From positions 124,001-188,000 of the forward strand of contig NIVC01001129.1 in NCBI GenBank assembly GCA_002269645.1: DNA of 64,000 bases, given 5' to 3'. Below the pieces are notes generated by a model, which was not told the DNA's origin, did no database searches, and was given only the letters and a program-made list of their open reading frames with translations. The DNA is from Macrostomum lignano. Taxonomy: Eukaryota. The translations under genes and the position numbers were made by a program. Every line of letters starts with the position of its first letter. Within the stretch, counting starts at the first letter, position 1. Shown in pieces: positions 1-64,000 of this stretch.

Positions 1-559
1 ACCCGGGATTGACGCTGTCTCTGCTGCCTCTTAATGACCAGTTAGTCGTGGTGACATGCTAGTGAGCCCTGCTGACACCTCATCCTACAAAGGCCGCAGC
101 CGCGCTAATGCAATCATCATCCAGTGCGCAGTCGAGGGAAAAGTAAAACAAAAAAGTATAAAATACCGCCCGAGGTGAAACACAAAGCGGGGCGCCTTGA
201 CGCCGGGGCTGAGGCCCATTAGTCACGGGGTTTTGGGCCAACGAGTTTCGGGCTCAGGGAAGATTTTTACTTTCAACTAATCTTCTTTCGATGAGATTAA
301 AGACACGGCGGCTGTGCTAGCAGACTTAAGTAAAGATAAGGAATGCAAGGAAAGTAATGCTCTTGACGTTATGTTTGACGTTAGATCGGCAGTGCTAGGC
401 AGGATTATATAGATAGAAAAAAGTTACGGAGATATGAGAGGTGTGGATGCTACCTTAATGGGTTGTGAGGTGGATAAGGGAGATAAGGTACATGTAGTAG
501 ATAAAGTGGTAGTTAAGTATTTTAAGGTAGACAAGGTAGATACCAGGGTAAAGTAAACA

Positions 560-990
560 TAGCAGATTAGATAAATAAGGTAAATAGGGTAGGTAAGGTA
601 GATTAGGTAGATAAAGTAGATAAGGTAGATAAAGTAGATAAGGTAGGTAAGGTAGATAAAGTAGATAAGGTAGATAAGGTGGATAAAGTAGATAAAGTAG
701 ATAAAGTAGATAAGGTAGATAAGGTAGATAAGGTAGATAAGGTAGATAAGGTAGATAAGGTAGATAAGGTAGATAAGGTAGATAAGGTAGATAAGGTAGA
801 TAAATTAGATAGAGTAGATAATTTAGATAAAGTAGATAAAGTAGATAAGTTAGATAAAGTAGATAAAGTAGATAAGGTAGATAAAGTAGATAAAGTAGAT
901 AAGGTAGATAAGGTTAGATAAGGTAGATAAAGTAGATAAGGTATATAGATAAGGTAGATCAGGTAGATAAAGTAGATAAGGTAGATAAAG
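560..990 (+). repeat. 9-bp tandem repeat (gataaggta/gataaagta) with decayed 5' flank
   Basis: Direct reading; explains ORFs 603-1061 and 679-921. Confidence 0.95.
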
Positions 991-1398
991 TCGCACAGTA
1001 TCCATTCGGCATATCTTGCACTGAGCTCACCCCAGGTGACCCTCATATATTTCCACCTCAACTCCCCGACGCCCTATCGGAAACTGGACTCCGCATCAAA
1101 GGCGGATTCAATTACTTGATCCTTCAGCCGCTCAGGAGGCCAGAGTAATCCCGCAATGGACTCCCGCAATGAACTCTTGAAACCCAGGGGAATTGAGGGT
1201 GCACAGTGAGTGCCATCCAGGTAACAGGATACCCCTGGCCTAAAATGTTGCATAATTCAATAATTTAACAGATTTAACAGATAATCAATCAGATGATAAA
1301 CTGTGATAACATGTTCAAGACCATCACGCTTTGGTATAAATTTCTGAGTTTTCTAAGAAACAAATCAATAAAATCCAATGCCCCTGCAACAAATTCAG

Positions 1399-2042
1399 AG
1401 TGTCTGGATCTGCGTCAACTGCAGCAGGGACAGAGACAGCGGCAAGTGGCAGCGGGAGGAGCAGGAGCAGCAGCAACAACAACAGCAAAAGCAACAAGAG
1501 GAGGAGGAGAAGAAGAAAAGGCAACAGGAAGAGGCCGAGAGAAGCGCCGAAGAAGCAGAAGAGGAGACACGGGAGCAGAAGCAGGAGCAGCAGCAGGAGC
1601 AGGAGCAGACAAAAGAGGACACTGCTCCTAAAGAAGATTCGTCAGAAAAGCAAAAGCAACAACAACAGCAACAAAAACCAAAGCAAAAACCGGCCGGTCA
1701 GAACCCGCCGCTGAAGCAGCAACAACAGCAGCGACTGCCAACTGAATCTGTCGACAAGCCGCCCGTGAAGCAGCCGGCAAAGCAGCAGCCTAAACAGCAG
1801 CAGCAAAAGCAGCAACAGCAGCAACAACAGCAACAAAAGCAGCAGCAACAAAAGCAGCAGCAGCAGCAGCAAAAAAGTCAATCGAAAGATTCTTCGGCGC
1901 CTCCTAGACAGACATCGACAGCGTCCGAGCGCTCCGGAAAATCTGCCAGCGCTTCGCCGGTGACGCGAACTGCGCAGCCTGGTGGCGTCAGCGGCGCAGT
2001 CAGCGGCGGCAACCGGAGCGCGTCGCAAGACTCAGCACAGAG
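1399..2042 (+). CDS. RIMS/unc-10: RIM exon: end of Zn finger plus Q/E/K-rich low-complexity linker
   Basis: ttcag|AGT GTC TGG ATC TGC GTC AAC TGC (SVWICVNC); donor AG|gtgagc at 2043. Confidence 0.85.
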
Positions 2043-5000
2043 GTGAGCGAGGGGGAGGGTTTGCAGGCAGCCAATCAGGGGGAAGTGGCTCCCTAATCAA
2101 TCAGAAGTTAGTGGCTCCCCAACCAATCAGAAGTGAGTGGCTCCACAACCAATCAGAAGTTAGTGGCTCCCCAACCAATCAGAAGTGAGTAGCTCCCCAA
2201 CCAATCAGAAGTGAGTGGCTCCACAACCAATCAGAAGTTAGTGGCTTCCCAACCAATCAGAAGTGAGTACGCGTAGCTCCCCAACCAATCAGGAGTGGCT
2301 CTACAACCAATCAGGGGAAGGCCAACCAATCAGGGGGAAGTGGCACCCCAACCAATCAGAAGTGAGTGGTTCCCCAACCAATCAGAAGTGAGTACGCGTA
2401 GCTCCCCAACGAATCAGAAGTGAGTACGCGTAGCTCCCCAACGAATCAGAAGTAAGTATCTCCTCAACCAATCAGAAGTGAGTACGCGTAGCTCCCCAAC
2501 CAATCAGAAGTGAGTACGCGTAGCTCCCCAACCAATCAGAAGTGAGTGGCTCCACAACCAATCAGAAGTTAGTGGCTTCCCAACCAATCAGAAGTGAGTA
2601 CGCGTAGCTCCCCAACCAATCAGGAGTGGCTCTACAACCAATCAGGGGGAAGGCCAACCAATCAGGGGGAAGTGGCACCCCAACCAATCAGAAGTGAGTG
2701 GTTCCCCAACCAATCAGAAGTGAGTACGCGTAGCTCCCCAACGAATCAGAAGTGAGTACGCGTAGCTCCCCAACGAATCAGAAGTAAGTATCTTCTCAAC
2801 CAATCAGAAGTGAGTACGCGTAGCTCCCCAACCAATCAGAAGTGAGTACGCGTAGCTCCCCAACCAATCAGAAGTGAGTGGCTGTACAACCAATCAGGGG
2901 GAAAAGGCACCCCAACCAATCAGGGGGAAAAGGCACCCCAACCAATCAGGGGGAAAAGGCACCCCAACCAATCAGGGGGAAAAGGCACCCCAACCAATCA
3001 TGGGGAAGGGCTTCCCAACCACTCAAAAGTGAATAGCCCCCAACCAATCAGAAGTGAGTGGCTCCCCAACCACTCGGAAGTGAGTTCTCATTGTTTAAAG
3101 TTAAGTTTAGCAAAATTTTATTAAATTAAGGCCAACTTTAATCAGTTGTCAAAATTACAAATAATTAATATACAATAAATAAATTTTCTGCTTCAGCGGT
3201 TACGAGTCGGCATCGAAATCGATCGACCGATTGCCAAGGTAAGCCCAGGCTGTTAGTCATTCACTTGTACCTGAGAAATATCTTAGCAAAAAGCATCAAG
3301 AAGATTATGTTTGAGGCAAGAATTTTCCCAGTAAGGTTTATTGATTTAAATTAGGTTAAAAGCTACATTAAGGTCGTTCATATATGAGTATGAGTAGCGT
3401 GCGACTTTAAGACATGAAATAGCTTTAGGAAGGAATTAAAAACATTTCCCTTGCGAAAGAAATGAGGCTGATAGCTCTGATCGGGCGCATTTCCTGTCGT
3501 GACAGAATTATCCGATACGTGATATGATTGAATTCAGTAGACTGATGAGAGAGTAGACTGATGAGTCAGTAGACTGATGAGTCAGTAGACTGATGAGTGA
3601 TTAGACTGGTGAGTCAGTAGACTGATGAGTCAGTAGACTGATGAGTGATTAGACTGGTGAGTCAGTAGACTGATGAGTCAGTAGACTGATGAGTCAGTAG
3701 AGTGATGAGTCAGTAGACTGATGAGTCAGTAGAGTGATGAGTCAGTAGAGTGATGAGTCAGTAGACTGATGAGTCAGTAGACTGATGAGTCAGTAGAGCA
3801 AATATCCCCCAAACCGATTTGCAGGCAGTCGCTGACTGACAGCAGCGGTGGCGGCAGCGGCCATCGTCAACGTCGACCTACTGGCAAATTGCCGACTCCT
3901 CCTCCTCCGCAGCAGCAGCATCCGACCCGGTCTTCCAACCAGCCGCAGTCAACCTCGCCCTCGCAGTCTCTCGCCTCATCTTCTCGTCGATCGCTGGGTC
4001 AGCAGCCGCCGCACAAGCAGCAGCAGGAGGAACAGCAGTACTCCAGACGATCTCCCAGACATTCGTCAAGCATTCAAGCGGCACCGCCGGTGGCCACGAA
4101 GCTGTCGGCGGCGTCCCTGCCGGCTGGCCGGTACTCCAATCGCCGACACCCGCCCGGAAGCGTCGGCAGCAGCGGCGGCAGCAGCCAGACGACCGAACGT
4201 CAGCGTAACACCGCCCGACGGCACCAGTCGATGAGCTCGGATCCGGGGAACAACGGCAGCAGGCCCGGCGACCCAAGGAGGCGTCGGCATCATCGATGGC
4301 CAGCGGCGCCGAGCGGCCATCGTAGCTCCAGCGATGTCGGCGATGAAGATCCAGACTGCACTGACAACGACGCATTGCGAGATTTCACTGAACATTATTA
4401 CTACGACGATAATGACGATGACGATGAGTTTGATGATGAAGAAGACGAGATGCTGGGCGGCGGAAGTCCCGACTATCCAAGCTGGGACGAGGCTATCGGC
4501 TTCTGTTGGGGCGGTAAGGCGCTCAAGGACTGCTGGGAGTGACAAGGACTTTTAGACTAGAGATCTGGATTGACTCAAGAGTTCTAGACCAGACTCCAGG
4601 ACTTCTAGAATAAAGACCTCGATTGAGTCAAGGACTTCTAGAATGAAGACCTCGATTGAGTCAAGGACTTCTAGAATAAAGACCTCGATTGAGTCAAGGA
4701 CTTCTAGAATAAAGACCTCGATTGAGTCAAGGACTTCTAGAATAAAGACCTCGATTGAGTCAAGGACTTCTAGAATAAAGACCTCGATTGAGTCAAGGAC
4801 TTCTAGAATAAAGACCTCGATTGAGTCAAGGACTTCTAGAATAAAGACCTCGATTGAGTCAAGGACTTCTAGAATAAAGACCTCGATTGAGTCAAGGACT
4901 TCTAGAATAAAGACCTCGATTGAGTCAAGGACTTCTAGAATAAAGACCTCGATTGAGTCAAGGACTTCTAGAATAAAGACCTCGATTGAGTCAAGGACTT

Positions 5001-8000
5001 CTAGAATAAAGACCTCGATTGAGTCAAGGACTTCTAGAATAAAGACCTCGATTGAGTCAAGGACTTCTAGAATAAAGACCTCGATTGAGTCAAGGACTTC
5101 TAGAATAAAGACCTCGATTGAGTCAAGGACTTCTAGAATAAAGACCTCGATTGAGTCAAGGACTTCTAGAATAAAGACCTCGATTGAGTCAAGGACTTCT
5201 AGAATAAAGACCTCGATTGAGTCAAGGACTTCTAGAATAAAGACCTGGATTGAGTCAAGGACTTCTAGAATAAAGACCTCGATTGAGTCAAGGACTTCTA
5301 GAATAAAGACCTGGATTGAGTCAAGGACTTCTAGAATAAAGACCTGGATTGAGTCAAATACTTCTAAATCTAGGCCAGAGATTTGGATAGATTCAAGGAC
5401 TTCTAAAATAGAGTTTTGAAATATTGAAATTTTGATAAAATTTTGGGTTTGTTTAAATGTACTTTATCAAAGTAAAATACCGGATACAGTTTTTAGGGAG
5501 AAAAAATTATCGTTTAGTCTGTTTAAGCAAAACAAAAAACAAAACGGTTTCCTTTTCATAAAATTGCAGAGGCCGACAGAAGAAATCCTGAAGCGATTGA
5601 TGCTAAAGTGAAGAATTTTCTCTCAGTGAGTTGCTTGAAATTGCTGACACTGAGGTTGAACAGCGTCAGTCTTACCAAAGTGTTTAAAACAGCCTCCTAA
5701 TATTCGTGGCTCCAACAGCCTTCCCGAACTAGTGCAGCCCCGAAGCAGTGCCCCCTCCCAGAAGCAGTGTCTCCCTCCCCGAAACAGTGCCCCCCAAAGC
5801 AATTGCTCTGCTCAAAGACAACTCGTTTCCAACACTTCTCAAGTCTGCGAGAAGCACGATTGGTAAATATCAAATCCCCTCCCCGGTCCCAGCCCAGCAC
5901 CTGCGCTCTCTTATCTAACCTGCCGCACTTTAATCAAATCAATAATCCTGTTGCACTTTAATCCACTCAATAATCCTGTTGCACTTTAATCCACTCAATA
6001 ATCCTGTTGCACTAAATCCAATCAATAATCCTGTTGCACTTTAATCCACTCAATAATCCTGTTGCACTTTAATCCACTCAATAATCCTGTTGCACTTTAA
6101 TCCACTCAATAATCCTGTTGCACTTTAATCCACTCAATAATCCTGTTGCACTTTAATCCACTCAATAATCCTGTTGCACTTTAATCCACTCAATAATCCT
6201 GTTGCACTTTAATCCACTCAATAATCATGTTGCACTTTAATCCACTCAATAATCCTGTTGCACTTTAATCCACTCAATAATCCTGTTGCACTTTAATCCA
6301 CTCAATAATCCTGTTGCACTTTAATCCACTCAATAATCCTGTTGCACTTTAATCCACTCAATAATCCTGTTGCACTTTAATCCACTCAATAATCCTGTTG
6401 CACTTTAATTCACTCAATAATCCTGTTGCACTTTAATCCACTCAATAATCCTGTTGCACTTTAATCCAATCAATAATCCTGTTGCACTTTAATCCACTCA
6501 ATAATCCTGTTGCACTTTAATCCAATCAATAATCCTGTTGCACTTTAATCCACTCAATAATCCTGTTGCACTTTTATCCCGCAGCACCCAGTCACGTGGC
6601 AGTTATCAAAGGATGGCAGCCGCCTCATTGGGCACATGCTATTAAAGAAGGACACGGATCGGGCAGGAAATTGTGTAGACTTGGGTGAGTCAGTATATTT
6701 TTATCATCTATTTCTACTGTTAGGTTTCATCAAAGCGAGACTACTGTTAGTAAAGCAAATCGATCAGAAAATAGATTCACGGAAAAAAGTGGCGCCAATA
6801 GTATTTGAGGTTTGTGTTCATTTCTGATTTTAATAAAATCTTCCTACGAAACTCTGGGAATGAAATTTGCACAAGCATTAGGGAGAAAAATGAGCAGTAA
6901 GGAGAGGGGAGAGAAAGAAGAGGAGAGAAGAGGACGGCACATTTAATAGCTCAGGCGCTGACACGATAAAAAGAACAAAAAAAGTCCATATTACAGGTGC
7001 GGACATTTTGAGTTAGGCTATTCTTCGTCAGGGCATCAGAGAGAGAAGGGAGAGAAGGGAGAGAAGGGAGAGAAGAAAGAGAAGGGGGAGAAGGGAGAGA
7101 AGGGAGAGAAGGGAGAGAAGAAAGAGAAGGGGGAGAAGGGGGAGAAGGGAGAGAAGAAAGAGAAGGGAGAGAAGAAAGAGAAGGGAGAGAAGAAAGAGAA
7201 GGGAGAGAAGGGAGAGAAGAAAGAGAAGGGGGAGAAGGGAGAGAAGGGAGAGAAGGGAGAGAAGATAGAGAAGGGAGAGAAGAAAGAGAAGGGAGAGAAG
7301 AAAGAGAAGGGAGAGAAGGGAGAGAAGGGAGAGAAGGGAGAGAAGGGAGAGAAGAAAGAGAAGGGAGAGAAGAAAGAGAAGGGAGAGAAGGGAGAGAAGG
7401 GAGAGAATGGAGAGAAGGGAGAGAAGAAAAAGAAGGGAGAGAAGAAAGAGAAGGGAGAGAAGAAAGAGAAGGGAGAGAAGAAAGAGAAGGGAGAGAAGAA
7501 AGAGAAGGGAGAGAAGAAAGAGAAGGGAGAGAAGAGAGGGAGAGGAGAGAAGGGGCGAAGAGAGTAGGGAGAGTGGGAGAAGTGAGAGAAGGGAGAGAAG
7601 GGAGAGAAGGGAGAAAATGAAAGGAGGGCACACTGGATTAAAACACAATTAATACGCCATAAAAACACTGGCAGGCCTTCGAGTGCTGGGCGGCCGTCGC
7701 AGTCTGGCCGTGAGCTCTGGCCGAAGACGCCGAGGCGCCTACATTGTCCGGGTTCGGCCGGACAGCGTGGCCGACCGGGTTGGCGACCTTCGAGTCGGCG
7801 ACGAAGTTCTGGAATGGAACGGCCGATCGTTGAAGCGGCTGCCAAAACGGGAGGTGGCCGACATCATCGCTGACTCCGAGCCTGACACCCAGGTGGAGCT
7901 GATAGTGCAACGACTGCTGTTGGAGTGAGTGACCTTAATTCTATTCTTATTATTCTGTTCTATTCTATTCTGTTCTATTCTATTCTGTTCTATTCTATTC

Positions 8001-11000
8001 TGTTCTATTCTATTCTGTTCTATTCTATTCTGTTCTATTCTGTTCTATTCTGTTCTGTTCTATTCTGTTCTATTCTGTTCTATTCTATTCTGTTCTATTC
8101 TATTCTGTTCTATTCTATTCTGTTCTATTCTGTTCTGTTCTATTCTGTTCTGTTCTATTCTGTTCTATTCTATTCTGTTCTGTTCTATTCTGTTCTATTC
8201 TATTCTGTTCTGTTCTATTCTATTCTGTTCTATTCTATTCTGTTCTGTTCTATTCTGTTCTATTCTATTCTGTTCTGTTCTATTCTGTTCTATTGTATTC
8301 TGTTCTATTCTATTCTGTTCTGTTCTATTCTGTTCTATTCTATTCTGTTCTATTCTATTCTGTTCTATTCTATTCTGTTCTATTCTATTCTGTTCTATTC
8401 TATTCTGTTCTATTCTATTCTTTTCTGTTCTATTCTGTTCTATTCTATTCTGTTCTATTCTATTCTGTTCTATTCTATTCTGTTCTATTCTATTCTGTTC
8501 TGTTCTATTCTGTTCTATTCTATTCTGTTCTATTCTATTCTGTTCTGTTCTATTCTGTTCTATTCTATTCTTTTCTGTTCTATTCTGTTCTGTTCTATTC
8601 TGTTCTGTTCTATTCTGTTCTATTCTATTCTGTTTTATTCTATTCTATTCTATTCTATTCTTTTTTACGTTAATCTTCTTACAAAAAGTTATTACTTAAC
8701 ATTTACCCTATTTCATTACTTTCAGTAGTTTTAAGCGTTTGAATTGATCCGTGTAAGCAAGCTGAAAGTCAAAACATTCATATTTCCAACTCATTTGCTG
8801 TTTTAGAAACAGTCGTCACAAAGGAACAACTGGAGACTTAATGGAGCCCAGTGAGTCCGGCAACTGTTGATTTCATTCACCTTAACCCTCACCGATTACT
8901 GTTCACTCCATTCACTCAATTCACTCAAACACTCACTACCGTATATACCTGATTCACTCAAAGCGTCACTATTCACTCGATTTACTCAAGCCCTGACTAA
9001 TCACTCGATTCACTCAAACCCTGACTAATCACTCGATTCACTCAAATCCTCACTAATCACTCGACTCACTCAAACCCCCCTATTCACTCGATTCAATCAA
9101 ACCCTCACTAATCACTCGACTCACTCAACCCCCCCCCCCTATTCACTCGATTCAATCAAACCCTCACTAATCACTCGATTCACTCGATTCACTCAAACCC
9201 TCACTTATCACTCGATTCACTCAAACCCTCACTAATCACTCGATTCACTCAAACCCTCACTAATCACTCGATTCACTCAAACCCTCACTAATCACTCGAT
9301 TCACTCAAACCCTCACTAATCACTCGATTCACTCAAACCCTCACTAATCACTCGATTCACTCAAACCCTCACTAATCACTCGATTTACTCAAACCCTCAC
9401 TAATCACTCGACTCACTCAAACCCTCAAACCGCACGCCAGACTACATGCTAAACTACGATGAGGAAGCGGCTGGCCCGTCGCCGTCTCATCTGCTGTCCG
9501 CAGGCCGCATCCAGCTGCGGCTCTGGTACGACGCTGACAGCGCCCAGCTCACCGTCAGCCTGCTGTGCGCCTTCGGCCTGATGCCGCTCATGGACGATCA
9601 ACTGGCGAATGCTTTCGTGCTTCTGTGCCTTCTGCCTTTTATTGAGTAAGCGCTTGAGTTTACTGCGTGTTTTCTTGGGGATTTTACTAGTTCGTTAGTT
9701 CATGAGTGATTTCATGAGTGAGTTCATAAATAAGTTCATGAGTGAGTTCATGAGTGAGTTCATGAGTGAGTTCATGAGTGAGTTCATGAGTGAGTTCATG
9801 AGTGAGTTCATGAGTGAGTTCATGAGTGAGTTCATGGGTGAGTTCATGAGTGATTTCATGAGTGACTTCATGAGTAAGTTCACGTGATTTCATGAGTAAG
9901 TTCATGAGTGAGTTCACGAGGTCATGGGTGAGTTTATTAGTGAGTTCATGAGTAAGTTAATGAATGAGCTCATTAAATCATGAATGAGTTCATAAGTTAC
10001 TGAGTGAGTAAGTTCATGAGTGAGTGAGTCAGTAAAGTTCAGGAGTTCCTGAGTGAGTGAGCTCATGATTTACTGAGTGTGTTTATGGGAATATGTCTCT
10101 CTCCCCAGCCGCTGCTCCTCAACAACAGGAATATCCCAGTTGCTGGGAACGACTCAATTCTAGCAACCGGAAAAAGCAGGAAAAAAACTTAACAAGAGCA
10201 AACCGCAAAGACGTTCTCCAGCTGCCTTGGCGCCTCCCTGCATCCCTCTCTCACCTGTGTCCACCCAAATTCCTTCTCTCCTCCCCCGTTCCACTTTCTC
10301 TAGACAAGCTTAGACAAAGTTTTCAGAGGACTTAAAAAAGGCAGTGAACGAACGGCTCGCATAGAGTGCTCCGCATCCCACCGGGGCGTTACTTGAGAAT
10401 ATTTAATACGCTTTCCATTGGCGGACTGGCCAACAGGGGAACAGAACTTCTCTGTCTCTCCCTCTACCCCTCCGTCAAATTGTGGTTGCACTTTAAAGCC
10501 ATTCACCCTTGGCAGATGTGTATAACTAGTAATAACCATCAACTGTCCGGCATGACAGGCCACCCGGCCGATGTCCGAGACACGTGTCCGATGGATTCAT
10601 CAAATTAATTAGTATTTGGCCTTGGCCGCTCAATAGCCGACACTCCCTGCTTCTCTTATTTCCTGTATTAATCACCAGTCATTGGTAAACTGTGCCTCCA
10701 TGGATTCATTATTCTAATACAACTGCATCCACTGCATTTCCATTGTTTCAATTTGCTCTGTATGCTTATGCAAATAGCGCGCATAACCAGATTTTATTGC
10801 ATCCCAACAAGGATGACGCTTGTCTGATCTACCCTAGACACTGATTCTGATCTACCCTAGACACTGATTCTGATCTACCCTAGACACTGACCCTGATCTA
10901 CCCTAGACACTGACTCTGATCTACCCTAGACACTGACTCTGATCTACCCTAGACACTGATTCTGATCTACCCTAGACACTGATTCTGATCTACCCTAGAC

Positions 11001-14000
11001 ACTGATTCTGATCTACCCTAGACACTGATTCTGATCTACCCTAGACACTGATTCTGATCTACCCTGGACACTGATTCTGATCTACCCTAGACACTGATTC
11101 TGATCTACCCTAGACACTGATTCTGATCTACCCTGGACACTGATTCTGATCTACCCTAGACACTGATTCTGATCTACCCTAGACACTGATTCTGATCTAC
11201 CCTAGACACTGATTCTGATCTACCCTGGACACTGATTCTGATCTACCCTAGACACTGATTCTGATCTACCCTAGACACTGATTCTGATCTACCCTAGACA
11301 CTGATTCTGATCTACCCTAGACACTGATTCTGATCTACCCTAAACACTGATTCTGATCTACCCTAGACACTGATTCTGAACTACCCTAGACACTGATTCT
11401 GATCTACCCTAGACACTGATTCTGATCTACCCTAGACACTGATTCTGATCTACCCTAGACACTGACTCTGATCTACCCTAGACACTGACTCTGATCTACC
11501 CTAGACACTGATTCTGATCTACCCTAGACACTGATTCTGATCTACCCTAGACACTGACTCTGATCTACCCTAGACACTGATTCTGATCTACCCTAGGCAC
11601 TGACTCTGATCTACCCTAGACACTGATTCTGATCTACCCTAGACACTGACTCTGATCTACCCTAGATATAACTCTGATCAGGGTTGGCTTTCTCCATCCT
11701 AGCTTGAACATTGAGCACGACTTTTCTTTCATTGCAACCAAAGGCACCACTGTTATCCCAATTCAATTCATCTGCAGCGACAAACGCCGTTCAAAAACAG
11801 TACACCTAAACAATGAGCCAAGTTGGAATCAACTGTTCACATTTGCACCGCTGATGCAAGCGGACTTGCCGCTTTCAAGCCTGCAACTGGAAGTGATGGA
11901 CTACCAGAACAATATCAGCGGCCCAGGTCTAATTGGAGAGGTAAGGCATTCTATGCTAATCCCAGAGACACGGAGAGTGTACATGTCTCGCAATGATAAA
12001 GTTAGGGCCGCTATGTGCTCATGTGTGCTCATGGGTTGGCTGCCTAATCAATTGTTCGCTCCTCCCCTTCAGACTGTCATCCCGTTGTCCTCGTGCGACC
12101 TGAACGACTCGCCAGTCTGGTACGAGCTCAGCAGCGAACGTCGACCAGTCACGCCAACTCTGGTGAGTCTGAGCCAAATCCCCTGGCTTCATCACTGCTA
12201 CTTCAATAACACGAGCTATTCTCTAGTTAGCCTGTCTCTGCGAGTACACAGTGCAGTTGTACTTTTGCCTCTCCATCTATCCCCCCCCCAAAGAGTCCGA
12301 GAGGGAGCCAGTGAGCTTGCATTGCAGATGGACGTGGGTAGCAACCGCAGAGCTGTGCAGTATTGATTTACCACCACAGTTTACCAGCAGTACTAAATGT
12401 ATGCATACAGATAGATGCCCGGGTGAGCTTTGCTGAGCCCCAGACAGTAAAGGTTTCTGTCTCGCTTACATTCTCGCTTTCGTGTCCGGCAAAGCCAGCT
12501 GATACAGTGTGGGTTCCTCTGCATTTTCCTTTCCCTTTAGCTTCATCGCTCCCTTCTTTCTGTCTCTCTCTCTCTCTCTAGGGATACTGAGCTGGGGAAA
12601 CTCGCTGTGGGGGTCCGATGAGGGTCAGGGGAAGGCAGCAGGCACTCGCTCTTTTCCTCTCCCTACTTTCTCGCACTCTACACACACTGCAAATCTAAGT
12701 CAACTACTGCGTCGCGAGTACAGGGCATCGCAACTCTCCATCCCTTTGCCCCGATTGCTTTCCCCTCCCTCTTCTTTCTCTTCTCCTTCTCGCTTAAGTT
12801 TTTTTCCTCTCTTGGCGTGCGCGGACTTTCACCCCGCATAGCTGAGGGGCATGGGAGAAGTAAGGAAGGACTGTTGGCATTGGGGGCGGGGCGGGGTGGA
12901 TGGCCAGTTCTAGGCGAAGGGAAGGAGAGGAGAGGGAACTCGGAGGCATTGAGTGAGCGAAAGCAGCGAAGGGACAGGAGAGAGGACTTTGCAAAGACTG
13001 GGACTGTTAGAGCGGGGAGAGTGGTTTAAACTCGCAGACTCTCGCCGTTCCCTCCCTCTCTTTCTCTCCCTCTCCCCCGACCTCTGCGCTAGCGTCTGCT
13101 AGCGCGCACGGGGGGTTAGGCCTCCGTCTTCATCATTCGTCCGTTCACGTTGGCTCTTCCGTATAGCCATAGGGGGGGGGGGCTAGCTCACACACCCGCA
13201 TAGACTCCCGATCTTCACCGCCGGGCTCAAATCCCAGCAGAGTGGAACCGTCTCACCTCCTCTTCTCTCTCTCTGCCCGCCTCTCCTAGGCTCCTGCGTG
13301 CCCTCCCATCCGATGCCGGTGCCCGAGGGGATGATAGACCAGGACCATGCAGGGAAGAAAATATGGAGTAGAAGTGCCTGCGACCGCTTCGTTAGACCAC
13401 CAATCCCCCTCCCTCAGTCTCCTAATCCAGCCTCCTCTCCGCCCACCTCAACCAACCAAGACCCGACTGTCTCCTCTGCTTTACTCCAAGCCATTCTAAC
13501 CAGGTTTTTCTTCTGAACGGGCCGGCCGCATATAGTTCTGTCTGCCTCCTGTCTGTCCGCCACTGTGTGGTGGTGCGTCGTCCGTTCTTGCGTGCCTTTG
13601 AGTGAGCGAGCGAGTGCGACCAACCCCCCCCCCCTGTGGCGGTGAAGGTCTCCAACAGTCTCCACTTGGCTTAGTCTTATCTATCGCTCACTCGCCTCTC
13701 TGACAAGCTATCAGCGACCCCTACTACAGACACTGTTTCTGTAACTGTTTCAGATGTCGCATCCAGATAGGCACAACGACTTCTACAGGTCGGTGCCGTT
13801 GAGAGGTGAGTTGAATTAAAATACATTTGTTGATTCTTAAAGACCTCATCTACTTACTCGCGCTGTGAAGTGGCACTGAAGCTAATTAGAATCTGGGTGC
13901 CCCAACACCCTACAGTAACCAACTGTAGAATGAACTGATTTGATCAATCCAGCTATTGGGGGTAATGTCAACCAACTGTAGAATGAACTGATTTGATCAA

Positions 14001-17000
14001 TCCAGCTACTGGGGTTAATGTCAACCAACTGTAGAATGAACTGATTTGATCAATCTAGTTACTGGGGGTAATGTCAACCAACTGTAGAATGAACTGATTT
14101 GATAAATCTAGCTACTGGGGGTAATGTCAACCAACTGTAGAATGAACTGATTTGATAAATCCAGCTACTGGGGTTAATGTCAACCAACTGTAGAATGAAC
14201 TGATTTGATAAATCCAGCTACTGGGGGTAATGCCAACCAACTGTAGAATGAACTGATTTGATAAATCCAGCTACTGGGGGTAATGCCAAACAACTGTAGA
14301 ATGAACTGATTTGATCAATCCAGCTACTGGGGGTAATGTCAACCAACTGTAGAATGAACTGATTTGATAAATCCAGCTACTGGGGGTAATGCCAACCAAC
14401 TGTAGAATGAACTGATTTGATCAATCCAGCTACTGGGGGTAATGTCAACCAACTGTAGAATGAACTGATTTGATCAATCCAGCTACTGGGGTTAATGCCA
14501 ACCAACTGTAGAATGAACTGATTTGATAAATCCAGCTACTGGGGGTAATGCCAACCAACTGTAGAATGAACTGATTTGATAAATCCAGCTACTGGGGGTA
14601 ATGCCAAACAACTGTAGAATGAACTGATTTGATCAATCCAGCTACTGGGGTTAATGCCAACCAACTGTAGAAAGAACTGATTTGATAAATCCAGCTACTG
14701 GGGGTAATGCCAACCAACTGTAGAAAGAACTGATTTGATAAATCCAGCTACTGGGGGTAATGCCAACCAACTGTAGAATGAACTGATTTGATAAATCCAG
14801 CTACTGGGGGTAATGTCAACCAACTGTAGAATGAACTGATTTGATAAATCCAGCTACTGGGGGTAATGCCAACCAACTGTAGAATGAACTGATTTGATCA
14901 ATCCAGCTACTGGGGGTAATGTCAACCAACTGTAGAATGAACTGATTTGATCAATCTAGCTACTGGGGGTAATGCCAACCAACTGTAGAATGAACTGATT
15001 TGATAAATCCAGCTACTGGGGGTAATGCCAATTAACTGTAGAATGAACTGATTTGATAAATCCAGCTACTGGGGGTAATGCCAACCAACTGTAGAATGAA
15101 CTGATTTGATAAATCCAGCTACTGGGGGTAATGTCAACCAACTGTAGAATGAACTGATTTGATCAATCCAGCTACTGGGGTTAATGTCAACCAACTGTAG
15201 AATGAACTGATTTGATCAATCTAGCTACTGGGGGTAATGCCAACCAACTGTAGAATGAACTGATTTGATAAATCCAGCTACTGGGGGTAATGCCAATTAA
15301 CTGTAGAATGAACTGATTTGATAAATCCAGCTACTGGGGGTAATGCCAACCAACTGTAGAATGAACTGATTTGATAAATCCAGCTACTGGGGGTAATGTC
15401 AACCAACTGTAGAATGAACTGATTTGATAAATCCAGCTACTGGGGGTAATGTCAACCAACTGTAGAATGAACTGATTTGATCAATCCAGCTACTGGGGGT
15501 AATGTCAACTGAGCCAACTCAAGGCTAAAGTAGGTCTTAACCAACTGTAGAATGAATTATATTAAGTCCACAATTATATTAAGTCCAAGCTTTGGCTGTC
15601 ACCTACGTCCCAGAGCGGCCTTAGTCAGTGTTGCTATTTATTAATGCTTATTTTGCGTCACCAATTAGTGAAGACCCCCCGCCGAGCAAGACTGGAGAGA
15701 CGAGAAGACAGAGATAAGATGAGCCCACAGCCTATTGACTCAGTTTACATTACACGCGAGCTGGCTTGTTGCCTTGCTCGCTCGCTACATCATCAAATTC
15801 TCAGAGGATTTGCGCATGCAGCCCCGCCCAGATTCCATAGCGGGAGGAGCTAATCAGGGAAATGAGAGACAGGGACACGGCCCACCTGAGCTGAATTATG
15901 ATTCTGCATCGCTACAACTGTTGGCGTGCTGCAGAAGCCGGAAAATGTTTCTTTTTACCTTAATCTGCGGGCCACTTGCCAGGATTCCTAGAGAATGGCT
16001 TGATTTAATTATTGTGCCATTGTATCTCACTTTAGACAATGTTGAATCTTCAACTTTTTCCTAGTAGAAATGCAATTAAACTTATGAGTGAGGGTAGTCA
16101 GAATGATTTGATAAAAAAATCTAAAAGCTTGTTGGGACGCTTTTGAACTCGAATTAGTAAATCAAGCCTCAACCTGACTTCACACTGATTTGATGGAGCA
16201 ATTACCTGACTTCACACTGATTTGATGGAGCAATTACCTGACTTCACACTGATTTGATGGAGCAATTACCTGACTTCACACACTGATTAGATGGAGCAAT
16301 TACCTGACTTCACACACTGATTAGATGGAGCAGTTACCTGACTTCACACACTGATTAGATGGAGCAATTACCTGACATCACGCACTGATTAGATGGAGAA
16401 ATTACCTGACATCACACACCTATTAGATGGAGCAATTACCTGACACCACACACTGATTAGATGGGGCAGTTACCTGACATCACACACTGATTTGATTGGA
16501 GCAATTACCTGAATTCACACGCTGCTGATAGAATGCAACCTGGCATCCTGATAATTAGATTGAAGGATAGGCTACTTTCCTGCAATTTTACTAATTAGAA
16601 ATGGGCCACTTAGCTGATTTCTGACTGAAAAAGAGCAAAATACCCCATCGAAAAACTCTGGTAGTTCAGAATTTTATAGTTCAGACCCAGAATCCCATTT
16701 CAATTACACGCCATCGCGTCCAACTGCAGGTCGCGGTCTACCCGAGCCGCCAACTTCAGGCCTTGGTCTCAGCGCAGGCGCGAACTCGGGACTATCGGCC
16801 TCCGCAGCCGACTTCGCCCACGGAGGCTACGGGAGCCCGGCCGGCCCAGTGAATGCTGCGAACGCCGCAATGCGAAAGCGACAGCTGCCGCAGTTGCCGA
16901 CAACGGCCAGGGCGGGCTCCGGGCACCTGGTCCGGCCACCTTTTGATCGCGTGTCGGTTGCCGCAGCGGCGGCGGCAGCAGCGTCGGAAGAGTCACCGCC

Positions 17001-19728
17001 GCTGGGCAGCTACCACCGGCCTTTCCAGAACCCGTCGGCGCCAGCAACGCTCAACCGGCTGATGATGCCGCACTCCGACGACGTCGAAATGGGCGCTACC
17101 AGCGACGTGTCGGAGAACTCCGACGCTTCGGAGTTGTCGAAGATGTCGGCCGTGTCGGCGCAGAGCGACCGTCGGCACAGGAAGAAATCGTCGACAGCCG
17201 GAGCTGGTGGCGGCGGCGGCGACGCTGGCGGGCCCGGCGGTGGAGGCGGCGGTGGTGGCGGCGGCGGCTCTCGCAACCGGAAAATCTCCTCAGGCGAGGG
17301 CGGCAACTCCAGCGACGGTGGCGGCGGAGGTCGCTCTGACAAGAGCCGTCGGGCCAGCATGGGCCAGAAGTTCAGCAACTTCATTCCGGGCCTGAGTCGG
17401 AAGACCTCGTCCGCGAATAATTTAGGTGAGATTGAGGTAGCTACAGGTCGGCTTGCAGTTACACAGCCCTCGGATGCACCGTTGGCACTGCATCTGACTC
17501 CCCAATTACCGAAGTTCCCGAAGGACCAATACTGAATGGTAAAAAGTTCTTTGCACCATATGTATGGGCGGCGATCCTATCCGCGTGACTTAGAGAAGAT
17601 TTAACGAATCTTATAACAGTATTAAACGTGAGAAGCAAGCGATTCAACAACTCTGTCCACTTAATTACAGAACGCAAGCAGCGCGGCACATTCCAACGCT
17701 CTGAGGAGGTGCTACCGCCGAGTCTGCAAGCTCCCGGCAGCTGCGCCAGGGATCCCATGAGCTCAAACAGGCCGGTGAGCTCAGGCCGAGGCCAGCAGCC
17801 GCAGCAGCAGCTGCTGCAACAGCACGCGACGGCGCAACAATTCCAAGCGCAAGACTCCAGCGACGGCAGTTTGCCAAGCGTCGATCCGCGCCTGTGAGCT
17901 CAAAATTTTGTGTACATGCCTAACGATAAATTAAGTTAGGGCCGCTGTACACTCCTGTGTGAGTGTGTGCCTGTGCGTATGACTGCGTACGTATCCGCGC
18001 GCTTGTGTGCCTGCTCAGGGGTTGTGTGACAATGTCGCCTAAAGTGTAAAATATCCCAATTTGGTACGTATTTCAACACTACGAGCGTAGATCGTCAGGA
18101 TCCGCGAACATGAAAACCCCAAGGCACAAGGCAAGGCATCTGTGCGTGCTCAGCGGAATGAGTTCGTGCCTGCGTACAGTACTCAGCAACTGGTTGTGAG
18201 ACGAATTAGTCGAAGGCGTTGCTTCAGGGTGCCCGCAGCCCTCCTTCGAATATTTATTAATGCATAGCGTTGCTTTTGAAACACTGCAGGCTGAGTGCCA
18301 GCGCGCCGCTGCAGGAGGGCCATCTAACGGAGTTTGTTGAAGGCCTGGGTCCCGGGCAGCTGGTTGGCCGTCAGGTGCTTGGTACGCCCAGCCTTGGCGA
18401 GATCCAACTGAGCCTGTTCAACCGGAAGGGCCGCCTAGAGGTTGAAGTCATTCGAGCGCGCGGTCTGTTCGCCAAGAAAGGCGCCAAAGAGTTGCCGGCG
18501 CCCTACGTCAAAGTCTACTTGCTCGAGGCCAAGACTTGCGTTGAAAAACAGAAGACAACTGTAACTAGGCGAACTCTGGATCCGCTCTACCAGCAGCAGT
18601 TGGTCTTCTTGGAGAACTATAAAGGCAAGACGCTACAGGTGAGCAGCTTTGGCGCCTCTGCTACTAGCGCCCCTCTCTAATGAAAAGTCACCACTTGATG
18701 AAATGACGGTCGAAAAATGAAATAGTGCCACCCAAAATGCATTGGCGCCAACTTTAATTGCATGGGCTGCCTCGCATAGAGATTCAGGGTTGCCACTTGG
18801 AGATTCAGGATTGCCACTTGGAGATTCAGGGTTGCCTCGCATAGAGATTCAGGGTTGCCTCGTATAGCGATTCAGGGTTGCCTCGCACAAAGATTGCCAC
18901 AGTGTTGCCTCGCATAGAGATTCAGTGTTGCCTCGCACAAAGATCAGAGTTGCCTAGCACAAAGATTCAGGGTTGCCTCGCATTGAGATTCAGGATTGCC
19001 TCGCATAGAGATTGTGTTGCCTCGCACAAAGATCAGAGTTGCCTAGCACAAAGATTCAGGGTTGCCTCGCATTGAGATTCAGGATTGCCTCGCATAGAGA
19101 TTCAGTGTTGCCTCGCACAAAGATCAGAGTTGCCTAGCACAAAGATTCAGGGTTGCCTCGCATTGAGATTCAGGATTGCCTCGCATAGAGATTCAGTGTT
19201 GCCTCGCACAAAGATCAGAGTTGCCTCGCACAAAGATTCAGGGTTGCCTCGCATTGAGATTCAAGATTGCCTCGGATAGATTCAGGGTCGCCACTCGGAG
19301 ATTCAGGGTTGCCACTTGAATATTCAGGTTTGCCACCTCAGAGATTCAGGGTTGCCGCTCAGAGATTCAGGGTTGCCGCTCAGAGATTCAGGGTTGCCAC
19401 TCGAAGATTCAAGGTCAGGGATCGCTAGAAATCCCTTGACAGGCCAAAGCAGAAGTTCTTTATTTATTACGTAAAAACGCTTGCAACAAAGCATTGAGAA
19501 ATGACCCACCAACAATGCGACACTCCTCAGGTAACAGTGTGGGGAGACTACGGTCGCATAGACAAGAAGGCATTTATGGGAGTGTGCCAGATCATGCTGG
19601 ACGAACTGGACCTGTCCAACATAGTGATCGGCTGGTACAAGCTCTACCCGACTTCCTCCCTGGTGCACCAGCATCACAGACGGTCGTCTTCTTCGTCGAT
19701 GGACGCGAGTTCACAAGTTCGCAGTTAA
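1399..19728 (+). CDS. RIMS/unc-10: RIM/UNC-10 (Rab3-interacting molecule) presynaptic scaffold, 5'-partial multi-exon gene; N-terminus lies upstream of the window
   Basis: Exons 1399-2042, 3197-3238, 3825-4513, 5570-5625, 6585-6684, 7675-7924, 8807-8850, 9441-9645, 11778-11940, 12073-12162, 13754-13805, 16730-17425, 17671-17893, 18290-18638, 19531-19728. All are GT-AG and phase-compatible, summing to 3801 nt = 1266 aa + stop. RIM hallmarks: WICVNC..SGKW (Zn-finger end), KNFLS-HPVTWQLSKDGSRLIGHMLL, PDZ GDLRVGDEVLEWNG, C2A, RQLPQLP, FQRSEEV, EGLGPGQLVGRQVLG, C2B VWGDYGRIDKKAFMG...VIGWYKLYP. Confidence 0.95.
2068..3085 (+). repeat. Intronic 25-30-bp minisatellite rich in AACCAATCAG and GTGAGT
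   Basis: Units such as ccaaccaatcagaagtgagt(acgcgt)agctcc; starts ~25 nt after the donor at 2043. Confidence 0.95.
3197..3238 (+). CDS. RIMS/unc-10: RIM candidate 42-nt symmetric micro-exon (SGYESASKSIDRLPR)
   Basis: ttttctgcttcag| ... AAG|gtaagc; phase 2/2 and open in the RIM frame. Confidence 0.7.
3535..3798 (+). repeat. 16-bp minisatellite (actgatgagtcagtag)
   Basis: Direct reading; ends ~25 nt before the acceptor at 3824. Confidence 0.95.
3825..4513 (+). CDS. RIMS/unc-10: RIM exon: S/P/Q-rich and acidic linker
   Basis: tttgcag| acceptor; same frame as ORF 3889-4542; donor G|gtaagg at 4514. Confidence 0.85.
4595..5350 (+). repeat. 33-bp minisatellite, ~22 near-perfect copies, each with AATAAA
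   Basis: Unit aataaagacctcgattgagtcaaggacttctag; ORF 4643-5419 is its translation. Confidence 0.97.
5570..5625 (+). CDS. RIMS/unc-10: RIM exon (EADRRNPEAIDAKVKNFLS)
   Basis: ttgcag| and TCA|gtgagt; joins in frame to HPVTW. Confidence 0.85.
5920..6575 (+). repeat. 28-bp minisatellite (taatccactcaataatcctgttgcactt)
   Basis: ~23 copies ending ~10 nt before the acceptor at 6584. Confidence 0.97.
6585..6684 (+). CDS. RIMS/unc-10: RIM exon: PDZ N-terminal part
   Basis: HPVTWQLSKDGSRLIGHMLLKK; cccgcag| and G|gtgagt. Confidence 0.93.
7038..7620 (+). repeat. Purine-only 9-bp repeat (gggagagaa/gaaagagaa)
   Basis: Direct reading. Confidence 0.95.
7675..7924 (+). CDS. RIMS/unc-10: RIM exon: PDZ domain core
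   Basis: GLRVLGG...AYIVRVRPDSVADRVGDLRVGDEVLEWNG...VELIVQR. Confidence 0.93.
7940..8662 (+). repeat. (TTCTA/TTCTG)n pentamer array
   Basis: Direct reading; starts just after the donor at 7925. Confidence 0.95.
8807..8850 (+). CDS. RIMS/unc-10: RIM 44-nt linker exon
   Basis: ttttag| and A|gtgagt; supplies the phase 2 to phase 1 shift needed between the PDZ and C2A exons. Confidence 0.8.
8960..9428 (+). repeat. 28-bp minisatellite (ctcactaatcactcgattcactcaaacc)
   Basis: Ends ~12 nt before the acceptor at 9440; unit contains branch-point-like CTAAT. Confidence 0.95.
9441..9645 (+). CDS. RIMS/unc-10: RIM exon: C2A first half
   Basis: GRIQLRLWYDADSAQLTVSLL; donor GA|gtaagc. Confidence 0.9.
9690..10075 (+). 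repeat. 12-bp repeat (gagttcatgagt)
   Basis: Direct reading; decays at the 3' end. Confidence 0.93.
10822..11672 (+). repeat. 23-bp minisatellite (ctgatctaccctagacactgatt)
   Basis: ~37 copies. Confidence 0.97.
11778..11940 (+). CDS. RIMS/unc-10: RIM exon: C2A middle
   Basis: DKRRSKTV...EPSWNQLFTF...LQLEVMDY...LIGE|gtaagg. Confidence 0.92.
12073..12162 (+). CDS. RIMS/unc-10: RIM exon: C2A end
   Basis: TVIPLSSCDLNDSPVWYEL; cttcag| and CTG|gtgagt. Confidence 0.9.
13754..13805 (+). CDS. RIMS/unc-10: RIM 52-nt exon beginning with ATG (MSHPDRHNDFYRSVPLRG)
   Basis: ctgtttcag|ATG ... AGA G|gtgagt; its phase 0 to phase 1 shift links the flanking exons. Confidence 0.75.
13915..15560 (+). repeat. 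53-bp minisatellite (aaccaactgtagaatgaactgatttgataaatccagctactgggggtaatgcc)
   Basis: ~31 copies with few variant positions. Confidence 0.97.
16170..16520 (+). repeat. 32-34-bp minisatellite (cctgacttcacactgatttgatggagcaatta)
   Basis: Direct reading. Confidence 0.93.
16730..17425 (+). CDS. RIMS/unc-10: RIM exon: RQLPQLP (RIM-BP SH3-binding motif), Ser-rich segment and poly-Gly
   Basis: RKRQLPQLP; SDVSENSDASELSKMSAVSAQSDR; SMGQKFSNFIPGLSRKTSSANNL; donor G|gtgaga. Confidence 0.92.
17671..17893 (+). CDS. RIMS/unc-10: RIM exon (FQRSEEV...SSDGSLPS)
   Basis: ttacag| and CT|gtgagc. Confidence 0.9.
17913..18050 (+). mobile_element. Truncated copy of the SINE-like body (RIM intron)
   Basis: catgcctaacgata...gttagggccgctgtacactcctgtgtgagtgtg...tatgactgcgtacgtatcc, near-identical to 49274-49440. 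Confidence 0.8.
18290..18638 (+). CDS. RIMS/unc-10: RIM exon: C2B first part
   Basis: FVEGLGPGQLVGRQVLGTPSLGEIQL...LEVEVIRARGL...PAPYVKVYLL...TLDPLYQQQLVF. Confidence 0.96.
18765..19410 (+). repeat. ~21-23-bp degenerate minisatellite (gattcagggttgcctcgcataga family) with nested larger duplications
   Basis: Direct reading. Confidence 0.9.
19531..19728 (+). CDS. RIMS/unc-10: RIM terminal exon: C2B end and stop
   Basis: VTVWGDYGRIDKKAFMGVCQIMLDELDLSNIVIGWYKLYPTSSLV; stop TAA 19726-19728; ATTAAA at 19741. Confidence 0.96.
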   Translation, partial: VTVWGDYGRIDKKAFMGVCQIMLDELDLSNIVIGWYKLYPTSSLVHQHHRRSSSSSMDASSQVRS

Positions 19729-20291
19729 TCCTGTATTTCAATTAAATTTCTAGCGCACATAAATTATGTTTTTCCGCAGCTCACTTCACGTTATCAGCAT
19801 AATCTATTTATTGTACACTGTTGCTATTAATCGATATTATAGATCTCACCTATTGGTTGGCTACGAGTAATTATTTAATTATAATTACCTTCATTAGAAA
19901 GGTTAGATCAAAAGATCAAAATCAAAATCCTTTTTCAGCTGCACTCTTAGCAAAGGTAGATCTTTGTACTTTAGCTTTATTGTGACAATAATTTCTCCAC
20001 GCATGCAGTTCTCGCTACTATCTATACTATTGCTTAGATTAATACTTCGCGCCACTAAAATTTTATCAAGGTGCCACTTTTGAGGATTAAATCTGCATGT
20101 TTTATTACGATTTTTATTAATATCGCTGCGCCTCATATCCATATCTCATGGTGAATACGGCGTACAGAAGCACTTTTAGCTAGTCAGCATTCTAGAACCG
20201 TCTGATGTACTCTTAGTAATTCAGTAAAAGAAGTTGTTCGATCATGTCTTTTGTATTTACTTCAACTTCCCTACCGAAGAAGGTTGCTAAC

Positions 20292-20941
20292 CAGTGGCGT
20301 AGCCAGAGGGGGGTGTGGCCGGGGGGCCGCGGCCCCCCCCCCCCCCCAATCGCCTGGGGGTGGGGTTGGGCGCGGCGGATACCAAAAACCAGGAGGCAAT
20401 TGAGTGCCTGCGGCGCCAAAATGAGTGCCTGCGGCGCAAAAATGAGCGCCTGCGGCGCCAAAATGAGTGCCTGCCGCGCCAAAATGAGTGCCTGCCGCGC
20501 CAAAATGAGTGCCTGTGGCGCCAAAATAAGTGCCTGCGGCGCCAAAATGAGTGCCTGCGGCGCCAAAATGAGTGCCTGCGGCGCCAAAATGAGTGCCTGC
20601 GGCGCCAAAATGAGTGCCTGCGGCGCCAAAATGAGTGCCTGCGGCGCCAAAATGAGTGCCTGCGGCGCCAAAATGAGTGCCTGCGGCGCCAAAATGAGTG
20701 CCTGCGGCGCCAAAATGAGTGCCTGCGGCGCCAAAATGAGTGCCTGCGGCGCCAAAATGAGTGCCTGCGGCGCCAAAATGAGTGCCTGCGGCGCCAAAAT
20801 GAGTGCCTGAGGCGCTAAAATGAGTGCCTGCGGCGCTAAAATGAGTGCCTGCGGCGCCAAAAGTGGCAATGGCATAAAGCATGGCCAGCTGCCAGGCCAA
20901 CCCGCCCCCCCCCCCGATTGAAATTTCTGGCTACGCCACTG
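20292..20941. mobile_element. hAT-like MITE carrying a 21-bp tandem array
   Basis: Perfect 15-bp TIR CAGTGGCGTAGCCAG / CTGGCTACGCCACTG; flanks ttgctaac vs ttgctgtg (partial 8-bp TSD); internal (gagtgcctgcggcgccaaaat) ~22x. Confidence 0.8.
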
Positions 20942-22907
20942 TTGCTGTGTCACGTACAAGCGTATTATAATAATTATTTTAATTATAAACGCCGCCATCG
21001 TTCGTAGTCGAAATGTGCTCGGGACTAAACTTGACAAGTGTACTTTTACATACGCACAAAACTGAAGTTTTACTTTAGCAGTCCTGGCCAAGCAATCTAA
21101 TAGAATAAAATCAATAAGTTCTTTGAATTTAACAAATATTAAAAATCGGGGTATTTTAACTCGTTAAAAATCTTCAATTTGAAAGCATTCTTCCATTTTT
21201 ATTATTCTATAGATAAATCAAACCTAAAATTTACCTACAGCTTATTGTGTATTATACGTACCACTATAATTTGTTAGAGTGCACATGTAATACGAATAAG
21301 TTTGTTATAACAGGTTAGCTATTGCATAGACTTTCTGATTCCGGCATCAATATACTCGTATTGTACTTCAGTTATATTGTCGCGTTAACTCCAACTTGTC
21401 TAGTTTTGTTTTACTTAAGCAATGTCTCTGCTTAATTTAATTTTTATTTGACGGGGTTGTAACTTAATTAAGAAGCCTGAATTGGTTTTAATTTGCTTTG
21501 AATTAACCATCTTGGTGCTAAATGTATGCGTGACAAGGTAAAAATATGTCTAGCTATTGTTATTTGGTTTCCATTTTTTTCAATAATACGCTTTGCTACT
21601 TTATGCTTACTGTTTCAACTACTGTGACTCAAATAGAATTTTAGACGAAGTAGAAGAATAATATTTTTAATACAGTCAAATTCAAGCATAATCTTATATA
21701 CTATTATATTCCAATATTCCATTTTTACTATATCCATTTTTGTCCTGGTCATATTTTTACTTGGCTTATCCAAATTAAAGCTGCTAATATAGTCGATAAC
21801 ATACATGTACGAGATAAAATGTCATAAACCTGTTTAATGTTTTCTGAAGTCTCTATAATTACTATAATTTTGTTTGTTACCTCACTACTATAGCTGTCGG
21901 TACGTGTAATACAGCTAGACGATATTAAAGCATGTTATTTTTGCTATAGGTTTATTTGCCGTTCTAGACTTCCAGATGTACTGGGAGTGATGTACTAGAT
22001 CGTGCATACACTCGTCTGAAAGTGCATAGGTAAACATAAGTGTGCTCAAAAACACCGCGATTTAAGTGTGAATGCCCGCCCTTCAGCAATCTGCTTTCGG
22101 TCGATAATTATTTTGCTTTGTTAATATCGATGTTACTATATTTACACTGTTAAATTATACTTAAAAGTATAAGCAATCAAAATTGTATTATTGTTGCTAT
22201 AATTTGTCTGAGACTACCATTAGACATTTATTTCTTTTACTACTAATAGTAAATAAGTGAAGTCGTGGATAAGTAGGAACGATGTTAATGGAATTATATT
22301 GGCGAACTGTAACGAAAACAAACAGGAAAGGTTTTAACAACTCGAACTAATGGGAATTTCAAAAAAATAGCGATTGAACTTTGAGTAGGGAACTTTGAGC
22401 AGTAACTAACGAAAATTAGAGAAAGTTATGAACTACAGAAAATGTGATCTAATGAAAAACTTCAATGTGACAGTAGGGTTTGTGCGGGTCGAAGTTACAG
22501 TATTTTGTTATAAATTCATTTTAAACAAAAAAATAGATTAGTAAGTTACAAATCCACTCTAGCGACTTAGGCACTCGGCATGGTTAGTCACCATCCTCTC
22601 TGCTTATTGACCCTTCCTGAAAGATCAAAACAACACGACTATCTACGACTCTTTAAGTTCCCAATAGCTATATGCTGTCCGGCAAAATTTTCGAAACGAT
22701 TCCAATCTATATGCAATTCAACCAGGTGAAGGCAGGACATATAGGCCTCTAAAAAATGGCTTGCTTTATCGATCAACTCAGGCTTGTCGCAAAATGATTT
22801 TTTAGAAAGAGACGAGAAAGGGTTATATAGCAGTTGTTCAACTGTTTAGTGTCATTAAACAAGCGGTCCGAGCCTCGAACAGAGTCAAAGCTGAGCCTGA
22901 CAAACAA

Positions 22908-25900
22908 TCAAGCAGCCAAATCCGGCCCCGACGCCGACGACCGCAACGGCTGCAGCAGCTCGCCAGTCAGCCGCAGACTGTCCGCCGACGTCAACTGATT
23001 GCAGGCTAACGGTCGAGCATTGTTAGCAAAGAAGATGCTGGGCGGCGTTTCGCCACCAGAGGAGAAGCAGGGACAGGAACTGGTGCCGTCCACTAGGGTC
23101 AGGAAGTAGCGCCGTCGGGTGCAGTCCGACTCGGCCAGCTGCTCGCCGATGGTGAAAAATTCGACACCGTTGTAGAAACTGAATCGAGACTGTCGCAGCT
23201 GCTCGACACTGAATGGCTCAGAAGCGTCCAGGTACATCGGCTGCGGGTGTTTATTATTTTAATTCTCATAGGGACTTTTCCTTTGTAAGTTGATCAGGTA
23301 ACATGAATTAGACAAACTGCACTGTTTAATTATTTTCATTAAAGTTTTGAGGTTTCGGATATGTTTAGGAAAACAGATTGGTCGCTAGATTGGTAGATTT
23401 CAATACCGTACGAGGTGTGTTTAAAAAGTAACGAGAGTTTTGTTAAACTTTTGACTGAATAAACTTATAAAATTTACAACAGACAACTTTTTTATCCTTA
23501 TCCAACTGCAAGAAACTGTGTTATTATAATAAAAGTCAATACTCGTATGAATCAGGAAGAACTCCTACCTGAAACCACTCCCATCCCATTGGCACGAAAG
23601 CGCCCTCGGTGTTGTTCGCGGCACTCTTGGAAAATGGTCCTTTGAAGCGCAGAGCGGCCAAAACTCGACCATTTGCGTCGAACAGCTCCAGCTTGATTGC
23701 TCGATAGCTGTCGAGTTTAAGACCGGATAGCAGCGAGCTCTTGTAGTGCCTGGCCAGCTGGCTCAGATCGTCCACGTCGGCTAGCAGAGCGGCTGGCGTG
23801 AACCGGCTGGTGAGCAGCAGCGAGTGTAGATAGCCCGCCCCCGCTTTGACAAACAGCAGCACTTCCGTTAGCTGCTCGTCCCCGGTTGTTCCGTGTGTTG
23901 GCTGCGGTCGGTCTGCCGGTAGACGACTCGTGGTGAGGCGCAACTCAAACACTTGCTCGGACAGGGTGCCGCCGAACGGGCTCGGGGACACGTACACCTG
24001 GGGGAAAGTTACGGCCTCCGGGTAGCAACGATGCGGCGCTGTCAAGACTATGAAAACACCGACGAGATCGGAGCAACTGCCGGTAGCGCGGTAGCGTTCG
24101 AGGCTGCCAAAAACCAGCAGAAACTCCGAGCCAACCTGCGGTCGGAACTGATCTAAACTGGCGCGGTAGATGGAGTTCACATAGGAGGTCACCCAAGGAA
24201 AAGCGTCCGTGACGCGAGATCGCGCGAACACGCTGCTGAGTTCTGACCGGCTGGTGTCCATGGTCAAGTGACCAATCTCGGCTCCCTTCGAGTCTAGAAA
24301 CTGCCAAGTAATGCTTCTAAAGTAGCCGATATTGTGCAGTTTGTGCAAGAACTCGCTTTTATACACGGATTTGGTTGAGTCTAGACCTTCGAAAGCCGGA
24401 GTCTTGCTGAAACTAGAGTCCTCGCGGCTGAACAGCGATTCGAATTCGGCTCCCGAACCGCAGCGAATGGCAAACAGGACTGTTCTACCGTAGCGCAGGT
24501 GCGACTGGCATTGAGCCAGCTTGTTGGACATCTCATTCAGGTGAACGCTGCCTCCGTGCTTCACTGAAGCGAGTATAGTGCTCTCCTGCGTGAGGCTGGT
24601 CAGCTGATTCTGCCGGCTGACGTAGACGGCCTCCTGTCGGGAGAGTCGACTGCTCAGCTGAGCAGAAATATTCGCAAATCTGGATATCGACTCGGTCACG
24701 CTTCGAAGTTCGTTGCGATAGGCGGCGATGCGTGCCTCCAGAGCTGCCAGACTGTCTTCCTGTGCTTTGCGCACCGATGCTTTGCTATCGAGACGGGTCT
24801 GTTTGAATTCGTAAGTTGAAATTGAAATAAAACTAAAATACTATAAGAGCATTTTTCTTACAGATGTTTGAAAACCTGAATTTCCTGCGAGTTCTGCGTA
24901 GATAAGACTACATATAAAGCACAAGATGAAATCAGGAACACGAGTTTCAATTAGCTACTTATTAAGTAGTTACTAATGCAGTTTTACTTAAAGATTGCAG
25001 AACCTAGAATACATTTGATTACAGACTACTTTTGAAACCAGAGCTTATTCTAGCGGACTTCCCTCTAGAATAAGCTTTATTGAGGAGTTTCATAAATCAT
25101 CTTGTTCGAGTAAAATTGTGAATGACAAAGATGTTTGCTATGAATCTGTTTTTTTATCTAAAAGTAAAAAAAGCGCACAACAAAATAAAGTTTTCACAAA
25201 GATAGCAGACACTCCCCCTAAAATAGCAAGCATCCCCCAGTAGCAAGCATCCCCCAGACAGCAACACATCCCCCAGGTAGCAAGCATCCCCCAGATAGCA
25301 AGCATCCCCCAGATAGCAAGCATCCCCCAGACAGCAACACATCCCCCAGATAGCAAGCATCCCCCAGACAGCAACACATCCCCCAGATAGCAAGCATCCC
25401 TAAATAGCAAGCATCCCCCAGATAGCAAGCATCCCCCAGATAGCAAGCATCCCCCAGATAGCAAGCATCCCTAAATAGCAAGCATCCCCCAGATAGCAAG
25501 CATCCCCCAGATAGCAAGCATCCCCCAGATAGCAAGCATCCCTAAATAGCAAGCATCCCCCAGATAGCAAGCATCCCCCAGATAGCAAGCATCCCCCAGA
25601 TAGCAAGCATCCCTAAATAGCAAGCATCCCCCAGATAGCAAGCATCCCCCAGATAGCAAGCATCCCCCAGATAGCAAGCATCCCTAAATAGCAAGCATCC
25701 CCCAGATAGCAAGCATCCCCCAGATAGCAAGCATCCCTAAATAGCAAGCATCCCCTTCCTCCGAGAGCACGCAACCCCAGAAAAGCGTTCGAAAAATCGC
25801 ACCTGGAAGTCGGCCTTCAAGCGTTCCTCCTCCACGCCTAGCCCAGCCAGTTTAGTCTTCTCCGTAGCCAGCGACTGGCTCTGATCGAACGTCTCTCTCT

Positions 25901-26966
25901 GGAGCTTCGCCAGTCTGGTCATCATCTCCCCGGCGTAGGCTTCGATGCTCGCTCCAGCGAAGCCGCTGCCGTTCGTTTCAGTACGGATGCTGTCCCTCAG
26001 AGTGACGATGCGTCGCAGCAGACCATTGTCCTTCGCGTTGCAGGTCTGTTCAATGTCAGCTTCCAGGCCAGCTACAGATTGCTTGACACTTCGGGCGTAG
26101 TCTAACAGCGAACTCTCCTGTTTGTGATAGGAGGCGAAGTTGCCAATCAAGTAGTTGACGTACTGCACTAGGGTAGCGATCACTTTGTTCGCACCAGCCT
26201 CTTGCTGTTCGTAGTTGTAACAGGCGGCTGTGCAGCGCATGTTGAGAAGGCTGTATAGCGTTGACTGATAGTCCGGATAGGCAGTTGGGTCAAACACCAG
26301 CCCAGCGTCGCTTGCTATTTTCTGCAGCACATTGTCGTTCGATTTTTGCAAGCCCAGCGCAATCGCAGCTGTCACTCGACGGTGCAACTGAGCCAGAAGG
26401 TCGAGCAAGTACACGCCAAAGCTACCCGAGTGCATCCCGTCCGTCAAGAAGATGACTATGCGTTTGCGCGTTTCCGCTGAGGCCGTTTCGTTTCCCGACA
26501 CAGCCAGATCGGCTTGTCTTCGGCTCAGCTCCGCGATGCAGCCCTCAACAGCGGCGTCGATAGCCGTGTAGCCACCATCGTACGTGAGGCGAGAGACGGC
26601 CCCAAGGAGGTCCAGCTTGCTGGAATACTTGCCAATGGGTATGGTCTGGGTCACATGAGAGCTGAACACTAGCACTCCAACTTGAATGAAATTTTCGCCA
26701 ATTTCCAGTCGACTTATAGTGTCAAATACGACGCTCTTAACAACCAGGTGGAAGTCGTTTAGGCTGACAGATTCCGAGCCATCGATGGCGAATAGCAAGT
26801 CGGCGCGAGCGTTAGACGAGCAGGCCTTGCTATCGACGTCGTGAAGCCACTTCTCCAGCGGCATGTACTTTGCCGCGGTTTCGTCGTAAACAACAGGGCC
26901 GGACGTGTCCACGGCACTGGCGGGAACTAGGAGACCAACGGCCAGACAGAGAAGCCACAGACGCAT
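22908..26966 (-). CDS. Secreted VWA + coiled-coil + tandem unknown-domain protein (~908 aa, 3 exons)
   Basis: Exons 26966-25803, 24798-23569 and 23240-22908, with phase-0 GT-AG joins FQ|TRL and FQ|PMY. Signal peptide MRLWLLCLAVGLLVPASA. VWA with DGSES/T/TDG MIDAS. ~250 aa heptad-rich region. Two similar C-terminal blocks (VLFAIRCGSG...YKSEFL...ITWQFLDSKG vs VLLFVKAGAG...YKSSLL...IKLELFDANG). Confidence 0.88.
23409..23440. mobile_element. Solo mariner-like terminal sequence
   Basis: TA|CGAGGTGTGTTTAAAAAGTAA resembles mariner TIR starts; no partner TIR seen. Confidence 0.35.
25200..25756 (-). repeat. 17/18-bp minisatellite (atagcaagcatcccccag on +) with a 71-bp higher-order period
   Basis: In intron 1 of the VWA gene, just after the donor; repeat-derived ORFs start 71 bp apart (25400, 25471, 25542). 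Confidence 0.93.
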
Positions 26967-27448
26967 AATGTTCTCTCTGCCTTAATTGTATTGATGTTTT
27001 TAGCCAACAATTGTAAGTGTGAAACGTTTTTCAAGAATTGGTTTGGTTTGTTTCAGCTACCGACTCCAAACTGATTCAAACTTTATCGCTGTGTTGACAA
27101 AGCAACTTGTACAGAGCGAAAGCTTATCACCCCGTAAGCCAATCAGTGCGCAGTAAGTTGAAATTGATGCCAATATAGCTATCAGATAGTTTCAATAAAT
27201 CAATTCAAAGGCTTTTGATCCAAGGTAGTGCGGCCCCGAAAGTACGTGTTCTACTGTACACTGATGAGTCATACCAACCCCTGCCCAGACAACTGATTTT
27301 ACAACCCCCCCCCCCTACGTCTCGTAACCAGCAGCCTCCCCTAGCCAACCAAACAGTAGCAGCCAGTGAGGCTCTTTGCGTCGCTTATCATTTCCAATAA
27401 TTTCTAATAAATGTGTGTTGCATTGTGTACTTTTTCGCATTTCATATA

Positions 27449-27857
27449 CACTCAGCAACAGCTAAACCCCCCCCAAACTCACGCTGTCACACGGCCCAAA
27501 AGTTTTGTATGCCATCGGTGACTCGGAAGCAGCTCGGCATTCGCACATTGAACTGGCCGTCAAAGTCTCCAGACATGAACCCCATCGAGCATGTCTGGGA
27601 CTTTGTAAAGCGAAGAGTTCAGCAGGATGCCCCACAGAATGCTGAACAGTTGCGACTGGCGGTGCTGAATGCCTGGCAGCAGCTGCCCCAAGAGTTCATC
27701 AACCGGCTGGTGATCAGGATGCCACGACGAGTCACGGCACTTTTGCATGCTCGTGGTTCCTACACACGATACTGAGACTAGAATTAAAGACATTGCTTAA
27801 CTTTTGTGCCCGTGTGACAGCGTGAGTTGGGGGGGGGGGTTTAGCTGTTGCTGAGTA
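27449..27857 (+). mobile_element. Internally deleted Tc1-family element (~409 bp) keeping the transposase C-terminus
   Basis: ~55-bp TIRs (CACTCAGCAACAGCTAAACCCCCCC...CAAAAGTT / inverse), TA on both sides; WPSKSPDMNPIEHVW...RGSYTRY* (DDE_3 C-terminal motif). Confidence 0.92.
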
Positions 27858-28301
27858 TACATAGTGTTTCATAAAACACATCCACTTCAATCTTAGCTCA
27901 TAGTAAAATCTAGCTATATGAAATTGAGCTGAAAAACAACAAGTAGGTAGGGCGTCCTCTATCAATAAAAGCAAGTGACAATAACTTGAACAAGATTAAA
28001 CTTGGTGCCGTATGCTTAAAAATCAAGTAAAAAGGTCTTATTTTACTTCATGATAGTATCGGTCTCGAATCTCGACTTGAATGAATGTCTTAAATAGTTT
28101 TTTATTGAGATCAAAATTTATTCTTTGTGGTTTCACATTCTTCGGTTGCTACTGGAGAGTAAACCAGTGTGTTTTAATGGACTCGGGGCTGAGATCTCTG
28201 ATTTTGAGATGGAACCTTACATGTTAACCGTGTTTATAAACTGTAGAGAGATGTAATTCAGTCATCTTTCACTATTGAACTCTTTAGCCAGTGACAGAAA
28301 A

Positions 28302-31300
28302 TCAGCCAAGCTTGACAAGCTTCCAAAACCTAGCGCCATCCTGGTTCATGACGCCGCCAAACAAGCTCTCCGGAATGCTATCGGACTGAAAAAGCCAACA
28401 GTTTCCATTCGGCAGCAACTTTGAGTACAGCACAGATCGACAGGTGCGCTGGCTCAGGCACAGATGACCACATTCAATATCGGAGCCGACCGACAAAGGC
28501 TGATTAGCCAAAGTCGAAGCAGATGGGCTTGGCAGCGAGAGCGTCATGACAGATCGAGCCGGGGAAGAAAAATCCATACGGTCTGGAGTTACTGCAGAAG
28601 AGAGAGTTTACGTTATCGAATGTATTCAATACATTTGGAAGTTGCAGATACTCGATAGCATGCATGTACCTCCTATGATGTCGATTTCGCAGAAATGCAG
28701 CGACCAAAGTCCTGAAGACAAATCGTTGGTATTCTTGTACACAGCCAGATACCGGCCGGGCGTGATCCTCGAGCAGGTGAAGTTGATCGGGTTGTCAGTG
28801 GACTTGGGCTCGCCAGTCCAGCGCATACAGAGCTGAAAAAAGCCGATATCAAATTCGGACCACACAGAAGCGTTGTTCGATATTCCTGCAAAATTTATTC
28901 AACTTTAGTCAGAGAAATAAATGTTAATTCAGAATTCGACTGGGTAATCAGTGTGACCAGTGTTATCCAGTGTGACCAGTGTTATCCAGTGTGACCAGTG
29001 TTATCCAGTGTGACCAGTGTTATCCAGTGTGACCAGTGTTATCCAGTGTGACCAGTGTTATCCAGTGTGACCAGTGTTATCCAGTGTGACCAGTGTTATT
29101 CAGTGTGACCAGTGTTATCCAGTGTGACCAGTGTTATCCAGTGTGACCAGTGTTATCCAGTGTGACCAGTGTTATCCAGTGTGACCAGTGTTATCCAGTG
29201 TGACCAGTGTTATCCAGTGTGACCAGTGTTATCCAGTGTGACCAGTGTTATCCAGTGTGACCAGTGTTATCCAGTGTGACCAGTGTTATCCAGTGTGACC
29301 AGTGTTATCCAGTGTGACCAGTGTTATCCAGTGTGACCAGTGTTATCCAGTGTGACCAGTGTTATCCAGTGTGACCAGTGTTATCCAGTGTGACCAGTGT
29401 TATCCAGTGTGACCAGTGTTATCCAGTGTGAGCAGTGTTATCCAGTGTGACCAGGGTGATTCAGCGTGACCAGGGTGACTCAGTGTGACCAGGGTGATTC
29501 AGTGTGACCAAGCTGATTTAGTGTGACCAGAGTGATTCAGTGTGACCAGGATTATTCAGTGTGACCAGGGTGATTCAGTGTGATCAGAGTGATCCAGTGT
29601 TACCAGGGTGATTCAGTGTGACCAGGGTGATTCAGTGTGACCATGATTATTCAGTGTGACCAGGGTGATCCAGTGTGACCAGGGTGATTCAGTGTGACCA
29701 AGCTGATTTAGTGTGACCAGAGTGATTCAGCGTGACCAGGGTGACTCAGTATGACCAGAGTGATTCAGTGTGACCAGAGTGATTCAGCGTGACCAAGCTG
29801 ATTTAGTGTGACCAGAGTGATTCAGCGTGACCAGGGTGACTCAGTATGACCAGGGTGACTCAGTATGACCAGAGTGATTCAGTGTGACCAGGGTGACTCA
29901 GTATGACCAGAGTGATTCAGTGTGACCAGAGTGATTCAGTGTGACCAGAGTGATTCAGTGTGACCAGGGTGATTCAATATGACCAGGGTGATTCAATATG
30001 ACCAGTGTGCTTCACATTCAGTTGATTACACCAATCTCACCTATGCTCACTTGAGTAAACTTCTCCGAACCGTAGTCGATTCGATTCCAGACTCTAGCAC
30101 CGACAACCATAAATTCGTCCTTCATGTCAACCAGCCACCAGGGTCCCCGATCACTATTAGACGATTCGACGCATCTTTCTCCATATTTTATCACGCCATC
30201 GCGATTGCCATCGTTTCCAAAGATTGGCAAATTTTTAGCGTCAATTGTTGAAGACATTTTGGCCGACAGGTTTTTTGGGACAATGAATTGTTCCGCTCGT
30301 CCTAAAAATTAGGGCATTGTTTTAGATATTTTATTCAGTGTGACTTGGCGTGTGTAATTGTATCTTAGTGTGTCTCGTTATCTCTGTTTGTCTTCATGTG
30401 TCTGGTGTATCTGTTTGTCTTCGGTTGTCTCGGTGTGTCTGTTTGTCTTCGTGTGTCTCGGTGTGTCTGTTTGTCTTCGTGTGTCTGATGTGTCTGTTTG
30501 TCTTCGTGTGTCTCGGTGTGTCTGTTTCTCTTCGTGTGTCTGATGTGTCTGTTTGTCTTCGTGTGTCTCGGTGTGTCTGTTTCTCTTCGTGTGTCTGATG
30601 TGTCTGTTTGTCTTCGTGTGTCTCGGTGTGCCTGTTTGTCTTCGTGTGCCTGATGTGTCTGTTTGTCTTCGTGTGTCTCGGTGTGTCTGTTTATCTTCGT
30701 GTGTCTCGGTGTGCCTGTTTGTCTTCGTGTGCCTGATGTGTCTGTTTGTCTTCGTGTGTCTCGGTGTGTCTGTTTATCTTCGTGTGTCTCGGTGTGTCTG
30801 TTTGTCTTCGTGTGTCTGATGTGTCTGTTTTTCCTCGTGTGTCTCGGTGTGTCTGTTTATCTTCGCGTGTCTGATGTGTCTGTTTGTCTTCGTGTGTCTC
30901 GGTGTGTCTGTTTTTCCTCGTGTGTCTCGGTGTGTCTGTGTGTCTTCGTGTGTCTCGGTGTGTCTGTTTGTCTTCGTGTGTCTGATGTGTCTGTTTTTCC
31001 TCGTGTGTCTCGGTGTGTCTGTTTATCTTCGCGTGTCTGATGTGTCTGTTTGTCTTCGTGTGTCTCGGTGTGTATGTTTATCTTCGTGTGTCTGATGTGT
31101 CTGTTTTTCCTCGTGTGTCTCGGTGTGTCTGTTTGTTTTCGTGTGTCTGATGTGTCTGTTTGTCTTCGTGTGTCTCGGTGTGTCTGTTTGTCTTCGTGTG
31201 TCTCGTTGTCTCTGTTTGTCTTCGTGTGTCTCGGTGTGCATGTTTGTATTCGTGTGTCTGATGTGTCTGTTTGTCTTCGTGTGTCTGATGTGTCTGTTTG

Positions 31301-34300
31301 TCTTCGTGTGCCTGATGTGTCTGTTTGTCTTCGTGTGTCTGATGTGTCTGTTTGTCTTCGTGTGTCTCGATGTGTCTGTTTGTCTTCGTGTGTCTCGGTG
31401 TGTCTGTTTGTCTCCGTGTGTCTGATGTCTCTGTTTGTCTTCGGTTGTCTCGGTGTGTCTGTTTGTCTTCGTGTGTCTGATGTGTCTGTTTGTCTTCGTG
31501 TGTCTGATGTGTTTGTTTTTCCTCGTGTGTCTCGGTGTGTCTGTTTGTCTTCGTGTGTCTTGATGTGTCTGTTTGTCTTAGTGTGTCTGATGTCTCTGTT
31601 TGTCTTCGTGTGTCTCGGTGTGTCTGTTTGTCTTCGTGTGTCTGATGTGTCTGTTTGTCTTAGTGTGTCTGATGTCTCTGTTTGTCTTCGTGTGTCTCGG
31701 TGTGTCTGTTTGTCTTCGTGTGTCTCGGTGTGTATGTTTATCTTCGTGTGTCTGATGTGTCTGTTTGTCTTCGTGTAAATGTTTGCCTTGGTATGTCTGA
31801 ATTTGTCTGGTTGTCTCGGTGTGTCTGGATGTGTCTGGTTGTCCTAATGTGTCTTGTTGTCTTGGTATGTCTGTTTGTGTCTGGTTGTCTCTATGTGTCT
31901 GGTTGTCTCTATGTGTCTGGTTGTCTCTATGTGCCTGGTTGTCTCTATGTGTCTGGTTGTCTCTATGTGTCTGGTTGTCTTCGGTTGTCTCGGTGTGTCT
32001 GTTTGTCTTCGTGTGTCTGATGTGTTTGTTTGTCTTCGTGTGTCTCGGTGTGTCTGTTTGTCTTCGTGTGTCTCGATGTGTCTGTTTGTCTTCGTGTGTC
32101 TCGGTGTGTCTGTTTGTCTTCGTGTGTCTGATTTGTCTGTTTGTCTTCGTGTGTCTCGGTGTGTCTGATTGTCTTCGTGTGTCTGATGTGTCTGTTTGTC
32201 TTCGTGTGTCTCGGTGTGTCTGTTTGTCTTCGTGTGTCTCGGTGTGTCTGTTTGTCTTCGTGTGTCTGATGTGTCTGTTTGTCTTCGTGTGTCTCGATGT
32301 GTCTGTTTGTCTTCGTGTGTCTCGGTGTGCCTGTTTGTCTTCGTGTGTCTCGGTGTGTCTGTTTGTCTTCGTGTGTCTGATGTGTCTGTTTGTCTTCGTG
32401 TGTCTGATGTGTCTGTTTGTCTTCGTGTGTCTCGATGTGTCTGTTTGTCTTCGTGTGTCTGATGTGTCTTTTTGTCTTCGTGTGTCTGATGTGTCTGTTT
32501 GTCTTCGTGTGTCTAATGTCTCTGTTTGTCTTCGTGTGTCTCGGTGTGTCTGTTTATCTTCGTGTGTCTCGGTGTGTATGTTTGTCTTCGTGTGTCTGAT
32601 GTGTCTGTTTGTCTTCGGTTGTCTCGGTGTGTCTGTTTGTCTTCGTGTGTCTGATTTGTCTGTTTGTCTTCGTGTGTCTCGGTGTGTCTGTTTGTCTTCG
32701 TGTGTCTCGGTGTGTCTGTTTATCTTCGTGTGTCTCGGTGTGCCTGTTTGTCTTCGTGTGCCTGATGTGTCTGTTTGTCTTCGTGTGTCTCGGTGTGTCT
32801 GTTTATCTTCGTGTGTCTCGGTGTGTCTGTTTGTCTTCGTGTGTCTGATGTGTCTGTTTTTCCTCGTGTGTCTCGGTGTGTCTGTTTATCTTCGCGTGTC
32901 TGATGTGTCTGTTTGTCTTCGTGTGTCTCGGTGTGTCTGTTTTTCCTCGTGTGTCTCGGTGTGTCTGTGTGTCTTCGTGTGTCTCGGTGTGTCTGTTTGT
33001 CTTCGTGTGTCTGATGTGTCTGTTTTTCCTCGTGTGTCTCGGTGTGTCTGTTTATCTTCGCGTGTCTGATGTGTCTGTTTGTCTTCGTGTGTCTCGGTGT
33101 GTATGTTTATCTTCGTGTGTCTGATGTGTCTGTTTTTCCTCGTGTGTCTCGGTGTGTCTGTTTGTTTTCGTGTGTCTGATGTGTCTGTTTGTCTTCGTGT
33201 GTCTCGGTGTGTCTGTTTGTCTTCGTGTGTCTCGTTGTCTCTGTTTGTCTTCGTGTGTCTCGGTGTGCATGTTTGTATTCGTGTGTCTGATGTGTCTGTT
33301 TGTCTTCGTGTGTCTGATGTGTCTGTTTGTCTTCGTGTGCCTGATGTGTCTGTTTGTCTTCGTGTGTCTGATGTGTCTGTTTGTCTTCGTGTGTCTCGAT
33401 GTGTCTGTTTGTCTTCGTGTGTCTCGGTGTGTCTGTTTGTCTCCGTGTGTCTGATGTCTCTGTTTGTCTTCGGTTGTCTCGGTGTGTCTGTTTGTCTTCG
33501 TGTGTCTGATGTGTCTGTTTGTCTTCGTGTGTCTGATGTGTTTGTTTTTCCTCGTGTGTCTCGGTGTGTCTGTTTGTCTTCGTGTGTCTGATGTGTCTTT
33601 TTGTCTTCGTGTGTCTCGGTGTGTCTGTTTGTCTTCGTGTGTCTCGGTGTGTCTGTTTATCTTCGTGTGTCTCGATGTGTCTGTTTGTCTTCGTGTGTCT
33701 TGATGTGTCTGTTTGTCTTAGTGTGTCTGATGTCTCTGTTTGTCTTCGTGTGTCTCGGTGTGTCTGTTTGTCTTCGTGTGTCTGATGTGTCTGTTTGTCT
33801 TAGTGTGTCTGATGTCTCTGTTTGTCTTCGTGTGTCTCGGTGTGTCTGTTTGTCTTCGTGTGTCTCGGTGTGTATGTTTATCTTCGTGTGTCTGATGTGT
33901 CTGTTTGTCTTCGTGTAAATGTTTGCCTTGGTATGTCTGAATTTGTCTGGTTGTCTCGGTGTGTCTGGATGTGTCTGGTTGTCCTAATGTGTCTTGTTGT
34001 CTTGGTATGTCTGTTTGTGTCTGGTTGTCTCTATGTGTCTGGTTGTCTCTATGTGTCTGGTTGTCTCTATGTGCCTGGTTGTCTCTATGTGTCTGGTTGT
34101 CTCTATGTGTCTGGTTGTCTTCGGTTGTCTCGGTGTGTCTGTTTGTCTTCGTGTGTCTGATGTGTTTGTTTGTCTTCGTGTGTCTCGGTGTGTCTGTTTG
34201 TCTTCGTGTGTCTGATGTGTCTGTTTGTCTTCGTGTGTCTCGGTGTGTCTGTTTTTCCTCGTGTGTCTCGGTGTGTCTGTGTGTCTTCGTGTGTCTCGGT

Positions 34301-37300
34301 GTGTCTGTTTGTCTTCGTGTGTCTGATGTGTCTGTTTTTCCTCGTGTGTCTCGGTGTGTCTGTTTATCTTCGCGTGTCTGATGTGTCTGTTTGTCTTCGT
34401 GTGTCTCGGTGTGTATGTTTATCTTCGTGTGTCTGATGTGTCTGTTTTTCCTCGTGTGTCTCGGTGTGTCTGTTTGTTTTCGTGTGTCTGATGTGTCTGT
34501 TTGTCTTCGTGTGTCTCGGTGTGTCTGTTTGTCTTCGTGTGTCTCGTTGTCTCTGTTTGTCTTCGTGTGTCTCGGTGTGCATGTTTGTATTCGTGTGTCT
34601 GATGTGTCTGTTTGTCTTCGTGTGTCTGATGTGTCTGTTTGTCTTCGTGTGCCTGATGTGTCTGTTTGTCTTCGTGTGTCTGATGTGTCTGTTTGTCTTC
34701 GTGTGTCTCGATGTGTCTGTTTGTCTTCGTGTGTCTCGGTGTGTCTGTTTGTCTCCGTGTGTCTGATGTCTCTGTTTGTCTTCGGTTGTCTCGGTGTGTC
34801 TGTTTGTCTTCGTGTGTCTGATGTGTCTGTTTGTCTTCGTGTGTCTGATGTGTTTGTTTTTCCTCGTGTGTCTCGGTGTGTCTGTTTGTCTTCGTGTGTC
34901 TTGATGTGTCTGTTTGTCTTAGTGTGTCTGATGTCTCTGTTTGTCTTCGTGTGTCTCGGTGTGTCTGTTTGTCTTCGTGTGTCTGATGTGTCTGTTTGTC
35001 TTAGTGTGTCTGATGTCTCTGTTTGTCTTCGTGTGTCTCGGTGTGTCTGTTTGTCTTCGTGTGTCTCGGTGTGTATGTTTATCTTCGTGTGTCTGATGTG
35101 TCTGTTTGTCTTCGTGTAAATGTTTGCCTTGGTATGTCTGAATTTGTCTGGTTGTCTCGGTGTGTCTGGATGTGTCTGGTTGTCCTAATGTGTCTTGTTG
35201 TCTTGGTATGTCTGTTTGTGTCTGGTTGTCTCTATGTGTCTGGTTGTCTCTATGTGTCTGGTTGTCTCTATGTGCCTGGTTGTCTCTATGTGTCTGGTTG
35301 TCTCTATGTGTCTGGTTGTCTTCGTTGTCTCGGTGTGTCTGTTTGTCTTCGTGTGTCTGATGTGTTTGTTTGTCTTCGTGTGTCTCGGTGTGTCTGTTTG
35401 TCTTCGTGTGTCTCGATGTGTCTGTTTGTCTTCGTGTGTCTCGGTGTGTCTGTTTGTCTTCGTGTGTCTGATTTGTCTGTTTGTCTTCGTGTGTCTCGGT
35501 GTGTCTGATTGTCTTCGTGTGTCTGATGTGTCTGTTTGTCTTCGTGTGTCTCGGTGTGTCTGTTTGTCTTCGTGTGTCTCGGTGTGTCTGTTTGTCTTCG
35601 TGTGTCTGATGTGTCTGTTTGTCTTCGTGTGTCTCGATGTGTCTGTTTGTCTTCGTGTGTCTCGGTGTGCCTGTTTGTCTTCGTGTGTCTCGGTGTGTCT
35701 GTTTGTCTTCGTGTGTCTGATGTGTCTGTTTGTCTTCGTGTGTCTGATGTGTCTGTTTGTCTTCGTGTGTCTCGATGTGTCTGTTTGTCTTCGTGTGTCT
35801 GATGTGTCTTTTTGTCTTCGTGTGTCTGATGTGTCTGTTTGTCTTCGTGTGTCTAATGTCTCTGTTTGTCTTCGTGTGTCTCGGTGTGTCTGTTTATCTT
35901 CGTGTGTCTCGGTGTGTATGTTTGTCTTCGTGTGTCTGATGTGTCTGTTTGTCTTCGGTTGTCTCGGTGTGTCTGTTTGTCTTCGTGTGTCTGATTGTCT
36001 GTTTGTCTTCGTGTGTCTCGGTGTGTCTGTTTGTCTTCGTGTGTCTCGGTGTGTCTGTTTATCTTCGTGTGTCTCGGTGTGCCTGTTTGTCTTCGTGTGC
36101 CTGATGTGTCTGTTTGTCTTCGTGTGTCTCGGTGTGTCTGTTTATCTTCGTGTGTCTCGGTGTGTCTGTTTGTCTTCGTGTGTCTGATGTGTCTGTTTTT
36201 CCTCGTGTGTCTCGGTGTGTCTGTTTATCTTCGCGTGTCTGATGTGTCTGTTTGTCTTCGTGTGTCTCGGTGTGTCTGTTTTTCCTCGTGTGTCTCGGTG
36301 TGTCTGTGTGTCTTCGTGTGTCTCGGTGTGTCTGTTTGTCTTCGTGTGTCTGATGTGTCTGTTTTTCCTCGTGTGTCTCGGTGTGTCTGTTTATCTTCGC
36401 GTGTCTGATGTGTCTGTTTGTCTTCGTGTGTCTCGGTGTGTATGTTTATCTTCGTGTGTCTGATGTGTCTGTTTTTCCTCGTGTGTCTCGGTGTGTCTGT
36501 TTGTTTTCGTGTGTCTGATGTGTCTGTTTGTCTTCGTGTGTCTCGGTGTGTCTGTTTGTCTTCGTGTGTCTCGTTGTCTCTGTTTGTCTTCGTGTGTCTC
36601 GGTGTGCATGTTTGTATTCGTGTGTCTGATGTGTCTGTTTGTCTTCGTGTGTCTGATGTGTCTGTTTGTCTTCGTGTGCCTGATGTGTCTGTTTGTCTTC
36701 GTGTGTCTGATGTGTCTGTTTGTCTTCGTGTGTCTCGATGTGTCTGTTTGTCTTCGTGTGTCTCGGTGTGTCTGTTTGTCTCCGTGTGTCTGATGTCTCT
36801 GTTTGTCTTCGGTTGTCTCGGTGTGTCTGTTTGTCTTCGTGTGTCTGATGTGTCTGTTTGTCTTCGTGTGTCTGATGTGTTTGTTTTTCCTCGTGTGTCT
36901 CGGTGTGTCTGTTTGTCTTCGTGTGTCTGATGTGTCTTTTTGTCTTCGTGTGTCTCGGTGTGTCTGTTTGTCTTCGTGTGTCTCGGTGTGTCTGTTTATC
37001 TTCGTGTGTCTCGATGTGTCTGTTTGTCTTCGTGTGTCTTGATGTGTCTGTTTGTCTTAGTGTGTCTGATGTCTCTGTTTGTCTTCGTGTGTCTCGGTGT
37101 GTCTGTTTGTCTTCGTGTGTCTGATGTGTCTGTTTGTCTTAGTGTGTCTGATGTCTCTGTTTGTCTTCGTGTGTCTCGGTGTGTCTGTTTGTCTTCGTGT
37201 GTCTCGGTGTGTATGTTTATCTTCGTGTGTCTGATGTGTCTGTTTGTCTTCGTGTAAATGTTTGCCTTGGTATGTCTGAATTTGTCTGGTTGTCTCGGTG

Positions 37301-39679
37301 TGTCTGGATGTGTCTGGTTGTCCTAATGTGTCTTGTTGTCTTGGTATGTCTGTTTGTGTCTGGTTGTCTCTATGTGTCTGGTTGTCTCTATGTGTCTGGT
37401 TGTCTCTATGTGCCTGGTTGTCTCTATGTGTCTGGTTGTCTCTATGTGTCTGGTTGTCTTCGGTTGTCTCGGTGTGTCTGTTTGTCTTCGTGTGTCTGAT
37501 GTGTTTGTTTGTCTTCGTGTGTCTCGGTGTGTCTGTTTGTCTTCGTGTGTCTCGATGTGTCTGTTTGTCTTCGTGTGTCTCGGTGTGTCTGTTTGTCTTC
37601 GTGTGTCTGATTTGTCTGTTTGTCTTCGTGTGTCTCGGTGTGTCTGATTGTCTTCGTGTGTCTGATGTGTCTGTTTGTCTTCGTGTGTCTCGGTGTGTCT
37701 GTTTGTCTTCGTGTGTCTCGGTGTGTCTGTTTGTCTTCGTGTGTCTGATGTGTCTGTTTGTCTTCGTGTGTCTCGATGTGTCTGTTTATCTTCGTGTGTC
37801 TCGGTGTGCCTGTTTGTCTTCGTGTGTCTCGGTGTGTCTGTTTGTCTTCGTGTGTCTGATGTGTCTGTTTGTCTTCGTGTGTCTGATGTGTCTGTTTGTC
37901 TTCGTGTGTCTCGATGTGTCTGTTTGTCTTCGTGTGTCTGATGTGTCTTTTTGTCTTCGTGTGTCTGATGTGTCTGTTTGTCTTCGTGTGTCTAATGTCT
38001 CTGTTTGTCTTCGTGTGTCTCGGTGTGTCTGTTTATCTTCGTGTGTCTCGGTGTGTATGTTTGTCTTCGTGTGTCTGATGTGTCTGTTTGTCTTCGGTTG
38101 TCTCGGTGTGTCTGTTTGTCTTCGTGTGTCTGATTTGTCTGTTTGTCTTCGTGTGTCTCGGTGTGTCTGATTGTCTTCGTGTGTCTGATGTGTCTGTTTG
38201 TCTTCGTGTGTCTCGATGTGTCTGTTTGTCTTCGTGTGTCTGATGTGTCTGTTTTTCCTCGTGTGTCTCGGTGTGTCTGTTTGTCTTCGTGTGTCTCGAT
38301 GTGTCTTTTTGTCTTCGTGTGTCTCGGTGTGTCTGTTTGTCTTCGTGTGTCTCGGTGTGTCTGTTTGTCTTCGTGTGTCTCGGTGTGTCTGGTTATCTTC
38401 GTGTGTCTCGATGTGTCTGTTTGTCTTCGTGTGTCTGATGTGTCTGTTTGTCTTAGTGTGTCTGATGTCTCTGTTTGTCTTCGTGTGTCTCGGTGTGTCT
38501 GTTTGTCTTCGTGTGTCTCGGTGTGTCTGTTTGTCTTCGTGTGTCTGATGTGTCTGTTTGTCTTCGTGTGTCTCGATGTGTCTGTTTGTCTTCGTGTGTC
38601 TGATGTGTCTGTTTTTCCTCGTGTGTCTCGGTGTGTCTGTTTGTCTTCGTGTGTCTGATGTGTCTTTTTGTCTTCGTGTGTCTCGGTGTGTCTGTTTGTC
38701 TTCGTGTGTCTCGGTGTGTCTGTTTGTCTTCGTGTGTCTCGGTGTGTCTGGTTATCTTCGTGTGTCTCGATGTGTCTGTTTGTCTTCGTGTGTCTGATGT
38801 GTCTGTTTGTCTTAGTGTGTCTGATGTCTCTGTTTGTCTTCGTGTGTCTCGGTGTGTCTGTTTGTCTTCGTGTGTCTCGGTGTGTCTGTTTGTCTTCGTG
38901 TGTCTCGATGTGTCTGTTTGTCTTCGTGTGTCTGATGTGTCTGTTTGTCTTAGTGTGTCTGATGTCTCTGTTTGTCTTCGTGTGTCTCGGTGTGTCTGTT
39001 TGTCTTCGTGTGTCTCGGTGTGTCTGTTTATCTTCGTGTGTCTGATGTGTCTGTTTGTCTTCGTGTGTCTGATGTCTCTGTTTGTCTTCGTGTGTCTGAT
39101 GTGTCTGTTTGTCTTCGTGTAAATGTTTGCCTTGGTGTGTCTGAATTTGTCTGGTTGTCTCGGTGTGTCTGGATGTGTCTGGTTGTCTCTATGTGCCTGG
39201 TTGTCTCTATGTGTCTGGTTGTCTCTATGTGTCTGGTTGTCTCTATGTGCCTGGTTGTCTCTATGTGTCTGGATGTGTCTAGTTGTTTCGGTGTGTCTGG
39301 ATGTGTCTAGTTGTCTCGGTGTGTCTGGTGTGTCTTGGTTGCTTTGGTGTATCTGAATGTACACCTGGCTGTGTGTATATGGATGTGTCTGAGTCTGAGT
39401 TTGTTTTGGCGCGTCCATTGTGGCTGGATGGGCATCTTGGTGTGCCCGGGTATGTAGGTTATCAGTGTTCCTGTACCAGCCTTTATAGCTAGCCTGTTTT
39501 AAGTCTTCTTCTATGCATAAGAGAATCAAATTGAATCTTTTTACAGCTTTTATACAGCTGTCCATAGTCTTAGTCGTTTATCAAGAGTGTGTACCGGTAT
39601 AGTGATTGAGTTGATGCTCACCAAACGGCAATATGGCGGTAATTGCAAGGCAGAGCAAAGCAAATTGTTGTAGATACAT
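28302..39679 (-). CDS. Secreted F-type lectin (fucolectin/FTP) domain + PAN/apple-like protein, paralog A (~274 aa, 4 exons)
   Basis: Exons 39679-39622 (signal peptide [20 protein letters not shown]|gtgagc), 30301-30041, 28885-28670 and 28591-28302, all phase 1. FTP motifs NDGN, PWWLVDM, VWNRID, FTC...GRYLAVYK...[11 protein letters not shown]-like [17 protein letters not shown]...CWLF. Exon 1 is inferred across a 9.3-kb intron. Confidence 0.85.
28945..30008. repeat. 19-bp minisatellite (ccagtgtgaccagtgttat, then cagggtgattcagtgtgac variants)
   Basis: Fills intron 2 of lectin A; homogeneous in 28960-29440, diverged beyond. Confidence 0.96.
30350..39420. repeat. ~9-kb GT-rich satellite, 27/28-bp monomers with a ~3.34-kb higher-order repeat
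   Basis: Monomers gtgtgtctcggtgtgtctgtttgtcttc / gtgtgtctgatgtgtctgtttgtcttc. Identical marker ORFs at 31023, 33052, 34364, 36391, and a marker segment at ~31777, 33917, 35118, 37256, 39121. Confidence 0.95.
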
Positions 39680-40134
39680 TTGCCTCTAGTAGGAGTTCCG
39701 TATTGCTGCGCTTTTTCCTTCAGACAGGAGGAATCTCGAAAAGTATCAAAACAACTACTAGTATTAAGCACTTGCATAGGCTTTATATGCCGATATTTGA
39801 ATCGTATTTATACACGAAAACAGGCAACGAGAAACAATTCGCCTAAGCAGTGCCAATCTCGCCTGATGCAAACCAACCAGACAATGAAATGGCCATGCGG
39901 TGCTTTCCCACATCCATCAGACCACCACCAGAGAGGCTGGCTTTGAGAACAATGGAAATCTTTATTTCTAAACTGATTGACTTGAAAAACTTAATTGTCT
40001 AGGATGTTAAAAGCGTTCAGCAGTTTTTGATTGTCTGCTTCATGAACTGAAAGCTTTACATGTTCCATCTTCACCTACCATTGATTTGCAACTGCTTTAC
40101 AATGCTATCTCTCTGTCTATATTTGCCTCAATAT

Positions 40135-40412
<278 letters not shown>

Positions 40413-41025
40413 AAATTTTAAACTCATCGGTGGAATGTCAGATGTCAAGGCTCATTGGGGGAATCGCTTAGATGTCATGGCTTACTGAGGGAATTGCTGA
40501 GATGTCAAGGCTTACTGAGGGAATTGCTGAGATGTCAAGGCCATATGGGGGATGGCTGAATTGTTGGGCGGTTATTGTGCGATTGTCAGATAGCCAAGTA
40601 GTAGGGCTCAAGTAGCTCATTTAATTCACATAATGAAAGAGTACACGTAAGTGATGCTGATTTCTGCTAAAAGAAAATACCTGCGTATTTATTAAAGGTT
40701 TTATTCTTTGAGCTAGGCGAATAAAGAGGGGTCTAAGGCCGTCAGGGATTGGCAGAATGAGCTCCTCCTGCGGACCAGAATAAACCTAGGCCAATGACGA
40801 TACGCACTAAGAGTTTTTGCTTGAAAAGATGAGCACTATTTGCTAATTGAGAAAGGGAAAGAAAAAGGAGAAAGGGTAGACAAGCGCTGAACTGCTAAAA
40901 AGCCACCCGGAGGGGGGTTAAATGGCTAGTCTAATCTTCTAATCTTCTAATCTAAATATACTAAATCCAAATATACTAAATCTCTAAGATCTGTCTGTCC
41001 GTCCACCTATACTAAATCTCTAAGA

Positions 41026-41067
<42 letters not shown>

Positions 41068-43974
41068 CATCTGAAACGCTTTAGAGATTGCAATTCTTGA
41101 CCAATTTTGATCGCTTTTTCGCCAAAAGATTTGTAATTATCTGGAAAGAAGACAGTTAAAATTTCTTGTATCTGCTTCAATGCAAAAGGGATTCAATATT
41201 CGAAAAACATGCTTTTTTGCAAAGGTCAAGCAGCTCTTTCGACTTGAAATGCATTGTAAGAATGCTAGAGAAAAAACTGACTGGCTGAATTCTGATCCTG
41301 ATAAAGATTGTTGCATCACAACAAGTTGAAAACACTGTGCCAAGTTAAAAGACAGAAATTTTGTAACCATATTGCTAACTTTAATTGAGACTGATGCTGA
41401 CTGCTTGAGTATTTGATTATGTCATAGCTGCTTCGTGTGACTTTCACTGAAAGAGAATTTGTGTTAGTACTCGTGTAACGTTCTAGAGATCGAACCGATT
41501 GACCAATTTTAATCGCGTTTTCGCCAAAAGATTTGTAATTATCTGGAAAGAAGACAGTTAAAATTTCTGCAATCGGCTTTAATTCGAAAGGTATTAAATA
41601 TTCGAAAAACGAGTTTTCCCTATGCTTTTAATGGGAGGGCAAACTAGGTTGAATTCTTGACTGGCTGAATTCCAATTCCAATTATGATTGCGCCATAACT
41701 TTTCTCTCTCCACTGTGTAAGCTTCAATACTGGCTGCAGTGTGCAAGGAGAAAAAATGCTTAGTGACCCTGGCTCTGACTATAATTGCTATTTATAGATT
41801 TCACTCAATCAACTGTGCATTGGCTCCGCCTGTACGCCTACACACTGAGCAGCCTATCACTGCTATGTATTTTAACTGCAGTTCTGAAGCATATATGGCT
41901 GATTTTGTTGTCCTCCCATCAATAGGCGGAGTAGCCGCACTGTAGGCACTTAGGACTAGGTTTAGGCTAGGCGTAAGGTCCAAGGTTCGAGTCTGCCTCC
42001 CCGGCGGATAATTAAAATTAAGATAATTCAATAATTTATAGCTTATGCCTCGACTAATTGGAACATTTTTTGATTAATTACAATTGAAACATCATTTATT
42101 AATTCGCAATTCATTTTTTGCTGCTCGGCACAAGCCACTAATCAAATTTGATTTGTTAAAACTGCTTCGAGTATAACTGATCCCATCAATGGGTATTGTC
42201 TAGCTCCATAAAAGTACGAAATTACTAAACTGCAGACAATGCTGCTAAATTGCTTAAAGGTATTGCTAAATGCTGAGCTTTTCAAGACTGCCGATATGTA
42301 TCGAAAATGGATTAGTGAGCCGTAGAATGCTGAGCAAATTGCAGTTTTCTGAGGGGTCTGAGGTGCCGGCCAGAGAAGAACTGCAGATTGTGAATTAGTT
42401 CCTCCAGACTTAAATCTAATTTATAGATTTTACTTAACTTCGCATTGACTCTGCCTGCATACAACCCGTGCACTAAGCAGCCTATCACTGCTGTGTATTT
42501 GACTGCAGTACCAAAGCATATATGGCTGATTTTGTCGCCCTCCGATCAATAGGCGGAGTAGCCGCACTGTAGGCACTAGGACCAGTTTTAGGATAGGCGT
42601 AAGGTCCCAGGTTAGAGTCTGCCTCGCAGCGGACAATTAAAATTGAACTAATTATTTCATTTTAGCTTGTGCTTCGACTAATTGGAACTTTTATGCTTAA
42701 TTAACAAGGCACACTAAATGAACTACATGTATTTTTGCTATTTAGCACAAGTCTCTAAGCAAAGTTGATTTGTAAAAACTGCTTCGAGTACATTTATTAC
42801 GGGCGTACTGATCCCATCAATGGGTATATGGCATAGTACCATGAAAGTATGAAATTGCTAAACTCCAGACGATTCTGAAAAAACTGCTCACGGTATTGCA
42901 AAATGCTGAGTTTTGCAAGACTGCCGATATGTATCGAAAATTTATTAGTGAGCCGTAAAATGCTGAGCAAATTGCAGTTTCCTGAGGAGCTGAGGAGCCG
43001 GCTGAGAGAAGAACTGCAGGCTGCTGAGAGGATGACTGAAAATTGTTAATTGAACACTTGTAGACTGCAAATGGAATGACTGCAGACTGCTTAGGGGAAC
43101 TGCAGATTGTCGAAGGGATCATTGCAGATTGCAAAGGGGAAACATCTGCAAACTGCTGAGGTAGTTCCTCCAGACGTATGCGCGTATAGCTGCAGACTGC
43201 TGAGAGGGAAAAACTGCGGACTAATTAGAGGATAATGGCAGACTTCTGAGGGTAATAACTAACTATTGAGTTTTGAGTGCAGATATTAACTGTGGAAGAT
43301 TAAGTACAAGTTGTTGAGGGGATTATCGCGGGCTGCTAAGTGAAATATTTTTTGCTGAGGGGACAATTCTATGAGCTGAGGGTATACATGCTTAATTTTA
43401 ATAAAAGTTGTAGAATGCAAAGTGGATGATAAATGCCGGCTGCTAAGAAATAACTGCAGTCTTTTTGCGAGATTCGATGCAGGGATAATTTCAGGTTATT
43501 GTGGGTATAAATGCGGGGTTAACTTCAAACGGCTGAAGTTGTTAAACTAGATTATTTCGACCACATGTCAATAGGCACAACAGCCGCAGTAGGCAGGCAG
43601 TATCCGGCAGAAGCTAAGCAGAATGCTTTGATGTCAGCAGTTCGAGCCTGCATTGAAGCAGCGAATTTATCTTTGTGACCTGTGACAATAATGATTGTAT
43701 CCTATGCAGATTCATGGAGATGTTAAACACTTAAATTTAAAGATACTTTTGCTGGGGGGGGCTGCGTTAGTCTTCTAGAGCAGTGCTAATCTGCTGTAAG
43801 TGCTAATTTGCAAAGAGTCTAATCTAAGGGGCTAATCTGACGTACAATGAAGTAATAAATATGTAAGAGGATTGCAAATCAAATTTAAACTGCAAGTGGC
43901 AAACATTTCAAATGGTTTCGATTATTGAGAAGCATATGGAGATCAGTGGCCATCTGCTCCCAGATTTTGCGGAA

Positions 43975-44150
43975 CAGTGCCGGTGAACCATTGCTAAACT
44001 GCTGGTGAAGCATTGCTGAACTGCTGGTGAACCATTGCTGAACTGCTGGTGAAGCATTGCTGAACTGCTGGTGAAGCATTGCTGAACTGCTGGTGAAGCA
44101 TTGCTAAACTGCTGGTGAAGCATTGCTGAACTGCTGGTGAAGCATTGCTT
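43975..44150 (+). repeat. 22-bp minisatellite (ctgctggtgaagcattgctgaa)
   Basis: ~8 copies. Confidence 0.93.
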
Positions 44151-46934
44151 AAGTTGTGGTGAAATATTGTATTTTTTTAAATAAATGCTTCTTTTAAAGA
44201 GAAGAAAGCGCAATGCAAGAAAAAGCAAAAAAGAATCACCATGTCAATCATAAAAGAGGCGCACTGTCGAACATAAAAGACTCATTGGGAATTTTTAAGA
44301 CTGCTATGACTATTGCTACGAGCGTAAGGCTGGTATGGGAAATTGCTGTGATATCAAGACTCATGGGAGAATTTCTAAGATCTCAAGGCTCAGGGAATTG
44401 CTACAATGATGTGATTCTGGGGAAAATTGCTTTGATTTGAAGGTTTATTTGGGAAATTGCTGAGGTATCAAGGCTTAGTAACAATGCTTTGCGGTCAAGG
44501 CTCATGGAGATAATTACTGGAATGCTGTGGCTGTTGGGGGAATTGCCGACATTGTTAGGGTAAGAGTAAGGCGTAAACCGTAAATGAATTGGCCTGTCAA
44601 ACATAAAAAACTCATCGAGGAATGTCAAAGCTCATGGGGGTATCTGAATTATACTGTAGCTCAATGCTCAGGGGAATTGTTGTGATTGCAACACTTAGGA
44701 TTATTTGGGAACTTTTGTGGCTAAAAATGAGTTGCTGAGATATCAAGGCTCATTGGGGAATCGCTGAGATGTCAAAGCTTACGGGGGATCCCTGTAATGC
44801 TGTGGGCTGTGACTCTTGGTATTGCTAAGATGCCAAGGTTCACAGGGGAATGGCTGAGATTTCAAAGGCTCCTAAAGGGAATAGCTGAAATTCACGAAAT
44901 GTCAAGGTTCATTGGGTAATTGTTGAAATGCTGTGGTTCATAGTGGGAAAAGCTGAAATGCTGTGACTTGGCAGGGTTAGGGTTCAATCATCGTTTCGTG
45001 TGAAAGTGCCAAGATATCAAAAGGTTAGTCCCTCAATTTTCTGGCTCATGGGAAATTGCTAAGATTTCAAAAGCTCATTGGGGAATTTCTGAAATTCTTG
45101 GGCTGAGAGGGAGTTGCTGAAATGCTGTGACTCGGCTGCAGGTAAAGGGTTATGGTTTGGGTTCAATTATAGAGCGATCGTCGTGTCAATCATAAATGAT
45201 TCATCAAGGAATTGCTAAGATTAAAGTCTTGGGGCGAATTACTTAAATGCTTTGGCTCTTCGATAATTGCTGACAGGTCAAGGCTTTCGGTGAAATTTAG
45301 ATTTCAAAGCTTATGAGGAAGTTACTTTAATGCTGAGGTTCAAGGCTCATGAGGGGGAATAGCTAACATGCCTAGACTCACTTATGGGTTAGGGCTAGGG
45401 GCTTAGGGTCAGTTTTGGTTCAATCATAGATTAACCGCTGTCAACCATCAATTAAAGAGTTGCTAAGATGAGAATTGCTATATTGCTTGATATCGTAAGA
45501 TATCAAGGCTCATGTGCGGAATCGCTGAGTTGACAAGGATCATGAAGAAATTGCTGAGATATCAAGGCTCATAAAGGTATTGCTGAATTCTTGGGGGAGG
45601 GGAGTTGGGTTGTTGAGATGTCAAGGCTTACTGGGCTGGGAGAATTGCGGAGATGTCAAGGCTCGAGTTTAATTGCTGCGATGTCGATCTTAATGAGGGA
45701 ATTTCTGAGATTTCAAGGCCTACTGGGTAATTGCTGAGATATCAAGGCTCATGGGGGATGGCTGAATTGTTGGGGGAAGGGGGTTAGGTTGTTGAGCGAT
45801 TGTCAGATCGTCAAGTAGGACGGCTCAAGTAGCTCATTTAATTCAGATAATGAGTGATGCAAACACACAAGTGATGCTGATTTTTGCTAATAGGAAATAT
45901 CAGCGTATTTATTAAAGGTTTGGTTCTCCGAGTTAGGCTAATAAAGAGGGGTCTAACTCTAAGGCCGTCAGGGATTTACACATTGAGCTCCTGCTGCGGA
46001 CCAGAATATGCCCAGGCCAATGACGATATGCACTAAGAGTTTGATTGAGAAAGGGTTTTAGGCTGATGTCGGAAACTTTTTTGGCTGGTGAAAGTTTTGA
46101 TTCATGGCAATTTATCTTTGCCAAAAATCAGAAAAAGTAATTTTTGATCAATGGAAATCAACATTTTGGATAATTAGTAAGGTTATATACTCTTGGGCCA
46201 AAATAAAAACCACTTTCATTTTAAATGCTGGGGTGTCATTTTTAAGGCCACCCAGCGGGGGGCTAAATGGCTAGTCTAAATATACTAAATCTTTAAGGTT
46301 TTTATGATTGTTAGTCTGTTTTTTTGTTTGTCTGTCTGTCTGTAACACTCTAGAGATTGAACCGATTGACCAATTTTGATCGCGTTTTCGCCAAACGATT
46401 TTTAATTATCTGGAAAGAAGACAGTCAAAATTTCTTGTATCTGCTTCAAAGCTAAAGGTATTAAATATTCAAAAAGCGAGTTTTCATAATGCTTTTAATG
46501 GGAAGCCAAACAAGGTTGAATTCTTGACTGGCTGAATTTCAATTTCAATTCCAATAATGATTGCATCATAACTGGGTACTGAATATTCTCGTTATAAACT
46601 GACTAAACTGAAGGCAGTGTGCCAAGCATTGCGCATGCACTCTGGAGCGAGAGAAATCAGCCAGTGCATTTTAAAAGTATTTTAACTATTGATGGTGTAC
46701 AATATTGTATTTTGTAAATTTATAGTCCTTACATCTGTTTATAATTTTCGCTATATGGAACGAAAGCATTTCGCTCTACAGACTGAATGCCTGAAGGGCC
46801 ATTGGAGGGGCAGAGTGCAGTGCTGGCTGGGTGCAAAGGTGAGAAAAATAATCAGTGGTCGCGTGAATACATTCAGGTCATGTGAACCTGTCTGACTGGT
46901 AGTGACTCAGCTAACTAATTAATATGATGAGCAC

Positions 46935-47390
46935 GAGATTTTCCCGCCGAGCTTTTCCCGCCGAGATTTACTCGCAGTGAATTTTGCCCGCGAGCGAATT
47001 GCACGCCGAGTTTTTTCCCGCCGAGGTTTGCCCGCAATGCTTTTCCTGCAGCGCATTTAGCCACGCGGCAGATTTTGTCTGCATTGCCTCCCCAATGCTT
47101 AATAAGTCTTAATAAAGAGATTTACCCGATTCTTGTAGGTATTCAGTTCTAGATACATACAGGGGTACATCGGTGAGCTATTAATTCATGTATATGCCGT
47201 GTCGCTTTCTCCCCTAAATCTCTTTATTAAAACTTACGCGGTACTAAGCATTGGGGGGGAGGCAATGCAGACAGAATCTAGCTGCCATAAATGCACTGCA
47301 GGAAAAAAGCACTACGGGCAAACCTCGGCGGGAAATAAACTCGGCGGGCAGTTCGCTCGCGGGCAATTCGTCTGTGGGCAATTGTCATGG
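46935..47390. mobile_element. Foldback/MITE-like element with ~170-bp inverted arms
   Basis: gtctgcattgcctccccaatgctta / taagcattggggggaggcaatgcagac; ttaataaagagattta / taaatctctttattaa; sub-repeats cccgccgag and tgcccgcgag. Confidence 0.85.
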
Positions 47391-47757
47391 ACTCATTAAT
47401 GTTCCTCTGCCTTGACTGTACGTTGCAATCAAATTTTAGCACTATGGGCGTATTTTACTGACTGCTCGTGACTGCCCGACCAAGTGCCCATTAAATTAAA
47501 AATAATAGTAAGCCCGTATAAAGGCTTTTCTTTAATAGTAGCCCCGTTGTAGGCAGATGAAGCAGGCTAAGCAGAAGATTGACAGTTCGAGTTTGCATTA
47601 AAGCAGAGAATTGATCTCTGTAACCTGTGACAATAGTAATTATCTCCCATGCAGATTCATGCGGATTTTTTATTTCAATTTAAATATTTTTTCAGGGACT
47701 GTGTTAATTTTCTAGAGCAGTGCCAATCTGCTGTAAGTGCTAGTTTGCAAAGAGTAT

Positions 47758-48298
47758 TATTAATCTGGGGGAGCAGTACTAATCTGGGGGAGCAGTGCTA
47801 ATCTGGGGGAGCAGTGCTAATCTGGGGAGCAGTGCTAATCTGGGGGTGGCAGTGCTAATCTGGGAGGGGGCAGTGCTAATCTGGGAGGGGGCAGTGCTAA
47901 TCTGGGGGAGCAGTACTAATCTGGGGGAGCAGTGCTAATCTGGGGAAGCAGTGCTAATCTGGGGGAGCAGTGCTAATCTGGGGGGTGGCAGTGCTAATCT
48001 GGGAGGGGGCAGTGCTAATCTGGGAGTGGGCAGTGCTAATCTGGGGGAGCAGTACTAATCTGGGGGGTGGCAGTGCTAATCTGGGAGGGGGCAGTGCTAA
48101 CCTAGGGGAGCAGCGCTAATCTGGGGGGCAGTGCTAATCTGGGGGAGCAGTGCTAATCTGGGGGTGGCAGTGCTAATCTGGGAGGGGGCAGTGCTAACCT
48201 AGGGGAGCAGCGCTAATCTGGGGGCAGTGCTAATCTGGGGGAGCAGTGCTAATCTGGGAGGGGGCAGTGCTAATTTGGGGGAGCTGTGCTAATCTGAC
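47758..48298 (+). repeat. 19-21-bp minisatellite (gcagtgctaatctggggga)
   Basis: Direct reading. Confidence 0.93.
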
Positions 48299-49107
48299 TT
48301 ATACAATAAAGAAATAAGTCTGAGAGGATCGCTAATCAGTTGCAAACGTTTCAAATGGTTTCGATTTCTTGAGAAATATGTAGATTTGTGGCTATCTACT
48401 CAGGGATTGTGCGAAACAGCGCTGGTGAACCATTTCTAAACTGCTAGTGAATCCTGCAAGTTTTTTTAATAAAAGCTATTTTTAAAGAGAAGACAAACTC
48501 AATGAAAGAATGAATGAAAACAGAATCACCATGTCAACCAAAAAGAGAAGCGCCCTGTCGAGTATATGACTCATAGGGAATTGCTAAGGTGTCAAGACAA
48601 ATGGAAGGAATCACTAAGAGTCGAGGCTTAAGGCGGAAATTGCTTAGATGTCAAGTCTGGAGGGGGTAGATGAAATGCTGTGATTCTTGGGGAGAATCGC
48701 TGCGATTTCAAGCTTCATTTGGAAAATTCCTGAGATGTCAAGGCTCACGGGTGGGGCTTCTGGGATATCAAGGCTCATTGGGAAATTGCTTTACTGTCAA
48801 GGCTCATGGAAACAATTACTGAAATGCTGGGGCTGTTGGGGCAATTGCTAACATGTCAAGGCTTATGAACTGTGAACTGCTCAGTTGTTAGGTCTCATAG
48901 GGGAATATCTGGAATGCTTTGGATCAAGCCCGTGGGGAGCTACTGAGATGCCAAGACTTATGTGGGGAATTACTGAAATGCTTTTGCTCTTGGGGGAATG
49001 GCTGAAATGCTGAAGTTTCAGCAGGATTAAAGGGGGTTAAGTTAGGGCTAGGGTTAACCATGAAAAATCCCCTTGTCGACTGACTAAGAAGGTCTTATAC
49101 ATGGGGG

Positions 49108-49445
49108 AATTGCTATTGCCCAGTGGTCTGGCGCGGCGCTCTGGTGTGCCAGCGGCCCAGGCTCGATTCCAAGTGCAGTCACATTAATTTGGGGCTTAAT
49201 TGAAATCTCGGCTTGGCTCTGCTCGTGCTATTAACGGCCTTGAGGGCCAACCCCCCAGGGACAGTGAAGTTTACATGCCTAATGATAAATAAGGTTACGG
49301 CCGCTGTACACTCCTGTGTGAGTGTGTACCTGTGCGTATGACTGCGTACGTATCCCCGCGCTTGTGGGCCTGCTCAGGGGAGTCAGCGGAATGGGCAGTA
49401 ATGCCTCTCGCCGGTTGTGTGACAATGTCGCTTAAAGCGTGCCAG
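49108..49445 (+). mobile_element. tRNA-derived SINE-like element (longest copy)
   Basis: A-box-like TTGCCCAGTGGTC, B-box-like GGCTCGATTCC and 3' stem TGCAGTCA, then a body shared with copies at ~11985, 17915, 62425 and 63390. Confidence 0.7.
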
Positions 49446-50469
49446 GATGCACAAGCCCCTACCTCTAATAAAATTCTGTGCCAAAACTTTTCATTTTCAA
49501 AGCGATTTGACAAGGATCTTTAAAACTGTTTAGAGATTATATTATAGATAAAAACGAAATTCTTGTTAGCTCAAAGCATCATCATAGCTTGTTTGATTGC
49601 TATACCAAGAATATAATTCGCCTTTTCAACATTAGACATGTGAAGCTCCTGAAAAAAAGCTTTGCAAATGAAATCACACTATCGCCACTGTTCGTCAATT
49701 CCACACTCTAAATTTACTCTGTCGAACCTGATTTAGATACTGCAGTTGGCTACTCATGCAGTTTTATACAGAATTATAGTTAAAATTGTTCGAATTCCGT
49801 TAGAGTCAGTTTTTCCCAATTCAAACCCAGGTTAAGTTTCATATTTGAGCAAAATTCAGATCCGGTTGTAAAACTCAAATAAGCAGCTATTTTACTTGTG
49901 AGAGTTGGCATCCGGCATCGAGTTGGTGCAACATGCAAACATTTATCTTGGCGACTGCAAACTCTGATATTTAACACCGATCCAGACGGTGCTGACTAAA
50001 AGTTTTCCCAGTGCGTTCAGTTTTTATGAACACAGCAAAGTGGAGAAACTATCTTATATTAAATTAAAAGTAGTCTGCTAAATCGTTAATCACATTCGGC
50101 TCATAATTATTCACTTTTCAGACTATAAACGCTGGATATTCTGAAAAGCTCTCCGATATTTCTTATATTCCTGTTCTCTGACCGGAAATCGACTTCTTCA
50201 TTGGTTGGTTATATGGATTCGTTGCCTGAACGGCAAGGGGACCCTGCAAATTGCTGTGGCTCATGGGGGAATTGCTGAGATGCCAAGGCTCATGTGGGGA
50301 ATTGCTGAGATTCCAAGGCTCATGTGGGGAATTGCTGAGATTCCAAGGCTCATGGGGGGAATCGCTGACACGTCAAGGCTTACTGGGGGAATTGCTGACA
50401 GGTCAAGGCTTACTGGGGGAATTGCTGACAGGTCAAGGCTTACTGGGGGAATTGCTGACAGGTCAAGGG

Positions 50470-50835
50470 GAATTGCTTTTCACCTTCTGGTCCTCCGTAA
50501 AGGTATGGTGCACCCATCGGGCACATCGCTTGGAGGCTCCAGCTTGTCGTGCAGGATGGTGGCATCCGCTGCCGATGCAGTGCTCAGCAGGTTACTTGCC
50601 GGTCCTCATCAATCATTCTCTGGACGGTTCTGTTCGGTGACAGCAGAAGCTGCGCGTCTCGTCCGAGACTCGTCATCAAGGCTGCTTCGCCCCCCTTAAA
50701 CTCACTGTACCACCGAGAAACCAGCTGTGGCACGTGAAGGGGCTTAGTCACTGAAAGCAGCACGCATACTTTCAATACACTACTCCTGCGTGAGACCTTT
50801 TCGCGAGTCCTAAAAAGTCATGGCACGAAATTGCC
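50470..50835 (-). pseudogene. Decayed mariner transposase N-terminal fragment
   Basis: Across frameshifts and stops: FRAMTF*DSRKGLTQE*CIESMRAAFSD*APSRAT, RWYSEFKGG, MIDEDRQVT, ILHDKL, CARWVHHTFTEDQK (WVPHEL-type motif). Confidence 0.85.
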
Positions 50836-51357
50836 TTGGTTTTTTTGGCAAAGTGCTGTTCAGCCTACTTATTCTTTTCACAATGAGAGTAGCCAGTGTA
50901 GAATGTAACTCATATGCAGGAAATTTTCTCAGAATGCGCGATTGTGCACTGTCTCTAAATTCCGTGCCTTGAGCTAGTAAAATTTCCAATTTGTCAAGTT
51001 TCAAGCAAGCGAGAGCGGTGCAATTGATGCAAATTTTAAATAATCTGGACTGTTCCACTTATGCGCTTGCGTTATATTATCGTGTGCAAAAATGGCATTT
51101 TAATTTCAGGTTTTCAAACCTTTATGATTGGTAAGAACAAGCCATTAAAATATCGCCGTCAACACGCGACGTCAGCGATAATCCCATCCAGGAAAAGGAT
51201 GGTGATGCACACGAAAACTAATGAGCTTTAACGGGGTCTTTGAGTGGTGGATCTGGAAAGGAGGCTGCTCACTTTTGGTGTCTGGTTCTGGAACCGACTT
51301 AGCTGCTGTTCTGAACGATTTGCTCAAGTGAGCATCGGTTAGTTATTGCTAATTATT

Positions 51358-52900
<1,543 letters not shown>

Positions 52901-53045
52901 CCAATATACTAAAATTGGTCTGTCGGTAGGTAGGTAGGTGTGTATCTATCTAGGTATGTGATCGATTTTAGCAAATTATCTGCTATTGTTCTATTAACAT
53001 GATTTATGCGATCACTAATTCTTAATCACTAAAACATTTGACTAA

Positions 53046-53480
53046 AACAATTCACTCGCGGGCAATTCACTCGCGGGCAATTCACTCGCGGGCAATTCAC
53101 TCGCGGGCAATTCACTCGCGGGCAATTCACTCGCGGGCAATTCACTCGCGGGCAATTCACTCGCGGGCAATTCACTCGCGGGCAATTCACTCGCGGGCAA
53201 TTCACTCGCGGGCAATTCACTCGCGGGCAATTCACTCGCGGGCAATTCACTCGCGGGCAATTCACTCGCGGGCAATTCACTCGCGGGCAATTCACTCGCG
53301 GCAATTCACTCGCGGGCAATTCACTCGCGGGCAATTCACTCGCGGGCAATTCACTCGCGGGCAATTCACTCGCGGGCAATTCACTCGCGGGCAATTCACT
53401 CGCGGGCAATTCACTCGCGGGCAATTCACTCGCGGGCAATTCACTCGCGGGCAATTCACTCGCGGGCAATTCACTCGTGG
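53046..53480 (+). repeat. 15-bp minisatellite (aattcactcgcgggc) ending in the terminus of the 46935-47390 element family
   Basis: ~28 copies, one 1-bp deletion near 53300; followed by gggaaaatctcggcgggcatatctcatggac. Confidence 0.95.
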
Positions 53481-53854
53481 GAAAATCTCGGCGGGCATAT
53501 CTCATGGACCCGATATTCGATTCTGTGTTGGAAGTGGCCAAAAGTATGAAAATGCTTAAATTTTCAACTGATTCAAACATTGCGCAACCAATTGCGAAAA
53601 TTGTATTATCAATTTATTTATTTATTTAGTAAATACGTATCTCAAATGAAAGAGAATTCAAGGGCAAGACCAGTCATTTTCTGGATCTCTTGGCTGCTTC
53701 CTCCAGTTCCTTTTGGCCCTGTCTCTTTATTCTTATGGCTGACGGCATTTTAATGCTTTTGGTTGCAGCGCCAGCAGCGGTTTAAGTCTTGGGATTGCGG
53801 CGGACTCGGAATTTCGATCAGATCGACGATAAAGTGAAACGGTAAACACTAAAA

Positions 53855-54722
53855 CAGGGATTGGCAAACTCCGGCCTGAGGGCCAGATGTGGCCTGCAAA
53901 GCCTCTATATCCGGGTCTTGGGTCCTTTGAATCTTCACAATAGCAATCCGGCCCGCTCAAGGTTTGCGTCTCTTCTCAGCTCTCTTCCCTCACCTATCTC
54001 TTCTCATATTCTCCTGTCCTGTCCTCTCCTCTCTCCTGTCCTCTCCTCTCCTCTCCTCTCTCCTCTCCTCTCCTCTCTCCTTTCCTTTCCTCTCCTCTCC
54101 TCTCTTTTCCTCTCATCTCCTCACCTCTCTCCTTTTCTCTCATCTCCTCACCTCTCTTCTCTCTTCTCCTCTCATCTCCTCACCTCTCTCCTTTCCTCTC
54201 CTCTCCTCATCTCTCTCCTTTCCTCTCCTCTCCTCACCTCTCTCCTTTCCTCTCATCTCCTCACCTCTCTCCTTTCCTCTCCTCTCCTCACCTCTCTCCT
54301 CTCCTCTCCTCTCCTCATCTCTCTCCTTTCCTCTCCTCTCCTCACCTCTCTCCTTTCCTCTCCTCTCCTCATCTCTCTCCTCTCCTCTCATCTCCTCACC
54401 TCTCTCCTCTCCTCTCATCTCTCATCTCCTCTCCTCTCTCTTATATTTCGACTCTCCTCTCCTCATTCATCTCCCCTCTCCTCTCTCCTTTCCTATTTTA
54501 TCTCTCTTCTCGTCTACTCTCTTCTCTTTTATTTATTCGCCTCTCCTTTCTTCTATACTCGTATAGTTCTCTTCTCTATTCCCTATCCTCTCTCCCTATA
54601 GGCCGCAGTCATCAGGGACTCCTGGGTGCGTTTCTTTTAGGGGGCCCAGCGAAGCGGACCCAGAAGGGCAGATAGCGCTGTTCTCAATCTGGCCCTTGAG
54701 GTAAAAAGTTTGCTGACCCCTA
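53855..54722. mobile_element. hAT (Charlie-like) MITE enclosing a ~620-bp CT-rich array
   Basis: TIRs CAGGGATTGGCAAACT / AGTTTGCTGACCCCTA; subterminal ggcctgagggccagatgtggcc and atctggccc; flanks cactaaaa vs aactaaag (6/8). Confidence 0.75.
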
Positions 54723-55240
54723 AACTAAAGCACTAAGCTTAGACACATTAGATAAAACTGTAGTGGAATGGGATTGCGAACAACATTAACGATTAAATCA
54801 GCTGCTACCCTTAGCTTCCAAGACTCAGAAAAGCCAAAGCCCAAAACCAGCCGACATTTGTTTAAATTCAAAAAGGGCACTTGCTGGATCATGCTAAAAA
54901 GTGTGGAAGGCTCAAACCCATGCCCCCCCGGTTCCGACACCCCTGTAGAAAGCCACTGGATTTAGGAAGTCATTGTTCATAATCTTTATGCTAAAACTTT
55001 ATTGAACTTTCATTTGCCTTTGCAGAAGCAATGCTGATCGTTTCGTTGACTGAGTTCATTCAACACGTTCAAGGATGCCATGCTTCAGTTTTTTTAAGCC
55101 AATTGTAATTCGCCTCCATTTTGATTGGTTTAGAAACCATGCATTTAAGATTTGGCCACGTCGCACTTCCGATTTCCTTGCAAGCAACAAAACTGCATTT
55201 TCTAAATAATTTCTTCAAATAGCTGGGATAAATTTGAAAA

Positions 55241-58200
55241 ATGAAAACGTTGAATTTAATTCTGCTTCTGCTTTTCTGCTCCCAGTTCGCTGAAAATGTG
55301 CTTGGTAAGAATTGATTCGATTTAGAAAAGCTGTACTTTTTGTCTCAGAACTCTGTTATTAGTGAACTGCTATTAGTAGACTGCTATTAGTAGACTGCTA
55401 TTAGTAGACTGCTATTAGTAGACTGCTATTAGTAGACTGCTATTAGTAGACTGCTATTAGTAGACTGCTATTAGTAGACTGCTATTCGAATATAGGTATA
55501 ACGCCTATTGATTTCAACTCTGTATTTTATGAATCCGTGCTTTTAATAGCCTAACATAGAGTATAATTTGTTAGACTTGACCAGAGTTAGGCTAAATTGG
55601 AAAACATACTGTCAAATGTCTGCAGGTGCTGAGCAAATCACCATTCCCAAAAACAAGCCTGCTAAGCAGTCTTCAAAGTACCGCTCAAACGACGACCCAG
55701 CCCTGGCTAACAACGGCAACACCGGCGGCTCCCTTGTGCGCCTGTCGAACTGCTTCGAATGCGCGAACAACGACCCGCTACCCTGGTGGATGGTTGACAT
55801 GGGCGAGATCTACTTTGTCCACCAGGTGAAGGTGTGGAACAGAATCAACTGCTGTGCTGACCGGTTTCGGCAGGTTAGCGTTGGTAAGTTGCTGCTGCGA
55901 AGCTTAGATTGCTGCATGGCTTTGAGATAGATCGATCGGGCAAAAAACTACAGTAAATAGAGAAAAATTTACTGGTGTTGTATCAAGAAATGTTTTGCTA
56001 AGCAAAAGCAAGCTACAGGGAAACGATGAAAATACATTTTTGTTAACGCTTCATGTTCAACAATATAAACGGAGATCTAGAACACTCAGATTTACTCAAA
56101 CTCAGAAACATTGCACAAACAATAAAATACTCGTATTTATATTCAATCAGAAAATGTTTGTGGAATTCCCAAATATGTGCCAAAAAGACTTTTGATAGGG
56201 CATTACTTTACTTTGCAGCAGAGGGCTTTCAGGGATGAAATGCTATATGTATTTGAGCTGTAAATGGATGCTTGTAAGAGGCCCCTTTCATGTAGGAACA
56301 CGTGCGATGGTCTACAATTGTGGTAGCATTGTCCATGCATGTTGCCGATTCTCTGTACGGGGTCCGAATTCGGGCTTCAAAGCAGCTTATCCATGACGAG
56401 CTTCACGATCTGAGCTTCAGGGGCTGAGGACTCCACCTTGCAGTCCACCTTTCTGGACCTCAACAGAACGAGAGTGTCCCAGGAGGTGCAAGGTGGCAGT
56501 CCGATGGGAGAACATGATGTACATGATCAAGCGAGTGAGTTGCTCGTGCGGGCCACTTGATTAAAAAAAGCACGTTATCCAAGGTACCAATTTTTTTCGT
56601 AAAAACGACTGTCGAGCACCGTGCGTTTCAATTTGTTGACAATGGCGTGCAATGCGATTTCGATAGAACGGTCCAGACCGAAAGACGTGCCGGTTGCAGG
56701 AGGGGGGAAACGCCAGAGCCCATCCGTTCTATCAGTTTAACAGTAGAAAGACCACGCTATTTTTCCACATGGGGAAAGACCATGGGATCCCGGCTCGTCA
56801 GGGCCGCGTGGTGGCACTCCGTTGAATTCGAAGGTCCCGAAGGTCGTCCAGACAGAGCTGAATGCTGAACATGGTGCAGGACCATTGTATAATACGCAGA
56901 CATGCCTGGTTTGGTCCTTGATAGAAAAATCACGATGTTGGCGGTGTCAGCTCGTCGGGGCCGCGTGGTTGCCCTCCCTTAAAGGTCCCGAAGGTCGCCT
57001 ATATGTCTACAGGTCAGCCTAGAGGGTCGCCATCGTCCATTTCATTCACCGATTATGTCTACTGACTGAATGCTACATGCAGAAGAGGATTGTTCCACTT
57101 CAGTTTTGGAAACGCAGCCGTCTCTGCGATACCGATCGGGTGCTTTTGTTGAAGGTCCCGACGGTCGCCGCCGATGCTCCAGACGGTGATGAAGGGAGGG
57201 GACCCTGGTGTCTTAGATGCTGAGAGCAAACGTCCCTGCGACTGATATGCATAGTTTTTTTAGTGCTTTCATGATGAGATTTTGTGAGCAGAAATTTTTT
57301 TGCCAATGTTGTTGGTTTTTTTCCACCAGACACCCCGAGGAGAATCGCTGAATATCTCGACGATGCCGATTTTTCGTGATTCTCGAAGTTGCTTCATCAA
57401 ATAGAGCGGAAATTTTTAGCCCGTGATCTGGATTTTCATGGAAATTGGTTGAATATTCTTGGAGATATAGACAAAGGAAAAATTGGTGTATTTGAAATAC
57501 ACCCCATGGTCTTTCTACTGTTATAGGCGATAACGCTAGGGAGGATCGATAGAGAGAAATACAGTACAAGCGCATAAAACACTGCACAAGGCGAGTATGC
57601 ATGTAATGTGATGAGTCAGAGACTCTAAGAAGAACAGATTGGTGTTCGCTGGTGTCAGATTGATATTGCAGGAAGCTTTGGCAGAGTGTTAGCCTCCCTT
57701 CCATGGTTTGAGATAAAGACAATCGTGGCTTCCTGCCAGCCACGGTTGCTGAGGAGGTCGAGGAACCTGTCATTTTCACTGCTGTTGCTGCTTGAAGATT
57801 TTTTCAAGAGTCGAAGAGTTTACTGCAAATAAAATCCTCTCCATATTCCAGGTGTGGCTAAAAATCCCATCGTATGGACGTCCTTCAACCAGGACCTGTT
57901 CGAACGCTGCGACTACTGGCCCGGGGTGGCCACGGTGGCTGACAATCCCATCGTGTTCACCTGCCCCAGCCCCATCGGAGGCAGGTACCTGGCCGTGTAC
58001 AAGAACACCAGCGGACTGAGCGACGGCAGTGCCAGGCTGCACTTTTGCGAGGCTGACATCCTTGCAGGTTAGATGGGCCTTTGTAGCTTTGGTAGCTGCA
58101 CTTTTGCGAGGCTGAAATCCTGGCAGGTTAGATGGGCCTTTGTAGCTTTGGTAGCTGCACTTTTGCGAGGCTGAAATCCTGGAAGGTTAGATGGGCCTTT

Positions 58201-59297
58201 GTAGCTTTGGTAGCTGCACTTTTGCGAGGCTGACATCCTGGCAGGTTAGATGGGCCTTTGTAGCTTTGGTAGCTGCACTTTTGCGAGGCTGAAATCCTGG
58301 CAGGTTAGATGGGCCTTTGTAGCTTTGGTAGTTTTTTTATAGTATTCTGGCAGTCTAAATACAGAATTAGAAAATTCTAACAAAAGAAACGTCTCTCCAG
58401 TCAATAAAAAATCTCTTCTGAAGTCTATCCAGTAAAAGATCGAATTTTTATTCAGATACTAATTACAGTTACATAGTTTTGATAGAGCTGATTGATGGGC
58501 AACTCGGGCCACTGCAGAGGCAGATTCCAGCTAATGTCTTCATGAGGAGTGGTTCCTCGAGATTCTGGATTTGTCGCTGCACTACCTGTAAATATAAAAT
58601 AAGTTGACATGAAAGACAAGCATGTGTCACCCAAGGACTACTAGACTAGAAGGACGCAACACTTGAAAATCGTGCAAAAATGATTGAAGGATGATAATTA
58701 AAATATCTATATCTCCGAATCGATTGCATGTTTAAGGTTACTTTTTTCGACAGATTGTTCAGATTTTTGTTCCCTACTGAGTAAGTTTAGTTTCATATTA
58801 GATGTAGATGCTAGAAAAGACTGTACAATGGAGACCTTGTATTTTCGGGCGTTTGGTATTCAAATCGGTAAGTTTAGGGACCAAATGATGAAGGTAGCGA
58901 AAATCTTAAACGCAATTTTTTGTGAAAATTTTTTCTCACAAATATTGCCACTTCGATCTATAGTTCGCTCTTTACTAATACAACCTACGAGCGTAAAGTT
59001 ATAAAAACATATTTTTTTAATAAAAAAATTTCAGTCCTGAAGCCGTCCATGGCCTCATTCAAGGCTGAGGTCATTCCACCAAGGTTCTCAACGAAGCCAA
59101 CCGACTCGCAGCTCGATGGCTCTCCAATTGCTGCCAAGTTGAACATCGCCTGCCTGCGTGAGTGCGGCAGCCATCCAATGTGCCTCTACACTCTGTACAA
59201 GCAGGGCAACTGCTGGCTGTTCTCATCTGGCAGCATCTCCGAAAGCTTTATCAGCATCCTGAGTAGTGGAGATGCCAAGTTTATGCAGCTAAACTAA
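55241..59297 (+). CDS. Secreted F-type lectin domain + PAN/apple-like protein, paralog B (~266 aa, 4 exons)
   Basis: Exons 55241-55304 (signal peptide MKTLNLILLLLFCSQFAENVLG), 55626-55883, 57852-58067 and 59035-59297, all phase 1. KPAKQSS, ANNGN, PWWMVDMG, VWNRINCCADR, FTC...GGRYLAVYK...LHFCEADI. PAN-like CLRECGSHPMCLYTLY...CWLF. Exon 3 is 216 nt, as in paralog A. Confidence 0.9.
55372..55486 (+). repeat. 14-bp minisatellite (tgctattagtagac)
   Basis: Intron 1 of lectin B. Confidence 0.93.
56300..56770 (-). pseudogene. Decayed non-LTR retrotransposon RT fragment (R1/LOA-like motifs), antisense in lectin B intron 2
   Basis: Across frameshifts: KLIERM, HVFRSG, RSIEIALHAIVNKL, GTLDNV, MFSHRTATLHLLG...VQKGGLQGGVLSP, VMDKLL. 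Confidence 0.8.
58036..58331 (+). repeat. 59-bp x5 tandem duplication spanning the exon 3/intron 3 boundary of lectin B
   Basis: Unit gctgcacttttgcgaggctgacatccttgcaG|GTtagatgggcctttgtagctttggta. Confidence 0.95.
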
Positions 59298-59782
59298 TCA
59301 TCAAATATTCGGACATTTTTAATTGTAACTAACTGAACTCGAATAATTAAACTCTTCTTTAAAACTTTTACGCAGAGCTTTTAGCCTTTGAAGAACACTA
59401 TAAATGTCTCTATCTACCATAAATTTTAATGTAGAATAACCTGAGTGGCAGGGTTACCTTATCCAGAGTAAAGTGCATGAAACAGTCAAGCAGACATGCA
59501 GCTACGCTCGTATAGTTAATATAAGTACGAAGCACGAGTGCCTTGCATTTTCTAAAGGGTTTTTTCAGGACTTCTCATAGCCGATATTTTTTGTTTGTCC
59601 AGATGTTAACAAATGGAGTCGTTTTAAGATAAAAAATTCCTAAATATTTTAGTCTGTGATTTTTCTGCAACAAAAATTCCTGCCTTGGCTTGTAAATCGT
59701 AATTGTGCCTCGATTCGTTTGGGCCACAAACGATTGCGCTGAAGGAAATTGTGAACTAAGTAAATTTTTGCGCGCCTTTCAG

Positions 59783-60276
59783 GCATCGAAACAGGAATAC
59801 AACAGATTGCTTATCTGCGAATAGTCTATGGTCAAGCCGCCCCCCATATTTGGATATTCTCAACGGGTTATATTTGGATGTACCCATTTGCAGATGAGCA
59901 GTCTGTATATTCCTGTATCAATGCGTTTGCGAGGATATTTTTTACGCTCACATCGTTACACGTTACACTTACATCGGCCGAATTGCATTGTTTGTTCCGC
60001 ATGGGATCCTCGGGGCAAGCCTCTTCTTCGCTTGGCAGTGATGGCAGAGCATCATCGTTACCGCATTCAATGAATCGGATGAACTCCATCAACTCGTTCA
60101 TTCGAGGAATGAGGATGACAATCGAGGATGACAATCGGATGAACTCCTTCATACGCCTCGTCACGTCCACCCATACTCAAGTCGCTGAGAAAGTTGACCT
60201 CATTTCCATTCAAGCCGTCAATGCTTTCAATCGGCAAATTCGACCAATTTATCATTCGGATGAGCGGCATGAATAG
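59783..60276 (+). other. Possible orphan terminal exon (~164 codons) of unknown affiliation
   Basis: ttttgcgcgcctttcag| acceptor, then an open frame to TAG at 60276; no recognisable domain. Confidence 0.3.
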
Positions 60277-61754
60277 AGGTAAGGGCAAACAGAAGAAATA
60301 TGAACATGTACCCTCTGCTGCAGAGTTCCAGCTTATAAGACCACAACTTCATTTAACCTGTTTCGTTTATTGTAATTTCAGACTGTTCCGCCTAACTTTT
60401 CGTTCCAGACGTTTTGTCTTTGGCCATCATTTTGCTTGCGCCAAGTGGAAAATGCCTATGACAAAAATCCCTAGAATCGCTTAGTGAACAATTCCCGTCT
60501 GGGAAGTTGTGTCCTAGCCGTTTTGTACCGTCCTCGATGCTATGGCAGTTGTGTGTGAAGCGTGACCTCTCGATAATCATACATTGTGCCTAGTCCCACT
60601 TACTACTCAGACTCATGCAGATCAGGGACTGTAGTAAAATTTTCCTGAGTAAATTTGAGTTTCTATCACTTTGCAAGCGTCTCAGGAACACCTCCTGACT
60701 AATACAAAGGCCAATAACTCCGTGAAGTGTCTGTATGTCGAAGGCTCCAAGACAATCAATTGACTACATACATTTCTTCTTTTTACTCAAAAACACTCTA
60801 GTGAAAAAAATTATCTTCAAAGATTAGGCGACTTTATTGTCAATTCTCTTTCACAATACGAGGTATCTATATAGGCGCACATGTGCTACAAGCACTGGGA
60901 TTTCTGTAAAGTCTGTTGCGATCCTATTCCCAAAAGATTTCTGAGCTTGAAAGTAGTTGTTTTTTCCACAATTGCGAACCTTCCATGGTTCTTAATACTC
61001 GTAGAAAAGGGCTCTTGAAAATGTTCCTACCGCATTGTCCTTACTTGGGGTGCATGACTTCAAGCAAGCCTATGAGAAACTAAAAGTTCCTGCGAATCAA
61101 ATTTTATTCAATTTTAACTATAAAGCGAATCTCCTAAAGAACTTCTTGTTGATTTAAAGTAAGTATGCTCGATTCCAACAAATTCATATCTCTCTCGTAT
61201 TTCTCAGACGCATCCGATTCTGTGTGAGTTTCTTTCTCCCATTTCTAAGAATTCCTTCTGAGTTTGGACAGGTGATGTCGCCAGACGAAATTCTCACGAG
61301 TTTGAAATTCTTGCCTCGCATTGTTTTCAGTTCCAGCTATTGACACTACTGGAATGGGCACTAGTTTGGTTGGTCCAAGCACTAACAGGCTCTAAGAATA
61401 TCTTCTGACATAACTAAGGTGGATGCATGCATGGTGCCTTTTATGTCCATTGACATGCATGCAAACTTATACAAGATGGTACAGATTTCATCAGCTAAAT
61501 ATCCCTTTGAGGCTGTCACCCATGACAAGCTCACCCACACAAATCGTAAAATAGCTACAAGTTAGATTTGCTGGTGTCATCGCAGATTCACATTTAGATT
61601 TTAGTAAAGCTGCACCTACTTACTTACTGTGAGTAGTGTGCTTAGGAAAAGTATTTAAAGAGTGTATTTGCTCAAAGCATCTCCGACTGTAAATATTATT
61701 GATTGCATATAGTTTGTCAGAAAAGTCAAGGCATGCGCAATAATAATAATACTA

Positions 61755-61897
61755 CGCACACGCACTCATTCACACGCTCACGCACTCATTCACACGCTCA
61801 CGCACTCATTCACACGCACTCATTCACACGCACACGCACTCATTCACACGCACACGCACTCATTCACACGCACACGCACTCATTCACACGCTCACAC
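61755..61897 (+). repeat. CA-rich short tandem repeat (cacgcactcattcacacg)
   Basis: Direct reading. Confidence 0.9.
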
Positions 61898-61995
61898 AGG
61901 GTTTAAAGCGGCCTGAATTTCTAATCGTCAGGCATGTACACTCTCTGTGCCTTGGCGGTTGGCCCTCGTGGCTGTGAATCGCACGACAATCCGCC

Positions 61996-62400
61996 GGCCA
62001 ATTATTGGTGCACACAAGCCCCAAATGAACTTGGTGCTGGCGCCCCTGGTGCTGGCGCTCCTGGTGCTGGCGCCCCTGGTGCTGGCGCCCCTGGTGCTGG
62101 CGCCCCTGGTGCTGGCGCCCCTGGTGCTGGCGCCCCTGGTGCTGGCGCCCCTGGTGCTGGCGCCCCTGGTGCTAAAGCCACTGGTGCTAAAGCCACTGGT
62201 GCTAAAGCCACTGGTGCTAAAGCCACTGGTGCTAAAGCCACTGGTGCTAAAGCCACTGGTGCTAAAGCCACTGGTGCTAAAGCCACTGGTGCTAAAGCCA
62301 CTGGTGCTAAAGCCACTGGTGCTAAAGCCCCTGGTGCTGGCGCACCTAAATGAGTCTGAATTTTGGTTCGATTCGGTGCTTGTGTGCTCAAAAATTGGCC
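61996..62400. mobile_element. Small element with imperfect ~35-bp TIRs enclosing two adjacent 15-bp arrays
   Basis: ggccaattattggtgcacacaagccccaaatgaac vs rc of gttcgattcggtgcttgtgtgctcaaaaattggcc; interior (ggtgctggcgcccct)n then (ggtgctaaagccact)n; no clear TSD. Confidence 0.65.
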
Positions 62401-63171
62401 TTTGGGGTTGTCGTGCAATTCATGCACATGATGGCCAGCCTCCAAGGCACAGTGGGTGTTGCAGAGAGGATTAGAAATTGTCAAGGCCGCTGTAAACTCT
62501 GTATTTGCGCAACTGTAAAACAATTATTGGACAAATTATCAAAGCATCATACAGCGCAGGCAGTAACCCGTCTGTTCTTTTGCTATTGTCTTATTGACAT
62601 GATTTTTGCTAATTAAAATGTTACATGGCACGTACAGGTATTTAATAAATAATACATTTGAACAAGATAAAACCGATGCTTTTAAATCTGCATGCACAAC
62701 GTGTTCGCGCATCCACACAGCTTGCTGATCCTCTATTTGATGGAGCAACTGACCGGAAGCTTTCAGTTTTGTGGCTGCTGTTACTGCATTGTCGATCAGA
62801 CAAATATGAGCTAGAGATGAGAATTTATCGCGAGGAAGAAGTTGCCTTAGCTAGTTCAGAAGAAAATGAAGCAAGCAGTCAGTCATCATGGTGACAGGAT
62901 GCTTGCTTTTCTTGAAAAACTTATCTAAAAGGCGCCCTAATGGATCCACACGCAGTTTAATGGGCAAACAAAGTTTGCTCGCTAACTGAAAGCTAGCTAA
63001 CTTTTAAGCGTTTTAGTGTTCTGAATGGCTTCCGCTGACTGATGGACGGCTAGATATGACAAACCGGAGAGATTGGAAGACAATTTTGCTACTTTTGAGC
63101 ATTCACGATTGCATAGGAGTTTAGTTACTCCAGTATCCTGAGAAACTGGTGCGAAGTTTGTACTCACACTC

Positions 63172-63370
<199 letters not shown>

Positions 63371-63389
63371 ATTATATTTCATTCACACC

Positions 63390-63570
63390 AATGAGGGCCA
63401 GCCCCCCAAGGCACAGAGAGTGCACATGCCTGACGATTAGAAAGTCAGGGCCGCTGTACACCTACATACTGCTTGAATACGGTATTGCGCGCTTGCATAT
63501 GCTTGGCAGTCAGCAGAATGGGCAGACTCGCATCAGAGCTGGTTGAGGGACGATTTTGCTGAAGGCGCTG
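63390..63570 (+). mobile_element. Related SINE-like body copy
   Basis: tgagggccagccccccaaggcacag...catgcctgacgattagaaagtcagggccgctgtacac...gtcagcagaatgggcag. Confidence 0.7.
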
Positions 63571-64000
63571 CACCTGGGAACTCACAGCTCTCGTGTGTGG
63601 TAACTGAGACAGAGGCCGTGTTTGCTGTAGCCGAAAATCTTACACTCTCGCCGCGCTGGGCACACATCTATATATTTAGAGCTTGAATTGGGTTGGCGGC
63701 ACCCACCCGCTCTGCAGCCCATCAGACCGCCCGGGCGTACACGTTGGGCTAACATACCGTGCGTACGCACACTACATCTCTCCCCCTTTGAATAGAGACT
63801 TCGAGAGAAGAAAATCGATTTATACGCAACTCGAAAATACAAAACTCAAAAGATTCACCGATGCTGCGCATTGAAAACGGAGATATAAATATTGAGGAAA
63901 TAAAATACTTAAATCGAATGCAGCAGCGACAATGCTTTAAAAAACTTCAGTCCGCATATTTCAAAATTCAAAATTCAGTGCTTGAAGATTTTCACGCCCC

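What the first reader, a model, noticed from the sequence alone, without database searches (positions are those of the whole stretch)
22908..26966. Unusual secreted protein: VWA - long coiled coil - two tandem unnamed ~200-aa domains
Seen: a clean 3-exon ~908-aa ORF with a signal peptide and a VWA whose MIDAS is complete (DGSES, T, TDG). About 250 aa of coiled-coil-like sequence follows, bracketed by Cys, then an internal duplication sharing L.F....G.G, YKS..L, a hydrophobic strand ending F/L-D-x-x-G, Cys pairs and P-x-(V/I)-(Y/F). Known: VWA plus coiled coil gives oligomeric matrix proteins (matrilins), and stalk-plus-head layouts typify collectins and ficolins. Inference: an oligomeric, collagen-free 'stalk and double head' recognition or adhesive protein. 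I do not recognise this architecture from a named family.
Basis: partly seen in the sequence, partly recalled or inferred. Interest (0 to 1): 0.72.

Follow-up and report, generated by a model that had tools for sequence, protein, structure and literature searches.

The report
Flatworm secreted VWA–coiled-coil–double-domain protein
This is a real, expressed gene of the flatworm Macrostomum lignano for a secreted protein with a metal-binding VWA domain, a long helical stalk and two copies of a domain that matches nothing known; it is a lineage-restricted matrix or secretion protein of untested function.

Summary
On the minus strand, three GT-AG, phase-0 exons (26966-25803, 24798-23569, 23240-22908) encode a 908-aa protein. 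It is identical to GenBank PAA71170.1 / PAA71888.1 (Macrostomum lignano, BOX15_Mlig024859, "hypothetical protein").

- **Splicing and translation:** an RNA-seq-based annotation and an intronless 57%-identical transcript from another sample support the splicing. Seven exact tryptic peptides in a published M. lignano "footprint" proteome show the protein is made.
- **Architecture:** signal peptide; VWA (Pfam 81 bits) with a full MIDAS motif; about 210 aa of segmented heptad-repeat helix; two tandem ~190-aa homologous domains. The duplication scores z up to 9.35 against shuffles.
- **C-terminal pair:** no match in Pfam, in PDB sequences, or in an exhaustive HMMER scan of 1.84 billion representative proteins. 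AlphaFold failed on it (pLDDT 33), so its fold is unknown.
- **Selection:** all modules are under purifying selection (dN/dS about 0.1-0.2).

The most likely reading, which is inferred, is a disulfide-stabilised parallel oligomer that bridges extracellular ligands. VWA heads would sit at one end and the new domains at the other, in matrix, mucus or adhesive secretion. It belongs to no named family. It is a new variant of the VWA/coiled-coil matrix-protein theme and is of moderate interest.

The parts
22908..26966 (-). Whole gene from ATG to stop (3 exons, 2 introns). It is Macrostomum lignano BOX15_Mlig024859 (PAA71170.1 / PAA71888.1), on contig NIVC01001129.1 of assembly GCA_002269645.1.
25803..26966 (-). 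Exon 1 (aa 1-388), with donor CAG|GTGCGA.
26910..26966 (-). Signal peptide, aa 1-19 (MRLWLLCLAVGLLVPASAV).
   Evidence: It is the only hydrophobic 19-mer, and the orthologue also starts with a signal-like segment.
26280..26801 (-). VWA domain, aa 56-229. The DGSES of the MIDAS motif is at 26769-26783. T134 and D176 complete the motif.
25803..26219 (-). Helical heptad-repeat region, first part (aa 250-388). It includes C309 at a heptad 'd' position.
24799..25802 (-). Intron 1 (1004 nt, phase 0). It contains an 18-bp minisatellite at 25223-25755 with about 30 copies.
23569..24798 (-). Exon 2 (aa 389-798), with acceptor AAACAG|ACC and donor CAG|GTAGGA.
24511..24798 (-). Helical heptad-repeat region, second part (aa 389-484). 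This is the core of the confident AlphaFold helix (aa 341-468).
23926..24483 (-). C-terminal repeat A (aa 494-679). It is an unnamed domain with a conserved C630...C646 pair.
   Evidence: There is no Pfam or PDB match.
23569..23862 (-). C-terminal repeat B, first part (aa 701-798).
23241..23568 (-). Intron 2 (328 nt, phase 0, 31% GC). It splits repeat B.
22908..23240 (-). Exon 3 (aa 799-908 plus stop). The second part of repeat B (aa 799-890) is at 22965-23240, followed by an 18-aa poorly conserved tail.

Best explanation
SHOWN. [quoted passage not shown] It encodes a ~98-kDa secreted protein with no membrane anchor. The protein consists of a signal peptide, one VWA domain with a complete metal-ion-dependent adhesion site (MIDAS), a ~210-residue segmented heptad-repeat alpha-helical region, and two tandem homologous ~190-residue Cys-containing domains. 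Those two domains belong to no described family. All modules evolve under purifying selection.

INFERRED mechanism. The helical region forms a parallel, in-register coiled coil. Conserved cysteines may lock it covalently: C309 sits at a core 'd' position, and C249 and C485 lie at the two ends. This would cluster several VWA heads at one end and several pairs of the new domains at the other. The VWA would bind an acidic residue of a matrix ligand through its divalent cation. Its nearest solved relatives are collagen VI alpha3 N-domains and the collagen-binding mussel byssus protein PTMP1. The C-terminal pair would bind a second, unknown partner. The molecule would then work as a multivalent extracellular cross-linker in matrix, mucus or secreted adhesive material.
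For: - Gene model. It is identical to a public RNA-seq-derived model (method in PMC5730564).
- Orthologous intronless transcript: 57% identity, 97% coverage, contiguous across both junctions.
- Protein detected by mass spectrometry: 7 unique high-confidence tryptic peptides, all exact matches. They come from exon 1 and exon 2 and include repeats A and B. They are in sheet 'footprints_Trypsin_intact_2' of Dataset S2 of Wunderer et al. 2019, PMC6410801.
- VWA and MIDAS.
- No other hydrophobic segment.
- Heptad periodicity: hydrophobic a/d positions are conserved in both orthologues and C309 is at a 'd' position. AlphaFold predicts the region as all helix, with a 128-residue helix at pLDDT 70-89.
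- Internal duplication.
- All 13 mature-chain Cys are conserved. An odd number leaves at least one unpaired within a chain.
- dN/dS of 0.10-0.20 in each module, with dS saturated.
- Collagen binding by PTMP1: PMC4754843.
Against: - Oligomeric state, disulfide pattern and ligands are untested.
- The helical region has breaks (309-316, 330-340, 374-378) and three register shifts. Its first 90 residues have low AlphaFold confidence, so part of it could be a folded-back bundle.
- The fold of the C-terminal domains is unknown (pLDDT 33).
- The footprint sample also contains ribosomal proteins, PEPCK, arginine kinase and an ApoB-like protein. Presence there does not show an adhesive role.
- The protein was seen in one of the stored sheets only, and the stored files are truncated.
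- The site of expression is unknown.
Confidence: 0.45

Rival explanations
1. The protein is a monomeric matrix or secretion protein. On this reading the 'stalk' is a folded-back helical bundle domain between the VWA and the C-terminal domains. There would then be no multivalency and no stalk-and-head geometry.
For: - The helical region has Gly/Asn-rich breaks and three register shifts.
- AlphaFold gives low confidence for residues 230-340 and a pTM of only 0.26.
- There are weak sub-threshold hits to unrelated helical families, all below cut-off.
Against: - A single 128-residue uninterrupted helix is predicted with pLDDT 70-89. It cannot be buried in a monomer.
- a/d hydrophobic residues are conserved for about 210 residues.
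- A conserved Cys sits at a core 'd' position.
- The number of conserved Cys is odd.
Confidence: 0.2
2. The protein is a lineage-specific gland product with a reproductive or egg-related role, for example from cement or shell gland, prostate or antrum. It would reach 'footprint' samples as general deposited material rather than as part of matrix or adhesive.
For: - The family is restricted to M. lignano plus one other sample, as is typical of taxon-restricted secretory genes.
- The top protein of the footprint sheets is a lipoprotein/vitellogenin-like protein, so egg or body material is present in that sample.
Against: - dN/dS of 0.1-0.2 in all modules is not the rapid evolution reported for many Macrostomum reproduction-related genes (title and abstract of PMC7336406).
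- The gene ID is absent from the held supplements of four M. lignano expression papers, including that one. This is weak evidence because the files are truncated and ID formats differ.
Confidence: 0.2
3. The protein is a soluble pattern-recognition molecule that works like collectins or ficolins. The C-terminal double domain would act as a lectin head on an oligomerising stalk.
For: - The layout of a helical stalk followed by C-terminal globular domains.
- The neighbouring gene fragment encodes a PAN-like module that one old gene model fused to this gene.
Against: - No collagen Gly-X-Y repeats are visible in the sequence.
- There is no hit to any Pfam family, including lectin and fibrinogen-C families, in the C-terminal domains at E<=10.
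- The N-terminus carries a VWA rather than a short Cys-rich tail.
- No immune-related expression data exist.
Confidence: 0.1
4. The gene model is an artefact: three unrelated ORFs joined by chance splice sites.
Against: - The sequence is identical to an RNA-seq-guided public model.
- The orthologous transcript is collinear across both junctions.
- Peptides from exons 1 and 2 are grouped in one MS protein entry from a 3731-nt transcript.
- Purifying selection acts on all parts.
Confidence: 0.01

Closest known systems
Mussel proximal thread matrix protein 1 (PTMP1; PDB 4cn8) and the N-terminal VWA domains of collagen VI alpha3 (PDB 9han)
   Same: These are the best solved-structure sequence matches of the VWA domain (E=1.1e-17 and 9.8e-55 summed over many domains). 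The DxSxS / T / D MIDAS positions and the N- and C-terminal clamp cysteines align. Both are secreted matrix proteins.
   Different: PTMP1 is just two VWA domains, and collagen VI has many VWA domains plus a collagen helix. Neither has a heptad-repeat stalk or anything resembling the C-terminal pair. Per-domain scores are only about 30-39 bits.
Matrilins (cartilage matrix protein family)
   Same: They combine VWA with a coiled coil to make multivalent, disulfide-linked matrix adaptors. This is the working principle proposed here.
   Different: Matrilins have EGF repeats and a short C-terminal coiled coil, with nothing after it. Here there is no EGF. The helical region is central and about 210 aa long, and about 400 aa of novel domains follow it.
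Fibrinogen / angiopoietin-type proteins (Fib_alpha coiled coil plus C-terminal globular FReD)
   Same: A long Cys-flanked coiled coil leads to C-terminal globular domains. There is a weak Fib_alpha hit over residues 286-389 (E=0.012, 16.2 bits).
   Different: The hit is below Pfam's cut-off of 29.9 bits. There is no fibrinogen C-terminal domain. These proteins have no N-terminal VWA.
Collectins and ficolins
   Same: An oligomerising stalk carries C-terminal globular domains.
   Different: Here there is no collagen stalk and no C-type lectin or FReD head. The opposite end carries a large VWA head.
Macrostomum lignano adhesive proteins Mlig-ap1 and Mlig-ap2 (Wunderer et al. 2019, PMC6410801)
   Same: Same species. 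All are secreted, and all were detected in the same footprint mass-spectrometry dataset.
   Different: [quoted passage not shown] The present protein is not mentioned in that paper's text. I made no sequence comparison with them.

Membership tests
VWA domain superfamily (Pfam PF00092) | Sequence match to the VWA profile above the curated threshold | tested here: met
   81 bits against a cut-off of 23.8, E=1.6e-22, residues 56-229. PDB VWA domains are matched.
VWA domain superfamily (Pfam PF00092) | Complete MIDAS: DxSxS, then T, then D | tested here: met
   D62-G-S64-E-S66, T134 and D176. All are invariant in the orthologue and align to the corresponding PTMP1 positions. Metal binding itself was not tested.
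Matrilins | EGF-like repeats between or after the VWA domains | tested here: not met
   No EGF hit in Pfam at E<=1.
Matrilins | A short coiled coil as the C-terminal end of the protein | tested here: not met
   The helical region is central (aa 250-468) and is followed by about 420 more residues.
Fibrinogen-related proteins / angiopoietin-like | C-terminal fibrinogen globular domain | tested here: not met
   No Pfam family of any kind hits the C-terminal domains of either orthologue at E<=10.
Fibrinogen-related proteins / angiopoietin-like | Fib_alpha coiled-coil profile above threshold | tested here: not met
   16.2 bits against a cut-off of 29.9.
Collectins / ficolins | Collagen-like Gly-X-Y stalk | tested here: not met
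   No Gly-X-Y run in the 908-aa sequence and no collagen hit.
Collectins / ficolins | C-type lectin or FReD recognition head | tested here: not met
   No Pfam hit in residues 482-908.
Olfactomedin family (coiled coil plus OLF domain) | C-terminal olfactomedin domain | tested here: not met
   No Pfam hit in residues 482-908 at E<=10, and no PDB sequence hit.
Any structurally known fold for the C-terminal repeat (for example a LamG/ConA-like jelly roll, which is only a lead from memory) | Confident structural model matching a known fold | tested here: inconclusive
   The AlphaFold model from a 2-sequence alignment has mean pLDDT 33 and no residue at or above 50, so no fold search on it was justified.
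Parallel disulfide-linked coiled-coil oligomers | Heptad a/d hydrophobic core over many heptads | tested here: met
   Four register-consistent segments with conserved hydrophobic a/d residues in both orthologues. This is my own heuristic scoring, not a calibrated predictor.
Parallel disulfide-linked coiled-coil oligomers | Demonstrated oligomeric state | not testable with these tools
   This needs a multimer prediction with a deep alignment, or biochemistry.

The most novel reading that the evidence does not exclude
The duplicated C-terminal module is a new extracellular binding fold confined to macrostomid flatworms. On this reading the protein is an overlooked structural component of the material these worms deposit on surfaces (temporary-adhesive footprint or mucus), where it cross-links that material through its VWA and double-domain ends.
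Probability: 0.15. Interest if true: 0.6.

Novelty: new variant of a known kind. Interest (0 to 1): 0.4.

Why it matters
M. lignano is the main flatworm model for temporary bioadhesion, regeneration and transgenesis. A conserved, translated, secreted protein with an intact MIDAS VWA, a long oligomerising helix and an undescribed duplicated domain is a concrete candidate for the extracellular matrix or secretion toolkit of this animal. It also defines a domain family that current libraries (Pfam, PDB) do not cover.

The practical value is modest. It gives a target for in situ hybridisation, RNAi and transgenic tagging in a tractable species, and a candidate for a new domain entry. It does not overturn any concept, since VWA plus coiled coil is a well-known way to build multivalent matrix proteins.

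Tried and rejected
- **Word-indexed search, C-terminal 427 aa.** It returned nothing, not even P0001 or P0005, which contain that sequence and were found with the full-length query. I treat as a tool false negative and rely.
- **Exact look-ups.** The exon-1 ORF found nothing.
- **AlphaFold on the C-terminal pair.** A 2-sequence alignment gave pLDDT 33, which is unusable, so I ran no fold search on it.
- **Foldseek of the helical-region model against PDB.** All hits had E>1 and were generic long helices, which is uninformative.
- **PDB profile searches.** The C-terminal alignment and the 4-sequence single-domain profile gave only chance hits: aspartate-semialdehyde dehydrogenase at E=0.93 and a DUF4292 protein at E=0.66.
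- **Pfam at E<=10 on each repeat of both orthologues.** Nothing found.
- **Profile search with the 2-sequence full-length alignment.** No further relatives.
- **JGI metagenome scan with the C-terminal alignment.** 285 pattern matches, none confirmed.
- **Rfam and tRNA scans of the window, for taxonomic clues.** Nothing found.
- **Literature.** 'Mlig024859', 'SRR30276812' and 'Macrostomum + COL12A1' gave no papers. The gene ID is absent from the held supplements of PMC7336406, PMC5816591, PMC5946080 and PMC12896417.
- **C245-x-x-x-C249 as a fibrinogen-type disulfide ring.** I considered this and downgraded it, because C245 aligns with the VWA clamp Cys of PTMP1.
- **The 1820-aa UniRef model (P0004).** This old chimeric prediction fuses the upstream PAN-like fragment, this gene and repeat-derived junk. 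An in-frame TAA lies 18 nt upstream of the ATG in this window, so I rejected it as the true N-terminus.
Full report
**Gene model.** The finding lies on the minus strand. Reading the sequence and splicing it in a script gives three exons: 26966-25803 (388 codons), 24798-23569 (410 codons) and 23240-22908 (110 codons plus stop). Both introns are GT-AG and phase 0. Exons are GC-rich (55-60%) and introns AT-richer (44% and 31%).

An exhaustive HMMER scan returned a 908-aa public protein that is 100% identical over the query. A cluster look-up names it: Macrostomum lignano hypothetical protein BOX15_Mlig024859g2/g3 (PAA71170.1, PAA71888.1; UniRef A0A267FBL1, 'VWFA domain-containing protein'). A third copy, g1 (PAA90640.1), differs by one residue. 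The window is contig NIVC01001129.1 of assembly GCA_002269645.1. That assembly's gene set was built from genome-guided RNA-seq assemblies with experimentally defined transcript ends (PMC5730564).

**Independent support for splicing and translation.** The only other relative in 5.8 billion clustered proteins is P0005. It is 930 aa, 57% identical and covers 97% of the query. It is encoded without introns on a 2998-nt Logan contig from run SRR30276812, so that contig is a transcript. Its ORF is collinear across both exon junctions.

Searching the supplementary mass-spectrometry tables of Wunderer et al. 2019 (PMC6410801) with tryptic peptides of the protein found one protein entry. It is described as a 3731-nt transcript with a Pfam VWA hit and best human hit COL12A1. 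It has seven unique high-confidence peptides, all exact matches: ETFDQSQSLATEK (358-370, exon 1), KAQEDSLAALEAR (399-411), QNQLTSLTQESTILASVK (451-468), TPAFEGLDSTK (521-531), SITWQFLDSK (550-559), SELSSVFAR (573-581) and FTPAALLADVDDLSQLAR (721-738).

The entry is in sheet 'footprints_Trypsin_intact_2' of Dataset S2, the analysis of material left on the substrate by attached worms. So the protein is made, including both novel repeats. The same sheet lists ribosomal proteins, PEPCK, arginine kinase and an ApoB-like protein. Its presence there therefore does not show an adhesive role.

**Modules.**
- *Signal peptide.* Residues 1-19 are the only strongly hydrophobic stretch. There is no transmembrane or GPI-like segment.
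- *VWA.* Residues 56-229 match Pfam VWA at 81 bits against a cut-off of 23.8. The nearest solved relatives are collagen VI alpha3 N-domains and mussel PTMP1, followed by VWF and integrin alpha1 I domains. The MIDAS residues D62, S64, S66, T134 and D176 are all present, invariant in the orthologue, and aligned with PTMP1's corresponding residues. In the same alignment C49 and C245 align with PTMP1's flanking cysteines. This suggests the usual VWA N-to-C clamp disulfide.
- *Helical region.* My heptad scoring finds four register-consistent segments: 250-305, 306-340, 341-389 and 390-462. The register is the same, and the a/d residues are hydrophobic and conserved, in both orthologues. C309 sits at a 'd' position. 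AlphaFold on residues 230-504 (2-sequence alignment, mean pLDDT 60) predicts the region as all helix, with one uninterrupted helix at 341-468 at pLDDT 70-89. The first 110 residues are of low confidence. Pfam gives only sub-threshold coiled-coil hits (Fib_alpha 16.2 bits against 29.9). So 'coiled-coil-like' is supported, but as a segmented ~210-aa region, and the oligomeric state is not established.
- *C-terminal repeats.* Within M. lignano alone the duplication is weak (BLASTP E=0.014). With the orthologue it becomes clear. hhalign of repeat A against repeat B profiles gives E=0.0028 over 147 collinear columns. Smith-Waterman scores against 1000 shuffles give z=9.35 (0/1000) for A(lignano) versus B(orthologue) and z=5.4 for A versus B within the orthologue. 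The alignments span from the first strand (VLFAIRCGSG / LLFVKAGAG) to the last (ELRLT / SLRLT).

**Uniqueness of the C-terminal pair.** No Pfam family hits it at E<=10 in either orthologue. No PDB sequence hits it with either profile. In the exhaustive scan of 1.84 billion representatives nothing hits it except its own 50% cluster. A JGI metagenome scan found nothing. AlphaFold on it failed (pLDDT 33), so the fold is unknown. I make no claim about it beyond being a mixed, probably beta-rich, disulfide-containing extracellular domain.

**Selection.** A codon alignment of the window CDS with the orthologous transcript gives pS of about 0.70 (saturated) and pN of about 0.28. dN/dS is 0.10 for the VWA, 0.20 for the helical region, 0.16 for repeat A and 0.20 for repeat B. 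Amino-acid identity is 57-63% in the VWA, the first helical part and both repeats. It is 44% in the second helical part and lower in the signal peptide and tail. All 13 cysteines of the mature chain are conserved. All modules are therefore functional and constrained.

**Mechanism (inferred).** A parallel in-register coiled coil would place several MIDAS VWA heads at one end and several repeat pairs at the other. An odd number of conserved cysteines and a core-position Cys make interchain disulfides plausible. This is the design of multivalent matrix adaptors such as matrilins and, in geometry, of fibrinogen-like rods. I therefore favour a multivalent extracellular cross-linker (confidence 0.45).

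Its site of action could be basement membrane or parenchymal matrix, mucus, adhesive footprint, or a reproductive gland product. That cannot be decided here.

**Rivals.**
- A monomeric protein with a helical bundle (0.2).
- A reproductive or gland-specific secretion (0.2). This is about where the protein acts, so it can hold together with either structural reading.
- A collectin-like recognition molecule (0.1).
- A gene-model artefact, which the evidence excludes.

**Comparison with known families.** It is a bona fide VWA protein. It fails the defining features of these families:
- Matrilins: no EGF, and the coil is not C-terminal.
- Fibrinogen/angiopoietin-like proteins: no FReD, and Fib_alpha is below threshold.
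- Collectins/ficolins: no collagen stalk and no lectin head.
- Olfactomedins: no OLF domain.

It works like a VWA/coiled-coil adaptor but is not a member of any of these. The sequence itself is already public, unnamed and unremarked, and appears in a published proteomics table. What is new is the recognition of the architecture and of the duplicated domain family.

**Verdict.** This is a new variant of a known kind, with interest about 0.4.

Noticed in passing
window 25223-25755 (intron 1); L003 11212-11394: An 18-bp minisatellite (ATAGCAAGCATCCCCCAG on the + strand) has about 30 copies here and about 10 in the other genomic copy of the gene (NIVC01001182.1). This accounts for the 357-bp difference in gene length (4059 against 3702 bp).
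   Followed up: partly
window 28329-28826 (-), and 57917-59276 (+): A small gene fragment lies upstream of the target. It encodes a Cys-containing module with sub-threshold PAN-domain hits (PAN_4 23.5 bits against a cut-off of 27). It is annotated as a 90-aa product in GenBank. The old 1820-aa UniRef model A0A1I8I9X3 fused it to the target gene. A diverged paralogous copy lies about 30 kb away on the other strand.
   Followed up: partly
window 27413-27775 (+): Remnant of a Tc1/mariner-type transposase (Pfam DDE_3, 34 bits) sits in the presumed promoter region of the target gene.
   Followed up: partly
window about 1-19728 (+); C2 domain at 18270-18680: The convergent downstream neighbour is a RIM (Rab3-interacting molecule) homologue of about 1398 aa, with RIM2a zinc finger, PDZ and C2 domains.
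   Followed up: partly
window 30363-39355: A 9-kb satellite block with a basic unit of about 28 bp (higher-order periods 55 and 83; about 325 copies). It has extreme strand asymmetry, with AT skew about -0.88 and GC skew about +0.28.
   Followed up: partly
window 20401-20862 and 28948-29995: Two more tandem arrays flank the gene: a 21-bp unit with 22 copies and a 19-bp unit with 55 copies. ORF listings show many further simple arrays across the window (for example 603-1061, 4643-5419, 6951-8728, 53029-54601, 61934-62523).
   Followed up: no
tool behaviour: The word-indexed protein search with the C-terminal 427 aa, typed as letters, returned no hit. The full-length query then retrieved two proteins that contain that segment at 100% and 58% identity. 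Negative results from that index should not be read as absence.
   Followed up: yes
L001 (Logan SRR30276812 contig, 2998 nt): The only orthologue comes from an unidentified sample. Synonymous sites are saturated against M. lignano (pS 0.70), so it is a distant species, presumably another macrostomid. The species could not be determined with the tools.
   Followed up: partly
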